Source: Ignavibacteriales bacterium | GTDB taxonomy: Bacteria; Bacteroidota; Ignavibacteria; Ignavibacteriales; SURF-24 | DNA length: 64,000 bases | NCBI GenBank assembly: GCA_036261625.1 | Contig: DATAKL010000034.1 | Location: 125,018 to 189,017, forward strand | Direction of reading: 5' to 3' | Shown here: positions 1-64,000 of the stretch, piece after piece | Position numbering within the stretch: the stretch's first letter is position 1 | Layout: every line of letters begins with the position of its first letter | Made by a program: the position numbers and the translations under genes | Notes under the pieces: generated by a model | What the model was told of the DNA's origin: nothing | Databases searched by the model: none | Seen by the model: only the letters and a program-made list of their open reading frames with translations

Positions 1-2745
1 GGCACTAAAGTTGGAGCAGTCAAATTTGACGGTATTCCGGAACAAGTAGCTTTTACCAATCTGATTGGAAATGAAAATGCTGGCGGATCGTTTACTGTTG
101 ACGGCATTCAAAACCCGATTCCATCAGGCCAAAGCACTACTTTGATTCAGAACAAACCATATACAGTTTCAACCAACAATGAGAGGTTCTCAAACTGGAT
201 GAATTCTGGCATAACCTATAAGCATCATGACTGGAACACCAATAATTATGAATATTTGATGAGACATGGTTTTACTGCTGGAGAAGTAGAGGCTGAACAA
301 CAGGATGCCTTTTTTCTTAATTTGAACCATTGTACAATAAATGTTTTACTGGATGGGCAGTTAATTAGCGGTAAGGGAAGTGGTGAATTTAACGATCCCT
401 GGTTTGTTCTGGATAACAACAATACACAACCAGGAGATCATTGGAAACAGTTTAATTCTTACTATGAACCAAATGGGAAAGAAGGGGCATCTGAAAAGGG
501 AATATTCTTAGCTCAACTCCCAGAACTAGGGAAATACTATTCTGCTCGTGCTCTCCTTATGCAAAGCCCTGATTTTGGCGGTTCTCTGGGAATCAGGAAT
601 TGCTATTTCCAGAACTGGAGTTCTTCAGGTGCCGATATTCTTCAGACTGTCAATAATCCTGCGGGATATGATCAAAAGGCAATTGTATTCAATACTCAGG
701 ACGCCAGTGTAACAGCTAACTACAAAGCCATAAACATTTCAAACACCCAAACAGCTTTCTCCAACTCCAGTCAAAGAAAGATTGTCCGTACACCGAACGG
801 CAGCCTGCACCTGGTATATGAAAGCATGGGTAAGGTGTGGTATGAAATGAGTACGGATAACGGCGTAAGCTGGAGGCTTATGAACGGGGGCAGGCCTCTT
901 GTAAGTGAGGATGCAAAACTCCCTTCAATTGAGGCCTATGACACGGATTCACCTGTCTTCATAACTTACCAGAAATATCTTGAAAACGGTTTTCCTCCCA
1001 ATGCCTACTCGGTTGACCTTATGGTATATAATGTCAATGCCGACTGCCCTCAGGACGTACTGCAGGCCTATCAGTCATACCCATACAGCTACAACGCCAA
1101 TCCTGTGGTCTCCTTCGATCTTGACCAGAGTCTTTCAAGAGTGGCAGTTGTATTCCAGGATAACTCCGAAACTGCTCCCGGCATAAGCTACCGCCTGGCC
1201 GGTTATGACCCGGCAGGAATACATTACGAGTGGAAGAGCATTGCGGCAAGGGTAAACGGGACAAATGGAAATTCAGTCAATCCGTCTGTGAAATCCTGGT
1301 ACTACAGCGCAGGCGAGGCCAGGTCTAAGACAGAAATGAAATTCCATATCGCATTCGAGCAGAAGACTGCAGCAGGAAGCTCTGTTGAATACTCACTTCT
1401 GAACATAAACCTGTCCGGTGTGGCCACCACTTCCTCAATTCCCGAGAATGTGTCTTCCGAAATATTCCCCACATCTACAGACATGAACGAAAAGCCTCTT
1501 GTTACGGTTGTAAACGGAGAGCCATACATAAGCTGGCTTCATTACAGCGACTTTACCTACCTGCACAGGGCCGCTCTGGCCGAGAAATCTTCAGGCATGT
1601 GGGACATATTTGACGAATACGGAAAAGAAGACGACATTACCTCAGTCCACATGGCCCGCGTTGGGCAGAGTGATTTTGTACTGGCATGGAACGTGGATGG
1701 CTACGGCAATGAGTTCGTAAGGAGCAACTCGCCAACAAGCACTTACCTTACAAATACCTCGGGGCGTGACATACAGGCAGCAAACGGATCTGACTTCACC
1801 AATACGAGACTCGTCTCATTTATGAACAGCTCACTTCCATACTTCTTCAAAACCTCGAACGCCCTTTCAACAGGAACTCTTGCCAAGGGAACACTTGAAA
1901 AGGACACCCGGGATGGCAGCAGTAAACCCGGCCGGACAATTGAAAGCCGTACAGGCATAATAAAGATCAATGATGTCTCCTTCAGGGCAACTCTGGGGGA
2001 AATTACGTCTGGAGAAAAAAGTGTCGGCTTTAGGCAAATAAACAGGGGTTTCACCCCTGAAAAGAATAGCTTCCTAAGGGCACTTGAAACAGAAGAATTT
2101 GACGCCACGGATAAGACAGTCCTTACTTACTTGTCTCAATTCACCTTCAATGATTCAGCCATGGCGGCGCAAGTTTTCCAGGAAAGTCTTGAATCTTTAA
2201 GTTTCTCAACGGAATTAGTTGACACCAGGAGCGGTGAGGTCCTGAAGCAGATAAATTCAGGAACTTTCAGCGGAAACTCCCTTTCAAGAGGCAGGCCTGA
2301 AAGTTTCAGGCTTGACTTAAATGGAATAGGAAGCCGCAGCCTTAGGCTTAGAATTTCATATAGCCTTAAGGCCAAGGACTCCATAAGGGTTGAATATAAA
2401 CTGCTTAAGAGCTATAGGCCTGAAAGCATGATGAGGAAAGAAAACCTTAAAAATATCACATACAGTGATGTAAAACCTGTAACGGAATATGCTTTGAGCC
2501 AGAATTACCCTAACCCCTTTAATCCTACGACCGTCATAAACTATGAGATCCCGAAGGCATCCAAAGTTATGCTTAAGGTCTATGACATGCTGGGACGTGA
2601 AGTTACAACACTTGTAAATGAGCTTAAGGAAATGGGACGCTATTCGGTTAAGTTTGATGCCTCGGAGCTCCCGAGCGGAACGTATATCTATGAGATCCGT
2701 GCCAATGACTTCGTCAAAAGCGGTAAGATGCTTTTGCTCAAGTAA
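1..2745 (+). CDS. Secreted protein with a C-terminal T9SS type-A sorting domain; the 5' end runs off the window
   Basis: Frame 1 is open from base 1, with no stop before the TTG at 142 used by the ORF track. The last ~85 aa (LSQNYPNPFNPTTVINYEIP...GTYIYEIRANDFVKSGKMLLLK) match the T9SS CTD pattern. There is one Asp-box-like STDNGVSW. Confidence 0.8.
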   Translation, partial: GTKVGAVKFDGIPEQVAFTNLIGNENAGGSFTVDGIQNPIPSGQSTTLIQNKPYTVSTNNERFSNWMNSGITYKHHDWNTNNYEYLMRHGFTAGEVEAEQQDAFFLNLNHCTINVLLDGQLISGKGSGEFNDPWFVLDNNNTQPGDHWKQFNSYYEPNGKEGASEKGIFLAQLPELGKYYSARALLMQSPDFGGSLGIRNCYFQNWSSSGADILQTVNNPAGYDQKAIVFNTQDASVTANYKAINISNTQTAFSNSSQRKIVRTPNGSLHLVYESMGKVWYEMSTDNGVSWRLMNGGRPLVSEDAKLPSIEAYDTDSPVFITYQKYLENGFPPNAYSVDLMVYNVNADCPQDVLQAYQSYPYSYNANPVVSFDLDQSLSRVAVVFQDNSETAPGISYRLAGYDPAGIHYEWKSIAARVNGTNGNSVNPSVKSWYYSAGEARSKTEMKFHIAFEQKTAAGSSVEYSLLNINLSGVATTSSIPENVSSEIFPTSTDMNEKPLVTVVNGEPYISWLHYSDFTYLHRAALAEKSSGMWDIFDEYGKEDDITSVHMARVGQSDFVLAWNVDGYGNEFVRSNSPTSTYLTNTSGRDIQAANGSDFTNTRLVSFMNSSLPYFFKTSNALSTGTLAKGTLEKDTRDGSSKPGRTIESRTGIIKINDVSFRATLGEITSGEKSVGFRQINRGFTPEKNSFLRALETEEFDATDKTVLTYLSQFTFNDSAMAAQVFQESLESLSFSTELVDTRSGEVLKQINSGTFSGNSLSRGRPESFRLDLNGIGSRSLRLRISYSLKAKDSIRVEYKLLKSYRPESMMRKENLKNITYSDVKPVTEYALSQNYPNPFNPTTVINYEIPKASKVMLKVYDMLGREVTTLVNELKEMGRYSVKFDASELPSGTYIYEIRANDFVKSGKMLLLK

Positions 2746-2760
2746 CCTGGTCTGGATAAT

Positions 2761-2946
2761 ATGAGCATAAGGCAGGGGCTCTATTCAGGGCTTCTGTCTT
2801 ATTATCCCGAGGAGGCGATTGTAATGAGCAAGGATTACGAGCTGGTCTACCGCGACAGAAACGATGCAATTTACGGCAAGGACAAGCTTCTTGTTCCGGT
2901 TCACCAGGTGGAAGACAGAATAGACTTCCTCAGAAACTTCAAATAA
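2761..2946 (+). CDS. Small hypothetical protein (61 aa; a 40-aa version could start at the internal MSKDYEL)
   Basis: Supported by the ORF only. No family is recognised and no clear SD is present. Confidence 0.25.
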   Translation: MSIRQGLYSGLLSYYPEEAIVMSKDYELVYRDRNDAIYGKDKLLVPVHQVEDRIDFLRNFK

Positions 2947-2958
2947 GATTCACCATAT

Positions 2959-2994
2959 GCCGGAAGGAGGTCCTAAAAACCCCTCCTTCCCGGC
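2959..2994 (+). terminator. Stem-loop GCCGGAAGGAGG / CCTCCTTCCCGGC with no U-tract
   Basis: Inverted repeat read directly, with one bulged C. It is followed by AAAATC rather than a T run, so intrinsic termination is uncertain. Confidence 0.35.
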
Positions 2995-3042
2995 AAAATC
3001 CCCCAATTTATAGAAAATTCCACATGTTTTAAGCTATGAAAC

Positions 3043-3070
3043 GTTGAACGTCGCACGTTGAACGTCGAAC
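3043..3070 (-). repeat. Tandem heptamer array, 4 copies of TTCRACG (minus-strand reading)
   Basis: The plus strand reads cgttgaa cgtcgca cgttgaa cgtcgaa. The same heptamer array occurs at 50073-50107 in the opposite orientation. Confidence 0.85.
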
Positions 3071-3150
3071 CTTTTTCCCCAAAAAATGAAACGAAATATG
3101 GGGATTTTATGTTTTGATTACATAGGTACTTAAAATTTATAATAATAATC

Positions 3151-3177
3151 TTGACTTTTTTATATAGATTGTATAGT
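3151..3177 (+). promoter_or_regulatory. Candidate sigma70-type promoter for the suf operon (TTGACT ... TATAGT)
   Basis: TTGACT lies at 3151-3156 and TATAGT at 3172-3177, a 15-bp spacer, or 16-17 bp with shifted -10 readings. The element sits ~45 bp upstream of sufB. Confidence 0.35.
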
Positions 3178-3218
3178 TTTCATAAGTTCAAAAATGAATT
3201 TGACCTTGAAGGAGATAT

Positions 3219-4664
3219 ATGAGCACTGAGATTAAGACCATTGAAAAGATGGCCAATACGGAATATAAATATGGTTTTGTTACCGATATTGAGGCTGATG
3301 AGGCCCCGAAAGGCTTAAATGAGGACATTATCCGCTTTATTTCGGCTAAAAAGGGGGAACCCGAATGGATGACTCAGTGGAGACTGAAAGCTTTCAGGCA
3401 CTGGCTTACGATGAAAGAGCCTAAATGGCAGAACGTTAAGTATCCACCGATCGACTACCAGGATATTGTTTACTATTCAGCCCCGAAACAGAAGAAAAAA
3501 CTGAATTCCATGGATGAGGTTGATCCGAAACTTGTGCAGACCTTTGATAAGCTCGGAATTCCCTTAGAAGAGCAGAAAATGCTGGCCGGAGTTGCCGTGG
3601 ATGCGGTTTTTGACAGCGTTTCTGTTGCAACAACATATAAAGAAAAACTCTCGGAACTTGGAATCATATTCTGTTCGATGTCGGAGGCAATTAAAAACCA
3701 TCCCGACCTCGTAAAAAAGTATCTCGGTTCTGTTGTTCCCTACACAGATAACTTCTACGCTTCGCTTAATTCAGCAGTTTTCTCCGACGGATCTTTTATT
3801 TATATCCCCAAGGGCGTGCGCTGCCCGATGGAGTTATCAACATACTTTAGAATTAATGCCGAGAACACAGGACAGTTCGAAAGAACTCTCATTATTGCAG
3901 ATGACGACGCGTATGTAAGCTACCTCGAAGGGTGCACGGCACCTATGAGAGATACCAATCAGCTCCATGCGGCCGTTGTGGAACTTGTTGCACACGACAG
4001 GGCACAGGTTAAGTATTCAACCGTGCAGAACTGGTACGCAGGCGACGTAAATGGCGTGGGCGGTATATTTAATTTTGTTACTAAAAGGGGAGCCTGCAGG
4101 GGAAAAAGCTCAAAGATCAGCTGGACGCAGGTGGAAACAGGTTCAGCCATTACGTGGAAATATCCCAGCTGCATTCTTCAGGGCGATAACTCGATCGGAG
4201 AGTTTTACTCGGTTGCCCTGACAAACAATATGCAGCAGGCTGACACCGGAACAAAGATGATCCATATAGGCAGGAACACCAGAAGCACAATCGTTTCAAA
4301 AGGTATTTCTGCCGGGCGCAGCCAGAACTCATACCGCGGACTGGTTAAAATTGGTCCCAAGGCAGAAGGTGCCAGAAACTTCTCGCAGTGCGATTCGCTT
4401 CTTCTGGGTGACAAGTGCGGAGCCCACACATTCCCGTACCTCGAAGTGGATAACCCTACGGCAACGGTTGAGCACGAGGCTACAACTTCAAAGATCGGTG
4501 AAGATCAGATATTTTACTTAAACCAGAGGGGTATTAAAACCGAGGATGCAGTAAGCCTTATTGTAAACGGCTACTGCAAGGAAGTTTTCAAGGAGCTCCC
4601 GATGGAGTTTGCCGTCGAGGCGCAGCGCCTTTTAAGCGTAAGCCTGGAAGGCAGCGTAGGTTAA
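3219..4664 (+). CDS. sufB: Fe-S cluster assembly protein SufB
   Basis: 481 aa. It has SufB-typical blocks ([45 protein letters not shown]), a GGAG SD before the ATG, and is followed by sufC/sufD. Confidence 0.95.
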
Positions 4665-4755
4665 GTAATTATGAATTTTGAATTAAGAATTTTGAAGCAG
4701 AATTGAATCCGTTCTGCAAAGACATAAAAATATTGCAAAAAGAGGAAATATAATA

Positions 4756-5529
4756 ATGCTGACTGTTAAAGATCTCTATGCATCAGTAGAAGAAAAAGAA
4801 ATCTTAAAAGGAATAAACTTAAAAGTAAACCCGGGTGAAGTTCACGCCATTATGGGCCCGAACGGATCGGGCAAGAGCACGCTGGCAAGCATAATTGCCG
4901 GGCGCGAAGGATACAATGTAACAGGCGGAAGCGTAACCTTTGAAGGCAAGGATCTTCTTTCAATGCCGCCTGAGGACAGGGCAAGGGAAGGAATATTTCT
5001 GGCCTTCCAGTATCCCGTGGAAATCCCCGGCATAAGCAATGCAACTTTCCTTAAGACGGCCGTAAATGAAATCCGCAAGTACAAAGGTTTGGAAGAACTG
5101 GATGCAATGGAGTTCCTTTCGCTCATGCGTGAAAAGATGAAAATTGTCGGCATGGATCAGACACTCATCAGCCGCCCGGTAAACCAGGGCTTTTCAGGCG
5201 GAGAGAAGAAAAGAAACGAAATCTTCCAGCTTGTTGTTCTGGATCCTAAGCTTGCAATTCTGGATGAGACAGATTCAGGCCTGGATATAGACGCTCTTAA
5301 GATTGTAGCCAACGGAGTCAATGTTTTTAAAGAGCAGAGCAAGGATAAGTCTGTTGTTGTAGTTACACATTATCAGAGGCTTTTAGACTACATAGTTCCT
5401 GATTACGTTCACGTTCTTTATAACGGACGCATCGTTAAGTCAGGCACCAGAGAGCTTGCCCTTGAACTTGAGGCAAAAGGCTACGACTGGATTAAAGAGG
5501 AAAACAAAATTTCCGCATCTGCGAAATAA
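4756..5529 (+). CDS. sufC: Fe-S cluster assembly ATPase SufC
   Basis: Walker A GPNGSGKST, ABC signature FSGGEKKR and Walker B LAILDETDSGLD are all present, and the gene sits in the suf context. Confidence 0.95.
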   Translation: MLTVKDLYASVEEKEILKGINLKVNPGEVHAIMGPNGSGKSTLASIIAGREGYNVTGGSVTFEGKDLLSMPPEDRAREGIFLAFQYPVEIPGISNATFLKTAVNEIRKYKGLEELDAMEFLSLMREKMKIVGMDQTLISRPVNQGFSGGEKKRNEIFQLVVLDPKLAILDETDSGLDIDALKIVANGVNVFKEQSKDKSVVVVTHYQRLLDYIVPDYVHVLYNGRIVKSGTRELALELEAKGYDWIKEENKISASAK

Positions 5530-5548
5530 GAGGAGAATTTATTCTGAT

Positions 5549-6874
5549 ATGGCAGAAACTATAGAAAAAACGGATTTAAGAGAATATTATCACGCGCATT
5601 TCGAGACCTTCGAAGGCTCACTTAACGGGCTTAAGAAATCGCCTCTTCATGAGGAGAGAAAAAAAGCCATGGAGCAGTTCATGGAAACCGGCTTCCCGAC
5701 GACAGACAACGAGGACTGGAAGTACACCAATACGGCTCCAATACTGAAACACACATTTCTTCCTGCGTCCTTAGCGGCAGAAAACGTTCTTTCAAAAGAC
5801 GCCGTGGGAAAATATTTAATAAAAAATCTGCCGGTTAATTTATTTGTTTTTGAAAACGGCAGGTTAAGGGAAGATCTTACAGTTCTTCAGAAGGGCGGCA
5901 ATGATCTTAAGGCTGAAAGCCTGGAAGAAGCCCTTAAAGGCAGTTCGGAAGTTGTTGAAAAATATTTGTCCGAACCTGCAAACGGTTTTAACGCCCTTAA
6001 CAAGGCATTCTTAAAAGACGGCGCCGTAATAAGAATAGCTGATGAGCAGGTACTTGAAAATCCTATCCATCTTCTTTTCCTGTCAGGCAGTGAATCAGAA
6101 GAAGTGCTCATTCAGCCCCGGGTGTTTATAATTGCCGGAAAAAACAGTCAGGTAAAAATAATTGAAAGCCACCACAGCATTTCTGATAAGGCATATCTCT
6201 TTAATTCAGTAACAGAAGTAATAACAGAAGAAAATGCAGTTGTAAATTACTTTAAGATACAGAACGAATCGGATGAGGCTTTTCACGTAAGCCGCCTGCA
6301 GGTAAGGCAGGAGAGTTCAAGCTCATTTAATTCATATGCCGTTACCTTCGGGGGAAGCCTGGTAAGAAATGATCTATACTCAGTCTTAGGCGGAGAGTAT
6401 GCAGAGACGAGTCTTAACGGTCTTTATCTTGCAGAAGGAAAGCGCCACATAGACAATCACACGGTTATAGATCATGCAGTTCCGCACTGCTCGAGCAATG
6501 AGCTTTACAAGGGAATCTTAGACGACAAGGGGCGCGGAGTATTTAACGGCAAGGTGATTGTAAGAAAAGATGCCCAGAAAACTCAGGCTTATCAGTCGAA
6601 CAAGAACCTGCTCCTTTCACGCCAGGCCAAGATCGACACAAAGCCGCAGCTTGAAATATTTGCCGATGACGTCAAGTGCAGCCACGGCGCTACAGTCGGG
6701 CAGTTAAATGAAGAGGCGGTGTTTTATCTTCAGTCGAGGGGCATAGGAATTGAAGCTGCCCAGTCGATTTTAATCAACGCTTTTGCAAGCGATGTGACAG
6801 ATTTAATAAATATTGAACAATTAAAAGAAACCCTTAACTCTCAGATACTTGAAAAGCTTCACAAGGTTTCTTAA
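5549..6874 (+). CDS. sufD: Fe-S cluster assembly protein SufD
   Basis: The C-terminal SufBD fold block is present (KPQLEIFADDVKCSHGATVGQLNEEAVFYLQSRGI). I place the start at ATG 5549, preceded by AGGAG at 5531-5535. The ORF-track start at 5456 would overlap sufC. Confidence 0.9.
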   Translation: MAETIEKTDLREYYHAHFETFEGSLNGLKKSPLHEERKKAMEQFMETGFPTTDNEDWKYTNTAPILKHTFLPASLAAENVLSKDAVGKYLIKNLPVNLFVFENGRLREDLTVLQKGGNDLKAESLEEALKGSSEVVEKYLSEPANGFNALNKAFLKDGAVIRIADEQVLENPIHLLFLSGSESEEVLIQPRVFIIAGKNSQVKIIESHHSISDKAYLFNSVTEVITEENAVVNYFKIQNESDEAFHVSRLQVRQESSSSFNSYAVTFGGSLVRNDLYSVLGGEYAETSLNGLYLAEGKRHIDNHTVIDHAVPHCSSNELYKGILDDKGRGVFNGKVIVRKDAQKTQAYQSNKNLLLSRQAKIDTKPQLEIFADDVKCSHGATVGQLNEEAVFYLQSRGIGIEAAQSILINAFASDVTDLINIEQLKETLNSQILEKLHKVS

Positions 6875-6889
6875 AAACAAATACAAAAT

Positions 6890-8161
6890 ATGAATAATCC
6901 AATGTACCAGACAACAGTACAGTCCAGCAGTAAGACAGGCGCATCTTTTGACGTCGAACGTGTAAGGCAGGATTTTCCGATTCTGCACCGGCTTGTTAAC
7001 GGTAAGCCGCTTGTATATCTGGATAATGCCGCAACCACACAGAAGCCGTATTCTGTCATTGATACAGTGCGCGACTATTACACCATGACAAATTCCAACG
7101 TTCACCGCGGCGTGCATTATTTAAGCGAGCAGGCAACACTTGCCTATGAGGATGCAAGGCTTAAGATCAAGGAATTCTTAAATGCAATAAGCGCCTGTGA
7201 AATTGTTTTTACAAGAGGGGCAACCGAGGCAATTAACCTTGTTGCGTGGACTTACGGCCGCACTCACATAGGTGAAGGTGACGAGGTTATAATATCTGCC
7301 ATGGAGCATCACGCCAATATCGTTCCCTGGCAGCTTCTCTGCGAAGAGAAAAAAGCAAAGCTGAGGGTAATTCCGATTACAGACGACGGTGAGCTTATAA
7401 TGGAGGAATACGATAAGCTCTTAAATGAAAGAACAAAGTTTGTTTCCATTGTACAGATTTCCAATTCACTTGGAACTGTAAACCCTGTAAGAGAAATTAT
7501 TCAGAAGGCCCATGCAAGAAATATTCCTGTGCTTGTAGACGGCGCTCAGGGCGTAGCCCACGTAAAGGTTGACGTTCAGGAACTGGGCTGCGACTTCTAT
7601 GTATTCTCGGGCCACAAGCTCTTCGGTCCCACAGGAATAGGCGTTCTTTACGGAAAGGCTGAGCTTCTGCAGGATATGCCTCCTTATCAGACGGGGGGCG
7701 ACATGATACGCTCGGTGACATTTGAAAAAACAATTTTTAACGACATACCGAACAAGTTTGAAGCTGGAACACCTAACATTGCAGGCGCCATTGGTCTTGG
7801 CGCGGCCATCGATTATATGAAGTATCTTAAGATGGATGAAGTTGCAAAGCACGAAAAAGAGCTCCTGAAGTATGCAACAGAAAAGATCGGTGAAATGGAC
7901 GGCGTACGTTTAATAGGAACGGCAAAGGACAAAGCTTCGCTAATATCTTTTGTAATGGATAACGTTCATCCGCACGACATCGGCACCATACTCGACAGCG
8001 AGGGCATTGCAATCAGAACAGGGCATCACTGCTGTCAGCCTGTAATGCAGCGCTTCTGCATACCTGCTACGGCAAGGGCCTCTTTTGCCTTCTACAATAC
8101 GAAAAATGAAATTGACAACTTAGTAAACGGAATCCAAAAAGTAGCGAGGGTATTCGGATAA
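6890..8161 (+). CDS. sufS: Cysteine desulfurase SufS (class V aminotransferase, group II)
   Basis: It carries the PLP-lysine region FYVFSGHKLFGPTGIG and the active-site region RTGHHCCQP, in the suf context. Confidence 0.93.
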   Translation: MNNPMYQTTVQSSSKTGASFDVERVRQDFPILHRLVNGKPLVYLDNAATTQKPYSVIDTVRDYYTMTNSNVHRGVHYLSEQATLAYEDARLKIKEFLNAISACEIVFTRGATEAINLVAWTYGRTHIGEGDEVIISAMEHHANIVPWQLLCEEKKAKLRVIPITDDGELIMEEYDKLLNERTKFVSIVQISNSLGTVNPVREIIQKAHARNIPVLVDGAQGVAHVKVDVQELGCDFYVFSGHKLFGPTGIGVLYGKAELLQDMPPYQTGGDMIRSVTFEKTIFNDIPNKFEAGTPNIAGAIGLGAAIDYMKYLKMDEVAKHEKELLKYATEKIGEMDGVRLIGTAKDKASLISFVMDNVHPHDIGTILDSEGIAIRTGHHCCQPVMQRFCIPATARASFAFYNTKNEIDNLVNGIQKVARVFG

Positions 8162-8610
8162 TGTCAGAATTAAGTGATCTTTACCAGGAAGTGATACTGG
8201 ATCATAACAAGAGTCCAAGAAATTACCGCAAATGTGAAACATGCAATCATGATGCCGAAGGGTTCAATCCGCTCTGCGGCGATCATATATGGGTCTACAT
8301 AGACCTGGAGGGAGAGACGATAAAGGATATTTCTTTCCAGGGTTCCGGCTGCGCCATTTCGAAGTCATCGGCATCTTTAATGACATCGATCCTCAAGGGC
8401 AAGACAAAGCAGGAAGCCGAGGATATGTTCAACAAGTTTCATGAGGTTGTAACCTCAAAGATAGGTACAGAGCAGGATCTTTCCTCACTGGGGAAACTCG
8501 CCGTTTTCTCAGGCGTAAGGGATTATCCCTCGAGAGTCAAGTGTGCAAGCCTTGCCTGGCATACAATGATGAGTGCATTAAAAGAAGAAAAGTCGGCATC
8601 GACTGAATAA
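8161..8610 (+). CDS. sufU: SufU-type (IscU/NifU-like) sulfur acceptor/scaffold
   Basis: The three conserved Cys contexts are present: NPLCGD, GSGCAIS and RVKCASL. The ATAATG stop/start overlap with sufS indicates translational coupling. Confidence 0.88.
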   Translation: MSELSDLYQEVILDHNKSPRNYRKCETCNHDAEGFNPLCGDHIWVYIDLEGETIKDISFQGSGCAISKSSASLMTSILKGKTKQEAEDMFNKFHEVVTSKIGTEQDLSSLGKLAVFSGVRDYPSRVKCASLAWHTMMSALKEEKSASTE

Positions 8611-8631
8611 AAAATGAAAGGAACAGAATAA

Positions 8632-8946
8632 ATGGCAGACAAAAAATTTCTGGAGCAGGAGGTCATTCAGACGCTGAAGACCTGTTATGATCCTGAAATT
8701 CCGGTTGACATATATGAGCTCGGGCTTATTTATGAAATAAAAATTGATGATGAGAATAATGTTTACCTCAAGATGACACTGACCTCTCCAATGTGCCCCG
8801 TAGCAGGCTCACTGCCCGGTGAGGTTCAGCAGAAGTTAAAGAATATTCCCGGTGTAAGTGACGTATATGTCGACCTGGTCTGGAATCCGCCATGGGACAG
8901 GGATATGATGTCGGACATTGCAAAGATTGAGCTCGGATTCTATTAA
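8632..8946 (+). CDS. sufT: DUF59/MIP18-family Fe-S assembly protein (SufT-like)
   Basis: 104 aa with the typical CYDPEIPVDIYELGLIY and TLTSPMCP motifs. Confidence 0.85.
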   Translation: MADKKFLEQEVIQTLKTCYDPEIPVDIYELGLIYEIKIDDENNVYLKMTLTSPMCPVAGSLPGEVQQKLKNIPGVSDVYVDLVWNPPWDRDMMSDIAKIELGFY

Positions 8947-8982
8947 TATTTCTTACTATAAAATATATGAAAGGCAGATATA

Positions 8983-9522
8983 ATGTATAATTTCAATATA
9001 AATTCGAGGCCGCCCATTTATGATCCCGAAGCTGTTCAGCCGATGAGGGATGAACTTACATATACAGGTTTTGTGGAAGCAAGGACACCCCAGGAAGTGG
9101 ATAAATATTTAACTGATACAAAGCTTGGCACAGTATTCGTTTTGATCAACTCTGTATGCGGATGTGCTGCAGGAAGTGCAAGGCCCGGTGTTAATCTGGC
9201 GCTTCAGAATGAGAGAATTCCGGATCACCTCGTTACTGTTTTCGCAGGGCAGGACCGCGATGCAGTGGACCGTGTGCGCGGTTATCTTTCAGACTTTCCC
9301 CCCTCGAGCCCTTCGGCAGCACTATTCAAGGACGGCAGGCTGGTCTACATGATGCAGCGTTATGATATTGAAGGCTATTCCCCCAAGGAAATAGCTGAAA
9401 AGCTTCTTGATGTATTTAACCAGTACTGCACGAAAGAAGGTCCTTCCATTTCAAGAGAGGACTATGCAAAGCTGGAGTATGCCAGGGCATGCGGATCAAG
9501 CATCCCGCGCCACAAAGTCTGA
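8983..9522 (+). CDS. Bacilliredoxin-like (DUF1094, BrxA/BrxB-type) thiol-disulfide protein with a C-terminal extension
   Basis: The LINSVCGCAAGSARPG block matches the CGC redox motif region of YphP/YqiW bacilliredoxins as I recall them. It is 179 aa, against ~145 aa typical. Confidence 0.7.
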   Translation: MYNFNINSRPPIYDPEAVQPMRDELTYTGFVEARTPQEVDKYLTDTKLGTVFVLINSVCGCAAGSARPGVNLALQNERIPDHLVTVFAGQDRDAVDRVRGYLSDFPPSSPSAALFKDGRLVYMMQRYDIEGYSPKEIAEKLLDVFNQYCTKEGPSISREDYAKLEYARACGSSIPRHKV

Positions 9523-9570
9523 TTAAAAGTTATAAATGATGTTAAGAACAATTAAATATCCCGGTGTAAT

Positions 9571-10047
9571 ATGAAATTCAGTGCACAGGAAGAATATGGG
9601 CTTCGCTGCCTGCTCAGGATAGGCAAGTTTTACAGGATCAACAAATCGCTTACCATTCCCGAGATCAGCCAGTTTGAAGGTATAACAACACACAATGCTG
9701 CTAAGCTTCTGCGTATACTCCGCATGGGAGGATTCCTCGAAAGCGAACGCGGGCAGGTGGGGGGATATACTCTTGCCAAGCCGCCGGAGCAGATTATTTT
9801 AAGCGACGTGCTCGCACTCCTGGGCGGAAAGCTCTTCGAGGAGGAGGAATTCTGCGGAACGCACGCAGGTGTTGAAACCATATGCACGCACAACATAGAC
9901 TGCTCTGTAAGATCCTTATGGCGGGTTGTGCAGAATTCTGTGGATAATGTTCTTAAGAACACCACTCTGAAGGACCTCCTGGGCACAGAGCAGGATCTGC
10001 AGGGTAAAGTTGATAACATATTCAGGAACTTTGCAGATATGAACTGA
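9571..10047 (+). CDS. Rrf2-family transcriptional regulator (IscR/SufR-like role plausible)
   Basis: The N-terminal wHTH pattern is present (EEYGLRCLLRIG...LTIPEISQFEGITTHNAAKLLRIL). A Cys cluster, C-x9-C-x5-C (FCGTHAGVETICTHNIDC), could ligate Fe-S. Confidence 0.85.
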   Translation: MKFSAQEEYGLRCLLRIGKFYRINKSLTIPEISQFEGITTHNAAKLLRILRMGGFLESERGQVGGYTLAKPPEQIILSDVLALLGGKLFEEEEFCGTHAGVETICTHNIDCSVRSLWRVVQNSVDNVLKNTTLKDLLGTEQDLQGKVDNIFRNFADMN

Positions 10048-10073
10048 TTTTTTTTGTTGTTAAATGTTAGTTT

Positions 10074-10100
10074 ACCCGGCCCCAAAAGCCGGGTTTTTTA
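10074..10100 (+). terminator. Rho-independent terminator ending the suf operon
   Basis: ACCCGGC / GCCGGGT stem with a 7-nt loop, followed by TTTTTTA. Confidence 0.8.
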
Positions 10101-10312
10101 TTTGAAAAAGCCCGATTTCCCCTCATTTTCCCATCATCACGATCTACAGGTTAAAAAAATGTTTACTTTTTGACAAATATTAATTAAATAAATAAAAAAG
10201 CGGGCATATCTTCGTTCCCCGCAGACAGTTAAAATACGGATCTCTTCCCTGAAATTCTAATTAGCAGCAGTTAGTCTGGACCGGTTATTTTTTCAAATTA
10301 TTATAAATCAAA

Positions 10313-12739
10313 ATGGGAAAAACCTTAGATGTTCAGTTAAAGTGCTATCATTGCGGCAGTGAGTGCCGTGATGGGGATATTGCCGCAGGCGGAAAAATTT
10401 TCTGCTGCCAGGGATGCAGGACGGTCTATGAAATCCTTGAAATAAATGACTTAAGCCGGTACTATGCTTTAAGTGCAAGCCCCGGAACATCTCAAAAGAA
10501 AATTTCCACAAAAGAAAAATTTGAATATCTCGACCATGCCGAGGCTTCAGCTAAATTACTGGACCTTACAGACGGGATTGTGTCAGTTATAACGCTTTTC
10601 ATTCCGCAGATGCATTGCAGTTCCTGCATCTGGCTCCTGGAGAATCTTTATAAATTCAATGCTGGCATTCAGTATTCACGCGTAAACTTCCTTCAGAAAA
10701 AGATCACAATCAGGTTTAATGAAAGCATCATCAGCTTGAAAAATGTAGTGGAACTTCTGACGGCAATAGGCTATGAGCCTGAAATAAACTTAAGCAGCAC
10801 TGAAAAGGAAAGTGAGGAGGATGAAAGGAATAAAAAAAGCCGCGATAAAAGCATTTACTACAAGACCGGTGTAGCAGGATTCTGTTTTGGAAATATAATG
10901 CTACTTAGTTTTCCGGAATATCTTTCTATTGTAAATAATGTCGACCTGTTCCTTAAAAGCATATTCAGCTATTTAATTCTTCTGCTTTCACTTCCTGTAT
11001 TTTTCTACTGCAGCTCGGACTATTTCAGTTCAGCCGTCCGTGCACTGCAAAAGAAAATGATAAACATAGATTTCCCGATCTCACTCGGCATTCTCGCGCT
11101 TTTCGGAAGAAGCATCTATGAGATACTCTCCTCTTCGGGCACGGGATATATGGATTCCTTAAGCGGACTGGTGTTCTTTCTTCTACTGGGGAGAATGTTT
11201 CAGGATAAGACTTACGACATACTGAACTTTGAGCGGAATTATAAATCGTATTTCCCAGCCTATGCAGTGATAAAAAATGAAGAACGCGAGCAATCCATTC
11301 CTCTTTCGGCACTTAAGGTTGGAGACAGGATTATAATAAGAAATGATGAGCTGATACCTGCCGACTCGGTCTTAATATGCGGCAGGGCGAACATCGACTA
11401 CAGTTTTGTTTCCGGTGAATCCGCAGCTGTGGAAATTCCCGAGGGCAGCATAATACATGCAGGCGGAAGGCAGAGAGGAACCGCCCTGGAACTGGAAGTA
11501 ATAAAGAAAACTTCGCAGAGCTACATTACACAGCTCTGGAATAATAGCGACTTTACGAAGCCCGATGAAAATAAAATTGCAGCTTTCAGCATCCTGGCTG
11601 GAAAATACTTCACACTGGCGGTTCTTTTGACGGCAGGCATCTCCGGAATCTGCTGGCTTAACACCGGCATAGCACAGGCGCTTAACGTATTTACTTCTGT
11701 TCTGATTGTGGCCTGTCCATGCGCACTTGCTCTTTCAGCCCCATTTACTTTGGGCAGCACGCTCAGAATCTTCGGAAGAAGCAGGTTCTATCTGAAGAAT
11801 GCATCCGTTGTGGAAAAACTTTCCGGAATAAACCACGTGGTCTTTGATAAGACCGGAACACTCACCAGTCTTAATGAAAGAAGCATCCGGTTCTATGGAA
11901 GCGATCTTTCTCAGGAGGATAATGAGGCAATTAAATCCGTACTGCATAATTCAATACATCCTTTAAGCAGGAGCATATTAAAACTTTACCCGGAGGTGAG
12001 GTTAGTTGAAACAGAGAATTTCAGGGAGTACCCGGGACGGGGACTGGAAGGGAAAGTACAGGGGAGGAAAATAAGGCTCGGTTCAGTTTCTTTTGTAATA
12101 GGCACCGAGGCCGGCGGAGTGCCTTCGGGCAACAGTTCTTCGGTCTATGTTTCTATAGATGATGATATAAAGGGTTTTTTCAGAGCAGGCAACATTTACC
12201 GTGAGGGTCTTAAGGATCTTGCGGGCTGTCTTCAGAATTACGAAGTCTCTGTACTTTCAGGCGACTACGACGGAGAGAAGGAAACCTTAAGAGACATTCT
12301 GGGAACCAAGGCTAAAATGTTCTTCAGGCAGTCTCCTTACGATAAGCTGAGCCACATAAAAAAACTTCAGAACCAGAATAAAAGGACTCTCATGATCGGC
12401 GACGGATTAAACGATGCCGGAGCCTTAATGAAAAGCGATGTGGGTATTTCAATTTCAGAAGAGGCAGTTAACTTTTCCCCTGCATGCGATGCAATACTTG
12501 AGGCACAGGAGTTCGGAAAATTGGGAGAATTCCTGAAGTTCTCAAAAATAAGCATGAAGATAATATACATGAATCTTGCAGTGTCTCTTTTATACAACAT
12601 TGCAGGCGTGGGCTTTGCAGTTAATAACAGTCTTACTCCCGTAATTTCAGCAATACTTATGCCTTTAAGTTCAATTACAGTAGTTCTACTTGCTACGGCC
12701 GCAACAAACCTCGCGGCAAAAATCAAGGGATTGAAGTAA
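10313..12739 (+). CDS. ccoI: Copper-translocating P1B-type ATPase of the cbb3 assembly type (CcoI/FixI)
   Basis: It has an N-terminal Cys-rich metal-binding region (CYHCGSEC...CCQGC), the CPC motif (VACPCAL), DKTGTLT and GDGLND, and it lies directly upstream of ccoS. Confidence 0.9.
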   Translation: MGKTLDVQLKCYHCGSECRDGDIAAGGKIFCCQGCRTVYEILEINDLSRYYALSASPGTSQKKISTKEKFEYLDHAEASAKLLDLTDGIVSVITLFIPQMHCSSCIWLLENLYKFNAGIQYSRVNFLQKKITIRFNESIISLKNVVELLTAIGYEPEINLSSTEKESEEDERNKKSRDKSIYYKTGVAGFCFGNIMLLSFPEYLSIVNNVDLFLKSIFSYLILLLSLPVFFYCSSDYFSSAVRALQKKMINIDFPISLGILALFGRSIYEILSSSGTGYMDSLSGLVFFLLLGRMFQDKTYDILNFERNYKSYFPAYAVIKNEEREQSIPLSALKVGDRIIIRNDELIPADSVLICGRANIDYSFVSGESAAVEIPEGSIIHAGGRQRGTALELEVIKKTSQSYITQLWNNSDFTKPDENKIAAFSILAGKYFTLAVLLTAGISGICWLNTGIAQALNVFTSVLIVACPCALALSAPFTLGSTLRIFGRSRFYLKNASVVEKLSGINHVVFDKTGTLTSLNERSIRFYGSDLSQEDNEAIKSVLHNSIHPLSRSILKLYPEVRLVETENFREYPGRGLEGKVQGRKIRLGSVSFVIGTEAGGVPSGNSSSVYVSIDDDIKGFFRAGNIYREGLKDLAGCLQNYEVSVLSGDYDGEKETLRDILGTKAKMFFRQSPYDKLSHIKKLQNQNKRTLMIGDGLNDAGALMKSDVGISISEEAVNFSPACDAILEAQEFGKLGEFLKFSKISMKIIYMNLAVSLLYNIAGVGFAVNNSLTPVISAILMPLSSITVVLLATAATNLAAKIKGLK

Positions 12740-12740
12740 G

Positions 12741-12932
12741 ATGTGGGTACTTATTATACTTATGTTCTTCAGCCTTCTTGTTGCGCTCATATTCCTGGGG
12801 GCTTTCATCTGGGCTGTAAAAAGCGGGCAGTACGATGACAAATATACGCCCTCGGTAAGAATACTTCTGGATGATGATGTAAGGAAAAGCGGAGTTCCGG
12901 ATTCCCACAATTCAGGCAGGGCGGAAGGTTAA
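12741..12932 (+). CDS. ccoS: cbb3 oxidase maturation protein CcoS/FixS
   Basis: 63 aa with a single TM followed by the WAVKSGQYDD motif. It starts 2 nt after the ccoI stop. Confidence 0.85.
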   Translation: MWVLIILMFFSLLVALIFLGAFIWAVKSGQYDDKYTPSVRILLDDDVRKSGVPDSHNSGRAEG

Positions 12933-13007
12933 AAGAGTTCAAGGTGTGCGGAAAGGAGAAATAATTAAATATTAAACAGGTTAATCATTCCAACCAAAGA
13001 GGGGCAG

Positions 13008-15182
13008 ATGGATAAAAATAAACCGGCTTACAGCTCTGATGCGGGAAAAACCGCAGGCGGGGGGGCTGCCGTTCAGGTTGAAACTTTCAGCTACGATAAT
13101 CAGATTGTAAGAAGCTTTGCACTGGCCACAATTATTTGGGGAGTAATTGGAATGCTGGTGGGGCTCATCGCTGCGGTTCAGCTCTTCTGGCCGCAGCTGA
13201 ACCTGGGAATTCAGTACGTATCCTTCGGCAGGATAAGACCGCTCCACACAAATGCGGTCATCTTTGCCTTTGTCGGAAACGCCATATTCATGGGGGTTTA
13301 CTACTCGCTTCAAAGACTCTGCAGGACCAGGATGTACAGTGATCTTTTAGGCAAAATCAACTTCTGGGGCTGGCAGCTGATCATCCTTTCTGCCGTCATT
13401 ACCTTTGCACTTGGCTACATTACAAGCAAGGAATATGCAGAACTTGAATGGCCGATCGATATTGCGATTGCAGTCGTATGGGTCATCTTCGGCATTAATC
13501 TTCTTGGCACGCTCTTAAAAAGACGTGAGCCTCATATGTATGTTGCCATCTGGTTTTATATTGCAACGTGGGTTACAGTTGCAATTCTTCACATTGTCAA
13601 TTCGTTTGAAATTCCCGTCTCACTTTTCAAGAGTTATTCGCTTTATGCCGGGGTGCAGGACGCTCTGGTGGAGTGGTGGTACGGGCATAATGCCGTTGCA
13701 TTCTTTCTAACGACGCCGTATCTGGGACTCATGTATTACTTTCTGCCCAAGGCAGCCAACCGTCCCATTTATTCATACAGGCTTTCAATAATTCATTTCT
13801 GGTCGCTCATATTTATTTACATCTGGGCCGGTCCCCATCATCTTTTATACACAGCGTTACCCGATTGGGCCCAGTCGCTGGGAACAGTATTCTCAATTAT
13901 GCTTATTGCGCCTTCATGGGGAGGAATGATAAACGGCCTTTTGACATTAAGGGGTGCGTGGGACAAGGTGCGCGAAGAACCGGTATTGAAGTTCATGGTG
14001 GTTGCAGTAACGGCATACGGCATGGCGACCTTTGAAGGACCCATGTTAGCGCTGAAGAACGTCAATGCAGCCCTGCATTATACTGACTGGATAATTGCCC
14101 ACGTGCACATAGGAGCCCTGGGGTGGAACGGTTTTCTTACCTTCGGAATTCTGTATTGGCTTATTCCGAAACTCTACCGCACGGAGCTATTCAGCAGGAA
14201 ACTTGCCAATGTGCATTTCTGGATCGGAACGCTGGGGATTGTATTCGTGGCGCTCTCCCTATACTGGGCTGCTGTAACGCAGTCGCTAATGTGGAAGCAG
14301 TTTACTCCGCTTGGCGTTCTTCAGTACCCGAATTTTCTTGAGACAGTGCTTAAGATAATTCCGATGTATGTCATCCGCGCCATCGGGGCCTCGGCATACT
14401 TTGCGGGCGTTATTATAATGATTGTAAACCTTGTAAAGACGATGAAGAAGGGCCACTTCCAGAAAGATGAAATGGCAGAAGCGCCTTTGGTTATGCACAA
14501 TGGAGGTGAAAAAGGACACCGCTGGCTTGAAAGCCGCCCCGTGCAGTTTACAATTGCTGCTGCTGTTGCAATTCTTATTGGAGGAATAGTGGAGTTCATT
14601 CCTACGTTCCTTGTCAAATCAAATATTCCAACCATAGCAAGCGTTAAGCCTCTTACAGCACTTGAGCAGCAGGGGCGCGACATTTACCAGAGGGAGGGGT
14701 GCAACAACTGCCACTCGCAGATGATACGACCTTTTAGAAGCGAGACACAAAGATATGGTAAATACTCAAAAGCAGGAGAATACGTCTATGATCATCCCTT
14801 CCTCTGGGGCTCAAAGCGCACGGGTCCCGACCTGCACCGCGAGGGAGGAAAGTATCCCGACCAGTGGCATTATTATCACATGCAGAACCCGTCTTCAATG
14901 TCGCCGGGCTCAATAATGCCTTCATACGCCTGGCTTTACACGCAGAAAATTGACATCGGGCAGACAGCATCAAAGATATCGGCATTAAGAAAAATCGGTG
15001 TGCCGTATGTTGCGGGTTACGAAAACGTTGCAAATGAAGAGCTTGCACGGCAGGCCCTGGCAATTCAAAAGCGACTTATAGCCAATGGAATAGCAGTTGA
15101 AGCGGACAGGGAGATAATTGCTATTATTGCATATCTGCAGAGGCTTGGGACAGACATAAAAGTTACACAGGCAATGAAATAG
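13008..15182 (+). CDS. ccoNO: cbb3-type cytochrome c oxidase, fused subunits I and II (CcoN-CcoO)
   Basis: 724 aa. The N-terminal part is a polytopic heme-copper oxidase (HNAVAFF, HHLLYT, AHVHIGALGW). The C-terminal CcoO part carries the heme c site CNNCHSQMIRP. Confidence 0.92.
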   Translation: MDKNKPAYSSDAGKTAGGGAAVQVETFSYDNQIVRSFALATIIWGVIGMLVGLIAAVQLFWPQLNLGIQYVSFGRIRPLHTNAVIFAFVGNAIFMGVYYSLQRLCRTRMYSDLLGKINFWGWQLIILSAVITFALGYITSKEYAELEWPIDIAIAVVWVIFGINLLGTLLKRREPHMYVAIWFYIATWVTVAILHIVNSFEIPVSLFKSYSLYAGVQDALVEWWYGHNAVAFFLTTPYLGLMYYFLPKAANRPIYSYRLSIIHFWSLIFIYIWAGPHHLLYTALPDWAQSLGTVFSIMLIAPSWGGMINGLLTLRGAWDKVREEPVLKFMVVAVTAYGMATFEGPMLALKNVNAALHYTDWIIAHVHIGALGWNGFLTFGILYWLIPKLYRTELFSRKLANVHFWIGTLGIVFVALSLYWAAVTQSLMWKQFTPLGVLQYPNFLETVLKIIPMYVIRAIGASAYFAGVIIMIVNLVKTMKKGHFQKDEMAEAPLVMHNGGEKGHRWLESRPVQFTIAAAVAILIGGIVEFIPTFLVKSNIPTIASVKPLTALEQQGRDIYQREGCNNCHSQMIRPFRSETQRYGKYSKAGEYVYDHPFLWGSKRTGPDLHREGGKYPDQWHYYHMQNPSSMSPGSIMPSYAWLYTQKIDIGQTASKISALRKIGVPYVAGYENVANEELARQALAIQKRLIANGIAVEADREIIAIIAYLQRLGTDIKVTQAMK

Positions 15183-15197
15183 TATAAAGGGACAGAA

Positions 15198-15401
15198 ATG
15201 TTTTCCGAATATCTGGAAAAAATAGAAAATGTCGGGGTCTATCCTGCAGTTGCCCTGGTAATATTCTTTGTACTGTTCATTATTCTTTTAATTTGGGTCT
15301 TCAGGATGGATAAGCGCTACATTCAGAGGATGAAAAATCTTCCTCTTGATAAAAACAAAAATAACGGGAAAAGCAATGGTGAGGATAAAAAGGGATATTA
15401 A
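15198..15401 (+). CDS. ccoQ: Small membrane protein in the CcoQ/FixQ position
   Basis: 67 aa with one TM helix (VYPAVALVIFFVLFIILLIWVF). The call rests on its position between ccoNO and ccoP. Confidence 0.6.
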   Translation: MFSEYLEKIENVGVYPAVALVIFFVLFIILLIWVFRMDKRYIQRMKNLPLDKNKNNGKSNGEDKKGY

Positions 15402-16281
15402 ATTCAAAGAGAAATTTAAGCCTTCAGCACTATTGGCTCTTGGTACAGTGCTGCTAAGCTGTTCAAATGTATTTTCGCAGGATACTACCGCACAGGCTGC
15501 CCCTTCAGGGGAGATGAACTGGGGCAGTTATGCCAAATGGGCATCGGTACTGCTTGGAATTTCGGTCATTTTTATTCTGTGGCTCACGCTGACATACGGG
15601 AACAGGCCTGAAATAAGGGGGGAGAAAAAGAAGTTTTCTTTTCTTAAGATTGTGAGCAAAATCAGTGCTGCCGCTCCCCTGGAAAAAGAACAGGAAATTA
15701 TAATGGAGGATAATTTCGACGGGATCAGGGAATTGAATAATAAAATTCCACCATGGTTTAATATCCTTTTTATCGGCACAATAATATTTTCTGCAATTTA
15801 TCTCCTGGATTACCATGTCTTCGGATCGGGGCAGGTTTCCAAGGAGGAATACCAACAGGAGATGGAGGATGCGGCTCTTCAGAAGGAGATCCTGAACCGC
15901 ACGGGCAAACTTGTCTCTGAGGCTACGGTAACAGAGCTTAAGGATCCGGGATCCATTCAAGCGGGGAAGGAGACATTCCTTGCCAAGTGTGCCGTATGCC
16001 ACGGAAGACAGGCCGAGGGGGTCGTGGGTCCAAATCTTACTGATGACTACTGGATTCACGGAACAGGAATCAAAAATGTTTTCAGGGTAATCAAGGACGG
16101 AGTGCCGCAAAAAGGAATGCCCACATGGGACGGACAGATTAGTCCTAAACAGATTCAGGAAGTTGCAAGCTACGTACTGTCGCTCCACGGAACGAATCCT
16201 CCCAATTCAAAAGCGCCGCAGGGCGTGAAAGCAGAAGAAGACAGTACAAATGCTGCAGAGGCTAAGAAATTAAATGAGTAA
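15376..16281 (+). CDS. ccoP: cbb3 oxidase subunit III (CcoP-like), mono-heme, with an N-terminal extension
   Basis: It has the FixP_N-like motif DGIRELNNKIPPWF followed by a TM helix, and a single CAVCHG heme c site. Starting at ATG 15376 gives a K/R-rich n-region, a hydrophobic core and an LLSC lipobox. The ORF-track start is 15346. Confidence 0.8.
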   Translation: MVRIKRDIKFKEKFKPSALLALGTVLLSCSNVFSQDTTAQAAPSGEMNWGSYAKWASVLLGISVIFILWLTLTYGNRPEIRGEKKKFSFLKIVSKISAAAPLEKEQEIIMEDNFDGIRELNNKIPPWFNILFIGTIIFSAIYLLDYHVFGSGQVSKEEYQQEMEDAALQKEILNRTGKLVSEATVTELKDPGSIQAGKETFLAKCAVCHGRQAEGVVGPNLTDDYWIHGTGIKNVFRVIKDGVPQKGMPTWDGQISPKQIQEVASYVLSLHGTNPPNSKAPQGVKAEEDSTNAAEAKKLNE

Positions 16282-16314
16282 TGAAATTTATTTTAATAAT
16301 ATGAAAGATGTTTT

Positions 16315-16422
16315 ATGAATCAGGTATTGCCTGATAATACTCAGGAATTCAGGGATTCTCTGGGTATTGTAAGTAAAGAGGGAAAAAGAAACTGGATATA
16401 TCCCAAAAAGCCCAAAAGATAA
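16315..16422 (+). pseudogene. ccoG: Remnant of ccoG (N-terminal 35 codons only)
   Basis: It translates to MNQVLPDNTQEFRDSLGIVSKEGKRNWIYPKKPKR then stop. The FRD...GKR.W.YPKKP pattern matches the N-terminus of Bacteroidota-type CcoG as I recall it, and the position between ccoP and ccoH is the canonical one. A full CcoG is ~450-480 aa. Confidence 0.6.
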
Positions 16423-16529
16423 CGGTTTATGCAGGCAGTAAAAAGATTGATGAAATTAATAGGTCCTTCCTGGGGAGAACAGAATAAGATTTAGAAACAA
16501 TTAAGTCGCTAAAACGGAGTAACCTAAAA

Positions 16530-16970
16530 ATGATATTTCACTGGGGAAGAGGCATATTTATTCTCTACGGAACGTTCGTACTCGGAATTCTTTTAATGGT
16601 CTCTTTTTATATGGGGCAGGACGTTCAGCTCATCTCAAAGGAATATTATGAGGATGAAGTCAGATATCAGAATAAAATTGAAAAGCTTAAACGTACTTAT
16701 GCACTGAAAGATAAAGTAACCTTTAAGACAGCAGATGAAAAAGTTGAGATTTCATTTCCGGAAACAATTCATAAGAAAATCTCAGGTGAAATATTATTCT
16801 TCCGCCCTTCGGATGAAAAGTGCGACTTCAGAGAGAAGCTTAACATAGATTCAAACTGTGTTCAGACGGTAAACTTTCACGGAAAAAGAAAAGGCTTGTG
16901 GAAAGTTGAACTGAGCTGGAAGGCAGGAAGCGAGGAATATCTGAACGAGAAAACTATCAGGATTCAGTAG
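16530..16970 (+). CDS. ccoH: FixH/CcoH-family cbb3 assembly protein
   Basis: 146 aa. An N-terminal TM (WGRGIFILYGTFVLGILLMV) is followed by a periplasmic domain, and the synteny fits. Confidence 0.75.
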   Translation: MIFHWGRGIFILYGTFVLGILLMVSFYMGQDVQLISKEYYEDEVRYQNKIEKLKRTYALKDKVTFKTADEKVEISFPETIHKKISGEILFFRPSDEKCDFREKLNIDSNCVQTVNFHGKRKGLWKVELSWKAGSEEYLNEKTIRIQ

Positions 16971-17027
16971 ATGCAGCTTTAATCATTTGATTTACATATT
17001 TGGCGTTTTACTTTTAGAGGGGGGGCT

Positions 17028-17852
17028 ATGGAATTTTGGAGTGCTTTTCTGATAGGACTGGCAGGAAGCCTGCATTGTGCCGGCATGTGCGGGGCCTTGG
17101 TGCTTGCTCTTCCACAGCAGGACAAATTCAGTTTTATTTCCGGAAGAGCGCTTTATAACGCGGGCAGAATTGTGTCTTATGTATTTTTGGGTCTTCTCTT
17201 TGGAGCCTTCGGCAGCACGGCTTCACTTTTCGGCCTGCAGCAGCATATGTCAGTTCTGCTTGGAGTAATAATAATTCTTCTTGTAATTGTGCCGCGGCGG
17301 TACAGAAACAAAGTGAACAGTCTTGCGCTCTTTGCAGATTACAAAAAAAAGCTGCAGAGCTATATGGGAAAAATCTTAAAAAAGAATTCTTCAATGTCTT
17401 TGTTGTTCCTGGGCATGCTGAACGGACTTCTTCCCTGCGGAATGGTTTACATGGCGCTTGCCGGAGCAGTAACTTCATTTGGTCTTAAAAGCGCAATGGC
17501 TTATATGGCACTCTTCGGTCTTGGCACACTGCCGATGATGTTTACAGTATCTCTTATGGGGCGCTACGCCGTCGGCTATGGGCTGCGTAGAAATCTGGGG
17601 CGCGTGGTTCCTCTTCTTGCATTTATGCTTGGTGCTGTTTTTATCCTTCGGGGAATGAACCTGGGGATACCTTACCTGAGTCCAAAACTTCCAATGAAAA
17701 TGAATCACATGCAAATGGATCATACGGGAATGCAGAAGGCCGGCATAAAACTTTCTCAGGCAAATAAATCCGGAATGATACCGGGTGTGAACATGTCAAC
17801 AACGGACAGCCGCAGTTCAAATAGCTGCATTAAAGACAATTGCTGCAAGTAA
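17028..17852 (+). CDS. TauE/SafE-like (COG2836-type) membrane protein with an HCxGMCG motif and a Met/His-rich tail
   Basis: It has GSLHCAGMCGALV at the N-terminus and several TM helices. The C-terminal tail reads PMKMNHMQMDHTGMQ...CIKDNCCK. Genes of this kind commonly close cco clusters in Bacteroidota. Confidence 0.7.
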   Translation: MEFWSAFLIGLAGSLHCAGMCGALVLALPQQDKFSFISGRALYNAGRIVSYVFLGLLFGAFGSTASLFGLQQHMSVLLGVIIILLVIVPRRYRNKVNSLALFADYKKKLQSYMGKILKKNSSMSLLFLGMLNGLLPCGMVYMALAGAVTSFGLKSAMAYMALFGLGTLPMMFTVSLMGRYAVGYGLRRNLGRVVPLLAFMLGAVFILRGMNLGIPYLSPKLPMKMNHMQMDHTGMQKAGIKLSQANKSGMIPGVNMSTTDSRSSNSCIKDNCCK

Positions 17853-17928
17853 TACTTCAAAAATATCGCCTGGAACTACAAGCCTGTCAAAGAGCTTAAT
17901 TTCTGCTTAGAATGAAGATGTAATTATC

Positions 17929-17956
17929 TTGACATTTTTGGCAAAAAAAATATATT
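17929..17956 (+). promoter_or_regulatory. Candidate sigma70-type promoter (TTGACA-16 bp-TATATT)
   Basis: TTGACA lies at 17929-17934 and TATATT at 17951-17956, ~40 bp upstream of the DUF892 gene start. Confidence 0.5.
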
Positions 17957-17994
17957 AAAATGAGAAACGCGTAATAAAATATGGAGGAATGAAC

Positions 17995-18486
17995 ATGCAA
18001 GTCGATTCGCTGAAAAAACTTTATATGGATGAATTAAGAGATCTGGTAAGTTCAGAAAGCCAAATCATTGAAGCCATGCCGAAGATGATCCAGTCTGCAT
18101 CTTCAAAAGAACTGAAGAATGCTTTTAGTGAGCATCTGGATGTAACCAAGCGTCAGCTGGACAGGCTCAAAGAAATCTTCCGCAATATGAGTGAATCACC
18201 GGAAGGTAAAACCTGTATTGGAATGCAGGGAATAATAAAGGAAGGTCAGCAGATGTTAAGTGAGGCTACTGATCCAGAGGTGAAAGATGCCGGCTTAATT
18301 GCCGCCGCACAGAGAATTGAACACTATGAAATTGCGGTCTACGGAGTAGTGAGAACTTATGCTGAAATACTGGGAGATGAAGACTCGAGAGACCTCCTGC
18401 AGAATACACTGGATGAGGAAAAACAAACGGATAAAAAATTAACTGAACTGGCTGTTAACAGTATAAATGTAGAGGCAAGAAAATAA
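17995..18486 (+). CDS. Ferritin-like DUF892 protein (YciE/YciF family), paralog 1
   Basis: YciE/F-like blocks are present (LYMDELRDLVSSESQ, AAQRIEHYEIAVYG). GGAGG at 17983-17987 is well spaced for ATG 17995, and this start aligns the N-terminus with paralog 2. Confidence 0.85.
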   Translation: MQVDSLKKLYMDELRDLVSSESQIIEAMPKMIQSASSKELKNAFSEHLDVTKRQLDRLKEIFRNMSESPEGKTCIGMQGIIKEGQQMLSEATDPEVKDAGLIAAAQRIEHYEIAVYGVVRTYAEILGDEDSRDLLQNTLDEEKQTDKKLTELAVNSINVEARK

Positions 18487-18523
18487 AAAAGCCTGCCCTG
18501 CATTACTCCGGTAAAGTTTAATT

Positions 18524-18557
18524 TCAGGAGGCCGCCTGCTTCAGGAGGCCGCCTGCT
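18524..18557. repeat. Perfect 17-bp tandem duplication (TCAGGAGGCCGCCTGCT x2)
   Basis: Read directly. It is nested inside a long-range inverted repeat, GCCTGCCCTGCA (18491-18502) and TGCAGGGCAGAC (18593-18604), which matches at 11 of 12 positions. Confidence 0.9.
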
Positions 18558-18765
18558 TTGAATGATGAAGCTCCCGGAAAAAATGTTTCAATTGCAGGGC
18601 AGACCTTAAAAACAGCCGGGCTTCCGGGTATCGCCAATTATAGTCATGGATAGTCAGGTACTCATTTGTTCAAATATTTTCTTCAGTCTTCTTTATAACT
18701 AATGCAGCTGGTTCATCCTGGCCGGAGAATTATTCTAAAAACAAAAATGCTTTGGAGGTTGAGAA

Positions 18766-19176
18766 ATGATGCGGGTAGAAAATACTCAAATTGTGAGTGT
18801 AAGTTATTTTCTTACATTTGTCTACTGTCGGTACCTGTTAGAACTGATGGCCGGAAATGATCCGGACGATGATGAAATGGATGACGACGAAGAGATCATG
18901 CAGCCGGATATGGATGAGTTTACGGATGATGAGGACTTTGAAGATGAGGAGGATGATCTTTTGGACGAGGGCCTGGAAGATGAGGCTTTTGACGAGGAGG
19001 AAGAAGACGTTGATGATGAGGATGAAGACCTTGATGATGAGGATGAAGACCTTGATGATGACGATGAAGATTTTGATGAAGATGAAGACTTTGACGAGGA
19101 TGAAATCGAGGGCGACTTCGATATAGATGAAGATGAGGACGAGGATGATTTTGAAGATGATGAGGATTTGAAATAA
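18766..19176 (+). CDS. Hyperacidic low-complexity protein (136 aa)
   Basis: GGAGG at 18754-18758 precedes ATG 18766. The last 105 residues contain 77 D/E and a single basic residue, the terminal K. An alternative start is ATG 18847 (MAGNDPDD). Confidence 0.65.
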   Translation: MMRVENTQIVSVSYFLTFVYCRYLLELMAGNDPDDDEMDDDEEIMQPDMDEFTDDEDFEDEEDDLLDEGLEDEAFDEEEEDVDDEDEDLDDEDEDLDDDDEDFDEDEDFDEDEIEGDFDIDEDEDEDDFEDDEDLK

Positions 19177-19195
19177 AGACAAGGAAGGAATTGTT

Positions 19196-19696
19196 ATGGC
19201 AATAAAATCAATGCACGACCTTTTGGTGGATTCAGTAAAGGATATATACTATGCTGAAAAGCAGGTGTTAAAATCAATGCCGAGGATGATAAAGAAATTA
19301 TCATCCAATAACGTAAAAAAGGCATTTGAACAGCATTCGAAGGAAACCGAGAAACAGATTGCAAGACTTGAAAAGGTTTTCAGAGAGCTCAATATGGCGC
19401 CCAAGGCAAAGAAGTGCCCTGCTATCGACGGTATAATTCAGGAAGGCAGGGAAATAATGGATGAGATCGATAATCCCAATATAATGGATGCTGCAATTAT
19501 TGCCGCCGCACAGAAGATTGAACACTACGAGATTACTTCTTACGGCACAGCCAGAACTTTCGCAAATCATCTCGGGATGAACAAACTGGCCGGCCTGCTG
19601 CAGAATACACTTGATGAAGAGTATGCAACGGACGACAAGCTGACACAGATGGCGCAGAGCGAAGTCAACGTTGAAGCTGTGGAGGCGAGCTACTAG
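19196..19696 (+). CDS. Ferritin-like DUF892 protein (YciE/YciF family), paralog 2
   Basis: It shows the same architecture and motifs as 17995-18486 (AAQKIEHYEITSYG, LDEEYATDDKLT). Confidence 0.85.
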   Translation: MAIKSMHDLLVDSVKDIYYAEKQVLKSMPRMIKKLSSNNVKKAFEQHSKETEKQIARLEKVFRELNMAPKAKKCPAIDGIIQEGREIMDEIDNPNIMDAAIIAAAQKIEHYEITSYGTARTFANHLGMNKLAGLLQNTLDEEYATDDKLTQMAQSEVNVEAVEASY

Positions 19697-19753
19697 CCTG
19701 GTCCTTTGCCGAAAAGAAATTTCGGAATACCCATTTAGTGACTCCTATAATAT

Positions 19754-19806
19754 CTGCTTCTAATTGAATTTGTTGCAACAGATTTAATTAGAAGCAGTTC
19801 TTTTTG
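19754..19806 (+). terminator. Rho-independent terminator
   Basis: CTGCTTCTAATT...AATTAGAAGCAG stem followed by TTCTTTTT. Confidence 0.8.
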
Positions 19807-20091
19807 TGCAGCTCTTTTTCAGTGAAGCATTGTAAAATCAATATAGAAAAAAGGAAAGCTTTTTTGTACAGCCTCACAGAGCACTCTAAATGAAACGTAT
19901 TTATCAGTAGATTTTTATAGCTTTATTTATTTATAATAATTAAACGGCGCATTCTGCCCTGTAAACAGAAGGCATCCGGAAAATTTCATTTCGGGCGGCA
20001 GTGCAGCTTATTATCAGCTGATAACTATCAGCAGTTTTATCGTAAGTCTCATAGCTGAAGGGGAAACTATTTTGTCTGGAAGGAGAATTTA

Positions 20092-23000
20092 ATGGCCGCC
20101 GATGGGAAGTTCCTGGATGATAATCCATTGTGGTATAAAGATGGAATTATTTATCAGGTGCACGTAAAAGCATTCCGCGACAGCAATAACGACGGAATCG
20201 GAGATTTCCGTGGGCTACTGGAAAAACTGGATTATATTGAAAGCCTTGGAGTTACAACTATATGGCTGCTTCCATTTTATCCGTCTCCCCTTAGAGACGA
20301 CGGTTATGATATAGCAGATTACTACAATATTCATCCCCAGTACGGGATACTGGAGGATTTTAAGGACTTCCTCAAAGAATCGCACCGGCGCGGCATCAGG
20401 GTCATTACTGAGCTCGTCTTAAATCACACTTCAGACCAGCACAGATGGTTCCAGCTCTCCAGGATCAGCAAACCGGGTTCTCTGCAGAGGGATTATTACG
20501 TCTGGAGCGACACGCCTGAAAAGTACAAGGATGCCAGAATTATATTCGGCGACTTTGAAACTTCGAACTGGTCGTGGGATCCCGTAGCCAGGGCGTACTA
20601 CTGGCACCGCTTCTATGCGCATCAGCCGGATCTTAATTTCGATAATCCTCACGTCCATAAGGCTCTTTTCCGCGTAGTGGATTTCTGGTTTGACATGGGT
20701 GTAGACGGACTCAGGCTGGATGCCGTGCCCTACCTCTATGAGCGTGAAGGTACGGACTGTGAAAACCTTCCGGAGACGCACGAGTTCTTAAAGAGTCTTA
20801 ATGCATACGTGAAAAAGAGATTTAAGAACAGGATGCTTTTGGCCGAGGCCAACCAGTGGCCCGAAGATGCGGTGGAATATTTCGGAGGCGGAGATGAATG
20901 CCAGATGGCATTCCATTTCCCGCTCATGCCGAGGCTGTTCATGTCGCTTCAGATGGAAGACCGTTTTCCCATAATAGATATTCTGGAGCAGACCCCGGCC
21001 ATTCCAGTGACCTGCCAATGGGCAATGTTCCTTAGAAACCATGATGAACTGACACTTGAAATGGTTACAGACGAGGAACGCGACTATATGTACAGATTCT
21101 ATGCAAAGGATAACCGAGCCAGAATCAATCTCGGCATCAGGCGCCGCCTGGCTCCCCTGGTTGATAATAACCGCAGAAAGATTGAACTGCTTAATATTCT
21201 TCTTTTTTCATTTCCCGGAACACCCATAATCTATTATGGCGACGAGATTGGAATGGGGGACAATTACTACCTGGGCGACCGCAATGGAGTAAGAACGCCA
21301 ATGCAGTGGTCGCCTGACAGGAATGCGGGGTTTTCGGATGCCAATCCGCAGAAGCTTTTCCTGCCCGTAATAATTGATCCAGAATACCACTACGAAGCTG
21401 TAAATGTGGAGGTGCAGGAAAGGAGTTCTTCAAGCCTGCTCTGGTGGATGAAAAGGGCCATTGCGGTCAGGAAAAGCCATAAGGCCTTCGGGCGGGGAAC
21501 GCTTGAATTTCTTTCGCCGGCAAATCCCAAGGTGCTTGCTTTCGTAAGGAAATATGAGTCGGAAGCGATCCTTGTAGTTGTAAACCTTTCCAGGTTCCCT
21601 CAGGTGGCCGAACTGGATATGACAAAGTATAAGGGCTTCAGCCCTGTCGAGGCCTTCAGCAGAAACAAATTCCCCATAATCGGGGAAACCTCCTACATGC
21701 TTACATTAAATCCCTATGACTATTACTGGTTTATTCTTGAACAGGAAGAGGCTCTGGTTCCTACCGAGGGGAAAAAGATCCCTGAAATCAGCGTAAAAGG
21801 AAGCTGGAAAAATATTCTGAAAGGGGAGATAAGGGCGATCTTTGAGGATACGATCTTAAACCACTATGTAAAGCAGTGTGAGTGGTTTGATGGTGACCCC
21901 TTAAGAGTCCAGAATGTAAAGATCGAAGATGAAATACATATTCCGGATACTTCAGGTAACGAGGTGCTGCTTATAGTAAAAGTCAGCTACCTGGACAGGG
22001 TTCCGGAGCTTTATCTTCTTCCTGTCTCGGCAGGAGGTGATGAAAATGCAAGGAAGATATCGCAGTCATTCCCGAATGCCGCCATTGCATGTCTTAATAC
22101 TGATGGGCAGCTTCATACACTTTACGACGGCATTTATGATGATACATTCCGCCAGGAATTCCTGAAGATGCTCTTACGCAGGCGCAACATTCAAGGTGAG
22201 TCCGGCGGAGAACTCAAGGCGAGCATTGAAAAAAGGATAAAGAGCATTTTCTCGGGCGGCAGGATCTATACATCCTCGCAGGTGCAGAGAATGGATAAAA
22301 GAAATATAAATCTTCTCTATGGCGAGAGCCTGACCGTAAAGCTCTACAGAAAGCTCGAAGAAGGGGTAAACCCCGGGGTTGAAATACTAAAGCTTTTGAC
22401 TGAGAGGACAGGCTTTGATAATATTCCTCCCTACGGAGGAGCAATAATGTATTTCAGGAACAATCTTCCGCCGGTAACCCTGGGAGTGCTTAAGGAGTTT
22501 GTGGTATACCAGAGCGACGGATACTCTTACATAATTGACGTTGTCAAGAAGCATTTTGATAATGTGCTGGCCTTACAGAGTGATAAGGCAGGGGGACTTC
22601 CCGTAATATCTTCCTTTCTCTCGGAACTCGCCCAGCTGAAAGCATCGCCCTATTTTAGTGAGATCGTCGAGAGGATCAATATCGAAATGGTCAGCCTCCT
22701 TGGAAAAAGAACTGGGGAAATGCACCTGGCACTTTATTCATTGATGGATGATCCGGCATTCAGCCCTGAGGCATTTTCGATGCTTTATCAGAGGTCCATT
22801 TACCAGTCGGTAAGGAGCCTCCTGAGGAGCACATACAGGCTCTTAAACAGAAATATACCATTTATGCCTGAAGATCTGAAGAAAGAGGCAAATGGGCTTC
22901 TTGCGCTTGAACAGCCGCTTTTGTCCTTTGTATCAAAAATACTGGCCGCAAAACTTCCGGCTAAGAAGATCCGTATTCACGGCGATTACCATTTAGGTCA

Positions 23001-23460
23001 GGTGCTCTTTACAGGAAAGGACTTTGTGATAACCAATTTCGAGGGGCCGGAAAACCAGTCCGTAAGTGAAAGAAAGCTTAAACGCTCCCCGCTAAGGGAT
23101 GCCGCAGGAATGATCTGGTCTTTCCATTACGCCGCTTATACAGCACTGCTTGAGTATAAATCCTCGCGCTCAGAGGACATCTCGCTCCTGGAATCTTTTG
23201 CCGAGCAGTGGTGGCTCTGGATGGGAAGTGCCTTCATGCAGTCCTACTATGACACAGTACAGCAGACAGGGCTTCTGCCGCCGGGGAAGGATGATCTGGA
23301 ATATATGCTGCACGTCTATCTGCTGGAGAAAAAGCTGAGTGAACTTCATTATGCTCTGTCAAAACACCTGGACGAAGCCTACATCCCGATAAAGGGGATC
23401 GAATATTTCTCCAGGTTTATTCTGAAGGAAGGGAGACATGAAAACTCCCTGAAAACCTAA
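20092..23460 (+). CDS. treS: Trehalose synthase (maltose alpha-D-glucosyltransferase) fused to maltokinase (TreS-Mak/Pep2)
   Basis: 1122 aa. The N-terminal half is GH13 TreS (WYKDGIIYQVHVKAFRDSNNDGIGDFRG, GVDGLRLDAVPYL, FLRNHDELTLE). The C-terminal kinase-like domain carries IHGDYHLGQVLF. GGAGG precedes the ATG. Confidence 0.9.
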   Translation: MAADGKFLDDNPLWYKDGIIYQVHVKAFRDSNNDGIGDFRGLLEKLDYIESLGVTTIWLLPFYPSPLRDDGYDIADYYNIHPQYGILEDFKDFLKESHRRGIRVITELVLNHTSDQHRWFQLSRISKPGSLQRDYYVWSDTPEKYKDARIIFGDFETSNWSWDPVARAYYWHRFYAHQPDLNFDNPHVHKALFRVVDFWFDMGVDGLRLDAVPYLYEREGTDCENLPETHEFLKSLNAYVKKRFKNRMLLAEANQWPEDAVEYFGGGDECQMAFHFPLMPRLFMSLQMEDRFPIIDILEQTPAIPVTCQWAMFLRNHDELTLEMVTDEERDYMYRFYAKDNRARINLGIRRRLAPLVDNNRRKIELLNILLFSFPGTPIIYYGDEIGMGDNYYLGDRNGVRTPMQWSPDRNAGFSDANPQKLFLPVIIDPEYHYEAVNVEVQERSSSSLLWWMKRAIAVRKSHKAFGRGTLEFLSPANPKVLAFVRKYESEAILVVVNLSRFPQVAELDMTKYKGFSPVEAFSRNKFPIIGETSYMLTLNPYDYYWFILEQEEALVPTEGKKIPEISVKGSWKNILKGEIRAIFEDTILNHYVKQCEWFDGDPLRVQNVKIEDEIHIPDTSGNEVLLIVKVSYLDRVPELYLLPVSAGGDENARKISQSFPNAAIACLNTDGQLHTLYDGIYDDTFRQEFLKMLLRRRNIQGESGGELKASIEKRIKSIFSGGRIYTSSQVQRMDKRNINLLYGESLTVKLYRKLEEGVNPGVEILKLLTERTGFDNIPPYGGAIMYFRNNLPPVTLGVLKEFVVYQSDGYSYIIDVVKKHFDNVLALQSDKAGGLPVISSFLSELAQLKASPYFSEIVERINIEMVSLLGKRTGEMHLALYSLMDDPAFSPEAFSMLYQRSIYQSVRSLLRSTYRLLNRNIPFMPEDLKKEANGLLALEQPLLSFVSKILAAKLPAKKIRIHGDYHLGQVLFTGKDFVITNFEGPENQSVSERKLKRSPLRDAAGMIWSFHYAAYTALLEYKSSRSEDISLLESFAEQWWLWMGSAFMQSYYDTVQQTGLLPPGKDDLEYMLHVYLLEKKLSELHYALSKHLDEAYIPIKGIEYFSRFILKEGRHENSLKT

Positions 23461-23539
23461 GCCATCATGCGGCAGTAAGTTGACGGCGGTAGTTTATTGC
23501 CAGTATAAGTTATTTGTAAGATTTTTTTTTAGGTGGGTT

Positions 23540-25372
23540 ATGAGAATAGGCGCAGACTATTCAGGTTCTGGGAAATGTGAGTTTGTGGTTTGGTCACCAG
23601 TTGCAGAAAAAATGGAAGTTAAAATCCTTGACGGCAAGCAACGGATTATCCCAATGCACAGGGATGAAGAATTCTATTGGAAAGCTGAGGCGGAAAATAT
23701 AAAACCGGGGCAGCATTATTTCTACAGGATCAACGGCGAAACTGACCGCAGCGATCCGGCAAGCAATTCGCAGCCCATGGATGTGCACGGCCCTTCTGAA
23801 ATTATAGACCACAGTGCATATAAATGGACGGATAACGCCTGGCAGGGCATTCCGTTAACAAATTATATTATCTACGAAATGCATATAGGGACTTTTACCC
23901 CTGAGGGAACTTTTGATGCGGCGGCCGGGAGGCTTAACGACCTCAAAACGCTTGGCATTACAGCAGTTGAGATAATGCCAGTTTCCCAGTTTCCGGGAGA
24001 AAGAAACTGGGGATACGACGGGGTTTATCCCTTTGCGGTGCAAAGTTCATACGGCGGTGTAAAAGGACTGAAACATTTTGTAGATGAGTGCCACAGCAAG
24101 GGGCTGGCAGTAGTACTTGACGTGGTCTATAACCATTTCGGTCCTGCCGGCAATTACCTGCACAGCTACGGTCCTTATTTTACTTCAAAATACAGGACTC
24201 CCTGGGGGGATGCTGTTAATTTTGATGAGGAATATAGCGACGGCGTAAGAAATTACTTTATTGAAAATGTCCTCTACTGGTTCAGAAATTTTCATATCGA
24301 CTCGCTCAGGCTGGATGCAGTTCACAGCATGTATGACTTCAGTGCAAAGCATATTCTTGAGGAAATGACGGAGCTGACGGATCACTTCTCAAAGGCAGAA
24401 GGGAAAAAGCATTTCCTAATACTTGAAAGCGACTTGAACGACGTAAGAGTAATCAACCCTCGGGAGATCGGCGGCTACGGCTGCCATGCGCAGTGGAGCG
24501 ACGACTTTCATCACGCACTTCATACCCTTCTTACGGGTGAAAAGTCGGGCTACTACATGGATTTCGGGAAAGTCTCTGATATGGCTAAAGCCCTGAAAGG
24601 AAGCTTTATCTATACGGGGCAGTTTTCCCGTTCGCGCAAAAGAAGGCACGGCAATGATCCCTCCGAAAGGCACACATTTCAGTTTGTTGTCAGCACACAG
24701 AATCACGACCAGATTGGAAACAGGGCTTTTGGTGAAAGGCTCTCAAGCCTTGTCACATTTGAGGCTGCAAAGCTTGCTGCCGGGGTTATGCTCCTCTCAC
24801 CTTACATTCCGATGCTGTTTATGGGGGAGGAGTACGCCGGTGACACGCCGTTCCAGTATTTCGTAAGCCACAATGATCCGGTTTTGGTAAAGGCCGTTCA
24901 GGATGGAAGAAAACAGGAGTTCAAGGCTTTCAAGTGGAAAGACGAGGTCCCCGATCCTCAGAGCGAAGAGACATTTATGAATTCAAAACTGAATTGGAAT
25001 GAAAGACTGTTAGGAAAGCATAAGGTAATGCTCGAATTCTATAAGGAGCTCATAAGGCTTAGAAATACTCTGCCGGCCCTGAAGAATTTCGACAGAAACG
25101 ATATGCAGGTAAGGGAGATTGAGGAAGAGAAGGTGATCTTCTTCCACAGGTGGAAGCAAAAAAATGCTGCTTACATGATAATGAATTTTAACGATATGGA
25201 AGTTGCAGCCTACGTGCCCACGCCGAAGGGCACATGGAAAAAGGTTTTAGATTCAGCTGATGAGAAATGGATGGGCTATGGCTCCCAAATGCCGGAAGTA
25301 TTGGATAAGATGCAGGATGTTACAATTAAAGAATTCAGCTTGGCTCTTTATGAGCTTCAGGTGAAAGGATAA
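23540..25372 (+). CDS. treZ: Malto-oligosyltrehalose trehalohydrolase
   Basis: GH13 blocks are present (VVLDVVYNHFGP, IDSLRLDAVHSM, ILESDLND, VVSTQNHDQIGNR), with an N-terminal E-set-like region. I place the start at ATG 23540 after AGGTGG. The ORF-track start is 23480. Confidence 0.88.
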   Translation: MRIGADYSGSGKCEFVVWSPVAEKMEVKILDGKQRIIPMHRDEEFYWKAEAENIKPGQHYFYRINGETDRSDPASNSQPMDVHGPSEIIDHSAYKWTDNAWQGIPLTNYIIYEMHIGTFTPEGTFDAAAGRLNDLKTLGITAVEIMPVSQFPGERNWGYDGVYPFAVQSSYGGVKGLKHFVDECHSKGLAVVLDVVYNHFGPAGNYLHSYGPYFTSKYRTPWGDAVNFDEEYSDGVRNYFIENVLYWFRNFHIDSLRLDAVHSMYDFSAKHILEEMTELTDHFSKAEGKKHFLILESDLNDVRVINPREIGGYGCHAQWSDDFHHALHTLLTGEKSGYYMDFGKVSDMAKALKGSFIYTGQFSRSRKRRHGNDPSERHTFQFVVSTQNHDQIGNRAFGERLSSLVTFEAAKLAAGVMLLSPYIPMLFMGEEYAGDTPFQYFVSHNDPVLVKAVQDGRKQEFKAFKWKDEVPDPQSEETFMNSKLNWNERLLGKHKVMLEFYKELIRLRNTLPALKNFDRNDMQVREIEEEKVIFFHRWKQKNAAYMIMNFNDMEVAAYVPTPKGTWKKVLDSADEKWMGYGSQMPEVLDKMQDVTIKEFSLALYELQVKG

Positions 25373-25386
25373 TTAAAGGAGAAAGA

Positions 25387-27816
25387 ATGAACAGATACGT
25401 ATGTATTCACGGACACTTTTATCAGCCCCCGAGGGAGAACCCATGGCTGGAGGAAATTGAAGTACAGGATTCGGCCTACCCGTACCGCGACTGGAATGAA
25501 AGAATTACTGCCGAATGCTACAGCCCGAATACGGCTGCCCGCATTCAGGCCGGAGACGGCACGGTTCTGGACATAATTAATAACTATACAAAAATGAGCT
25601 TTAATTTCGGACCCACGCTCTTATCCTGGATGGAGAAACACGCGCCTGACACGTATGAAAGCATTATTCAGGCTGACGTGGAAAGCCGTGAACTTTATTC
25701 CGGACACGGCTCGGCTATTGCACAGGTCTACAATCATATGATTATGCCCCTGGCCAATACGAACGACAAGCGCACGCAGGTAATCTGGGGCATTGCAGAC
25801 TTTAAGTACCGCTTCGGGCGCGATCCTGAAGGGATGTGGCTTGCTGAGACAGCAGTGGATAACGAAACTCTGGATATTCTTGCAGAGTACGGAATCAAGT
25901 TTACAATTTTGGCTCCCAGACAGGCCAAGACAATTAAACCGCTCGATTCGGATGAGTGGACGGACGTCAGTAACGCTTCAATCGATCCCAAAATGGCATA
26001 CCTCTGCAGGCTTCCCTCGGGAAGGACAATTAACCTCTTCTTCTACGACGGCCCCATATCGCAGGAGCTGGCTTTCGGCGACCTGTTAAAAAACGGCGAA
26101 AACCTCGCCAACCGGCTTATCGGCACCTTCAGGGAAGATGACTCCCCCCAGCTGGCAAATATAGCTACTGACGGTGAAACCTACGGCCACCATGCAAAAC
26201 ACGGCGATATGGCACTTGCTTACTGTCTGAGCTTTATTGAAACAAATAACCTCGCCAGGATCACGGTCTACGGCGAGTTTTTGGAGAAATATCCCCCGTC
26301 ACATGAAGTCGAAATTATTGAGGATACATCCTGGAGCTGCATACACGGAATTGAAAGGTGGCGAAGCAACTGCGGCTGTAATACTGGACGCCCGGGCTGG
26401 GGGCAGGAATGGAGAGCCCCATTGAGGGAAGCTCTGGACTGGCTCAGGGACTCGCTTATCGGATTCTTTGAAAAAGGTGTTGCCGGCTTTACGGAGGCAC
26501 CCTGGGAACTCAGAAACGATTATATAGAGGTCATCTTGGACAGAAGTCCCGAGAACCTGGATAAATTCTTCTCCCGTTTTGCTTCAGACAATCTTACAGA
26601 TGAGAAGAAAACAAGAATTCTGAAGTTCCTTGAGATGGAACGCCATGCGCTTTTAATGTACACAAGCTGCGGATGGTTTTTTGACGAGATCTCGGGCATC
26701 GAGACCATTCAGGTTATAATGTACGCCGGGCGTGCAATTCAGCTGGCAAGGGAGCTTGGCGGGCCCGACCTGGAAGGCGAATTTATTCAGCGCCTTGAGA
26801 AAGCTCCGAGCAATATTCCTGAGGTCCAGAATGGCGGACATGCCTATGAAATGTACGTTAAACCCGCCTTTATCGATATGCTCAGGGTTGCAGGCCACTT
26901 TGCCATTAAAGCCCTCTTCGAGGATAAAAAAGAAGAGGAGGGTATAGAAATGTTCAGCTACAGGGTTTCAGATGAACAGTACGAGAAATTTGAAGCAGGC
27001 AGGCAGAAGATGATCATCGGGCGGGCACAGATGCATTCAAACATAACGCTGGAGAATTTCCAGGTCAGCTTTGCGGTTATACATTTTGGCGATCAGACCG
27101 TAAACGGAGGCGTAAGGCAATTTCAGGGAGATGAACCTTTCAATCTGATGAAGGAAGAGCTTAAGGAGGCATTCCAGAGATTGAATGTTGTTGAAATGGT
27201 ACTCCTTCTCGATAAACACTTCGGTACCCATAATTTCACTTTGTGGCACCTCTTTAAGGATGAAAGCCGTAAGGTATTCAACATAATAATGCACAAGACG
27301 CTTGAGGAAATAGAGTTTTCATTCCGCCAGATCTATGAAAACCATTATCCCCTCATGCAGGCCCTTCTGGAGGCAAGACTTCCATTGCCGAAAGCAATTT
27401 CAACAGCAGTGGAGTTTGTGATCAATTCGGATATACTTAAAATCCTGCAAAACAAAGGGCCGATAAACCATGAAGAACTTAAGAGGCTCTCTGACGAGGC
27501 CAGGAAATGGTCCATTGCCATAGACACACAAAGGCTGAGCTATGTGGCTTCCAAAAGGATCAATAAACTGGCGCAGAGACTGGCTGAAAATCCGATGGAT
27601 ACCGGCATTATGAATGAGATGGCAGACAATCTGACCTCACTCCACCGCATTGGACTCGATATGAACCTGTGGAAAGCACAGAATATACTGTTCTATATGG
27701 GGCAGGAGCATCTGCTGCCGATGAGGTCGAAGGCCCGGAAGGGTACCCAGTATGCAAAGAAATGGATGGAAGATTTCAGGAAACTGGAACAGGAAATGCA
27801 GGTAAAGCTGGAGTAA
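25387..27816 (+). CDS. Glycoside hydrolase family 57 protein with a long C-terminal (DUF3536-type) domain
   Basis: GH57 conserved regions can be read directly: HGHFYQPPRENPW, GMWLAETAV (nucleophile Glu region) and ATDGETYGHH (acid/base Asp region). It is 809 aa. Confidence 0.85.
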   Translation: MNRYVCIHGHFYQPPRENPWLEEIEVQDSAYPYRDWNERITAECYSPNTAARIQAGDGTVLDIINNYTKMSFNFGPTLLSWMEKHAPDTYESIIQADVESRELYSGHGSAIAQVYNHMIMPLANTNDKRTQVIWGIADFKYRFGRDPEGMWLAETAVDNETLDILAEYGIKFTILAPRQAKTIKPLDSDEWTDVSNASIDPKMAYLCRLPSGRTINLFFYDGPISQELAFGDLLKNGENLANRLIGTFREDDSPQLANIATDGETYGHHAKHGDMALAYCLSFIETNNLARITVYGEFLEKYPPSHEVEIIEDTSWSCIHGIERWRSNCGCNTGRPGWGQEWRAPLREALDWLRDSLIGFFEKGVAGFTEAPWELRNDYIEVILDRSPENLDKFFSRFASDNLTDEKKTRILKFLEMERHALLMYTSCGWFFDEISGIETIQVIMYAGRAIQLARELGGPDLEGEFIQRLEKAPSNIPEVQNGGHAYEMYVKPAFIDMLRVAGHFAIKALFEDKKEEEGIEMFSYRVSDEQYEKFEAGRQKMIIGRAQMHSNITLENFQVSFAVIHFGDQTVNGGVRQFQGDEPFNLMKEELKEAFQRLNVVEMVLLLDKHFGTHNFTLWHLFKDESRKVFNIIMHKTLEEIEFSFRQIYENHYPLMQALLEARLPLPKAISTAVEFVINSDILKILQNKGPINHEELKRLSDEARKWSIAIDTQRLSYVASKRINKLAQRLAENPMDTGIMNEMADNLTSLHRIGLDMNLWKAQNILFYMGQEHLLPMRSKARKGTQYAKKWMEDFRKLEQEMQVKLE

Positions 27817-27857
27817 AGTGTTCAGGCACCGGCTCAAAATTATATTCTCTTTCTGCG

Positions 27858-27919
27858 GCAGAAGACCTCAGATGGTGAGGTCTTCAGATGGTGAGGTCTT
27901 CAGATGGTGAGGTCTTCTG
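27858..27919 (+). repeat. Hairpin with one 5' arm and a triplicated 16-bp 3' arm
   Basis: CAGAAGACCTCA (27859-27870) is followed by three tandem copies of CAGATGGTGAGGTCTT (27869-27916). Only the third copy restores the full 12-bp complement TGAGGTCTTCTG (27908-27919). Confidence 0.9.
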
Positions 27920-28002
27920 TCTTATAAATCAACTACTTTCTAATCAGGGATGAAAAACTCCCCGACAGGACTTTTCATCCAAAAGCGAGGCTTGCAAAAT
28001 AT

Positions 28003-30822
28003 ATGCATATCCCAAGATCCACCTACCGTCTGCAGATGAATAAAACTTTTACATTTGGTGATGCCGGGAACATTGTCCGCTACCTCTCAGAGCTTGGAGT
28101 CTCCGACATCTATTCATCTCCAATTATGAAGGCTGCAAAGGGCAGTATGCACGGCTATGACGTCGTGGACCCGAACCAGTTTAATCCTGAACTTGGAACA
28201 GAGGAGGATTTTGACAAACTGGTTGAAGAGTATAAAAAGCATAAAATGGGATGGCTGCAGGACGTTGTACCGAACCATATGTCGTATTCCTCTGAAAACC
28301 AGATGATTGTCGACCTTCTGGAGAACGGACCCAACTCGCGCTTCTTTAACTTTTTTGACATCGAATGGAACCATCCGCATGCCAGTGCAAGACAGAGGCT
28401 ATTGGCTCCCTTCCTGGGAAAATATTTCCAGGAAGTGCTGGAGGAGGGGGAACTTCAGTTAAAGTATGATGCCGAGGGCTTCAGCATCTATTACTACGAC
28501 AACCGTTTCCCTCTTAAGATGGAATCATACTCCGACATAATTTCTTTCAGAATGTCAAGTCTGCAGAACCGCCTGGGGAAAAATGACCCCGATGTAATAA
28601 AATTCCTGGCAATCCTTTATATACTGAGATCCCTTCCTTCTTCAGATGAAATGGATGAACGCTATTCGCAGATAAAGTTCGTTAAGGGAATGCTCTATGA
28701 ACTTTACTCGGGCAACGGGGTGATAAGAGAGTTTATTGATGAAAACATGAGGATTTACAACGGAAGAAAGGGAGTCCCGGAGAGTTTCAACCTGATGGAA
28801 AAACTCTTAAGCGAGCAGTACTTCCGCTTTGCATACTGGAAAGTGGCCAACGAAGAGATTAACTACAGGAGATTTTTTAACATTAGCAGCCTTATATCTC
28901 TTAAAATGGAAAATGAGGAGGTGTTCAACCGCGTGCACACCCTGGTCTTAAAGCTAATAGACGAGGGAAAAATTGACGGCATCAGAATTGACCACGTCGA
29001 CGGACTCTACGATCCCACCTCATATCTCAAACGACTGAGGGGCAGGCTTCAGGATAATTATCTTGTGGTGGAGAAGATACTGGAACTCGATGAGGAACTT
29101 CCCACCGAGTGGCCCATTGAGGGTACAACGGGCTATAAGTTTGTAAATTATGTGAACGGCATTTTTGTCAGGAAAGATAACGAGAAAACATTTACTGACA
29201 TATACCACAGGTTCTCCGGCTTTACCACTCATTACGAAAGGGTTGTTGCCGAGAAAAAAAGGCTCATCATTCAGACCCGCATGGCAGGCGAGGTGGAGCG
29301 CCTGGCATTCCTGGTCGAGGCTGTCTCGAGCATAGACCGTTACGGCATAGACATTACGATGCACGGCCTGAAAAGGGCACTTGAGGAGATACTGACTTAC
29401 TTTCCGATATACAGGACTTACATCAATGCGGAGAACTATAGCGAACGGGATAAGAAATACCTCGAAAACCTGTTTAAGAGGCTCTCAAGAATAAACCCCC
29501 GTCTTACACACGAGTTCAATTACATTTGCAACCTCCTCATGCTGAGCTTCCGCGAGCATTTTACAGAAGAGCAGAAAAAAGTAGCGCTGGATTTTGTAAT
29601 GAAGTTCCAGCAGCTTACGGGTCCACTGATGGCAAAGGGCTTTGAAGATACGGCACTTTATGTCTATAACCGGTTAATATCCTTAAACGAGGTTGGGGGA
29701 AATCCGGGGCGTTTTGGAATTTCAAGCGGTGAATTCCATAACTACTGCAGGAGAAGAGCTGGCTTCCGGCCTTATTCAATGAATGCAACTGCAACTCACG
29801 ACACCAAGCGCGGGGAGGATGTAAGGGCAAGGATAAACGTGCTTTCGGAAATACCCGATGAATGGGAGGAAAAAATTAACAGATGGACGAGGCTGAACAC
29901 TCCGCAAAAGGGCACTCTGAACTCAGAAGTAATACCCGACAAAAACGACGAGTATTTCCTTTATCAGACTCTTGTGGGCTCATATCCTTTCGGGCAGGCG
30001 GATGTTCCTACCTACATTGCACGAATAAAGGAATACATTGTAAAAGCGATCCGCGAGGCAAAGGTTCACACGGCCTGGATAAAGCCCGACGAAGAATATG
30101 AACAGGCTTACTCTGACTTTGTGGAAAGAATCCTCACGCCCGCAGAAGGCAATCACTTCCTGATAGATTTTTTGCAGTTCGAAAAAAAAGTTGCCTTCTA
30201 CGGGATGTTTAATTCACTCAGTCAGACACTCATAAAGTTTACCTCTACCGGAGTGCCCGATACTTACCAGGGAACCGAACTCTGGGACCTTTCACTGGTT
30301 GATCCCGATAACCGGCGCCCGGTGGATTTCAGTCTGAGAAAGAAAATGCTCGAGGAGATAAAGAATAACCCGGAGCCTTTGAACTCAGGATATATCAGGG
30401 AGATCCTTAGCTCAATGGAAGACGGAAGGATAAAGATGTACCTCATGCACCAGGCACTAAAGGCAAGAAATGAGAACAGGGAACTTTTTCTGGACGGGGA
30501 GTACATTCCCCTAAGCTCCGGAGGCAGACTTGGAGAGAACATCATTGCGTTTGCAAGAAAGCATAAAGGCAGATGGGCTGTAACGGTTCTTCCGCGCTTT
30601 CTGACGGAAGTTGTAAAGGAGGGGGAGCTTCCACTGGGAGACCTCTGGGGCGATACAATGATCGCTCTGCCCGAAAAGGTCAAGTCCTGGAGAAACGTTT
30701 TTACAGGAGAGGTCCTGAAAAATACGGGGAAATCCCGCCGCGGGGAGGAAGGCAGCCCTGCCATGGCAAAAGATATTTTCACTCATTTCCCGGCTGCACT
30801 GCTTGCAGGAGAAAATACTTAA
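28003..30822 (+). CDS. treY: Malto-oligosyltrehalose synthase
   Basis: 939 aa. It has the TreY-typical N-terminus (STYRLQMNKTFTFGDAGNIVRYLSELGVSDIYSSPI...GSMHGYDV) and the blocks GIRIDHVDGL and ATATHDTKRGEDVRAR. Confidence 0.9.
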   Translation: MHIPRSTYRLQMNKTFTFGDAGNIVRYLSELGVSDIYSSPIMKAAKGSMHGYDVVDPNQFNPELGTEEDFDKLVEEYKKHKMGWLQDVVPNHMSYSSENQMIVDLLENGPNSRFFNFFDIEWNHPHASARQRLLAPFLGKYFQEVLEEGELQLKYDAEGFSIYYYDNRFPLKMESYSDIISFRMSSLQNRLGKNDPDVIKFLAILYILRSLPSSDEMDERYSQIKFVKGMLYELYSGNGVIREFIDENMRIYNGRKGVPESFNLMEKLLSEQYFRFAYWKVANEEINYRRFFNISSLISLKMENEEVFNRVHTLVLKLIDEGKIDGIRIDHVDGLYDPTSYLKRLRGRLQDNYLVVEKILELDEELPTEWPIEGTTGYKFVNYVNGIFVRKDNEKTFTDIYHRFSGFTTHYERVVAEKKRLIIQTRMAGEVERLAFLVEAVSSIDRYGIDITMHGLKRALEEILTYFPIYRTYINAENYSERDKKYLENLFKRLSRINPRLTHEFNYICNLLMLSFREHFTEEQKKVALDFVMKFQQLTGPLMAKGFEDTALYVYNRLISLNEVGGNPGRFGISSGEFHNYCRRRAGFRPYSMNATATHDTKRGEDVRARINVLSEIPDEWEEKINRWTRLNTPQKGTLNSEVIPDKNDEYFLYQTLVGSYPFGQADVPTYIARIKEYIVKAIREAKVHTAWIKPDEEYEQAYSDFVERILTPAEGNHFLIDFLQFEKKVAFYGMFNSLSQTLIKFTSTGVPDTYQGTELWDLSLVDPDNRRPVDFSLRKKMLEEIKNNPEPLNSGYIREILSSMEDGRIKMYLMHQALKARNENRELFLDGEYIPLSSGGRLGENIIAFARKHKGRWAVTVLPRFLTEVVKEGELPLGDLWGDTMIALPEKVKSWRNVFTGEVLKNTGKSRRGEEGSPAMAKDIFTHFPAALLAGENT

Positions 30823-30958
30823 TTTTATTTTTCTTTTTCCGATAATAAAGCGGAATGTTATATTTCGGAAGATAATTTCTCCGTTAAAAGCGGATTTATC
30901 CGGAAAAAGAAGAAAAGTTAAGAAATTGCAGCCATTTAACTACTTTTACTGAGGTGGA

Positions 30959-31807
30959 ATGTACTGGGAATACTTTAACCTGAAAGTTAATCCTTTCGGT
31001 ATTACGCCGGATCCAAAGTTTTTATATTTAAGCACACCTCATGCTTCAGCCATAGAATGGATGAAAATGGCAATAGAGCAGCATGAGTTCGGAATGATTA
31101 CGGGGGAAGTCGGTTCAGGCAAGACTGTACTGTCGCGTTACCTGGTCGACAGCCTGGGTGAGGATAAGTTCAGGGTCGCCTGGATTATAAACCCTGTAAT
31201 GTCGCCCACGCAGCTTTTGCGCGAAGTCTATTCACAGCTCTTTGATGAAAAAGCCCCCCATTCGAAATCCCTTCTTGTAAAGGGTCTTCAGGAGGGGCTG
31301 GTAAACCTTTATCTTGAGAATAAGTACCCTGTTGTAATAATTGATGAGGCGCAGGTAATTCCGGGGACAAAGATTTTTGAAGAGCTGAGGCTCCTGAGCA
31401 ATTACCAGACCGACGAGCAGAACCTGATCTCCATAATTCTCATGGGGCAGCAGGAACTCCTTAAGAAACTCAAAAAGAAAACACACAGGGCATTTCTTCA
31501 GAGAGTGAGGTTTACACTTACCTTAAATCCGCTTACTGCAGATGAGGTGGAGGAGTACATAAAGCACCGCCTCAAGGTTGCAGGCATGGAATCGGGAACT
31601 GTTTTTACTCCGGAGGCCATAGTGAGGATTCACGGGATTACAGGGGGATACCCCAGGCCGGTAAACCACCTGGCGGCTTTTTCAATGATGGAAGCAATGA
31701 CACATGAGAAAAGCAGAGTGGACTTTATGGACGTGGAGGCTGCAGCCAGATCGATACTCTATTTTGAAGACAAAATTGCCGAAACTGAGACGCAGGAAGT
31801 CGGATAA
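30959..31807 (+). CDS. ExeA/MshM-type AAA ATPase (COG3267-like)
   Basis: The N-terminus NPFGITPDPKFLYLSTPHASA, Walker A GEVGSGKT and Walker B VVIIDEAQ are present. GAGGTGG precedes the ATG. Confidence 0.75.
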   Translation: MYWEYFNLKVNPFGITPDPKFLYLSTPHASAIEWMKMAIEQHEFGMITGEVGSGKTVLSRYLVDSLGEDKFRVAWIINPVMSPTQLLREVYSQLFDEKAPHSKSLLVKGLQEGLVNLYLENKYPVVIIDEAQVIPGTKIFEELRLLSNYQTDEQNLISIILMGQQELLKKLKKKTHRAFLQRVRFTLTLNPLTADEVEEYIKHRLKVAGMESGTVFTPEAIVRIHGITGGYPRPVNHLAAFSMMEAMTHEKSRVDFMDVEAAARSILYFEDKIAETETQEVG

Positions 31808-31838
31808 TCATCTTTAACCAAGCAGGAATTTTTAACAT

Positions 31839-33014
31839 ATGATTAATATTCTTAAACTCAGAAAACTCGAACAAGAAAAAAAACAGCAGGAGAAGGCGGA
31901 CTCACTGGAGGAGAAGACTTTGGAAGAGAAGTCTTTGGAAGAGAAGTCTTTGGAAGAAAATCCTGAAAAGCAGATAATTGAGAATATTGATGAAAAGATA
32001 ATTGAAGAAATTGCCTTTGAGATAAACAATGCTCCGGATTCTCCGGAGGAGGAGCTAAGAAGCCCTTCGGAAGAGTTTCTTAAAGTACCCCATGAAATTG
32101 AAGAAGTAGACGCATCTGTAGAAATTCAGCAGTTTATGAGTCCTGTTGAAGAGGATGACATTCCCGATGCAGCCGACCCCTGGATTACTACTGAAGTTAA
32201 GGATGAAAGCCCAAAGGCAGTGCTTGATGAGGTAGATCCGGCAGAAGCATTCAGGCAGGCTTTAATTGCAGAGGTTTTAAGGGATGAAACTATGGCAACC
32301 CGTGCTCAGGTGGAAGAAGAAGAAAGGATGATGAATGTAAAGCCTGAAGCTCCAAAAGCTCCGGCTGTGGAAAATAAAGCTGTACCGGAAAATAAAGCCG
32401 TGCCGGAAAATAAAGCTGTGCCGGAAAATAAAGCCGTGCCGGCGCCCCTTCAGGAGGCTAAGAAAACTGAAGTTCCAAAGCCTCAAGAAGTAAAATCTCA
32501 GGAAGTAAAACCTCAGGAAATGAAGACCCAGGAAGTAAAGGCGCATGAAGCCATCGTGCAGCTTGTAGGTTTTAACCTGGGCAAAGAGTGCTATGGTGTT
32601 GACATAAAAAGGATAAAAGAAATTAACCGAATGACTGAGATTACAAGAGTTCCCCGCGCCCCTGAATTTATTGAAGGGGTTATCAACCTGAGGGGTTCTG
32701 TAATACCGGTTATCAACCTGCGGAAAAAAGTAAAGATGCCCCCGCGTGAATATGACAAGGATACGAGAATTATAATCGTGGAGCTCTCCGGCAAGACGAT
32801 AGGATTTATTGTAGATGCAGTAAAAGAGGTCTTAAGGTTTCCTGAAACTCTGCTCGTTCCGCCTCCGATGCTTGCCGTGGGTAAAAACGCCGATTACATA
32901 ACCTCAGTAGCCAGGGTTGAAGATGAGCTTATAATACTGCTTGATCCGGATAAAGTCCTTTCGCGTGAAGAGGCTCAGAAGCTCGGGGAGCAGGAAGGGA
33001 AGAGTAAGAAGTAA
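31839..33014 (+). CDS. CheW-domain protein with a ~240-aa acidic, repeat-rich N-terminal region
   Basis: The C-terminal ~150 aa is a clear CheW fold (VGFNLGKECYGVDIKRIKEINRMTEITRVPRAPEFIEGVINLRGSVIPVINLR...GFIVDAVKEV). The N-terminus carries three tandem peptide arrays: LEEK(T/S), ENKAVP and QEVK. Confidence 0.85.
   Translation: MINILKLRKLEQEKKQQEKADSLEEKTLEEKSLEEKSLEENPEKQIIENIDEKIIEEIAFEINNAPDSPEEELRSPSEEFLKVPHEIEEVDASVEIQQFMSPVEEDDIPDAADPWITTEVKDESPKAVLDEVDPAEAFRQALIAEVLRDETMATRAQVEEEERMMNVKPEAPKAPAVENKAVPENKAVPENKAVPENKAVPAPLQEAKKTEVPKPQEVKSQEVKPQEMKTQEVKAHEAIVQLVGFNLGKECYGVDIKRIKEINRMTEITRVPRAPEFIEGVINLRGSVIPVINLRKKVKMPPREYDKDTRIIIVELSGKTIGFIVDAVKEVLRFPETLLVPPPMLAVGKNADYITSVARVEDELIILLDPDKVLSREEAQKLGEQEGKSKK
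31905..32545 (+). repeat. Three in-frame tandem repeat arrays inside the CheW-like gene
   Basis: The arrays are 15-bp units x4 at 31905-31964, 18-bp units x4 at 32370-32441 (with an alternating gct/gcc pattern suggesting a 36-bp duplication), and 15-bp units x4-5 at 32481-32545. Confidence 0.9.
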
Positions 33015-33052
33015 GCAGAAATTAGTAAGTAGAAATTAGTAAGTAGAAAAAG
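33011..33052. repeat. Three tandem 14-bp units GTAAGYAGAAAWWR starting at the stop codon
   Basis: The units read gtaagcagaaatta gtaagtagaaatta gtaagtagaaaaag, which places TAA/TAG stops in several frames. Confidence 0.85.
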
Positions 33053-33057
33053 TTATA

Positions 33058-33094
33058 AAGCCGGGATGCCGATATGAGGCATCCCGGCTTTTTT
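33058..33094. terminator. Bidirectional rho-independent terminator between convergent genes
   Basis: AAGCCGGGATGCC / GGCATCCCGGCTT is a 13-bp stem with a T run downstream and an A-rich stretch upstream. Confidence 0.9.
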
Positions 33095-33100
33095 AGTTTA

Positions 33101-34141
33101 TTAGAAAGCTAATCCGACAGAGAAGACATGGTTGGCATCGAAGCTGGATTTCACCTGTCTGTAAGCATAATCCACTCTGATGTCAGTGCCTCCCCCGATG
33201 TCATAGTTCAAGCCTGCACCTGCAGTAAATCCCCAGATATTGCCGGTTTCCTGGCTCTTGGGTGTATATGCGTAGCCTCCTCTGATAGAAAGCAGGTTAT
33301 TGAACGTATATTCTGCTCCTGCCTTATAGACGTCGCCGGAGAAGTTGTTGTTCTGGAATGTGGTTGCAACTAGCAGCGAGTTCTGGGCGTCCAGAACGGG
33401 CCTGTAAGCGAGTCCGAATTCGAGCTGTGAAGGGAGTTCGAAGCCGGCAGCTTCAATCTTATAAAGCTGTGCAGGCCGTTCGAAAGATGACGCCGTAGCC
33501 TGTGTATAGAGCCCCGGGCCGCTGAATGTCATCTGCGGGCCCAGGTTTTTAATTGCAACGCCAAGGCTAAGTCCGGTAAGGTCGCCCAGGTTTTCATACA
33601 TAATGCCCACGTTAAAGGCAAAGCCTGTGGAGGAAACCTGTGCGATAGTTTCCATGATCATGTTGCCAGTAATACCCACAGAAACGCGGTCGCTTAAGGC
33701 TCTTGCGTAGGAGAGGCCAATGGTAAGGAATTGCGGGCTGAAGCTCTCTCCCGTGCCGTCGGGGTTCTGCGTAGTGGTTACATTTATGTCGCCGAAAGAA
33801 AGAGATTTAATGCTGAATGCCAGAGCGCCGAAGCCTGAAATATTGGCCTCAACTGCGCCGTATGTAACTCCCATATCGGCAATGTACTTCATATAAGAGA
33901 AAGTGGCCTCGGCCGTCTTATCTGTCTTTGCAATTCCGGCAGGGTTCCAGTAGAGAGCCTCAATGCCGGTTGTGGTGGAAGTATTGGCGCCTGAAAGGCC
34001 AATTCCCCTGACGCCCACAGGAATAAGGAGTTCACTGGCACCGCCGGTACCGTTACGTTTGCCTCCGCCTGCATGGATTATCTCAGCCGTGGCAAGCAGC
34101 AGGAGTAACATCAGGCATATGTGTTTGGTATATCTTTTCAT
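33101..34141 (-). CDS. PorV/PorQ-family outer-membrane beta-barrel protein
   Basis: It has a signal peptide and the block GGASELLIPVGVRGIGLSGANTSTTTGIEALYWNPAGIA, which resembles the PorV/PorQ N-terminal signature. The body has alternating beta-strand character and ends in GLAF. Confidence 0.7.
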   Translation of the reverse strand: MKRYTKHICLMLLLLLATAEIIHAGGGKRNGTGGASELLIPVGVRGIGLSGANTSTTTGIEALYWNPAGIAKTDKTAEATFSYMKYIADMGVTYGAVEANISGFGALAFSIKSLSFGDINVTTTQNPDGTGESFSPQFLTIGLSYARALSDRVSVGITGNMIMETIAQVSSTGFAFNVGIMYENLGDLTGLSLGVAIKNLGPQMTFSGPGLYTQATASSFERPAQLYKIEAAGFELPSQLEFGLAYRPVLDAQNSLLVATTFQNNNFSGDVYKAGAEYTFNNLLSIRGGYAYTPKSQETGNIWGFTAGAGLNYDIGGGTDIRVDYAYRQVKSSFDANHVFSVGLAF

Positions 34142-34160
34142 ATTATCTCCTCAATTTTAA

Positions 34161-37100
34161 TTAGAATCTATCCAGCACTTGCTGCTCTTGAATTACTGCT
34201 ATTTTGAGTATCTTGGAACCGAGTCCCGGCATTTCAATTAAAGCCAGATAAATGCCGCTGGCAACAGGAAGTCCCGCTTCATTTGCCAGGTCCCAGCGTT
34301 CGAACTGGCTGGTTGCTCCGGTTCTTGAAATTGTCTTAATGAGCGTACCGGCAACGTTGTAGATACGGATTGTAGCATTTTGGGGCAGATGGTTAAATGT
34401 AACGAAACGCTGGTATTTGTTTAACTCCTGCGGATTTACGCCATAGTATGGGTTCGGGAATACATTAATACTCTGGACATCCTGTTTTGCAAGCGCCATG
34501 TCGCCCGAAGTAACCGTTGGAGCAGTAAATGTAAAGACATCGTTTGCCTGAATTACCTTGTTTGCGATGATAAGGAACTGGTCACCCGCTTCGAAGGCAA
34601 CATTGCCTCGTCTGTTAGGAGTTCCCATCCAGAGCATAGGCACCGTGTTGTCGAGTATATCTTTAGTCAGCGCAGTATCGGGTGTTTCTGTATAAGGTGT
34701 GCCGAAAATAAAGAACCACTCTCTCGGTCCATCTGTTGCGGTGTTGTCAAGTGTGCCGTCAGAAGGCCAGTATTTACCGTCGACAAGTCCCTTTTCAGTA
34801 TTATTCTCCAGGTAGCCCACGGCTAGTCTCTGTCCGGTTTCATTATTGAAAGCGGCAAAAGGGACGCTCTTTGTAAAGTCCTGGTAAGCATAGCCTGCAG
34901 TCGGGTTTTTAATAAAAGGCGCGAATTCGGGTTTTGCCGCGGGACTTGAGGCTCCTCTTAAGTAGCGGTATCCGAAAGAGGCGTTCGAGTCGGCAGGATT
35001 AAGAATATTGCCCAGTGTATCTGTAGTTGCGAGTTTAATAAGCGTATGCGGCAGAGCGGTAACAGGGATGGTCGATCCGCTGAACCAGTTGTTTGCGGCA
35101 TTGCCCATTGCGCCGTTAAAGCCCTCGAGGCCGAATCCGTCAGCATTGGACCAGGTCCACTTGCGGCTTCCGGATGGTATCTGATAGTCCTTCATTCCAG
35201 GAGGCGGGCCGGTAACCACGAGCTGAATGCCGTCAAAATTAAAGTAATCGCTGCCTCCATTCAAGTTGGTCTGGTTGCTTTCGATAACTTTTCCTGTTGT
35301 GGAATCAGTTACGCTCCATACGGTCATCGTATCACCCGGAGTCTGGAATGTGACTCTGTAAGTATGTCCTGTAAGCTTGCTCGGGTCTATAATAATCGGG
35401 TAAATTCCGGCATCCGAGACGCCCGAGACGTGGTTAATGGCTTTAACCGTGTCGCCGTAAGCCACAGGATAGCGCACGCCGGGGTTGTTTGACTGAGGCA
35501 CGACTGTAATTATGGCCAAAGGATTTTCAAGGACATTCGGGATTTCATTAGGATCAGGATTAAATGAATAACTGGTAACGGCAAAATAATAGCGTGAGCC
35601 GTTGTTGAGAGGAAGGTTGTTAATATAATCCTTTGTGATTTTTATAGAGCGTTGAATGCCTGAATTTGTTCCGAACTGGATCGGGACCAGTTCAGGTTTT
35701 CCTGTTCTGGGGTCAAAGACATAGCCGTAGATTACTCCCACAGTGTCTTTTATGTCAAATGTGGCTATCAGCTTTGCGTTTTCGAATGTGGCTGAAGCCG
35801 AAGGGAGCTGATAAACGTTATAGCCCTGGAATTTGAACCCCTTTGTGTTGTAGCTTTCAGTAGCCTGTGCCGTAGAGGGATTACCCCAGGAGAGGAGGAC
35901 TTCACGGTCAAGCGGTGTAGCGACTACACTTGGAGCCGGGGCGCCTGTAGGGATCTTAAAGAATGAGTTATAGGCGTCCTGTGCTTTTATATCGTAACTC
36001 TTTAAGAGTTTAACCGACTGCAGGTTGTCGCTTCCCTCTGCAGCCATTTCGGCAACAACGATTTCCTGAGTGTCGCCAACAGCCATTGTAAATGGCCCAG
36101 AGGCAAGGCCCAATCTTCTGTCATCGGGGCCAATAATCTGACCGTCGATCCAGCCGGTACCGGTAACCGGGTCGCCGGGGAGTGCGAATGTAGTAGGAAC
36201 GCCCTGCGGGGTTTTGAAAATTTCACCGGTTTTGCCCACGCGCCCCTGCATAAAGTTGTAGAACTGCTGTGTACCTTCATAGGAGCCCAATGTAGGGTCG
36301 GTGACATTCAGGTTGCCGCGTGCAAAGTAGTAGAATGCAGTCATAGGCAGATTTTTCTTTCCTTTAATGACCCTTCCGCCTGTAATTGCCGAATCGGAAG
36401 CAGTGCCTGCTACGACAGGCCCCTGGAAAAAGTCGAATCCTACGGCCGGCGGAGGCATTGCCCCATAGGTTGCATCAGTTGGGGTCGCATTATAGGCATA
36501 GCCCAGGCTGAGGATCGTATCGCAGCCGGCATAGTCATCGGTGGCGTTACCCACGTCAGGGTCGCTCCACATGGAGACATACATATCCTTAAAGTCGGTT
36601 GTGCTTTTGTTTATGATGACATATTTTCTGAAGAACATATTGCTCAGCGGTCCCGCCTGAGAATAAGCCCACATGGTAGCCTGCATTTCAATACCCATAG
36701 GCTGCGAGCCGTAGAGGTTTGTAGTCAGGCTGGAGTTCAAATCGTTAGCCACATACCAAATTGTCTGGCTTGCCCCGGGGAATCCAGGGATATCGGAGGC
36801 AGGCTCGTAGGTGCCGTTGTTATTTAAGTCTTCGAAGGGGGCGCCGTCAGTTGCAGGCCATTCGTTCCAGTCTTTTTCATACTGTGCGCGCACCTCATCC
36901 TCAGACATATTCTCTTCCTTTGCTTCTGTAGTAAGGCTGGCCGTTTTATAGTCGGGCCTGACCCTGTAGATCCTGTTTTTATCCAGGTCCGGGTTTTCGG
37001 CCTTTCCAGGGGAGAGAATTTTCCCGGGCTGAAGACCTGTTCTGTATGTGGAACCGCCTACGCGGATTTCGCCTCCGACACTAGCTCCCCAGATAAAGCC

Positions 37101-37364
37101 GGATTCAAATATGGCAGTTTTTCCGCTTCCTTTCGGATATGTAAAACCGGCATTTTGCGTGGGATCCAGGTCGGAGTCGCCGTTATTGTATATCCAGGTT
37201 GAGACGTTATTTATGTTCATCTTGGTCCTGTTCGGCAGCCCCAAAGTTTTGCTTAACTTCCGTTGATCCTTCTTATTCTTACCTTCGGCCTGTAGGATCA
37301 GAGAAGGAAGGAGAAAAACAAAACATAAGAGCATAAGTAGTAGCATTTTATACATTTTGTTCAT
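34161..37364 (-). CDS. Large secreted protein (1067 aa) with a T9SS-type C-terminal domain; function unknown
   Basis: It has a signal peptide (MNKMYKMLLLMLLCFVFLLPSLILQA) and a GGAG 6 nt before ATG 37364. The C-terminus VFPNPYYG...IRIYNVAGTLIKTI...ASGIYLALIE fits the CTD/FlgD-Ig-like pattern. No catalytic family is recognised. Confidence 0.8.
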   Translation of the reverse strand: MNKMYKMLLLMLLCFVFLLPSLILQAEGKNKKDQRKLSKTLGLPNRTKMNINNVSTWIYNNGDSDLDPTQNAGFTYPKGSGKTAIFESGFIWGASVGGEIRVGGSTYRTGLQPGKILSPGKAENPDLDKNRIYRVRPDYKTASLTTEAKEENMSEDEVRAQYEKDWNEWPATDGAPFEDLNNNGTYEPASDIPGFPGASQTIWYVANDLNSSLTTNLYGSQPMGIEMQATMWAYSQAGPLSNMFFRKYVIINKSTTDFKDMYVSMWSDPDVGNATDDYAGCDTILSLGYAYNATPTDATYGAMPPPAVGFDFFQGPVVAGTASDSAITGGRVIKGKKNLPMTAFYYFARGNLNVTDPTLGSYEGTQQFYNFMQGRVGKTGEIFKTPQGVPTTFALPGDPVTGTGWIDGQIIGPDDRRLGLASGPFTMAVGDTQEIVVAEMAAEGSDNLQSVKLLKSYDIKAQDAYNSFFKIPTGAPAPSVVATPLDREVLLSWGNPSTAQATESYNTKGFKFQGYNVYQLPSASATFENAKLIATFDIKDTVGVIYGYVFDPRTGKPELVPIQFGTNSGIQRSIKITKDYINNLPLNNGSRYYFAVTSYSFNPDPNEIPNVLENPLAIITVVPQSNNPGVRYPVAYGDTVKAINHVSGVSDAGIYPIIIDPSKLTGHTYRVTFQTPGDTMTVWSVTDSTTGKVIESNQTNLNGGSDYFNFDGIQLVVTGPPPGMKDYQIPSGSRKWTWSNADGFGLEGFNGAMGNAANNWFSGSTIPVTALPHTLIKLATTDTLGNILNPADSNASFGYRYLRGASSPAAKPEFAPFIKNPTAGYAYQDFTKSVPFAAFNNETGQRLAVGYLENNTEKGLVDGKYWPSDGTLDNTATDGPREWFFIFGTPYTETPDTALTKDILDNTVPMLWMGTPNRRGNVAFEAGDQFLIIANKVIQANDVFTFTAPTVTSGDMALAKQDVQSINVFPNPYYGVNPQELNKYQRFVTFNHLPQNATIRIYNVAGTLIKTISRTGATSQFERWDLANEAGLPVASGIYLALIEMPGLGSKILKIAVIQEQQVLDRF

Positions 37365-37399
37365 TTTTAACTCCAAGTATGTTTTAATCGGTCAACTAA

Positions 37400-40300
37400 T
37401 TAATATTCCAGTCTTATACCTAATCTGATCTGTCTGGGAGGACCATAGAAATACGGCACGGTCGCCAGTCCGGGAGCATTCTGCCACTGTTCATAGTAAT
37501 CGATATTAATGGCCCTGTAAACATTTGCATAACCCGGTCTTGTGGTCAGGTCGCCCGAGAGGTTAGGATTGCTTAGTACTCCGTTGTCTGTTGTAGTGCC
37601 TGTTCTTAAGAATACATTTTCAACATTGCGCTTGTCGAAGACATTAATGACGAAAATATATATGTTGGCGCTCAGTTTTTCGAAGAGCCTTACAGTCTTA
37701 TCCACTTTCAGGTCCACCTGGAAAGTAGCCGGGGTCGAGGAAGTATTAAGGGGCTCAATCGGCTGCCTGTCGCGGGCGTCGCCTTCAAGGTCTTGTCCTC
37801 CGATACCCAGAGTGTACGGGTGGCCGCTGGTAAAGCGGGCCAGGGCCGAGATTCCGAAGTCGCGCAGAATTGAGGATACATCATCACCCAGGAAGCGGAA
37901 GTCGACGTTAACGTTTCCGCTGACCGGGTTGTTATATTCCAGGGGTGAAATATACTGCGGTGCATAAGGAGTCGATCCTTCCAGAGGAGCTCCCACAATA
38001 CCGCGGTTCGAGTTGGGGAAAGACCCCGTTCCGCGGGCATCCTGGAATGACAAGGCGGCATTGACTGCAAATCCTGAAGTTCTCCTCATATTGAATGTCA
38101 GTTCCACGCCCTTGGTAGTTGCAAAGTCGCCGTTTTTTAAGAGGTAGTAGTTCTTGAACGGGGAGCTTGTTGCTACTATCTGCTGGTCGTAGACCACCTG
38201 GTCGAATATATCCTTGTAATATCCTGTGATATCGAAGGATGCGAAGTCAGCTATCTGCTGTGTAAATCCGAGCTCATACTGTGTCGTTCTTGTCGGGCGG
38301 ACATTAAAGCCCACGGGATTATTAATAAAGAAGCCTCCGCGCAGGTTGTTGTATAATAATGGAAGTCCCATATAAATATCCGCAAGACGTGTCTGCTGAA
38401 CGAATTTGCCGAACTGTGCATGGAAGACAGTCTGGTCAGTTACAGGGAAGGAAAGTCCGATACGGGGACTTATGGAAGTAAACTTGGGTACATCCACCAG
38501 ACCCTGCGGATAGATCTCGCCGGTGTTATAGTTGAATGTCAGTTCGGGGCGAGCCATATCGACGAGGCTCTTATTGTCGGTATTGATATAATCCAATCTG
38601 ACGCCAAGGTTCAGAATCAGGTCACTGAACTCAATTCTGTCCTGAACGTAAGCTCCGGCAAAGACCGGATGTTTGGGGGCGTAGATGCCCGAGGCATTCG
38701 TCTCGTTTCCCAGGGGATCATATCCGTAATTGTTGACTCCCTGGTTGATATAGACCTGTTCAAGCGTTCGTTTGTTCGGGTCGCCATCTGGCAGGGCAGC
38801 ATTCGATGCCACCTGTCCTGCAAGTGCAAAGGCGCCTTCGTTTCCAAAGGCGTAGTTTCTGATCGTGTAGCGCTGGAATTCGCCGCCTATTTTAATTGCA
38901 TGCACTTTCCCGATGTTATAAGTCAATGCACCTGTAAGAGAGTAGTTTTGCCTTCTGGCTTTCTGGTAGCCTGCTGTCACATCGCCGGGGGCATTGAAGG
39001 AAAAGTCCCAGAAGGTAAGTCTTGCAGGCCTAATAAATCTTCCGGTAGGAGTTCCAGGATTTCTCTGCCATACAAAGCCTGCCTGTGCATTAGCCACGCT
39101 GTCACCGTAGCCAAGGAGGTTATCTTTGAGGAACGGGTCATAAACGTGCAGATACTGGCTGAAGAATCCTGCAGTTATTTCATAATAAGCGCTGCCGGAA
39201 AGGACATGCGTCAGCTTCAGGCTTCCCGATCCATCCTTGGTGGCTATATTTTCAATTCTGGCCACGTCCAGCAAATTTGCAATATTGCCCGCATTACGGC
39301 TGGTATTGAATGAATTCTGACGCCAGTTGGAGTTATATGTGCCGGCAAAGCGCAGCAGTATAGGTTTAAGGTCGATTGTAAATGTACCTGAATAGTTATA
39401 GTTCTGATTGGCATTTCCGCGCACCGGGCCTGCAGGGTATACGAGGTTAATTGTATCGGATGAAAGATTATCTGTAACAGGTCCGATATTAATGCCCGGG
39501 TATGCCTGGGGATTTGCGTCTCTCTGGAAATTGTAATCAAATGAACCGAAGAGGCGGAATCGTTCACTTATTACCGGTCCGCCCAGAGTGGCCACAAACT
39601 CATTATATCCGTACCAGTAGGAGCCCAGCCTTTGCTTGCTGTCGAATATATTGCTCTTGGACTGGAAGCCCACATTATCAGTAATGTATTCAGCGGTGGC
39701 TTTAAGGTTCTGCGGGCCGGTTTTGAGTTCCTGGCGTATAATGCCGGCATTGGCTCCGCCGAACTCAGCCGTATAGCCGCCTGCCTGAACCTGGACCTCT
39801 TCGAGAGCATCCTGGCTGACTGTTACAGAGCGGCCTCCTACAACAGGGTTGGTAACAGAAACGCCTTCGAGATAATAGCCTACTTCATCCAGGCGTCCGC
39901 CGCGGATAAATACGGCGTTGTTCTGAATTGTTACGCCTGCCGTAAGGCTGAGGATATTATTTACACCCCTGACCGGGAGCGCCTGAATATCCTCGCTTGT
40001 TGTGACACGCACGGCGTTGGTGTTGCTTTTATTGATCAGTGGCCGTACTGCGGTAACCTCCACAGTTCCAACAGTAACGCCTTCGGCCGGAAGCGGTATA
40101 TCTGCCTCGGTCGTCAGCCCTGCATTTACTCTGACGTTATTCAGAGTAATGGCAGTATACCCGATAAATGAAGCTTTCAGGCTGTAAACAGCCGGCTGAA
40201 GGTTGCGGATTTCATATTCGCCATTCACGTCCGTAGCCGCACCGAAGGTCGTTCCGATAACCTGAACGTTTGCTCCTATGAGCGGTTCGCCTGTCTGTCG

Positions 40301-40402
40301 GTCAGTAATTTTGCCTTTGATTCTACCTGATGTGGTCTGTGCAAGGAGGAATGCAGGTAAAAGCATGCAAAACATAGTAAGAAAAAGTATTTTCCTACTC
40401 AT
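37400..40402 (-). CDS. SusC-like TonB-dependent transporter (CarboxypepD_reg-like domain + plug + barrel)
   Basis: A signal peptide ends in LLAQ. The CarboxypepD_reg region GRIKGKITDRQTGEPLIGANVQVIGTTFGAATDVNGEYEIRNL, the plug region (DIQALPVRGVNNILSLTAGV) and a C-terminal LGIRLEY aromatic terminus are present. It is 1000 aa. Confidence 0.88.
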   Translation of the reverse strand: MSRKILFLTMFCMLLPAFLLAQTTSGRIKGKITDRQTGEPLIGANVQVIGTTFGAATDVNGEYEIRNLQPAVYSLKASFIGYTAITLNNVRVNAGLTTEADIPLPAEGVTVGTVEVTAVRPLINKSNTNAVRVTTSEDIQALPVRGVNNILSLTAGVTIQNNAVFIRGGRLDEVGYYLEGVSVTNPVVGGRSVTVSQDALEEVQVQAGGYTAEFGGANAGIIRQELKTGPQNLKATAEYITDNVGFQSKSNIFDSKQRLGSYWYGYNEFVATLGGPVISERFRLFGSFDYNFQRDANPQAYPGINIGPVTDNLSSDTINLVYPAGPVRGNANQNYNYSGTFTIDLKPILLRFAGTYNSNWRQNSFNTSRNAGNIANLLDVARIENIATKDGSGSLKLTHVLSGSAYYEITAGFFSQYLHVYDPFLKDNLLGYGDSVANAQAGFVWQRNPGTPTGRFIRPARLTFWDFSFNAPGDVTAGYQKARRQNYSLTGALTYNIGKVHAIKIGGEFQRYTIRNYAFGNEGAFALAGQVASNAALPDGDPNKRTLEQVYINQGVNNYGYDPLGNETNASGIYAPKHPVFAGAYVQDRIEFSDLILNLGVRLDYINTDNKSLVDMARPELTFNYNTGEIYPQGLVDVPKFTSISPRIGLSFPVTDQTVFHAQFGKFVQQTRLADIYMGLPLLYNNLRGGFFINNPVGFNVRPTRTTQYELGFTQQIADFASFDITGYYKDIFDQVVYDQQIVATSSPFKNYYLLKNGDFATTKGVELTFNMRRTSGFAVNAALSFQDARGTGSFPNSNRGIVGAPLEGSTPYAPQYISPLEYNNPVSGNVNVDFRFLGDDVSSILRDFGISALARFTSGHPYTLGIGGQDLEGDARDRQPIEPLNTSSTPATFQVDLKVDKTVRLFEKLSANIYIFVINVFDKRNVENVFLRTGTTTDNGVLSNPNLSGDLTTRPGYANVYRAINIDYYEQWQNAPGLATVPYFYGPPRQIRLGIRLEY

Positions 40403-40856
40403 AGTTTTCTCCTTTCCTTTAGGTTTGTTAAAATGATCCGTCCTCTTCCGGCTTTATTGCCCTTTATGGCCGGAAGCGCCCTCTTTTTGGAATCATTTCT
40501 TCTTGAGGGAATACGAATGAACTTGATTACTCGAAAATTCTTGAAAACCAAAGCACAAGCTGATCATAAATCAAGCTGTCAAAATCATGTCGGTATTATA
40601 TCTTGTTTTTTTGGAAGGTAGTATAAATTTACATTAGTGCTCCTGTTATATTTATAAGTCGTTTTATTAATGTCTTACAATTAATGTCTTTAGGAGGTGA
40701 TACTGATAAATGATAATAATTTGCAAGTAAAAAAAAAGTATAAAAAAAAATAATCATTCCGAAAAAATCTCCAAAAACCTTACCTGGAAGATTTTATTTC
40801 TGCCGGCGTTTACTTAAATTTTACTAAAGCATTCAACTCAAATAAAAGAAGGCATT

Positions 40857-41414
40857 ATGAACGTCAATCCATGGCACGATGTAAGTATAGGGGATCATGC
40901 ACCTCAGTTTGTCAGGAGCATAATTGAAATTCCCATGGGAAGCAAAGGCAAATACGAACTTGATAAGGTAAGCGGACTCCTGAGGCTGGACCGCGTTTTG
41001 TTTTCATCGGTCCATTATCCGGCCAACTACGGCTTTATTCCCCGGACATACTGCGACGACCGCGACCCGCTGGATATTCTGGTCATCTGTTCAATTGAAG
41101 TAGACCCGATGTGCATTATTGATGCAAAGGTAATAGGGGTTATGCACATGGTTGACGAAAATGAAAGGGACGATAAAATTATTGCTGTTGCAAAAAACGA
41201 CATGTCGGTTAACTATATAAACGATATTTCCGAACTGCCCCCGCACACCGTGGTTGAGCTCAGGAGATTTTTTGAGGACTATAAGAAAAATGAACACAAG
41301 AACGTTGTCGTGGAACACTTCTTCGGGCGTGAGGAAGCCTACAGGGTTATTAACGAAAGCATCGGCCTTTACAACAGAACTTACGGCGAACTTCACAGTA
41401 AGGAAAACTCCTGA
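40857..41414 (+). CDS. ppa: Inorganic pyrophosphatase, family I
   Basis: Typical blocks are present: [26 protein letters not shown] and DPLDILV. Confidence 0.93.
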
Positions 41415-41455
41415 ATCTTTTAGGGACGTTTACAGGAGTATGGTTTGAAAAAATA

Positions 41456-41489
41456 AAAGGGCAGAGGGTATTTGACTCGTCTGCCCTTT
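41456..41489 (+). terminator. Stem-loop terminator after ppa
   Basis: AAAGGGCAGA / TCTGCCCTTT is a 10-bp stem with a 14-nt loop. The downstream T-tract is weak. Confidence 0.6.
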
Positions 41490-41715
41490 AAGGTTTATTT
41501 GGTGCAGGAGGCATTAAATTTTAATTTGCAGTGAAAAAGGGAATTAAAATATTTTTTTAGCTGTTATTTATATTATGAAACAATTTTTTTAGTTTTTCCT
41601 GTGAAAATCAGAAAATTAAATTAATTTTAGTTTCAATGAACTTTAAGTAAGGAAATGGAGTTAAGCCAGGTAATTTAAGCAACAAAATTTAATTTGATAA
41701 CAATATGATGGTATT

Positions 41716-42378
41716 ATGATAAGCGAAGTAATTTTTTTAGAGTATCTTTCATGTCTTCTGGAGGGGGACAAACCGAAGTGTTCAGCCATAGTAGCTCACC
41801 TTATTGAAAGTAAGGTTAATCCGCAGGAATTATACGAGAAACTTTTTCAGCGTTCATTAGAGCGTGTAGGCAAGCTTTGGGAGAACAATAAGATCTGCGG
41901 AGCCACAGAGCACATGGCCACATCAATCACTGAATGTCTTATGAGTTATACTTACCCCATAGTTTCGGCACCGAAAAAGATAGGTAAAAAAGTTATAGTA
42001 GCTTGCGTTCCCAAGGAATTTCACCAGATAGGCGCCAAGATGGTTGCAGATGTTTTTGAATTATACGGATGGGAAGCCTTCAGCCTGGGAGCAAATACCA
42101 AGGAATCGGAACTCTTCAAGTTAATAAAAGAAAAACAACCCGACCTTCTGGCCTTATCCATGAGCCTTTATCTTAATCTGATCAGGCTGACGGAACTGAT
42201 TGAAAGTGTGAAGAAGGAATTTCCCGATCTTGAAATAATTGTAGGGGGCCAGGCCTTTAAGGAAAACAATCCTGAGTTTTTAGGGCAGTATTACAACGTG
42301 AAATATATTCCAACGCTGAAGGAACTGGAGAAGTTTATAAAGTCTAAGTCAAAAATTGAAAATAAAAGCCTGGCTTAA
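41716..42378 (+). CDS. Stand-alone cobalamin-binding protein (B12-binding_2 helical bundle + Rossmann B12-binding domain)
   Basis: The Rossmann part reads VIVACVPKEFHQIGAKMVADVFELYGWEAFSLGAN...DLLALSMSL...IIVGGQAF. The classical DxHxxG motif appears here as EFHQIG. No DNA-binding or catalytic domain is attached. Confidence 0.75.
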   Translation: MISEVIFLEYLSCLLEGDKPKCSAIVAHLIESKVNPQELYEKLFQRSLERVGKLWENNKICGATEHMATSITECLMSYTYPIVSAPKKIGKKVIVACVPKEFHQIGAKMVADVFELYGWEAFSLGANTKESELFKLIKEKQPDLLALSMSLYLNLIRLTELIESVKKEFPDLEIIVGGQAFKENNPEFLGQYYNVKYIPTLKELEKFIKSKSKIENKSLA

Positions 42379-42390
42379 GCGGCCAGGCTT
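42366..42390. terminator. Hairpin overlapping the stop codon, between convergent genes
   Basis: AAGCCTGGC / GCCAGGCTT is a 9-bp stem with a weak T-tract. Confidence 0.45.
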
Positions 42391-42437
42391 ATGATAAGTT
42401 TTGTAATGATTTATTCCGGGAAAAAGCATGATTTTTT

Positions 42438-45296
42438 TTAAGAGTCGTGCTTTTTTTCTAACGGTTCGGTACACTTATCCACAAGATAAATAATCGATTC
42501 ATAGTTAATGCCGCTATGTAACGACAGACCTATTTCGCAGGTTCTGCTTGTTGAATAGCCGTGACTGCAGTCGGAGGGAACTGCTTCCTTCAGGTTTCTT
42601 AATGCCGAGGCATTAAGCTCAGGATAAGTAAAGCCCCTGTCGCCGGCCCATCCGCAGCATCCCACGCCGTGTGGAACAATGACCTCTTCGGAACACAATT
42701 CTGCTACCTTCCTGAGCTTTCCGTTAAGTCCCATCTTGGTTGAGCTGCAAGTTGAATGTATAGCCACTTTTTCTTTCGTCTTTGTGAACTTCAGTTTACC
42801 GGTCAGAAATTCGTCAATAAATTCCACAGGCTCATAAATCTTCAGCTGACCATTGCCATCCATATGCTGGCCTAAGTATTCCTTCATTCTGTAGAGGCAC
42901 GGGCTCATATCGAAAAGGATCGGGTGCTTTCCATTTTCGGAAGCCTCCATTAGAGCCTCCAGAAGCTCATCCGATTTTCTGTCGCCCTGAGTCTTAAAGC
43001 CCTTGCTTGCAAATGCCATACCGCAGCAGAGGTTTGTAAGATTTTTCGGATAAATTACTTCATAGCCCGCCTTCAAAAGAAGCGAGACAGTCCTGGTAGT
43101 AAGTGAGTCCTTATTTTCGCTTTCTTTGGCTTGTCCCATGGTTCTGTTAATGCAGCTCGGGAAGTATACCACCTTAAGCGGGGAGCCGTTTGAGTGCTGT
43201 GGGATGATCTTATCGGCGCCTTTGGGCATATACGGGTTCCACATGGGTATTCTGCCCAGGGAGGCTTTTCTAAGTAAGTCAGAGGCCCCCTGCATAACTC
43301 TTGTGCCTAAGATTGAGTGCAGTGTATTGACAATATTAAGGCCGAGTTTCATTCCTGCAGTAACCTGGTCCATTGAGGCTGAAAGCACGCTGGCAATGCC
43401 ATTGGCAGCAGGCGAGGCATTTTCAGCCCTGAGTTCCTTGACCAGGTTGCCTGTATTAATATTTACGGGGCAGCTAGTGGCGCAGAGCCCGTCTGTGGCG
43501 CAGGTTTCATCGCCGTCGTATTGGAACTGGTCAGTAAGGGCTTTGCGTCTTGCCGGATCCTCGCCCGATTCCTTCAGGCGTGCAATTTCACGCCAGACTA
43601 CAATTCTCTGCCGGGGTGTAATAGTAAGATCCTTTGAAGGGCAGTTAATCTCGCAGAATCCGCACTCGATGCATTTATCAACAATTGAATTTGCCTTTGG
43701 AAGCGGTTTAAGGTTTTTAACGTGAGCATTGCTGTCGCTGTTTAAGATTACGCCCGGGTTAATGATATTGTCGGGATCGAAAATGGATTTAATTTCCTTC
43801 ATAAGGCCGAAGGCTTCATGGCCCCATTCGAGCTCCACAAAGGGTGCCATATTCCGCCCCGTGCCGTGTTCAGCTTTAAGGGCCCCGTCGTATTTTTTGA
43901 CCACCATGTTTGTAACATCATCAATCAGGTTCTTGTAGCGGTTGATTTCCTTCTGGCTGTTAAAGCCCTGTTTGAAGACGAAGTGAAGATTTCCCTCGAG
44001 GGCGTGGCCGAAAATAATTGCGTCGTAGTAGCCGTGTTTTTTGAAGAGTTCCTGCAGGTCACTTGTTGCCTCGGCAAGGCGTGCAACAGGGAAGCAGACG
44101 TCTTCAATAATTACGGTAGTTCCGATCTTTCTCATTGCGCCCACAGAAGGGAAGAGTCCTTTTCTTATATCCCAGAGTTTCTTAAACTCTTTTTCATCCT
44201 GTGTAAACTCCAAAGGCATAACCTTTGGAAGGTCCTTAAGGGCATGGGTAATTTCAGCTATCTGTTCAGAAAGCGTCTCTTTGTCACCGGCTCTTGTTTC
44301 AACGAGCAGTGAAGCCACTTCAGGCGCAAGTGACTTAAGATAAGGAGGCATTCCTTCCTTATCCTCAACCGAGCGCAGTGAGGCGCGGTCCATGAGTTCC
44401 ACGGCTTCAACTTTGGAAGTCTTCAGGATTTCCACGGCACGGCAGGCTGTTACGGTATCGGGAAAAAGCATTAGTGCCGTAGCCTTGTTGGGCAGTTCGG
44501 GAACAGTGTAATAGTTTACTTCGGAAATAAAGCCTAGAGTTCCCTCTGAGCCTATCATAAGGTGCTGAATAATATCGACCGGGTCGTCAAAATCCACCAG
44601 GGCGTTAAGGCTGTAACCTGTGGTGTTTTTCATCTTAAACTTATTTCTGATGCGCCCGGAAAGAGCTTCATTTTCCTTTACTTTCTCTGATAGCCGGCAT
44701 ATGGAAGAGATCATCTCCGTGTGGCTTTCGGAAAACTTCCTGCGGCTTTCGGGGTCGTTTGTATCCAGGATGGAGCCGTCGAAGAAAATGATTTTCATTC
44801 CGGCTAAAGTCCTGTAGCTGTTCTGTGAGGTGCCGCAGCACATTCCGCTGGCGTTATTGGCAGCGATGCCGCCGATCATGGCTGAATTTATGGATGCCGG
44901 ATCGGGGCCTATTTTTCTTTTATAGGGAGCCAGAAAAACGTTTGCATGGGCTCCCACAATGCCAACCTGTAGGCGGATTTCCGAGGCGTCGGCGTTAATC
45001 TGGAAGCCTCTCCACTTTGTGCCGAGTACTACAAGGACACTGTCTGAGACTGCCTGCCCGGAAAGGCTTGTACCTGCTGCACGGAAAGTAACCGAAAGGC
45101 CCAAACGCCTGGAGTGTTTTAATATTAAAATTACTTCCTCTTCTGAGTCGACTTTTACGACAAGCTTAGGAACCAGCCTGTAGAAACTGGCGTCTGTTCC
45201 ATAGGCGAGTGTCCTTAAGTCGTCTGAAAACATTCTGTCTTCAGGAATTCCTTCCCGGAGGCTGTTGTATAGTTCTAAATATTTGCCGGATAGCAT
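42438..45296 (-). CDS. FAD-linked oxidase fused to an Fe-S/CCG-domain module (YdiJ-like D-2-hydroxyacid dehydrogenase family)
   Basis: 952 aa. The N-terminal part is a GlcD-like FAD-binding domain (RAAGTSLSGQAV...). The middle carries a 2x4Fe-4S ferredoxin motif, CIECGFCEINCP...CATDGLCATSCP. The C-terminal part has cysteine-rich CCG-type repeats. Confidence 0.8.
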   Translation of the reverse strand: MLSGKYLELYNSLREGIPEDRMFSDDLRTLAYGTDASFYRLVPKLVVKVDSEEEVILILKHSRRLGLSVTFRAAGTSLSGQAVSDSVLVVLGTKWRGFQINADASEIRLQVGIVGAHANVFLAPYKRKIGPDPASINSAMIGGIAANNASGMCCGTSQNSYRTLAGMKIIFFDGSILDTNDPESRRKFSESHTEMISSICRLSEKVKENEALSGRIRNKFKMKNTTGYSLNALVDFDDPVDIIQHLMIGSEGTLGFISEVNYYTVPELPNKATALMLFPDTVTACRAVEILKTSKVEAVELMDRASLRSVEDKEGMPPYLKSLAPEVASLLVETRAGDKETLSEQIAEITHALKDLPKVMPLEFTQDEKEFKKLWDIRKGLFPSVGAMRKIGTTVIIEDVCFPVARLAEATSDLQELFKKHGYYDAIIFGHALEGNLHFVFKQGFNSQKEINRYKNLIDDVTNMVVKKYDGALKAEHGTGRNMAPFVELEWGHEAFGLMKEIKSIFDPDNIINPGVILNSDSNAHVKNLKPLPKANSIVDKCIECGFCEINCPSKDLTITPRQRIVVWREIARLKESGEDPARRKALTDQFQYDGDETCATDGLCATSCPVNINTGNLVKELRAENASPAANGIASVLSASMDQVTAGMKLGLNIVNTLHSILGTRVMQGASDLLRKASLGRIPMWNPYMPKGADKIIPQHSNGSPLKVVYFPSCINRTMGQAKESENKDSLTTRTVSLLLKAGYEVIYPKNLTNLCCGMAFASKGFKTQGDRKSDELLEALMEASENGKHPILFDMSPCLYRMKEYLGQHMDGNGQLKIYEPVEFIDEFLTGKLKFTKTKEKVAIHSTCSSTKMGLNGKLRKVAELCSEEVIVPHGVGCCGWAGDRGFTYPELNASALRNLKEAVPSDCSHGYSTSRTCEIGLSLHSGINYESIIYLVDKCTEPLEKKHDS

Positions 45297-45418
45297 TAAA
45301 TCCTCATAATTTGCTGTTTGCCCTTTGTTCTAAGGAGGGCGGAAAAATCAAAATATCACCTTGCAAAATTACAAAAATATCTTAAGAATATTACGCATTT
45401 TCTTTGTGAATAGTTCCC

Positions 45419-45470
45419 GGCAAGGGGTAAAAGGGGCCTGCCGGGCTTTTCTTTAAGAGCGCCGGCAGGA
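45419..45470 (-). terminator. GC-rich alternative hairpins downstream of the M24 peptidase gene
   Basis: CCCGGCA...TGCCGGG and CCGGGC...GCCGGCAGG segments can pair in two ways, and T/A tracts flank them. Confidence 0.45.
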
Positions 45471-45503
45471 TCCAAAAAGTTGAGGAATGAGGCTTCCGGA
45501 ATC

Positions 45504-46697
45504 TTATTTCAGAATCGGGACAATTTCATGCTGCCTTTCTTCACCTGTGGAGATAACACGGCCTTCGGGGGATATATAGACGTCAATTTCGCTTCTGACG
45601 CCGAAGTCCCCGGTAAGGTAAATCCCGGGTTCAATTGAAAAAGAGGTCGAAGGCAATAGGAGTCTTTCATCTCGGGTTTCAAAGTTATCCATATGCGCTC
45701 CCGAGCCGTGGGTCTCGGTAGTAATGGAGTGCCCGGTACGGTGAATAAAATAGTCGGCGTAGCCTGCATCCTTAATTACATTGCGGGCCGCGTCGTCGAC
45801 CTCGAAGCCGCGGACTTCCTTTGCCTCCCCGAAGCGCTTTTCAACAAGGCTGAAGGCCGCATCGCGCGCTTGGGCTACAATGTTAAATATTTTAGTGTAC
45901 TTTTCAGGCACCTCACTGCCCATAAAGCCAACCCAGGTAATATCAGCCATAACGGCATCCGGTGTATTCATTTTTGCCCAGAGATCTATGAGCACGAAGT
46001 CCCCTTCATGGATATCCTTATGCACACTCTCCTCCGGGGCATAGTGCGGGTTAGCGCTGTTTTCGTTTACGGCAACAATGGCATCGGAATCTGTAACCAT
46101 GTTTCTTTTTTTGAATTCATTCATAATGAACTGCTGTACATCATATTCATTTACCGCGGCGTGAGAGGCGGTTTTTTCCTTTATGAAGTTAAAGGCCAGC
46201 CTTACAATCTCATAGAGAGCACGGGCCGCGGTCTTATTTTCTTCGAACTGTTCCGGTGTCCACAGGGCCCCGAACATCGAGATCAGGTCGCCGGAGCTTT
46301 TAATGTCGATATTGAACGTCCTGAGGTATTCAATTGTCCCGGCATCCACTTTTGACACATAGGGAATGGCATTCATAGGGGAGTACTCCATGGCTACGGT
46401 TTTAAGTCCCGCGAGGCTGTCTTTTAAGTGCCTGTCCAGTGAAGCGTGGCTTGAGTAGGTAAGTTTCCTGCCCGGCAGGTGATCCAGGTGGAAAGCTTCA
46501 ATTCCGTTTACAATTTTAACCGGGGTGCCTTCTTTGGGAATGAGATAAAAGAACCTGCGTGTCAGGTGAGCATCCGGGGAAACGTTCAGTATTTCATGGG
46601 CCAGGGAGTTGGATCCTCTGAAATCATAAAACAGCCAGGCGTCAAAGTTCATTTTTTTTAAGATCTCCTGAACTTTTTCCAGGTCGAATTTTGCCAT
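45504..46697 (-). CDS. M24-family metallopeptidase (Xaa-Pro aminopeptidase/creatinase fold)
   Basis: Pita-bread metal-ligand blocks are present: FVLIDLWA, HRTGHSI, SIEPGIY and VRSEIDV. Confidence 0.82.
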   Translation of the reverse strand: MAKFDLEKVQEILKKMNFDAWLFYDFRGSNSLAHEILNVSPDAHLTRRFFYLIPKEGTPVKIVNGIEAFHLDHLPGRKLTYSSHASLDRHLKDSLAGLKTVAMEYSPMNAIPYVSKVDAGTIEYLRTFNIDIKSSGDLISMFGALWTPEQFEENKTAARALYEIVRLAFNFIKEKTASHAAVNEYDVQQFIMNEFKKRNMVTDSDAIVAVNENSANPHYAPEESVHKDIHEGDFVLIDLWAKMNTPDAVMADITWVGFMGSEVPEKYTKIFNIVAQARDAAFSLVEKRFGEAKEVRGFEVDDAARNVIKDAGYADYFIHRTGHSITTETHGSGAHMDNFETRDERLLLPSTSFSIEPGIYLTGDFGVRSEIDVYISPEGRVISTGEERQHEIVPILK

Positions 46698-46940
46698 TTT
46701 GAGTCCTCACGATTTTGTTAAAAGTTACCTAAATATAAGAAAAAGGGAGAGGTTTATAAACATACAGCGGTGAATTATTAGTTTTTCCTTGTCCTGCAGG
46801 AAAAATCTGTCCGGGGCCTTAAAGCGCCAAAAGAGCAAAATTTTGGCACTTGGTTTTCTGGAAATAATAAAGGAAATTGCGGCGGTTTAATGAACTTTCA
46901 CCATTTATAAAACATTATGCCTCTAAAAACAAAGGACATT

Positions 46941-47435
46941 ATGAACTTCAGAATACCAGCCGTGTTTTTAATTATATCCGTTTTAGCTTTTTCGGCCTGC
47001 AGCAGCAGCAAGACAGGTGCGGACGGAGGAAAGCTGAAGGATGAAAAACAGCAGGAGAAGGCTCAGACTTCCCCGCAGGCATCCGATTCATTGCACAAGC
47101 AGACATCCGTTGCCGGACTACCGACCGCAATAAAGGAAAACAGTTCAGTTATTACTGGCGAGATAATGGATAAAAAAATCAAGGGTGAGAGCGACTTTGA
47201 GCTGATGGTTATGGTAAAAGCCTCGGATGACACGGATTATGAAAATCTTATCGTTAAAGGAATGGTTTATCAGATGAAGCCCGCCTTTATAGAGGAAAAC
47301 GGAAAGATCCGGCCTGTGGGAAAAAACAGGAAACTGCTGGAACTAATGAGCCTGCCAAAGGGAAGCATCTTCAGAGCAAGAGTAAGCCTTTCTGAAGGCA
47401 ACAGCTGCATAATTCAGGAAGTTTTGGATAGGTAA
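46941..47435 (+). CDS. Hypothetical lipoprotein
   Basis: It has a signal peptide with the lipobox LAFSAC. The ORF-track start is 46917. Confidence 0.6.
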   Translation: MNFRIPAVFLIISVLAFSACSSSKTGADGGKLKDEKQQEKAQTSPQASDSLHKQTSVAGLPTAIKENSSVITGEIMDKKIKGESDFELMVMVKASDDTDYENLIVKGMVYQMKPAFIEENGKIRPVGKNRKLLELMSLPKGSIFRARVSLSEGNSCIIQEVLDR

Positions 47436-47454
47436 ATTGAATTGGAAATCGTAT

Positions 47455-50070
47455 ATGAAAAAACATAAAGTTGTTATTGTCTCTTTGCTGTTATCTTCAG
47501 CGCTTGTCTTATCATTTCTTTACCTTAACCGTCCGCATGTTCTGACGAACGAGGACTTTAAGGAACATAAAATTGAAGAGGAAAGGGAAGGCAAAGAAGA
47601 AGAGGAGGCAAGACCAGGTTATGCCGACAAAATGCTTGAGTGGTACTATGAGCAGAGATCATATCCAACAGGACAGATTCCCGAGGAGTGGAGGTCCAGG
47701 GCCTTAAAGCAGATAAATAAGAACAATCTTCAGCTGAAGAAAACTGCATCCACACTAAGCTGGACACAGCTGGGCCCGGGCAACATCGGCGGAAGAATCC
47801 GCAGTATTATAGTCGATCCCCGAAATTCTTCGGTAATTTACGCCGGTTCTGTAGCAGGCGGAATCTGGAAGACAACCAACGGGGGAAACAGCTGGTTCGC
47901 CCTGGACGATCATATGGAGAACCTTTCCATAGGCTCCCTGGTAATGGACCCCTCGAACCCGGATGTTATTTATGCCGGTACGGGAGAGGGCTTTGCAAAC
48001 ATTGACGCCTTGAGAGGAGAGGGAATTTTCAAATCCCAGGATGCAGGCAAAACCTGGACGAGGCTTTCCTCGACACTAAGCCCTGATTTTTATTATGTCA
48101 ACAAGCTTGCATTTGACAAAACAACAAACACACTCTGGGCTGCTACAAGAAGAGGACTCTTTAAGTCCACAGACGGCGGGAATACGTTTAACGTTGTAAC
48201 GAGTCTGCCGAACAGTTCAAACGTCCATGCAACCGATATTGTAATTTCATATGACACGCCCTCCAGGATTTATGTTGCCTTCGGCCTTTTTAACACCGCC
48301 GTTATCTATGAGAGCGCGGATGCCGGAAAGAGCTTCCAGCAGGTTTTTACTGCACCCGGAAACGGCAGAACTGTTCTTGCCGCATCGGCCTCAAACCCGA
48401 AGGTGGTTTACCTTTCGGCAATGAAACTTTCAGACAACACGGCCGGTATCATGAGAGTAACAAAAGACGGCGGCGCAAGCTGGGACTCCCTGAAGGTGCC
48501 GGGGCCAAGCCTGTCGGGCTCTTCTACATACACTTCCAACCAGGCCTGGTACGATAACATAATTGCCGTCGACCCGCAGGATCCGAATACGGTCTATGCC
48601 GGCGGGCTGGATTTCTGGAAGTCGCAGGACGGGGGCAAAACCTGGACACAGAAGACCAACTGGTATACTTACGGGGGCTATGCCTATGTGCATGCCGATC
48701 ACCATGCAATGACCATAGATCCTTCGAACAGCAATAATATTTATCTCGGCACTGACGGCGGTATATTCAAATCCACAAACAAGGGCTCAGGCTGGACGGA
48801 CCTTAATAACAATCTTTTCGTAACACAGTTTTACTATGGAGCCGTGGACCCAGCCTCGAACAAGTACTACGGCGGAGCACAGGATAACGGCACAATCAAA
48901 TCCGACGGCGGAACAGACTGGTATGAGATCCTTAGCGGCGACGGCGGCGCCGTGGAGGTGGATTATAATAATCCGAACACCATTTACATGGAATATGTCG
49001 ACCTGGCAGTTTACAAGTCCACCGACGGGGGGCAGCATTATACGAAAGCCATGACAGGAATTCCCGTCAGCGGGACGGACGAATGGTCCGGAACTTCCGA
49101 CAGGGTGCAGTTCATAGCTCCTTTTGCAATCGATCCCAATAACCCGAATACCCTGGTTGCTGGTACATACAGAGTTTACAAAACTACAAACGGCGCTTCA
49201 AACTGGTCTGCCGTTAGCGGGGATCTTACAGGAGACGGCACGGGACCATCCGGCGCAAAGATCTCAACAGTCGTTATTGCAAAGGGCAATTCAGATGTAA
49301 TATATGCCGGATGCTCGAACGGCGTCGTAGGCTCGACTCAGGACGGCGGGAAAACCTGGAATACAAAGGGTACGGGGCTCCCAAATTTGAGCACAACAAA
49401 AATTGCAGTTGATTCAAAAGATCCTGCCGCGGCTTATGCCGCTTTTTCAGGCTACTCCGACGGGCAGAAGGTCTTTAAGACAACTGATTACGGAGCAAGC
49501 TGGACGAACATCTCGGGCAATCTCCCGAATGTTCCCGTTAACTGCATCCTTGTAAACAAGCTGGACAACAAAAACCTTGCAGTTGGAACGGACCTGGGCG
49601 TTTTTACCAGCGCCGACGGGGGGGGAAGCTGGGTGCAGAATAATGACGGACTTGCCAACGTTTCAGTTGCGGACCTGGACTACAGGGATTCGGATAACAG
49701 AATATTTGCCGCCACACACGGCAGGGGAATGTTCTCGGCCCAGTGGAATTTTTCAACTACTCTTGTAGACGAGAGTACACAGAAGGCTCCGGAGAGTTTT
49801 GATCTTGCACAGAACTATCCTAATCCTTTCAACCCTTCAACTACAATCAAGTACCAGATTCCGGAGGCTGCAAACGTCAAGGTGACGGTTTATGACGTCA
49901 CAGGCAAACAGGTTGCTGAACTGGTTAACGATTACAAGCAGGCAGGGCATTACGAGGTCAGCTGGACGGGGCACGACAACTCCGGGCACCAGGTTGCAAG
50001 CGGAATTTACCTTTATACAATACAGGCGGGATCGTTTACGAAGTCGATGAAGATGATGCTGCTGAAATGA
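47455..50070 (+). CDS. BNR/sortilin (VPS10)-repeat beta-propeller protein with a T9SS C-terminal sorting domain
   Basis: At least 10 repeats of the (W/F/Y)K(S/T)xDGGxxW type are present (WKTTNGGNSW, FKSQDAGKTW, WKSQDGGKTW ...). The CTD reads LAQNYPNPFNPSTTIKYQIP...GIYLYTIQAGSFTKSMKMMLLK. I place the start at ATG 47455; the ORF track has TTG 47437. Confidence 0.85.
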   Translation: MKKHKVVIVSLLLSSALVLSFLYLNRPHVLTNEDFKEHKIEEEREGKEEEEARPGYADKMLEWYYEQRSYPTGQIPEEWRSRALKQINKNNLQLKKTASTLSWTQLGPGNIGGRIRSIIVDPRNSSVIYAGSVAGGIWKTTNGGNSWFALDDHMENLSIGSLVMDPSNPDVIYAGTGEGFANIDALRGEGIFKSQDAGKTWTRLSSTLSPDFYYVNKLAFDKTTNTLWAATRRGLFKSTDGGNTFNVVTSLPNSSNVHATDIVISYDTPSRIYVAFGLFNTAVIYESADAGKSFQQVFTAPGNGRTVLAASASNPKVVYLSAMKLSDNTAGIMRVTKDGGASWDSLKVPGPSLSGSSTYTSNQAWYDNIIAVDPQDPNTVYAGGLDFWKSQDGGKTWTQKTNWYTYGGYAYVHADHHAMTIDPSNSNNIYLGTDGGIFKSTNKGSGWTDLNNNLFVTQFYYGAVDPASNKYYGGAQDNGTIKSDGGTDWYEILSGDGGAVEVDYNNPNTIYMEYVDLAVYKSTDGGQHYTKAMTGIPVSGTDEWSGTSDRVQFIAPFAIDPNNPNTLVAGTYRVYKTTNGASNWSAVSGDLTGDGTGPSGAKISTVVIAKGNSDVIYAGCSNGVVGSTQDGGKTWNTKGTGLPNLSTTKIAVDSKDPAAAYAAFSGYSDGQKVFKTTDYGASWTNISGNLPNVPVNCILVNKLDNKNLAVGTDLGVFTSADGGGSWVQNNDGLANVSVADLDYRDSDNRIFAATHGRGMFSAQWNFSTTLVDESTQKAPESFDLAQNYPNPFNPSTTIKYQIPEAANVKVTVYDVTGKQVAELVNDYKQAGHYEVSWTGHDNSGHQVASGIYLYTIQAGSFTKSMKMMLLK

Positions 50071-50072
50071 GG

Positions 50073-50107
50073 TTCGACGTTCAACGTTCAACGTTCGACG
50101 TTCGACG
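50073..50107 (+). repeat. Tandem heptamer array, 5 copies of TTCRACG
   Basis: The array reads ttcgacg ttcaacg ttcaacg ttcgacg ttcgacg and begins 3 nt after the stop codon. It is the same unit as at 3043-3070, in the opposite orientation. Confidence 0.9.
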
Positions 50108-50122
50108 GTAAGAAATAAAAAA

Positions 50123-50156
50123 GGCACATCACTTTTTAAGGTGATCTGCCTTTGTT
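50123..50156. terminator. Bidirectional terminator between convergent genes
   Basis: GGCACATCAC / GTGATCTGCC stem with one mismatch, an A run upstream and TTTGTTG downstream. Confidence 0.7.
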
Positions 50157-50176
50157 GATTTTAGAGTCTTTTGGAC

Positions 50177-51220
50177 TTAGGCCTGCTGGGGCTGCTTTGT
50201 GAAAAGCTTCTGAAATTCCTTCGGCTTTCTTTCCTTCCATGAGCCCTTGTGATATGCATAGCCTGTAATTAAAGGCATTGCAATAGTTGCTTCTGCATAA
50301 ACCATCTGCTCGTATGTGGTTTCAACCTTGCCCCATGAGCTGGCTTCTTTGAGTGTTGAACCTGAAAGGGCGCCGTCGCGTTCATCAGCAACAGTGATCT
50401 GTACGGCATATTTGTGCATTGGAGCAGATTCATTAAGAATGTCTGCAGCAACTACGATGTCCTGTGTGAAGTTCTTCGGAACGCCGCCGCCGATCATGAA
50501 AATACCGCTTTCCTTTGAAGCGATCTTTACCTGTGTCAGTTCAAGAAAATCCTTTGCAGAATCGATCGATACGTGCTTGTCGGGATTTTTTGTCTGATGC
50601 ATTACAAATCCGAAACCTGCAGAGCAGTCTGAGAAAGCAGGAACAAAGATCGGCACATTTTTCTTGTAAGCGGTATAGACTATAGAATCGTCGCACTTGG
50701 GTCCGCCGTTATTTTCCAGGTAGCGCCCCATTTCATATATAAATTCGCGCGAGGAATAAGGGCGTTTTTCAAGTGAATCTGCAATCTTGCCGATTGTTTC
50801 GTCGCAGACTCTTAACTCATCTTCATCGATGAATGTGTCGTAAATTCTGTCGATTGCCAGATCTCTCATTTCATTGTCATTAACCCATTTGGTACCGATG
50901 TAATGCTTGAAGCCGAGCGCTTCGAAAAAGTCCTGATCCACAATCAAGGCTCCCGTGGAAACAATAGCATCGACCATGTTGTTGTTGACCAGGTCAAAAA
51001 CAACTTTCTTAAGTCCTGCCGAGAATATGCTTCCTGCGAGCGTAAGGAATACAGTACAGTCCTTTTCCTTAAGCATCATATCGTATATTCTTGCTGCGCG
51101 GTTAAGGTCGCGAGCTGAGAAAGCCATTTTCTCCATAGCCTCCACGACGGGGACCACGTTGTTCTGCTTTATGTCGTAATGCTGAATTGTCTCTTTGAGA
51201 TAGTCTTTTTTCTCTGCCAT
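50177..51220 (-). CDS. Deoxyhypusine synthase family protein (homospermidine-synthase-like)
   Basis: 347 aa with DHS-family blocks (FLTLAGSIFSAGLKK, VDAIVSTGA, GGGVPKNF). Confidence 0.8.
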   Translation of the reverse strand: MAEKKDYLKETIQHYDIKQNNVVPVVEAMEKMAFSARDLNRAARIYDMMLKEKDCTVFLTLAGSIFSAGLKKVVFDLVNNNMVDAIVSTGALIVDQDFFEALGFKHYIGTKWVNDNEMRDLAIDRIYDTFIDEDELRVCDETIGKIADSLEKRPYSSREFIYEMGRYLENNGGPKCDDSIVYTAYKKNVPIFVPAFSDCSAGFGFVMHQTKNPDKHVSIDSAKDFLELTQVKIASKESGIFMIGGGVPKNFTQDIVVAADILNESAPMHKYAVQITVADERDGALSGSTLKEASSWGKVETTYEQMVYAEATIAMPLITGYAYHKGSWKERKPKEFQKLFTKQPQQA

Positions 51221-51309
51221 TTTTTCTTTTTTCTCCTTTTTTTACTTACTAAATATAATAGAAAAATCTTTTTTCTACAGGGGATAAATTGGCACTTACT
51301 GCAGATTTA

Positions 51310-52347
51310 TTAGAAGAACTGCTTGGCCACTTTGAGAACTCCCTGTTTCCAGGGGACTCTGTGTGAAACGCCCGACTGGTCCTTAAAGGTTTCCAGATTC
51401 TCGAGGTACCATTTATAATTTCTGATTAGGGCATCCTTGTTTGAATATTCCGGGTGAAAACCGAGTATCCGTTCAGCTTTTTCAATAGAAACAAAGGAAT
51501 CCCTGGATGCCGTCTCATAAACCCATTTATAGAGCGGGGAAAGTTTAAGAAACTCTAAAAATTTCAGTGCAAATATAACAGGTTTTTCGGGAAGACCAAC
51601 AATTTTTTTTCCGAAACCGGCAAAGTCGAGTACGGCCTGGTAGTCTTCCTTCATCGTTGTAAAGTCTTTGGCTCCTATATTAAAGGTATCATTTACCACA
51701 TTTTCGGGAAGTTTTGCGCAGCTGTAGATGGCACGGCAAAGGTCCTCGACGTCCAGAAGCTGGTAGCGGTTATTCCCTTTGCCGATCATCGGGAATCCCT
51801 TGCCGCTATTAGCCCAGTCGTATAAGAGCGCAAAAACGCCCAGGCGTTCAGGGCCTATAAAGGACTTAGGGCGGAGCACCGGTACACAGAATCCCTTCTG
51901 GCGGAATTTCAGGCACTCCTCTTCGGCCTGTATCTTGGCCTCGCCGTAAGGGCCCACACCCTGAAGGCGGTCGCTCTCGTAGATCGGGTGGTGGTCGGGT
52001 ATGCCGTAGACGGCAGTAGATGAAATATGTATAAACCTTTTTACTCCCGAACTGAAGGCTGTCTCAAGCAGGAGCCTTGTGCCTTCAACATCCGTCGTGT
52101 AAATTTCCTCTTTTGAGTACAAGGGAAGGGCTGCTGCAGTATGGACAACAACATCAACCGTCTCGATTGCCCGTTTTACATCCTCTTTGTTCCTTATGTC
52201 TCCTTTTACTGCGGTTATCCTGCCTGAAACATCAGTGTAGTTAAAGTCGGTAATGTCAAGAGAAGTTACTTCTTCGTTCTTTTCAAGAAGGTATCTAATC
52301 AGGTTTATACCCAGAAACCCGGCCCCTCCGGTCACAAGAAATCTCAT
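51310..52347 (-). CDS. NAD-dependent epimerase/dehydratase (extended SDR)
   Basis: The N-terminal MRFLVTGGAGFLG Rossmann motif and YGEAK, the YxxxK catalytic motif, are present. I prefer ATG 52347 to the TTG at 52359. Confidence 0.85.
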   Translation of the reverse strand: MRFLVTGGAGFLGINLIRYLLEKNEEVTSLDITDFNYTDVSGRITAVKGDIRNKEDVKRAIETVDVVVHTAAALPLYSKEEIYTTDVEGTRLLLETAFSSGVKRFIHISSTAVYGIPDHHPIYESDRLQGVGPYGEAKIQAEEECLKFRQKGFCVPVLRPKSFIGPERLGVFALLYDWANSGKGFPMIGKGNNRYQLLDVEDLCRAIYSCAKLPENVVNDTFNIGAKDFTTMKEDYQAVLDFAGFGKKIVGLPEKPVIFALKFLEFLKLSPLYKWVYETASRDSFVSIEKAERILGFHPEYSNKDALIRNYKWYLENLETFKDQSGVSHRVPWKQGVLKVAKQFF

Positions 52348-52556
52348 ATTAAAATCCAAGTTTATGGTAAGTTTATCCTTAAAATTAACAATTTTGCGGA
52401 ATTCTCAAAAAAAAATCTTAATCCTTTTACGCTGAAAAGCTCCTCCTTGAAACAAGGCTGATGAAACTGCTCTAAAAGTTTTGTGTTTGTTCTTCGGCCT
52501 TAGTGTGTAAAGCAAATGTAACTGAAACTCATTGCCATTTTTTGTATAATTGTAAG

Positions 52557-53441
52557 ATGATAAATTCAAATGAACATAGTACCCCGAAGCCGGAAGCTGA
52601 AAAAGAGGAAACTGAAAAGCCCCTGCGCCATTTCGGCGGCCTTTACAGCATGATCGTTTCGGCAGTGCTGCATCTGGCAGTATTCTTTGGGCTTATCATT
52701 ATAATGAGAATAGCCGAAGCCGGTTCCGGCAGTTCCTACGGGGGGTACTATGTGGATATGGCCTCGCCTAAAGGGCCTTTAGGCGGAAGCTTAAACACGC
52801 AGGATGCCCAGGCTGAAGATAAACCGCTCACGAATGAAAAACTTACGAATGAAAAGGCAGAGGAGAAAAAGAACCCGGAGTCTCTGCCCGATATAAAAAA
52901 GAGCGCGCAGAAGGAAACTGAAACTCTAAAGACGGGTAAGGAGGCGCCGGAAAACAAGGCCCTTACTCAGGCCTCCCGGGGGGGACAAAACGGGGGCTAC
53001 TACAATATGAACTCAGGAGGCTTCGACTCAACCGGCCTGGCCCAGGTTTACAAGGAGCCCACGCTTAGGGTTACTCTCAGGTACCCTTCAGGCTGGGTGT
53101 ATCTAGATCAGCAAAGGAAAAAAAAGCTCGACGGCATTACCTTCTGGGCCTCGGAGGGCAGCTATAATCCCCCTCCATACATTCATGTTGAGGTTGTTGA
53201 AAAATATATTTTTAATCCCGATCAGTACAAATATAAGTACGATTTTAACCGCTTCACCGGCTATTACAATGATCCCGAGGAAATGGAAAACCAGGTCTCG
53301 CAGACAATATACATCAGGACCGGGGATGATGAGGATTATTCAATAAAGCTCATTATGCAGGGGCGCGAGGCCTTTAAGGAGTTTCAGCCGGTTTTCTTTG
53401 CAATGGTTAAATCCTTCCGCTTCGGCAGCTCACTTTTCTGA
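52557..53441 (+). CDS. Hypothetical membrane-anchored protein with an acidic/lysine-rich linker
   Basis: One TM helix (MIVSAVLHLAVFFGLIIIMRIA), a low-complexity linker containing a duplicated LTNEK, and an unrecognised C-terminal domain. The ORF-track start is GTG 52503. Confidence 0.55.
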   Translation: MINSNEHSTPKPEAEKEETEKPLRHFGGLYSMIVSAVLHLAVFFGLIIIMRIAEAGSGSSYGGYYVDMASPKGPLGGSLNTQDAQAEDKPLTNEKLTNEKAEEKKNPESLPDIKKSAQKETETLKTGKEAPENKALTQASRGGQNGGYYNMNSGGFDSTGLAQVYKEPTLRVTLRYPSGWVYLDQQRKKKLDGITFWASEGSYNPPPYIHVEVVEKYIFNPDQYKYKYDFNRFTGYYNDPEEMENQVSQTIYIRTGDDEDYSIKLIMQGREAFKEFQPVFFAMVKSFRFGSSLF

Positions 53442-53534
53442 CACATCTTTTCAGGTGTTTTGAATAATACCATTGAATATTATTTTATTTCATCTATTTT
53501 TATTAAATGGGAAAAATTACAGGAATATTTTAAG

Positions 53535-54236
53535 ATGAAAAAAAATAACATGAAAAAAGCAATGCTCTTTGCTTTAGGCTTCATCATGCTGGTTTCAGGT
53601 ATGAATTCTCTTTTTGCACAGGATGAAAAGTTCGAAGGCACCGCCGAGATGACCTTAAAGGGAAAAAAGTCGGACAATGACGTAAAGTACTACGCAAAGA
53701 ATAATATGGCCAGGGTTGAGATGGGCGAAAATGCCGGTAAAGAGACAAATATGCCTCTGCAGGGAACGATTATTTTTAAGAACGATGAGATGTTTATCCT
53801 GATGCCTTCAAGGAAGACATACGTGGAAAAACCTCTGAATATAACAAATAAATTAAATGAACTAAGCCGCCGGGAGGACCTGGAGAGCAAGATAAGCCGT
53901 ACCGGTCAGCAGAAAGATATCCTTGGCCATAAAACCGATCAGTGGATAATGAAGACCAATAGCGGCGAAATAGAACTCTGGAATACGCATGATCTGGGGA
54001 ACATTCTCTTCTTCCAGAATACAGGTGCAGGCAGTTATCCCAAGTGGTTCCAGGAATTAACCGCAGGGGGATTTTTCCCGCTCTTAGTCATTCAGCGCGA
54101 CTTAAACGGAAATGAAGTCAACCGCCTTGAGGTCAAAAATGTAAAGAAGGAGACTGTGGACAATAAATATTTCGAGATCCCTTCAGATTATAAGAGGACC
54201 GAAGGAAGACAGAGGACCGGGGGGACTAAGAAATAA
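53535..54236 (+). CDS. Secreted hypothetical protein (possibly DUF4412-like)
   Basis: It has the signal peptide MKKNNMKKAMLFALGFIMLVSGMNSLFAQ. The family assignment is from memory only. Confidence 0.5.
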   Translation: MKKNNMKKAMLFALGFIMLVSGMNSLFAQDEKFEGTAEMTLKGKKSDNDVKYYAKNNMARVEMGENAGKETNMPLQGTIIFKNDEMFILMPSRKTYVEKPLNITNKLNELSRREDLESKISRTGQQKDILGHKTDQWIMKTNSGEIELWNTHDLGNILFFQNTGAGSYPKWFQELTAGGFFPLLVIQRDLNGNEVNRLEVKNVKKETVDNKYFEIPSDYKRTEGRQRTGGTKK

Positions 54237-54409
54237 GAGGCTTGACTTAGGGCACACAGGAGAGTTGGAAGAGGGGAAAAATTTGGTTAAAAGGCTTAAA
54301 ACGAAAGAATTTATGCAAAAATATTCCTTAGTTTCTTGACTTTGTTTTAAGATAGAGTTAACTTTAAGACCTTTATTGGGAAAAAATAGTTGATTCGGAG
54401 GAGAATTAA

Positions 54410-54850
54410 GTGAAACAAGAAAAAATGACCAGATTTATCAGCACCGAGAATGCCGGTAAAAAATGGTACGTAGTAGATGCCAAAGATCAGGTTTTAGGCA
54501 GATTGGCAGCCAGAATAGCCCGCGTCATCAGAGGCAAGGAAAAGGCAATCTTTACTCCTAATGCCGATACAGGTGACTTTGTTGTTGTGGTAAATGCCGA
54601 TCAGGTTAGGATGACAGGAAAAAGGGAACTTCAGAAGACCTATTTCCATCATTCAGGATATCCGGGCGGCGGAAAAATCAGAAGCTTTGATGAATTAGTT
54701 CAGAAGGATCCAGAATTCGTCATTCAGCATGCCGTCAAGGGAATGCTCCCCAAGAACAGATTAGGCAAGAAATTAATAAAGAAGCTTAAAGTATATGCGG
54801 GCGAAAAACATCCGCATGAAGCTCAGAAACCAGAGACATTAAGTTTATAA
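54410..54850 (+). CDS. rplM: 50S ribosomal protein L13
   Basis: [25 protein letters not shown] and [11 protein letters not shown] are present. GGAGGAG lies 6 nt before GTG 54410; ATG 54425 is an alternative start. Confidence 0.93.
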
Positions 54851-54863
54851 TTGGAGTTATTTA

Positions 54864-55250
54864 ATGGTGGATAACATTTACGTCGGTCGTAGAAAAACCG
54901 CAGTTGCCAGAGTAATTTTAAGAAATGGTAACGGAAAAATTACCGTTAACGAAAAGGAATTTGAAACAGCTTTCTCCCTTGAGACACACAGGGATGATAT
55001 CTTAGCTCCCCTGAAGGTTACAGACACATTAGGCAAGTACGACATTTTTGCCAATGTTCAGGGCGGCGGTACAACAGGTCAGGCTCAGGCTGTAAGACTT
55101 GGTATTGCAAGAGCTTTGGAAGCAATTAATCCTGATTTCCGTCCGGCGCTGAAGGCTGAAGGCTATCTGACCCGTGATCCCAGAATGGTCGAACGTAAGA
55201 AATACGGCAGACCCAAAGCAAGAAAAAGATTCCAGTTCTCCAAGAGATAA
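54864..55250 (+). CDS. rpsI: 30S ribosomal protein S9
   Basis: [29 protein letters not shown] and the C-terminal [17 protein letters not shown] are present. Confidence 0.95.
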
Positions 55251-55276
55251 TCTTTTTGAGAGATTATCTCTTTTTA
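55243..55276 (+). terminator. Rho-independent terminator overlapping the rpsI stop
   Basis: AGAGATAATCT / AGATTATCTCT is an 11-bp stem followed by TTTT. Confidence 0.8.
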
Positions 55277-55397
55277 AGGCTGGTAAATTAAAATATTTTA
55301 TTAACCATTCATACTTTTGGATTTACCGACTGTGTCCCGCATGAAAAGGGATTTAGGTGAAGATGAAAAAAGTAGAAGTAAAACAGGAACGAGTGAA

Positions 55398-56243
55398 ATG
55401 AAAAACATCGATTTAACCGAACTGATCGAGGCAGGTGCTCATTTCGGGCATTTGACCCGCCGCTGGAATCCCAAAATGAAGCCATATATCTTTATGGAGA
55501 AGAACGGGATTCACATCATAGACTTAAAGAAGACAAAAACCTTAATCGGCGACGCTGCTGAACAGATGACCCGCCTGGTATCCGAAGGAAAGAAGGTTAT
55601 GTTTGTCGGTACCAAGAAACAGGCAAAGCACATCATAGCCAATGAAGCCAGAAGAGCAGAACAGAACTGGGTCAGCGAAAGATGGCTCGGCGGAATGCTT
55701 ACAAACTTCTCAACTATTCGCAAAAGTATCAAACGTCTTACAAACATCGAAAAGATGGAAAACGACGGTACTTTTGACAAAATAACCAAAAAAGAAAGAC
55801 TTTTCCTCTCAAGGGAAAAAGATAAATTAAGAAAAGTCCTCGATGGCGTTGAAACAATGTCAAAACTGCCGGGCGCACTCTTTATTGTCGACATCAAGAA
55901 AGAGTCAATTGCCGTACAGGAAGCCATCAGGCTTAATATCCCGATCTTTGCTATCGTGGATACAAACTGCGATCCTGATGTTGTGGATTATGTAATTCCT
56001 GCCAATGATGATGCAGTAAAGACAATTGAGCTGATCACAAAGGTTATGGCTGATGCAGTAATTGAGGGTCTTGGCAAAGCCAAAGAACTCCGTGCTCAGG
56101 AAGCAGCCGAAAAGGAAAGACAGAGAAAGGAACGCGGCGAAGAGGAAGTAGAGGCCAAGGAAACAGTAAAAGAATCCAAACCGGCCAGAGATCAAAGGCG
56201 TGAAAGACGTCCTAAAAACGAAACAGAATTAAAGAAAAGGTAA
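55398..56243 (+). CDS. rpsB: 30S ribosomal protein S2 with a K/E-rich C-terminal extension
   Basis: [32 protein letters not shown] aligns with S2 N-termini. The ORF-track start at 55317 adds 27 residues not seen in S2. Confidence 0.92.
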
Positions 56244-56245
56244 TT

Positions 56246-57115
56246 ATGGAAATTAGTGCAGAACAAGTCAAATTATTAAGAGAAAAGACCGGTGCCGGTA
56301 TGATGGACTGCAAAAAAGCCCTTACCGAAGCCTCCGGCGATTTTGACAAGGCAATTGAAGTCCTTAGAAAAAAAGGAGCTTCCGTAGCAGCAAAAAGAGC
56401 TGAAAGATCAGCTAACGAAGGCCTTGTGCTCACACACGTTTCAGACGACAAGAAATCTGCTGTAATGGTTGAAGTTAACTGCGAAACTGACTTTGTGGCC
56501 AAGAGCGACGACTTCCAGAATTTTGCCAAACTGGTTCTTGATACAATTGTCAGGAACAAACCGGCTACAGTAGAAGAACTCCTCGCCATGAACGCTGAGG
56601 GCAAGGTAATTGCACAGGAACTTGAAAACCTGATCGGAAAGATCGGCGAGAAGATCACCGTAACACGCTTTACAATTGAAACTTCAACTGACGGCGCTGT
56701 TGTAGATTATGTGCATCATGGTTCAAAACTCGGCGTTGTAGTCCGCGTAGATAAGATAGGTCAGGGCGACCTGAATGAAATGGTTGGCATCATGAAGGAT
56801 GTAGCCATGCAGGTTGCAGCCATGAAGCCGGGCTATGTCTACAGGGAAGAAGTTCCAAAGGAAGTTGTAGACAAGGAAGTCGAAATCTACAAGGAGCTTT
56901 CAAGAAAAGAAGGCAAACCGGAACAGATACTCGATAAGATAGCTCAGGGAAGGCTGAACAAGTACTTCCAGGAAAACTGCCTCTTCGAACAGGCATTTAT
57001 CAAGGATAATACAAAGTCGGTCAGTGACCTCTTCAAGGAATACAACAAAAAGTACTCCACTGAAGCGCGGCTGGTCCTTTTCCACAGATATCACCTCAGC
57101 GACGAAAAGAAATAA
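56246..57115 (+). CDS. tsf: Translation elongation factor Ts
   Basis: The UBA-like N-terminus VKLLREKTGAGMMDCKKAL is present, the gene follows rpsB directly, and it is 289 aa. Confidence 0.95.
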   Translation: MEISAEQVKLLREKTGAGMMDCKKALTEASGDFDKAIEVLRKKGASVAAKRAERSANEGLVLTHVSDDKKSAVMVEVNCETDFVAKSDDFQNFAKLVLDTIVRNKPATVEELLAMNAEGKVIAQELENLIGKIGEKITVTRFTIETSTDGAVVDYVHHGSKLGVVVRVDKIGQGDLNEMVGIMKDVAMQVAAMKPGYVYREEVPKEVVDKEVEIYKELSRKEGKPEQILDKIAQGRLNKYFQENCLFEQAFIKDNTKSVSDLFKEYNKKYSTEARLVLFHRYHLSDEKK

Positions 57116-57124
57116 TTTCTTAAA

Positions 57125-57154
57125 AGGTCTTATTTAATAAGACCTTTTTTTTTA
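57125..57154 (+). terminator. Rho-independent terminator
   Basis: AGGTCTTAT / ATAAGACCT is a perfect stem followed by T9. Confidence 0.9.
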
Positions 57155-57172
57155 TTAAATTGACGGAGAAAT

Positions 57173-57889
57173 ATGACAAAGCTTAAATATAAAAGACTGC
57201 TGTTAAAACTTAGCGGTGAATCGCTCATGGGAAAGAAAGGACACGGAATTGATCCTGCGGTCCTGGATTTCTTTTCGACTGAAATCAAGAAGGTACACGA
57301 CATAGGTGTTCAGATAGGCATTGTTATAGGCGGCGGAAACATCTACCGCGGCCTGAGCGCCAGCGAGCAGGGAATTGACCGCGTGACCGGCGATCAGATG
57401 GGTATGCTTGCCACTGTAATCAACTCTCTGGCGCTTCAGAATGCAATGGAACATAAAGGAATTTATACAAGGCTTATGACGGCAATTCACATGGAAGAGA
57501 TAGCAGAGCCTTACATAAGACGCCGTGCCATAAGGCATCTAGAAAAGGGCAGAGTAGTTATCTTTGGTGCCGGAACCGGCCATCCTTACTTCTCTACAGA
57601 TACGGCTGCAACCCTGAGGGCCGTTGAAATTGAGGCTGATGCAATCTTAAAGGGAACCAGGGTGGACGGAATCTTTGACTCCGACCCGGAGAAAAACCCT
57701 CAGGCATCCAGGTTTGAAACAATTTCTTACCTCGATATATTAAAAGACAGGCTGAAGGTAATGGACCTTACTGCAATCAGCCTCTGTCAGGAAAACGATC
57801 TGCCTTTGATTGTGTTCAACATGGATAAGCCGGATAATCTTCTTAAAATAGTAATGGGCGAACCGGTCGGCACAACTGTCGGCAACTAG
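57173..57889 (+). CDS. pyrH: UMP kinase
   Basis: [24 protein letters not shown] and [13 protein letters not shown] are present. Confidence 0.95.
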
Positions 57890-57933
57890 TTTGACAAACA
57901 GTAAATCAATTAATAACACAAACAGAGGAAACC

Positions 57934-58488
57934 ATGAACCCAACTATTAATGACGCCAGGCAGAGAATGGATAAATCGATTGAAGCCTTCAGGGCGGAGA
58001 TTGCAAAGATCCGTTCCGGAAAGGCCACAACGGCACTTCTTGACGGAGTAAAGGTTGACTACTACGGTACCTTAACTCCCTTGAAGCAGATGGCAAACGT
58101 CTCGGTGCTGGATGCCCATACTCTGTCTATTACACCGTGGGACCGTTCGGCAGTTCAGGTAATTGAAAAGGCAATTATGACTGCTGATCTGGGGCTTAAT
58201 CCTGCAAGTGACGGCACAAACATCCGCGTACCGATCCCGATGCTGACAGAGGAAAGAAGAAAAGATCTGATGAAAATTATAAAGAAGATGGGTGAGGATG
58301 CAAAGGTTGCTATAAGAAACGTGCGCCGCGATGCAAACGAACACCTCAAGAAAGAGCAGAAGGATAAGAAGATTTCAGAAGATGATCTGAAGAATTTTGA
58401 AAATGAAATCCAGAAGTTCACCAACGATCATACAAATCTGATAGACGAAATCATTAAGCATAAAGAAAAAGAGATAATGGAAGTTTAG
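57934..58488 (+). CDS. frr: Ribosome recycling factor
   Basis: 184 aa with [20 protein letters not shown] and [25 protein letters not shown]. Confidence 0.95.
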
Positions 58489-58508
58489 GAATAGTTGTAA
58501 TTTAAGAC

Positions 58509-58538
58509 AAGCCGCCTTATTTTAGGCGGCTTTTTTTA
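58509..58538 (+). terminator. Rho-independent terminator
   Basis: AAGCCGCCT / AGGCGGCTT stem followed by a T run. Confidence 0.9.
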
Positions 58539-58621
58539 TTTGGTAAACTATTTATCTTTTCATAAAACTGTTGTAATTTCATATCAAAGAAATATTTATT
58601 CAATTTTCAGAGGAATGTATT

Positions 58622-60877
58622 ATGAAGATTAGAAAGGAGGAGGCCCTGGAGTACCACTCGCAGGGAAGGCATGGAAAAATTGAGGTTGTACCTACTAAAC
58701 CTTGCGTAACTGCAAGGGATCTTTCCCTGGCTTATACTCCGGGCGTGGCAGTCCCTTGTCTGGATATTGAGCAGAATCCTGAAGATGTCTACAAATATAC
58801 TGCAAAGGGAAACCTGGTTGCAGTTGTTTCAAACGGAACCGCGGTCCTGGGTCTCGGCGACATAGGACCGATGGCCGGAAAGCCTGTAATGGAAGGAAAA
58901 GGGGTACTCTTTAAGAGATTTGCAGATATCGATGTCTTTGACATTGAACTGAAGACAAAGGACCCGAAGGAAGTAATTAAAGCCGTGCAGCTCTTAGAGC
59001 CCACTTTCGGCGGCATTAACCTTGAAGATATCAAAGCCCCCGAGTGCTTTGAAATCGAAGAAGAATTAAAAAAGACCATGAATATCCCTGTCTTCCATGA
59101 TGACCAGCATGGAACAGCCATCATATCATGCGCGGCGCTCATAAATGCTGCTGAACTGGCAGGAAAGAAACTTGAAGACCTGAAACTCGTTATCAACGGT
59201 GCCGGCGCTGCAGCCATTGCATGCGCTAACCTTTACGTCAGAGCAGGCGTAAAGAAAGAAAATATCACAATGTGCGACTCCAAGGGAGTCATCGCCAAAA
59301 GCAGAAAAGATCTGAACAAGTATAAAGAGCTCTATGCAGTTGAAACCGAAAAGAAGTCTCTTTCGGATGCCATGGAAGGATCTGATGTTTTTGTGGGGCT
59401 TTCTGTTGCAGGCGTTGTTACCAAAGATATGATTAAGAGTATGGCTAGTGATCCCATTGTTTTTGCTATGGCAAACCCTGATCCTGAGATTACATACGAA
59501 GATGCCGTCGATGCCAGAAAGGATATCATCATGGCAACCGGCAGAAGCGACTACCCGAACCAGGTGAACAATGTGCTCGGTTTCCCGTTCATCTTCCGTG
59601 GCGCTCTGGACGTAAAGGCTACTGCAATAACTGAAGAGATGAAAATGGCAGCCGTTGAGGCCCTGGCATGTCTGGCCAAGGAAAAGGTGCCTGACGTGGT
59701 AATTAAGGCTTATGGCGGCCTGGATTTCTCATTCGGCAGGGAGTACATAATTCCGAAGCCGTTCGATCCGCGTGTGCTCTGGAAAGTAGCTCCTGCGGTT
59801 GCAAAGGCTGCAATTGAAAACGGAGTGGCCAGAGTAAAGATTGAAAACTGGCAGGAATATGAAGATGAGCTCAAAGAACGCCTCGGAATGTCGAGGGAAG
59901 TTATCCGTACCATGATACAGAAGGCCCAGAAGAGCCCGAAGCGTGTTGTCTATCCTGAAGGCGAGGAAGACAAGATAATAAGAGCCGCCGTTGAATCAAT
60001 GGAGGAAGGTATTGCACAGCCCGTCCTCTTAGGTGATGAAGAAGTAATAAAAGGAAAGCTTGAAAAACTGGGCGTCGGTCTTGAAGGCATTACAGTCATC
60101 GATCCTGTTAAGGCAAAAACTGCAGAGACCTATGTCAATGAATTCTACAAGGCACGCGAACGCAAGGGCGTTACGCTCAGGCTTGCAAAGAATCTTCTGA
60201 AGGATCCCAACTATTTCGGTTCAATGATGGTTAAGGAAGGACATGCAGATGCCCTCATAAGCGGGCTTACCACATCCTATCCCGAGACAATCAGGCCTGC
60301 TCTTCAGTGCCTGGGTGTAAAGGAAGGCTTTAATGTCGCCTCAGGTCTCTATATAGTTATTACTAAGAAGGATGTGTACTTCTTTGCCGATACAACCGTA
60401 AACGTCAATCCGACGGCCGAAGAACTGGCGGAAATTGCAATTTCAACTGCAGATACGGTTAAGCGGTTTGACATAGAACCCAGAGTTGCAATGCTTTCAT
60501 TCAGCAATTTCGGCAGCGCAGTAATGCCTGAAACAGTTAAGGTTAGGCATGCCGTAGAGATTGTCAGGAAGATGAGGCCCGATATAATGATTGACGGCGA
60601 GATGCAGGCTGATGCTGCGGTTGTTCCGCAGATACGTGAAATGGATTACCCGTTCTCGACGCTTAAAGGCAAGCCGAACGTGCTCGTGTTCCCTGACCTC
60701 AATTCCGGAAATATTGCCTATAAACTGATGGCAAGGATCGGCAATGCCGAAGTGATAGGACCTGTTCTTATGGGAATCAGCAAGCCTGTCCACGTACTCC
60801 AAAGAGGCGCTTCAGTTGAGGATATAATCAACATGACGGCAATTGCAGTAGTTGAAGCCGCACAGACGGGCAAATAA
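58622..60877 (+). CDS. maeB: NADP-dependent malic enzyme with a C-terminal phosphotransacetylase-like domain
   Basis: 751 aa. The malic enzyme N-terminus ([10 protein letters not shown]..., [33 protein letters not shown]) is followed by a PTA-like C-terminal half. Confidence 0.92.
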
Positions 60878-60891
60878 GAAGGCTTTATAAA

Positions 60892-60943
60892 GGGAAAAAG
60901 GCGGCTCTTAAGTAAGGCCGCACTTTTTCCCATGTTTTTTTTG
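60892..60943 (+). terminator. Rho-independent terminator
   Basis: GGGAAAAAGGCGGC / GCCGCACTTTTTCCC stem with one bulge, followed by a T run. Confidence 0.8.
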
Positions 60944-61099
60944 TGTGATAACCTAAGAAAACAGTTATCTCACTTTTGTTAATTATCCGAATACTTAATG
61001 TTTATAAGCTTGGGCCTGAAAAACAGGCCCTTTACCCGCATAAAAATAGTACATGCACTAATTTTTAAATTTTATTTAGTACATTATATTTGATAATTT

Positions 61100-61729
61100 G
61101 TGTTAAAGAGCATTTTATTTTTTATAGCCAGCCTTGTCATCTTTTTTGCAGGAATCATTTTATATGGCATGGTTCTGAATCTCAGGGATGTACCTCTTTC
61201 GGAAGCCCTTGCAGAAAAGCACATGAGGTATATGACAAATGTTCATCTGCTCGTCGACAGGCGCAACTACAGGCTGGAGCTCTATTCGGATACTGTGCTG
61301 GTAAAGTCCTACAGGGCCGTATTCGGACGTAACAATGGCAGCCACGGCAGGTCTGCAGCGGAAAATCAGATTGCTCCGGCCGGCAATTATCAGATATGCG
61401 AAATTGATACTTCATCGGAGTACCACAAGTTCTTAAGGCTGAATTTCCCTAACTACAAAGATATTACCGAAGCCTTTAAGTCGGGTATAATTTCAGAAGG
61501 GGAATACGAAACCTTATACGGGGAGCTTGAAGCAGGCGGGTGCCCAAAGTCTGACAAAAAAAAGTTTCCTGCAATAGGAATTCATGGTACCGGAAGGCTG
61601 AATTTTATTTTTAAGAATCTGCCTTTTACCTTTAACTGGACAAACGGTTCTGTTGCTGTAAGTAATGAGAACATTGATGAGATATATTCTGTAATAAAAC
61701 CGGGGACTGAAGTTGACATCAAAAATTAA
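61100..61729 (+). CDS. YkuD/YafK-like L,D-transpeptidase-fold protein lacking the catalytic cysteine
   Basis: It has an N-terminal TM anchor. The block IGIHGTG...TNGSVAVSNENIDEIYSVIKPGTEVDI aligns to the H-x(14-17)-[ST]-H-G-C-h-N motif, but reads T-N-G-S-V-A. The start is GTG. Confidence 0.65.
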   Translation: MLKSILFFIASLVIFFAGIILYGMVLNLRDVPLSEALAEKHMRYMTNVHLLVDRRNYRLELYSDTVLVKSYRAVFGRNNGSHGRSAAENQIAPAGNYQICEIDTSSEYHKFLRLNFPNYKDITEAFKSGIISEGEYETLYGELEAGGCPKSDKKKFPAIGIHGTGRLNFIFKNLPFTFNWTNGSVAVSNENIDEIYSVIKPGTEVDIKN

Positions 61730-62366
61730 AATATACTTAAAAATATCTGCTTTTTCTTTTCTTTCAGTCATTCTGGCATCATGCGAGAAGAAGGAAGCGC
61801 CAAGGCCGCAGGTGCCGGTTGTTTCTGCCGATTCGGCAAAGAAACTCGATAAAAAATTTGCCGAGGAAAGGGTCAGCCAGATACTCGGAACAAAGGTCAG
61901 CTTCTTCGAGGAGGGAAGATTCCAGGAGGATTCCACACTTGGAATAGCAGCAGGAACTGAAAAAAACGATAAGAAAGAGTGGGGTATTAAGTTCTACTAC
62001 TTTAAGAGGGCAAACAACGATCTAGTTAAAGCCTTTGAGACTCCGCTTCTGAAAGGATCGTTTACTGAAAGCCTGACCAAAAAGATAAAACTCTCTGCTG
62101 CCAACTATGAAATGCTTTACTACGATTCGCAGGCATACTTTATGGGAAGCGGCGGCGGCGAGATATTCTCCTACATTGTGGATTTTAACAAGCAGCAGGT
62201 ATACTACGCTCACTTCTTCAGCGTCGAGAAAAAGCCTACTTCTCTTTATCTGTCGCCTAATACTAACGACAAGGAAATAAGAGACTTTTTTATCAGGCAT
62301 TTCAGGAGGGATTATCCCGACTTAAAATTAGTGGAAAAGGACTATAACCTTGAAGATATTTTTTAG
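61713..62366 (+). CDS. Hypothetical lipoprotein
   Basis: It has a TTG start, the lipobox VILASC, and a 17-nt overlap with the preceding gene. Confidence 0.55.
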   Translation: MTSKIKIYLKISAFSFLSVILASCEKKEAPRPQVPVVSADSAKKLDKKFAEERVSQILGTKVSFFEEGRFQEDSTLGIAAGTEKNDKKEWGIKFYYFKRANNDLVKAFETPLLKGSFTESLTKKIKLSAANYEMLYYDSQAYFMGSGGGEIFSYIVDFNKQQVYYAHFFSVEKKPTSLYLSPNTNDKEIRDFFIRHFRRDYPDLKLVEKDYNLEDIF

Positions 62367-62400
62367 TAAAAAAACAGGAAATATCAGAAACTGACCTAAT

Positions 62401-64000
62401 ATGGCTAAATACAAGATATTGCTCCTGACAGTCATTATTGTCATTTCAGGCAACAACTTCCTTTTTGCGCAGCAGGGCGGCGGCGGCGGGGGTGAAGAAA
62501 ATGCTGAACAGTTTGAACTTGAAAAAGTAGAGTTTCAGGGGAATAATTCCATCCCGGGTTCCACGCTTGAGACTGTCATTGCCTCAAAGGCCACGCCAAA
62601 CTGGTTCTTTAAGTTCCTGCACAAGATCTCCAGCAGCATAGGCCTGCCTCCGGAGTATTTCGATTCGCTGAAGATACCCGAGGATATGAAAGCCCTTGAG
62701 AGGTTCTATAGGGATAATGGATATTTTAAGGCCAAATTTTCCGATGAGTACCACATAGACAGAAAAAAGAAAGAAGCCGTACTGATCTATCACATAAACG
62801 AAGGACCCGATTTTAAGGTCAGAAACTACAGCTACCAGGGGCTCGATTCAATTCCTTATGAATACAAGCAGAAGATTTCTGCCGATTACACAGTGGATTC
62901 AGCAAAGACGTTTTCAAAGTCGCTGGTAGACCAGGAAACAAAGCCTTTGATTACTTTCCTCAGGGATAACGGCTACATGATGGCAGATATATCCAGGCCT
63001 AATGTATATGTATATCCCGACTCCGATTATGTGGACGTTAAGATCGGGGTCAATACAGGCAGGCGCTATAGGATTGACAGTCTTGAGGTGGAGAAAAAGG
63101 GCCCGGGCAAGGGTTACGTTGAGGATGGCCTTATAGCAAAAATAGTCAGCATTACTCCGGGCGACTACTACAGCAATGACGAAAAGCAGAGGGCTCAGGT
63201 CAGACTTTACCGTACAAATCTTTTCTCTTCAGTACTCATAAGCGGCGTTGTACCAGATACAAACAAAAGCCTTGTGAACCTGCACATTACAGGCGACATT
63301 ACACAGATGAACGATCTTTCGCCTGAGATAATAATAAACAACCAGGAAAGTGCTTTTAACGTGGGTCTTGGAGCTACATACACCAGGAAGAATTTCCTGG
63401 GAAATGCCAGGACCTTTACTCTCGGAGGCAGTTTTGCCGTACAGGATATTTTCAATATCGATTACAGCAAGATCTTCGGTTTTGTAACCTCAATCAGGGA
63501 TACATCCATCTTAGGCTATGTCGACCTAAGAGCAACAGTCGAGCAGCCGTTTCTTTTTAACAGGAGGATCTCAAGCAAAATTGAGGGATATTTTACCATA
63601 AACAAGCAGAAGCAGTACCGCTCGCTTATTTACGGAACGAAATTAAGTCTGGACTTTGAACTTCCGAAGTTTGTATACTTCAACTCCCTTGTTACATACT
63701 ACACTGCCGAAAGAACAGTTGACAACCTTCTGGAGGATTATGTAAGAAAGGTAATACAGGACAATGCCAAATCGACCGACGTTCCTCTTACCCCGGCAAG
63801 GGAAGATTCCATTGTTGCCAACCTGCGCAGTTCGAGAAACATTACATCCATTATCGGAGCTGATTTAGGGGCAAACAAGACCAATGATTTGATGTTTCCG
63901 ACAAAGGGCTACAATTTATCTTTAACTGTTGAAGAGGGAAATCTTCTGCCGTCAATTTTCAAAAGACTTGGAGCAAGTTACATAAACGTAAGAAGCCAGT
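62401..64000 (+). CDS. bamA: Omp85/BamA-family outer membrane protein assembly factor; the 3' end runs off the window
   Basis: The ORF is not in the supplied track because it has no stop. Frame 1 is open from ATG 62401 to the window end. It has a signal peptide, POTRA-like repeats (VEFQGNNSIPGSTLE..., ERFYRDNGYFKAKF, IYHINEGPDFKV) and the start of the barrel (FNVGLGATYTRKNFLGNARTF). Confidence 0.8.
   Translation, partial: MAKYKILLLTVIIVISGNNFLFAQQGGGGGGEENAEQFELEKVEFQGNNSIPGSTLETVIASKATPNWFFKFLHKISSSIGLPPEYFDSLKIPEDMKALERFYRDNGYFKAKFSDEYHIDRKKKEAVLIYHINEGPDFKVRNYSYQGLDSIPYEYKQKISADYTVDSAKTFSKSLVDQETKPLITFLRDNGYMMADISRPNVYVYPDSDYVDVKIGVNTGRRYRIDSLEVEKKGPGKGYVEDGLIAKIVSITPGDYYSNDEKQRAQVRLYRTNLFSSVLISGVVPDTNKSLVNLHITGDITQMNDLSPEIIINNQESAFNVGLGATYTRKNFLGNARTFTLGGSFAVQDIFNIDYSKIFGFVTSIRDTSILGYVDLRATVEQPFLFNRRISSKIEGYFTINKQKQYRSLIYGTKLSLDFELPKFVYFNSLVTYYTAERTVDNLLEDYVRKVIQDNAKSTDVPLTPAREDSIVANLRSSRNITSIIGADLGANKTNDLMFPTKGYNLSLTVEEGNLLPSIFKRLGASYINVRSQ

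Follow-up and report, generated by a model that had tools for sequence, protein, structure and literature searches.

What is a protein made largely of aspartate and glutamate doing between two ferritin-like genes, and is its reading frame a gene at all? The question is raised by a module in a 64-kb stretch of DNA from an Ignavibacteriales bacterium, the whole of which is called the window here. An earlier note, made from the sequence alone, had described a 136-residue hyperacidic protein encoded between two DUF892 paralogs, and this arrangement is borne out by our analysis. The order of elements is promoter, DUF892-1, spacer, acidic gene, DUF892-2 and terminator, with the trehalose genes downstream:

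17886..17915, + strand: block upstream of the -35 hexamer, AAGAGCTTAATTTCTGCTTAG..., with a direct GCTTA-N6-GCTTA repeat, delimited by sequence conservation
17929..17956, + strand: sigma-70-type promoter TTGACA-16-TATATT, 11/12 consensus positions matched
17995..18486, + strand: DUF892-1, YciF-type ferritin-like protein, 163 aa (PF05974, E = 3.9e-55; PDB 4ERU, YciF, E = 3.9e-36)
18488..18607, + strand: long hairpin directly 3' of the DUF892-1 stop, an inverted repeat with outer stem 18488-18502/18593-18607
18754..18758, + strand: GGAGG, ribosome-binding site for the acidic gene, with 7 nt to the ATG, invariant in six loci
18766-19176, + strand: acidic ORF, 136 aa, with 47 D and 32 E (79 D+E), net charge -76, GRAVY -1.44
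18766..18858, + strand: leader of the acidic protein, 31 residues, non-acidic and with many bulky side chains, predicted helix
18859..19176, + strand: hyperacidic tail, 105 aa plus stop codon, 73% D/E, remainder mostly F/L/I/M/V
18989..19094, + strand: 21-nt (7-aa) tandem repeat array in the tail (TRF: period 21, 5.2 copies, 84% matches)
19196..19696, + strand: DUF892-2, YciF-type ferritin-like protein, 166 aa (PF05974, E = 8.4e-56; PDB 2GYQ/4ERU/2GS4, E ~1e-38)
19718..19806, + strand: 3' block, ~35 nt single-stranded ACCCATTTAGTGACTCCTATAAT followed by a terminator hairpin and T-run (terminator scan)
20092..23460, + strand: TreS fused to a maltokinase-like C-terminus, in the next transcription unit (TIGR02456, 899 bits; cutoff 678)
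23480-25372, + strand: TreZ (739 bits; cutoff 539)
25387-27816, + strand: GH57/DUF3536 protein (NCBIfam/Pfam match)
28003-30822, + strand: TreY (940 bits; cutoff 499)

Organization of the module and its surroundings

The promoter and the strong terminator that had been proposed to bracket the three genes are both present and conserved. The promoter hexamers and their neighbouring bases are invariant in the window and in loci L001, L002, L004, L085 and L081, while the flanks diverge, and the promoter looks like one of the housekeeping sigma-70 type. The block immediately upstream of it is kept in the five closest loci, not in L081, and represents a possible regulator site. At the other end, the terminator has a 20-bp stem (19754-19797) followed by the T-run and is conserved in relatives. 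The 3' block as a whole occurs once in the window and hardly differs between the window, L001, L002, L004 and L081, despite saturated synonymous sites. It matched no Rfam family, and an Rfam scan of positions 17000-21000 returned only sub-threshold chance matches. A role of the 3' block as a trans-acting sRNA was considered and rejected, its best duplex against 45 start regions of the window being no better than 12.5% of shuffled controls.

DUF892-1 and the acidic gene are separated by a spacer of 279 nt (18487-18765) containing a 17-nt tandem duplication at 18523-18556. This spacer and its long hairpin were absent from the earlier description. The first 140 nt have a predicted folding energy of -50.3 kcal/mol, and the hairpin lacks a U-tract. 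Across six loci the spacer is poorly conserved and varies from 139 to 375 nt in length; a strong hairpin nevertheless occupies the same position after DUF892-1 in 6/6 loci, although the hairpin sequences are unrelated. The hairpin may terminate or process the transcript ahead of the acidic gene, and a spacer of this length with a strong hairpin after the first gene makes co-transcription of all three genes uncertain. A search for an internal promoter of the acidic gene found no element common to all six loci.

Downstream, the matches to a TreS-maltokinase fusion and to TreZ and TreY confirm the two routes of trehalose synthesis that had been read from this region, the maltokinase-like part of the fusion scoring 359 bits, below its cutoff of 375. 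A conserved block upstream of treS (19893-19940) is its probable promoter region. In every locus with downstream sequence, including L081, L087 and L090, treS lies 3' of DUF892-2.

The acidic ORF is a conserved gene

Judged by comparison across loci, the acidic ORF is a genuine gene under strong purifying selection. It was found in the window, L001, L002/3, L004, L085/86 and L081-84, with a partial copy in L087, and these loci span 93% to 64% identity in DUF892-2. Absence of the ORF from syntenic relatives had been set as the check on the earlier reading; it is present, under purifying selection, in every syntenic relative with sufficient upstream DNA. The segment from ribosome-binding site to start, TTGGAGGTTnAGA...ATG, does not vary among six diverged loci, nor does the stop codon, and every indel among them is in frame. 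Translation must begin at 18766, as the internal methionine Met28 is not kept in relatives. The stop codon lies 19 nt before the start of DUF892-2, and this junction is conserved. For the acidic tail, dN/dS is 0.04-0.05 at dS >1 (synonymous sites saturated), compared with 0.02-0.05 for the DUF892 genes (0.03-0.05 for DUF892-1 and 0.02-0.03 for DUF892-2); by this measure the tail sequence is conserved as strongly as that of the DUF892 enzymes. No other ORF of the window reaches 55% D/E over 50 aa, and the codon usage of the acidic ORF is unremarkable. An independent gene caller predicted the sense acidic gene on Logan contigs.

It is very improbable that the ORF is no gene but a by-product of GAT/GAA-rich simple repeats, or the mirror of a hydrophobic gene on the minus strand (18838-19182): the D/E codons do yield no stops in one antisense frame, hence a 114-aa antisense ORF, the 21-nt repeat makes up part of the tail, and homologues were not found by HMMER or word-index searches, but the invariant sense signals, the ORF kept intact in six diverged loci, the low dN/dS of the tail and the choice of the gene caller all speak against it. 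The antisense gene itself was rejected, its frame having a stop in L004 and no conserved start.

A leader and a hyperacidic tail

The description of the product as an extreme polyanion holds for the protein overall, but its charge is not uniformly distributed, as the 31-residue leader is non-acidic. The leader is 31-34 residues long in all six orthologs, and a single-sequence AlphaFold2 model places a helix at residues 6-28 (pLDDT 76-85). Its sequence is weakly constrained (dN/dS 0.34-0.80). A Sec signal peptide was dismissed by inspection: the leader has no basic n-region, and its hydrophobic core is broken by charged or polar residues, especially in L081.

In the six orthologs the tail contains 67-73% D/E. 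Bulky hydrophobics account for 19-20 of the 25-31 other residues (about two thirds), and polar residues are very few among these positions. The tail is predicted as coil at a pLDDT of ~58 in a low-confidence, single-sequence AlphaFold2 model. Residues 32-78 and 113-136 are almost invariant, down to the identity of D versus E and every F/L/I/M position, such that conserved motifs at both ends enclose a variable centre; the in-frame indels among relatives map to the repeat array. Conservation this strict points to recognition of a specific kind more than to a sponge or shield without specificity. The bulky residues are spaced more evenly than expected by chance: the largest gap is 8, whereas 5000 permutations gave a mean of 16 (p = 0.0024). 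The periodicity of an amphipathic helix was sought in the tail, but the hydrophobic spacing has no significant helical period (p above 0.18). The acidic protein returned no Pfam or NCBIfam match (Pfam at E up to 0.01), and at the same Pfam threshold no LEA family.

The flanking DUF892 proteins

Both paralogs cover profile positions 2-158 of 159 of PF05974, with scores of 186.7 and 188.9 bits (cutoff 23.7), and are 45% identical to each other. DUF892-1 starts at ATG 17995, with GGAGGA 7 nt upstream, both conserved; the alternative ATG at 17989 was discarded because it is not conserved and too near the ribosome-binding site. DUF892-2 has its own ribosome-binding site. The two genes had been assigned to the YciE/YciF type. 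Their placement in DUF892 and their YciF-like character stand (PDB 4ERU/2GS4, E 1e-36 to 1e-38), but they do not form a YciE and YciF pair, the match to YciE (3OGH) having an E-value of 0.005. In Salmonella YciF, Q54, E113 and the bridging E143 are required for iron binding and ferroxidase activity (bioRxiv 10.1101/2023.01.20.524870). Alignments to 4ERU indicate that equivalents of Q54, E113 (EHYE) and E143 (LDEE) are kept in both paralogs.

With pI values of 4.85 and 5.63, both DUF892 proteins are acidic, and a simple polyanion-polycation complex with the acidic protein is therefore not indicated; an electrostatic partnership was rejected on these grounds. The net charge of DUF892-2 (-4, versus a family median of -12) lies at the less negative end of the family.

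Distribution of the acidic gene

Homologue searches with the acidic protein returned no homologue. A word-index protein search with the full protein and with residues 1-75 found nothing, and phmmer gave 0 matches among 1.84 billion representative proteins. A profile-derived metagenome scan produced 600 pattern matches, none of which was upheld by tblastn, and a degenerate DNA pattern for EEIMxPDMDE found 2 matches in the metagenome collection, both in unrelated proteins. An exact look-up of the six orthologs in the protein collection retrieved none of them, even though a gene caller had predicted some of them on Logan contigs. The databases and filters used here are thus blind to this family, and zero matches are uninformative on its rarity.

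The synteny of DUF892, acidic gene and DUF892, for which a search had been proposed, was found in one Ignavibacteria subclade, but 82 DUF892 loci from other lineages lack the acidic partner. The partner is limited to this subclade and is no general feature of DUF892. A Rosetta-stone fusion was sought among the 120 best DUF892-2 homologues, and none (0/120) carries a long acidic extension; one of them, P0091, has just a brief acidic run, EEEEDDDE, ahead of a basic tail.

Comparison with known systems

The closest parallel is the enterobacterial yciGFE(katN) operon, which is described as sigma-S-dependent in a statement of PMC7705038 that cites Beraud 2010; as an analogy, the comparison made in the earlier note is apt. 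YciF is a ferroxidase induced by osmotic and bile stress, and yciGFE likewise responds to stress, including osmotic stress, in enterobacteria. The two systems share tandem DUF892 paralogs, which in the window may form one unit, together with a small, extremely hydrophilic, non-globular partner, and the metal-site residues of YciF are conserved in the window paralogs. A single conserved promoter precedes the tandem paralogs and a single terminator closes them off, with the hairpin spacer (139-375 nt across the six loci) inside. There are also differences. The partner in the window is a 136-aa polyanion without KGG repeats or Pfam match and with 2.2% Gly, and it lies between the paralogs, whereas YciG comes first. 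Both paralogs are YciF-like instead of YciF plus YciE, and the module contains no katN. Furthermore, the promoter looks housekeeping, and the link to treS/treYZ is lineage-specific. By this analogy, we regard the module as a lineage-specific variant of a yciGFE-type stress module.

The acidic protein was also compared with the shield proteins (Hero, LEA, hydrophilins), with which it shares high charge, hydrophilicity (GRAVY -1.44), predicted disorder and a location near water-stress genes. Its nearly binary composition of D/E and bulky hydrophobics sets it apart from all of these. It has no LEA or other Pfam motif, and its sequence is strongly conserved, whereas Hero proteins lack conserved or common motifs. 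Hydrophilins, following Garay-Arroyo et al. 2000, are reportedly defined by a hydrophilicity index above 1 and a Gly content above 6%. The six orthologs are suitably hydrophilic (GRAVY -1.37 to -1.49), but with 0-4.5% Gly they fall outside strict hydrophilin membership, which had been suggested for the acidic protein.

A second comparison concerns the DE/P sequences of MgtL and intrinsic ribosome destabilisation (IRD), as the acidic ORF is DE/P-rich and lies immediately upstream of another gene. The MgtL leader has 17 residues, with its motif at the N-terminus, and makes no functional protein; in leaders of this type the exit tunnel is still empty when the ribosome decodes the motif. The acidic ORF, in contrast, has 136 codons, and its first acidic run comes after 31-34 residues; the 105-residue acidic tract follows a leader of tunnel length, which predicts suppression of IRD, and ends in conserved C-terminal motifs.

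Other extremely negative small proteins, which possibly bind basic partners, are the eukaryotic prothymosin-alpha, MsyB, RraB and the DNA mimics. The bacterial examples (MsyB, RraB, DNA mimics) are folded and far less acidic. None of the four has a detectable sequence relationship to the acidic protein, and we know of no link between any of them and DUF892 genes. The folded scaffold of a DNA mimic is not apparent in the weak, low-confidence model of the tail.

Possible functions of the acidic protein

Our preferred explanation, to which we give somewhat less than an even chance, is a lineage-specific stress-protection module in which the acidic protein would be a translatable polyanion, acting as a cation buffer or shield beside YciF-like ferroxidases and trehalose. 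One conserved sigma-70-like promoter would drive the first YciF-type gene, and the acidic gene and DUF892-2 would form a tightly linked pair. By the time the ribosome reached the D/E tract, the leader would already occupy the exit tunnel; bulky residues scattered through the tract would aid translation in a similar manner, and the two together would let the ribosome pass a tract that would otherwise cause IRD and aborted translation. The finished protein would be a high-capacity cytoplasmic polyanion beside the two ferroxidases, binding or buffering Fe, Mg, Ca and K and shielding proteins electrostatically from aggregation upon water loss. It would thereby replace the small hydrophilic YciG of enterobacterial yciGFE and work alongside trehalose. 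We infer the stress role from analogy and from the gene neighbourhood.

Several observations are consistent with this explanation. IRD is countered by about 30 preceding residues, whose sequence matters little, and also by bulky residues (bioRxiv 10.1101/2021.02.02.429294); the leader of 31-34 residues matches the length that protects against poly-acidic destabilisation. These rules come from work on E. coli rather than on Ignavibacteria. The argument from bulky residues is weakened by runs of 13-22 residues without a bulky hydrophobic in L001, L002 and L085. A 20-Asp run in the middle of an ORF aborts >50% of translation in vitro (PMC11162784). Highly charged disordered proteins, namely the Hero proteins, shield client proteins from desiccation (PMC7067378).

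Two other readings are unlikely, though each has evidence in its favour. In the first, the tail would be a multivalent acidic-hydrophobic ligand of a basic partner, comparable to prothymosin-alpha, the SSB tip, activation domains or mimics of DNA or polyphosphate. Such a partner might be found among nucleoid proteins, ribosomal proteins, polyamines or regulators, and the acidic protein would then be a regulator or chaperone linked to DUF892 by co-regulation only. The near-invariance of residues 32-78 and 113-136 exceeds what composition alone demands, which argues for such binding, as do the bulky, rarely polar nature of the non-acidic tail positions and the acidity of the DUF892 proteins, which makes them improbable electrostatic partners. 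However, the conserved neighbourhood encodes no basic partner candidate, the centre of the tail tolerates expansion and contraction of the repeat, a coil is predicted for this tail, in contrast to the folded structures of known DNA mimics, and the conserved 19-nt junction points to a partnership with DUF892-2.

That same tight coupling to DUF892-2 favours the second reading, an 'open ferritin', for which we see a similarly small chance. Here the YciF-like proteins would oxidise Fe(II) and the polyanion would hold the Fe(III), giving cage-free iron detoxification; a parallel would be found in the acidic nucleation sites of ferritin L chains and in acidic magnetosome proteins. Carboxylate-rich proteins bind Fe(III) strongly. 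Salmonella YciF binds iron, is active as a ferroxidase and forms oligomers of ~110-120 kDa, and the metal-site residues are kept in both paralogs. Against this, the 82 loci of other lineages without such a partner indicate that DUF892 chemistry needs none, and the neighbourhood contains trehalose and cbb3 oxidase genes instead of iron-uptake or iron-regulation genes.

A cis-acting translational sensor is less probable still. The main role of the ORF would then lie in its hard-to-translate sequence. Where ribosome stability is low, as at low Mg2+, translation would abort in the D/E tract, and high cytoplasmic cations would allow its completion, gating the polyanion and, by coupling, DUF892-2; the gene would in effect be a greatly enlarged MgtL leader. 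Cells use Mg2+-dependent abortion at DE/P sequences for regulation in mgtL and ybeX, and the tail is most conserved in DPDDDEMDDDEEIMQPDMDE, a DE/P-type motif directly after the leader. A sensor would also suit the short distance of merely 19 nt to DUF892-2 and the MgtC-family gene that lies divergently upstream in L001 and L081-83. However, the ~31-aa leader suppresses IRD and so favours productive translation, DUF892-2 carries its own ribosome-binding site, and known IRD leaders are short with an N-terminal motif; neither 105 residues nor conserved motifs at the far C-terminus are needed by a sensor.

Sensing and buffering might also be combined, although we consider this a long shot. The acidic gene would then be a self-limiting cation sensor and buffer, with a D/E tract at the limit of what bacterial ribosomes are able to translate, completed, with DUF892-2 reached, only when water loss raises cytoplasmic Mg2+/K+. 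If this were true, synthesis of the polyanion, along with ferroxidases and trehalose, would coincide with the moment at which a surplus of cations calls for a macromolecular counter-ion, and the gene would be the first natural case among bacteria of a long poly-acidic protein with its translatability serving as the regulatory signal.

Implications

The acidic gene is real and strongly conserved; what it does we infer from its context. Bacteria have been deemed hardly able to translate long poly-acidic tracts, and the E. coli proteome has none (PMC11162784); here such a tract is conserved under strong selection. Its leader of exit-tunnel length, followed by the acidic tail, offers a natural test of the 'length' and 'size' rules of IRD outside E. 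coli. Even known orthologs were missed by the word-index search, by the bias filters of HMMER and by the protein collection itself, and hyperacidic proteins may therefore be under-counted in bacteria. For the DUF892 family, which is widespread and barely characterised, the module supplies a dedicated, co-evolving partner and a fixed neighbourhood of trehalose synthesis.

Organization of the module and its flanking DUF892 genes

The window contains, in order, a first gene of the DUF892 family (PF05974, the YciE/YciF family), a gene for a hyperacidic protein and a second DUF892 gene, followed by trehalose genes.

Features of the module and the downstream genes
17929-17956, promoter TTGACA-16-TATATT
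17989/17995-18486, DUF892-1, whole Pfam DUF892 model, E 3.9e-55
18766-19176, acidic ORF between the DUF892 genes, 136 aa with 47 Asp, 32 Glu and 3 Lys/Arg, net charge -76
19196-19696, DUF892-2, whole Pfam DUF892 model, E 8.4e-56
19754-19797, 20-bp terminator
20092-23460, + strand, TreS fused to a maltokinase-like C-terminal domain
25387-27816, + strand, GH57/DUF3536 protein between treZ and treY

Promoter and terminator both lie where the earlier note has them. Across six loci, namely the window and the relatives' loci L001, L002, L004, L085 and L081, the promoter hexamers and the bases around them do not vary, while the DNA beside them is scrambled; the terminator is conserved to the same degree. 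Just 5' of the -35 hexamer, a block at 17886-17915 (+ strand; AAGAGCTTAATTTCTGCTTAGCCTGAAGA) contains a direct GCTTA-N6-GCTTA repeat with a period of 11 nt. This block, a candidate binding site for an activator or response regulator, is kept in the five closest loci and not in L081.

The spacer 3' of DUF892-1 is 139-375 nt long and poorly conserved. It opens with a strong hairpin in every locus, the hairpin sequences being unrelated and without a clear U-tract, and no promoter-like element preceding the acidic gene is conserved across all six loci. Most simply read, one promoter serves the module, and the hairpin between the cistrons would set the level of gene 1 relative to genes 2 and 3. Alternatives are partial termination or a second, unrecognised promoter, and co-transcription of all three genes is uncertain. 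In the window, this hairpin includes a perfect 17-nt tandem duplication (18523-18556, + strand; two copies of TTCAGGAGGCCGCCTGC) that the relatives do not have. Between the acidic stop codon and DUF892-2 lie 19 conserved nt that hold the ribosome-binding site of DUF892-2; the acidic gene and DUF892-2 are the tight pair of the module.

DUF892-1 and DUF892-2 share 45% identity. The nearest solved structures to both are those of YciF (4ERU, 2GS4, 2GYQ and 7TMV; E 1e-33 to 1e-38), whereas E. coli YciE (3OGH) reaches only E 0.005. The pair described earlier as YciE/YciF-type is therefore better regarded as two YciF-type paralogs. Mutating Q54, E113 or E143 of Salmonella YciF abolishes iron binding and ferroxidase activity (bioRxiv 10.1101/2023.01.20.524870), and the equivalents of all three residues are kept in both paralogs. 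Among the best 120 homologues, P0091, a DUF892 protein of 241 aa, is the sole extended one with an acidic stretch; its C-terminal extension opens with EEEEDDDE, after which comes a basic tail rich in Lys and Ala.

An 85-nt block following the DUF892-2 stop codon (19718-19806, + strand) is made up of TTTCGGAATACCCATTTAGTGACTCCTATAAT, the terminator hairpin and a T-run. It is near-invariant even in L081, where DUF892-2 has 73% identity and synonymous sites are saturated, the remaining intergenic DNA being scrambled. Its single-stranded part holds CUCCU, the complement of which resembles a ribosome-binding site and start codon. A possible identity for the block is a small RNA derived from the 3'UTR, or some other regulatory 3' element. 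It has no Rfam match and a single occurrence in the window, where 45 start regions yielded no significant target.

The acidic ORF is a conserved gene

The window belongs to a genome of Ignavibacteria type. Its closest relatives among public loci share 90-93% protein identity and come from metagenome-assembled genomes labelled mostly as Ignavibacteria or Ignavibacteriales; other phylum labels on two of the four nearest are taken to be binning noise. The absence of the acidic ORF from syntenic relatives had been named beforehand as a refutation. A composition scan of the loci compared turned up a counterpart of the ORF in all four close genomic relatives, always flanked by both DUF892 genes. Orthologs of 137 and 121 aa are present in L085/86 and L081-84 (DUF892-2 identity 91% and 73%), and in L087 (64%) the C-terminal part of the ORF lies upstream and treS downstream. 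treS is again downstream in L090 (57%), a locus that is uninformative on the acidic ORF because its upstream DNA amounts to 98 nt only. An acidic ORF upstream of DUF892-2 is thus seen in relatives as distant as L087. In other lineages, the scan detected none among 76 DUF892 loci, those of Sphingomonas included, and none of six further loci with DUF892-2 homologues of 55% identity or less has an acidic neighbour.

In the DNA alignment, the initiation region TTGGAGGTTnAGA...ATG is invariant, the stop codon is conserved and all indels are in frame. The only alternative start, Met28, is CTG or CTC in relatives, so translation has to include the non-acidic N-terminus. By the Nei-Gojobori method, dS between the window and every relative exceeds 1 (saturated), and the tail dN of 0.06-0.09 corresponds to a dN/dS of 0.04-0.05; the DUF892 genes have values of 0.02-0.05.

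That the ORF is not a gene is the alternative to be weighed here. The protein has no Pfam or NCBIfam match in profile searches, phmmer returned no matches among 1.84 billion representative proteins, and an exact-sequence look-up reported all six orthologs as "not in the collection". Two of these six are, however, already gene-called on Logan contigs, and it seems that these resources filter out, or cannot show, proteins of extremely low complexity. From the sequence comparison and its conserved reading frame, the acidic ORF is a genuine, conserved gene. As far as the tools see, the family is confined to one Ignavibacteria subclade, the same databases and HMMER filters having missed known orthologs. 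In the literature searched, we found no description of a hyperacidic protein associated with DUF892. An antisense ORF (18838-19182) was rejected as a gene, with a stop in L004 and a start that is not conserved; it is an automatic by-product, since D/E codons yield no stops in that frame.

Anatomy of the acidic protein and its translation

In all six orthologs, a leader of 31-34 residues (residues 1-31 in the window) precedes the first acidic run. The leader is rich in bulky residues, is predicted to be helical at residues 6-28 (pLDDT 76-85) and is weakly constrained (dN/dS 0.34-0.80). The tail, modelled as coil, has 87-110 residues, 67-73% of which are D/E. Roughly two thirds of its other residues are F/L/I/M/V/Y (19-20 of 25-31), and these bulky residues are spaced more evenly than expected by chance (maximum gap 8 versus a mean of 16, p = 0.0024), with no significant helical periodicity. 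Two segments of the tail, residues 32-78 (DPDDDEMDDDEEIMQPDMDEFTDDEDFEDEEDDLLDEGLEDEAF...) and 113-136 (EIEGDFDIDEDEDEDDFEDDEDLK), hardly vary, and the centre is a 21-nt tandem array carrying all length variation between orthologs.

In E. coli, stretches of D/E, above all those with Pro among them, make the ribosome unstable while it translates and end translation early (intrinsic ribosome destabilisation, IRD). Two things counter the effect: some 30 residues ahead of the stretch, which span the exit tunnel and can be of largely any sequence, and bulky residues close to the peptidyl-transferase centre (bioRxiv 10.1101/2021.02.02.429294). Even so, 20 consecutive Asp in the middle of an ORF abort over half of translation in vitro, and E. 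coli has no such tracts (PMC11162784). The leader of the acidic protein, of conserved length, weakly conserved sequence and bulky composition, would fill the exit tunnel and counter IRD, and the bulky residues that regularly punctuate the tail could help translation through the 105-residue D/E tract. We infer that the layout of leader and tail matches what the IRD rules predict, which would explain features that no other reading does. A sensor based on IRD is an unlikely alternative.

Genomic neighbourhood

The trehalose genes noted earlier are borne out by NCBIfam equivalog models, with TreS at 899 bits (cutoff 678), TreZ at 739 (539) and TreY at 940 (499). The maltokinase-like domain fused to TreS scores 359 bits, just under the cutoff of 375, and the GH57/DUF3536 protein has no NCBIfam match; the fusion and the GH57/DUF3536 gene suggest that the cluster is also linked to alpha-glucan metabolism. 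About 150 nt 5' of treS, five loci share an invariant intergenic block, TTTATCAGTAGATTTTTAyAGCwTTATTTATTTATAATAATTAAA (19893-19940, + strand), which is unlike the DUF892 promoter and probably serves the trehalose operon as promoter or operator.

Upstream of the module lies a cbb3 oxidase cluster (fused ccoNO, ccoP, FixH and a DsbD_2-family gene). A divergent MgtC-family gene (PF02308) is found just 5' of the DUF892 promoter in L001 (4130-4612, - strand), L081 (4085-4573, - strand), L082 and L083, and so in a close relative as well as a distant one. No MgtC gene occupies this position in the window, L004 or L085; L002 and L003, with little DNA 5' of DUF892-1, gave no match. Its insertion in L001 and L081 makes the module independent of the cbb3 cluster, and provides a soft link to Mg2+ physiology.

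Possible role of the acidic protein

Among known systems, the yciGFE operon of enterobacteria comes closest; the likeness is functional and organisational, and membership is partial. The module likewise has tandem DUF892 genes and a small non-globular hydrophilic partner, but that partner is not of the YciG type. The earlier reading of a putative stress module is supported in part: the acidic gene is real, conserved and set in a stress-type context. Co-transcription of the three genes is uncertain, and the hydrophilin label fails: despite a GRAVY of -1.44, a Gly content of only 2.2% places the protein outside the classical definition.

We favour a role for the acidic protein as a cytoplasmic polyanion that would buffer cations and shield proteins during water loss, working alongside the YciF-like ferroxidases and trehalose. 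This role is favoured because the gene pairing and neighbourhood are conserved, because of the stress biology of YciF and yciGFE, and because highly charged disordered proteins have protective activity (PMC7067378). Two segments of the tail are, however, conserved in their exact sequence, which speaks against a purely non-specific polyanion and would allow for a specific partner. One less likely alternative is a specific binder or mimic, and a partner that holds Fe(III) is another. Both DUF892 proteins are themselves acidic, and a partnership with them would need the hydrophobic residues, the leader helix or bridging metal ions.

The acidic protein would give the DUF892 family, itself little studied, a first dedicated partner. 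It is also a clean example from nature of a poly-acidic protein in a bacterium, apparently with its own inbuilt answer to ribosome destabilisation.

Follow-up and report, generated by a model that had tools for sequence, protein, structure and literature searches.

The two genes at positions 30,959 to 33,014 of the 64,000-nucleotide Ignavibacteriales stretch analysed here (the window) encode an ExeA-like AAA+ ATPase and a long CheW-domain protein, and together they are a detached, stand-alone copy of a core module of the group beta/Esn-type che cluster. We consider it somewhat probable that this pair constitutes a self-contained accessory chemosensory-array module, in which the ATPase would serve as an ATP-dependent scaffold or positioning factor by way of the tether of the CheW protein. 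A preliminary description of the same DNA had suggested a non-ParA module for array positioning or scaffold recruitment. The family assignments and the pairing with a tethered CheW on which that suggestion was built are upheld by our data, and the positioning or scaffolding role itself is treated here as a conditional one. That description had also presented the pair as an isolated unit, which is correct within the window, but the pair is not an isolated curiosity: elsewhere it is a widespread module of che clusters.

The ATPase gene (30,959–31,807, plus strand) encodes a soluble protein of 282 amino acids, and it is followed on the same strand, after a gap of 31 nt, by the long CheW gene (31,839–33,014, plus strand), whose product of 391 amino acids consists of an N-terminal peptide, a disordered linker and a CheW domain. 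The two-gene unit of the preliminary description was thus recovered exactly. The separate Shine-Dalgarno sequences that had been ascribed to the two genes are only weakly evident: a GAGGTGG that precedes the start codon of the ATPase gene (30,951–30,957, plus strand) is weak evidence because the spacing is short, with 4 nt between its GAGG core and the ATG, and an AGGA lies 11 nt before the second ATG. The upstream gene is treY, as claimed (TIGR02401, 939.6 bits; cut-off 498.65). The terminator that had been placed downstream of the pair is present (33,057–33,097). Its hairpin and T-run occupy 33,057–33,091, and 9 of the 14 base pairs in the stem are G-C; it can be read as an intrinsic terminator on both strands, lies between convergent genes, and is common to the CheW gene and a PorV-family gene. 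An Rfam scan of positions 30,500–33,300 gave no riboswitch or leader match at E ≤ 1. Pfam scans of the open reading frames of at least 150 amino acids in the 64-kb window found no che, flagellar or pilus domains besides those of the pair, so that within the window the pair does stand without CheA or MCP, as had been remarked earlier, and Pfam scans of the window likewise found no secretin or T2SS domains.

The ATPase matches Pfam AAA_22 (4e-23) and contains the features by which it had been assigned to the ExeA type. The Walker A motif GEVGSGKT (aa 49–56; 31,103–31,126, plus strand) has G49, G52, G54, K55 and T56 invariant in 87 homologues, the Walker B motif VVIIDEAQ (aa 125–132; 31,331–31,354, plus strand) has D129 and E130 invariant in the homologue alignment, and the N-terminal motif of the ExeA family is present as P12, F13, T16, P17, D18 and P19, which are invariant or nearly so across the family. 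N148, R182, R204 and R233 are also invariant in the alignment and could be sensor or arginine-finger residues. The homologues are named ExeA or general secretion pathway protein A in the source databases, and the best NCBIfam match is the XrtA/PEP-CTERM ATPase model TIGR03015 (aa 1–263 on profile positions 1–263 of 269, E = 9e-62). The score of 208.9 bits is, however, below the cut-off of 324.5 for that model, and the locus has no exosortase or PEP-CTERM context.

In terms of structure, the AlphaFold model of the ATPase (pLDDT 91.7) predicts with confidence an AAA+ fold of the initiator clade that spans nearly the whole protein, and its best fold matches in the PDB are Orc1/Cdc6, MuB and TnsC. 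The same proteins are the closest solved relatives by sequence profile, with MuB at 1e-9 followed by TnsC and Orc1/Cdc6, although the identity is only 13–20% and the window pair lacks any DNA-transaction context. MuB, TnsC and Orc1/Cdc6 are ATP-dependent oligomers under the control of partner peptides. No additional transmembrane, peptidoglycan-binding or DNA-binding domain was detected in the ATPase with Pfam or in the AlphaFold model. The identity of a TniB-like transposon protein or of a defence-system component was considered and rejected, as the Pfam scans turned up no transposase or defence partner and the neighbouring gene encodes a canonical CheW.

The second gene had been described as a CheW domain behind about 240 residues of acidic, proline-containing, repeat-rich sequence, and composition, repeats and Pfam all agree with this. 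Residues 1–238 contain 62 D+E, 32 K+R and 21 P, giving a net charge of −30, and are predicted by AlphaFold to be disordered except for two short helices. Three tandem repeats lie in the linker: a 15-nt unit present 3.5 times (31,906–31,957, plus strand; LEEKS repeats), an 18-nt unit present 4.1 times (32,369–32,442, plus strand; ENKAVP repeats), and a 15-nt unit present 3.9 times (32,482–32,539, plus strand; QEVKx repeats). The C-terminal CheW domain (aa 239–387; 32,553–32,999, plus strand) has an invariant NLRG motif and matches PF01584 over aa 241–377 (3.4e-39, 134.1 bits against a gathering score of 23.5). Its matches among PDB sequences include 2qdl (1e-29) and E. coli CheW (9e-27), and its pLDDT is 88–96 over most of aa 241–380, with one block at 71. 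The protein falls below the cut-off of the CheW equivalog NF007903 (108 bits against 260), a model of single-domain proteins of about 150–170 aa, and it carries an N-terminal extension of 238 aa.

The two helices predicted in the extension coincide with its two conserved segments. The first is the N-terminal peptide MINILKLRKLEQEKK (aa 1–15; 31,839–31,883, plus strand), which begins MINILKLRKL in the window and is proposed here as the motif that docks onto the ATPase. M1, I4, K6 and R8 are invariant in 39 homologues, I2, N3, L5, L7 and K12 are nearly so, and a helix is predicted over aa 4–24 with a pLDDT of about 80. An amphipathic membrane-targeting helix was rejected on inspection of the helical wheel, where the hydrophobic residues I2, I4, L5, L7 and L10 fall on all sides. 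The second segment is the linker motif DPAEAFRQALIAEVLR (aa 133–148; 32,235–32,282, plus strand), for which a helix is predicted over aa 134–148 (pLDDT 72–78). It is 100% identical in the syntenic relative L088, where the flanking linker is 45–55% identical, and it is also conserved in A3; cluster-embedded homologues have lineage variants of this second motif, such as PLEAILAGR and DPLDDFFY.

To survey gene neighbourhoods, GTDB genomes were scanned with the ATPase as the seed. The ATPase and CheW genes stay adjacent in about 40 loci, drawn from at least five phyla, so that the lack of conserved adjacency in relatives, which the preliminary description had named as counting against its idea, was not seen. 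The order CheA-ATPase-CheW was found in 29 loci, three further loci have CheA upstream on truncated contigs, and orphan pairs occur in four distinct contexts; for L004, L005, L087 and L091 the gene order is also backed by precomputed Pfam annotation. In most lineages the pair is located between cheA and the remainder of the che cluster, and Nitrospirota, Acidobacteriota, Desulfuromonadales/Geobacter and Anaeromyxobacter carry it within a CheY-CheA-[ATPase]-[CheW]-CheW-HEAT-CheR-CheB cluster, which is the group beta/Esn cluster of Geobacter. The end of cheA is separated from the start of the ATPase gene by 2–4 nt, and the end of the ATPase gene from the start of cheW by 6–10 nt, in L004, L005 and L087, while the gap between the ATPase gene and cheW is about 20 nt or less in most other loci. 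This tight spacing suggests that the partners are co-translated. At E ≤ 1e-40, a single search that started from a Geobacter homologue yielded over 5000 relatives (5166 hits).

In simple, rough neighbour-joining trees without support values, all ATPases linked to CheA or CheW fall in one clade of 39 leaves, in which the subclade of the window's ATPase is sister to the cluster-embedded ATPases. Homologues linked to PilMNO or secretin genes (L006, L036, L041, L046, L047, L054 and L067) fall outside it, in a clade of their own. Whether the ATPase might really be a member of a pilus or secretin operon had been a concern of the preliminary description, and the separation of the two groups speaks against it. 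Taken together, the conserved adjacency and the separate che-linked clade indicate that the pairing is not fortuitous. The only ATPase residues that stand out as specific to the clade are those at positions 34, 64, 124, 140 and 150, and no clean signal of covariation was observed between the clade-specific positions and the peptide variants.

The N-terminal peptide follows the ATPase. It is found in 29 of the 35 ATPase-adjacent CheW proteins by a strict pattern and in 33 of the 35 by a looser pattern combined with direct reading, with related forms elsewhere beginning MDLAKIRKK or MVDLVKIRKK, and in none of the 19 second CheW proteins of the same clusters. The two that lack it (L018 and L039) are short open reading frames and probably not the adjacent gene. 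A metagenome scan with back-translated MINILKLRK gave 37 matches, of which 34 were chance AT-rich sequence and three were real CheW genes, and all three have the ATPase gene upstream. The central idea of a non-ParA ATPase that works with a tethered CheW is strengthened by these four lines of evidence, namely the conserved adjacency, the clade of its own, the position within che clusters and the distribution of the peptide.

One of the closest described counterparts is the Esn system (group beta, che cluster 5) of Geobacter sulfurreducens. In a Tn-seq study of growth on electrodes, values of −2.4, −2.1 and −2.8 were reported for GSU2220 (esnB, CheW), GSU2221 (labelled only "ATPase") and GSU2222 (esnC, CheA), respectively, the gene order was given as CheA-ATPase-CheW, and a two-hybrid assay detected an interaction of EsnB with the receptor EsnA (PMC5585712). 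The group beta clusters had been listed earlier as being of unknown function (Tran et al. 2008, PMC2577667). GSU2221 did not appear among the best 120 of the 5166 hits, and it is equated here with the ATPase of the pair by gene order and by the use of a Geobacter sp. SVR locus as a proxy, which has the same order as Esn and whose middle gene encodes an AAA_22 ATPase. Insertions of the transposon in GSU2221 may have had polar effects on esnB. As in the window, loci of Geobacteraceae and Geobacter sp. SVR have a CheW gene with the N-terminal motif directly downstream of an ATPase gene of the che-linked clade. The window differs in having no CheA, second CheW, HEAT protein, CheR, CheB or response regulators nearby, and in its CheW domain, which is only 25–39% identical to those of the cluster-embedded partners but 44–54% identical to the domains of ParP-like and ordinary CheW proteins, so that the two halves of the protein may differ in history.

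The ParC/ParP system of Vibrio offers the second comparison. In both systems the ATPase gene comes first with the CheW-domain gene directly downstream, the partner starts with a short conserved peptide, continues through a long low-complexity linker and ends in a CheW-like domain, and the genes occur in or beside che clusters. The ATPases are unrelated: that of the window has the AAA+ ExeA or ORC-MuB-TnsC fold and not the P-loop of ParA/MinD, and no ParA, CbiA or AAA_31 match was found in it with Pfam. The likeness of layout combined with a different ATPase family, as first described, agrees with the architecture and with the AAA_22 assignment. The peptides differ accordingly. Long CheW proteins that start with MARRKLNxFTADDA adjoin ParA-type ATPases in flagellar clusters (L090 and L092), in contrast to the MINILKLRK or MDLAKIRKK of those adjacent to ExeA-type ATPases.

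The proposed function can be outlined as follows. The CheW domain would insert into the receptor/CheA lattice, from which the long, disordered, acidic tether would project with the conserved basic peptide MINILKLRKL... at its tip. The peptide, possibly with the second short motif DPAEAFRQALIAEVL, is predicted to dock onto the ATPase and may stimulate ATP hydrolysis. Proteins with the ORC/Cdc6-MuB-TnsC fold are ATP-dependent oligomerizing switches and loaders and not unfoldases, and once assembled in an ATP-dependent manner the ATPase could provide a scaffold for the arrays, nucleate or position them, or turn them over. The binding of the peptide, the oligomerization and the role in array scaffolding or positioning are steps that we infer. 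The working logic would be that of ParC/ParP with an unrelated ATPase family, and the detached pair of Ignavibacteria would presumably serve the resident chemotaxis array of the cell, probably a flagellar one.

A rather unlikely alternative is that the ATPase does not position the signalling complex but remodels or regulates it, for example by loading or unloading CheA and CheW on class-40H receptors or as a kinase-coupling switch driven by its nucleotide cycle. The position of its gene directly after cheA in L004, L005 and L087, its relationship to loaders and matchmakers such as ORC/Cdc6, MuB and TnsC, and a phenotype of GSU2221 that equals, and is not milder than, those of the kinase and the CheW are all consistent with such a role, whereas orphan pairs persist without an adjacent cheA. 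This possibility overlaps with scaffolding, and the sequence does not separate the two.

We think it improbable that the ATP-bound ATPase binds the nucleoid in the manner of MuB or TnsC filaments and, through CheW, tethers cytoplasmic arrays to the chromosome and partitions them. Its nearest solved relatives are DNA-binding AAA+ proteins, and nucleoid-based positioning is known from PpfA of Rhodobacter sphaeroides and from the Frz clusters of Myxococcus xanthus, precedents that we count in its favor. However, the che-linked ATPases have a negative net charge, about −5 on average, the Pfam search detected no DNA-binding domain in the ATPase, and we know of no reports of DNA binding by ExeA-family proteins.

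That the ATPase is an ordinary ExeA/GspA/MshM factor of secretin or pilus assembly, next to CheW by accident, is already close to refuted. The window's ATPase does share with ExeA/GspA and MshM the AAA_22 domain, the N-terminal PF..TPDP motif and the Walker motifs, and homologues that are 35–40% identical adjoin PilM/N/O and secretin genes. The pairing with CheW nevertheless extends over several phyla, the che-linked clade excludes the pilus-linked proteins, and neither an ExeB/GspB, MshN or secretin gene near the pair nor any secretin, pilus or T2SS gene in the window was found. The ATPase also differs from ExeA/GspA in lacking a detectable transmembrane segment or C-terminal periplasmic peptidoglycan-binding domain; MshM, at about 280 aa, likewise consists of the ATPase alone.

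Genomes of the Ignavibacteria type have the pair on its own, with flanking genes that differ between lineages; GCA_016342755.1 is one relative that carries such an orphan pair, and the orphan loci L001, L002, L007 and L088, like the window, lack the CheY-CheA-...-CheW-HEAT-CheR-CheB cluster. Selection was measured against L088, and the dN/dS values are rough because dS is above 1 and saturated: the ATPase gave 0.076, the CheW domain 0.037 and the linker motif at aa 133–148 0.022, and the linker, which has indels, gave 0.28 or higher. The pair is under purifying selection in these genomes. That the pair is what is left of a lost che cluster, decaying and now without function, would fit its isolation and its variable flanks but is already disfavored and hardly credible, since the values of the ATPase and CheW domain (0.04–0.08) are the same as those of neighbouring housekeeping genes, homologues with as little as about 60% identity keep the catalytic and motif residues unchanged, and the two genes always stay together.

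In our literature search for an ExeA-type or AAA_22 ATPase linked to CheW, CheA or chemosensory genes, nothing relevant was found beyond the GSU2221 entry in the Tn-seq table, and the conserved pair of an ExeA-like ATPase and a tethered CheW has never been characterized. The build, placement and inheritance of chemoreceptor arrays are understood for few systems, namely ParC/ParP, PpfA and the nucleoid-bound Frz clusters. The che-linked ATPase clade is abundant, and its genes lie between cheA and cheW in clusters of Geobacter, Anaeromyxobacter, Nitrospirota and Acidobacteriota; the Geobacter gene is known only as an "ATPase", even though transposon insertions in it impair electrode colonization. 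The module offers testable handles in point mutants of R8 and Walker A, in the scorable phenotype of G. sulfurreducens, and in the natural peptide swap with respect to ParP. It is possible, and we suggest it tentatively, that the ExeA-like clade represents a second, independent class of ATP-driven array organizers, coupled to the lattice by a CheW partner whose interchangeable N-terminal peptide would specify an ATPase of the ExeA or the ParA type, and that the orphan pair would be a portable plug-in for an unrelated, flagellar chemotaxis system.

The pairing of an ExeA-like ATPase with a long CheW-domain protein in the window is not an isolated case; the two genes are a copy, detached from its cluster, of a conserved, uncharacterised module at the core of a widespread type of chemosensory cluster. 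ORF1 (the ATPase, 30959-31807, 282 aa) and ORF2 (the long CheW, 31839-33014, 391 aa) lie on the same strand with 31 nt between them, exactly where the preliminary description had placed a two-gene unit. Its claim that the unit has its own SD sequences stood in part, as SD-like sequences exist but their placement is weak. The treY gene reported upstream scored above its NCBIfam cut-off, as did treS-mak and treZ, which also lie upstream together with a GH57 gene assigned by Pfam match alone. The reported terminator was found as a hairpin with a 14-bp stem and a T-run (33057-33091) between the pair and a convergent PorV-family gene. Pfam scans of ORFs of at least 150 aa detected no CheA or MCP in the 64-kb window, as had been noted for the pair's surroundings, and no further che, flagellar or pilus gene; the other genes were housekeeping genes (SUF, cbb3 oxidase, rpsB-tsf-pyrH-frr and others).

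Further features of the window were also observed. At 33010-33049, a tandem array with 2.9 copies of a 14-nt unit (AGTAAGTAGAAATT) starts just 5′ of the CheW stop codon and precedes the terminator hairpin closely. At 33101-40402 (- strand), a PorV/PorQ-family outer-membrane protein, a 1071-aa protein without a Pfam domain and with a weakly PorZ-like C-terminus, and a CarboxypepD_reg/Plug outer-membrane protein are encoded side by side, and this trio is also kept at L088, a syntenic locus from a related genome. Two paralogous DUF892 genes (17989-18486 and 19196-19696) are separated by ~700 nt, and a single 724-aa ORF at 13008-15182 encodes a fused cbb3-oxidase N-O subunit, COX1 (CcoN-like) plus FixO (CcoO), and is followed by a FixP-like gene.

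ORF1 matched Pfam AAA_22 (4e-23), and the motifs from which it had been called an AAA_22-type ATPase, namely the ExeA/MshM-type N-terminal PF..TPDP, Walker A GEVGSGKT and Walker B VVIIDEAQ, were (nearly) invariant across 87 homologues. Alignment to NCBIfam TIGR03015 (PEP-CTERM ATPase) ran end to end and scored 208.9, below the cut-off of 324.5. The AlphaFold model (pLDDT 91.7, pTM 0.84) consisted of an AAA+ base and lid with no other domain. The best solved relatives by profile were MuB (1e-9), TnsC and ORC2, and the best fold matches of the model were Orc1/Cdc6, MuB and TnsC, a group that we take to be the initiator/loader clade. Members of this clade oligomerise upon ATP binding, are controlled by partner peptides and do not unfold substrates. 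The nucleotide cycle of the ATPase is likely to be active, because D129, E130, N148, R182, R204 and R233 are invariant in the alignment of its homologues.

The CheW domain of ORF2 is canonical (aa 241-377; Pfam, 3e-39), and its matches among solved CheW structures include the E. coli protein (9e-27). The domain is preceded by 238 aa without a Pfam hit, which contain 21 prolines, have a net charge of -30 and are encoded in part by three tandem DNA repeat arrays, in agreement with the acidic, proline-containing, repeat-rich stretch of ~240 aa first described. The ATPase-adjacent CheW starts with a conserved peptide. The Ignavibacteria type has MINILKLRK[LIM], cluster-embedded types have MDLAKIRKK, MVDLVKIRKK or MDFLEIRRK, and Vicinamibacteria have xxARKRARK; the arginine of the peptide (R8 in ORF2) was found in every variant read. 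The motif was present in 29 of 35 ATPase-adjacent CheWs by a strict pattern and in 33 of 35 by a looser pattern and direct reading, and a pattern search found it in none of the 19 CheWs that come second in these clusters. Both proteins without it (L018 and L039) come from short ORFs, which probably do not correspond to the adjacent CheW gene; where a called ORF reaches back to a start codon further 5′, the motif likely marks the true CheW start. The peptide is followed by a low-complexity linker of variable length (50-250 aa), a second short motif (motif 2, aa 133-148 in ORF2) and, last, the CheW domain. Motif 2 reads DPAEAFRQALIAEVL in the window; Desulfuromonadales have PLEAILAGR in its place, and Anaeromyxobacter has DPLDDFFY. 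AlphaFold modelling of ORF2 from a 39-sequence alignment predicted one helix at aa 4-24 (pLDDT about 80) and another at aa 134-148 (72-78), and gave pLDDT 88-96 across most of aa 241-380, the confidently modelled CheW domain; the stretches in between, mostly of low confidence, are likely disordered.

The nearest homologues of both proteins are in MAGs of Ignavibacteria, Ignavibacteriales and Melioribacteraceae, and ~17 ATPase and CheW matches appeared to share genomes, down to ~60% ATPase identity, which was a first sign of joint travel. The ATPase is followed by CheW at 60% identity in a Melioribacteraceae genome (L001), with flanks unlike those of the window, and at 50% identity in L002/L003, while L088 has the syntenic order treS-treZ-GH57-treY-ATPase-CheW-PorV. 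At 36-45% identity, the pair sits within full chemosensory clusters ordered PatA_N protein, CheY, CheA, ATPase, CheW, (optional MCP or response regulator), CheW, HEAT-repeat protein, CheR, CheB, GAF protein and response regulator. The PatA_N-domain protein upstream of CheY-CheA and the large HEAT-repeat and GAF proteins downstream are regular members of these clusters (L004/L005/L008 and others). A neighbourhood census of one genome per GTDB species, annotated with our own HMM and phmmer references, yielded 80 loci. CheA-ATPase-CheW occurred at 29 loci, in Nitrospirota/Thermodesulfovibrionales, Acidobacteriota/Thermoanaerobaculia, Desulfuromonadales/Geobacteraceae and Anaeromyxobacter, the complete A. 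oryzae genome among them; 3 further loci on truncated contigs had CheA upstream, PilM/N/O or secretin genes were near 12, and neither che nor pilus/secretin context was seen at 39. The adjacency is thus kept in relatives, at the 29 loci and as orphan pairs without adjoining cheA (L001, L002/3, L088). A Vicinamibacteria contig (L091, 2555-4316) carries CheY-CheA-AAA_22-CheW, then an ABC substrate-binding protein and an MCP; its CheW N-terminus is the variant MSDARKRARK.

A resident chemosensory array is plausible at the level of the phylum. The data show the domains, the adjacency, the single ATPase clade, how the motif is distributed and that selection acts on the pair. We infer ATPase-CheW binding, ATPase oligomerisation and a cellular role as follows: the long CheW would enter a receptor-CheA lattice via its CheW domain, its N-terminal peptide would recruit the ATPase, possibly with the help of motif 2, and ATP-driven assembly of the recruited ATPase would then act on the arrays by scaffolding, nucleating, positioning or turning them over. 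By analogy with the tails of ParB, ParG and MinE, the arginine conserved in the peptide could stimulate hydrolysis of ATP. The ATPase might instead be a CheA-loading or regulatory factor, a reading that overlaps with the proposed scaffolding, or it might tether the arrays to the nucleoid. The che-linked ATPases are net acidic (mean charge about -5), a property that suits docking of a basic peptide better than it suits DNA binding. A secretin-type ExeA paired fortuitously with CheW is disfavoured by an NJ tree of 88 ATPases, without support values, in which all CheA/CheW-linked ATPases fall in one clade of 39 leaves and the pilus-linked and other ExeA homologues fall outside it. Two unlabelled leaves of this clade come from contigs ending at the gene, and the ATPases of the window, L001, L007 and L002/3 form a subclade that is sister to the cluster-embedded ATPases. 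A decaying remnant is likewise disfavoured, since dN/dS against L088, rough because dS is above 1, was 0.076 for the ATPase, 0.037 for the CheW domain, 0.022 for motif 2, 0.063 and 0.072 for the neighbouring TreY and PorV-family genes, and 0.28 for the indel-bearing linker (aa 21-132), values that clearly point to purifying selection on the orphan pair.

The pair lies outside the strict ExeA/GspA, MshM, PEP-CTERM-ATPase and ParC/ParP families, because features that define these families were tested for and found absent. Its likeness to ParC/ParP is the combination of an ATPase with a tethered CheW, and the analogy drawn at the outset proved apt. A second class of long CheWs among the matches (220-293 aa, starting MARRKLNxFTADDAGD) lies directly 3′ of a ParA/MinD-type ATPase at both loci inspected (L090, 7216-8882; L092, 9312-10846), in the context flagellin-fliS-fliD...cheY-[ParA-like]-[long CheW]-MCP-MCP-cheW-cheA-cheR, and this arrangement looks like the ParC/ParP layout. 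A tethered CheW thus comes after ATPases of two unrelated families, ParA-type and ExeA-type, and its N-terminal peptide differs with the ATPase. The CheW domain in the window shares 44-54% identity with the CheW domains of the ParP-like class and only 25-39% with those of the cluster-embedded ExeA-linked partners. These short-domain identities and the NJ tree suggest that the docking peptide tracks the ATPase, while the CheW domain may be suited to the array of its host. CheW-domain similarity also recovered CheW-CheZ fusions (PF01584 plus PF04344, 429-560 aa; P0194-P0201 and P0218-P0226), one cluster of which was assigned by name to Proteobacteria.

In a literature search, no paper was found tying ExeA-like ATPases to CheW or CheA. 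The cluster type has been named group beta, and was described as conserved among deltaproteobacteria, of unknown function and with preliminary links to the extracellular matrix, in an account that does not discuss the ATPase (Tran et al. 2008, PMC2577667). In M. xanthus Che8, CheA8 (MXAN_4758) is numbered directly beside CheW8b (MXAN_4757), a protein with a CheW domain from aa 43 onwards (PMC3945109), so the M. xanthus counterpart of the cluster seems to be without the ATPase that Anaeromyxobacter keeps. Geobacter sp. SVR has, adjoining leuS, the order CheY-CheA-AAA_22-CheW(248 aa)-CheW(173 aa)-HEAT-CheR-CheB, and because this matches the published order in G. sulfurreducens, the 'ATPase' GSU2221 very probably belongs to the CheA/CheW-linked clade. 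Tn-seq fitness of G. sulfurreducens on electrodes was -2.1 for GSU2221, -2.4 for GSU2220 (esnB, the CheW for class-40H MCPs) and -2.8 for GSU2222 (esnC, CheA); clean esnB and esnC deletions abolished growth on electrodes but not Fe(III) oxide reduction, and the MCP EsnA bound EsnB in a two-hybrid assay (Chan et al. 2017, PMC5585712). The chemotaxis field thereby gains a testable hypothesis and, in G. sulfurreducens, a model organism with a phenotype.
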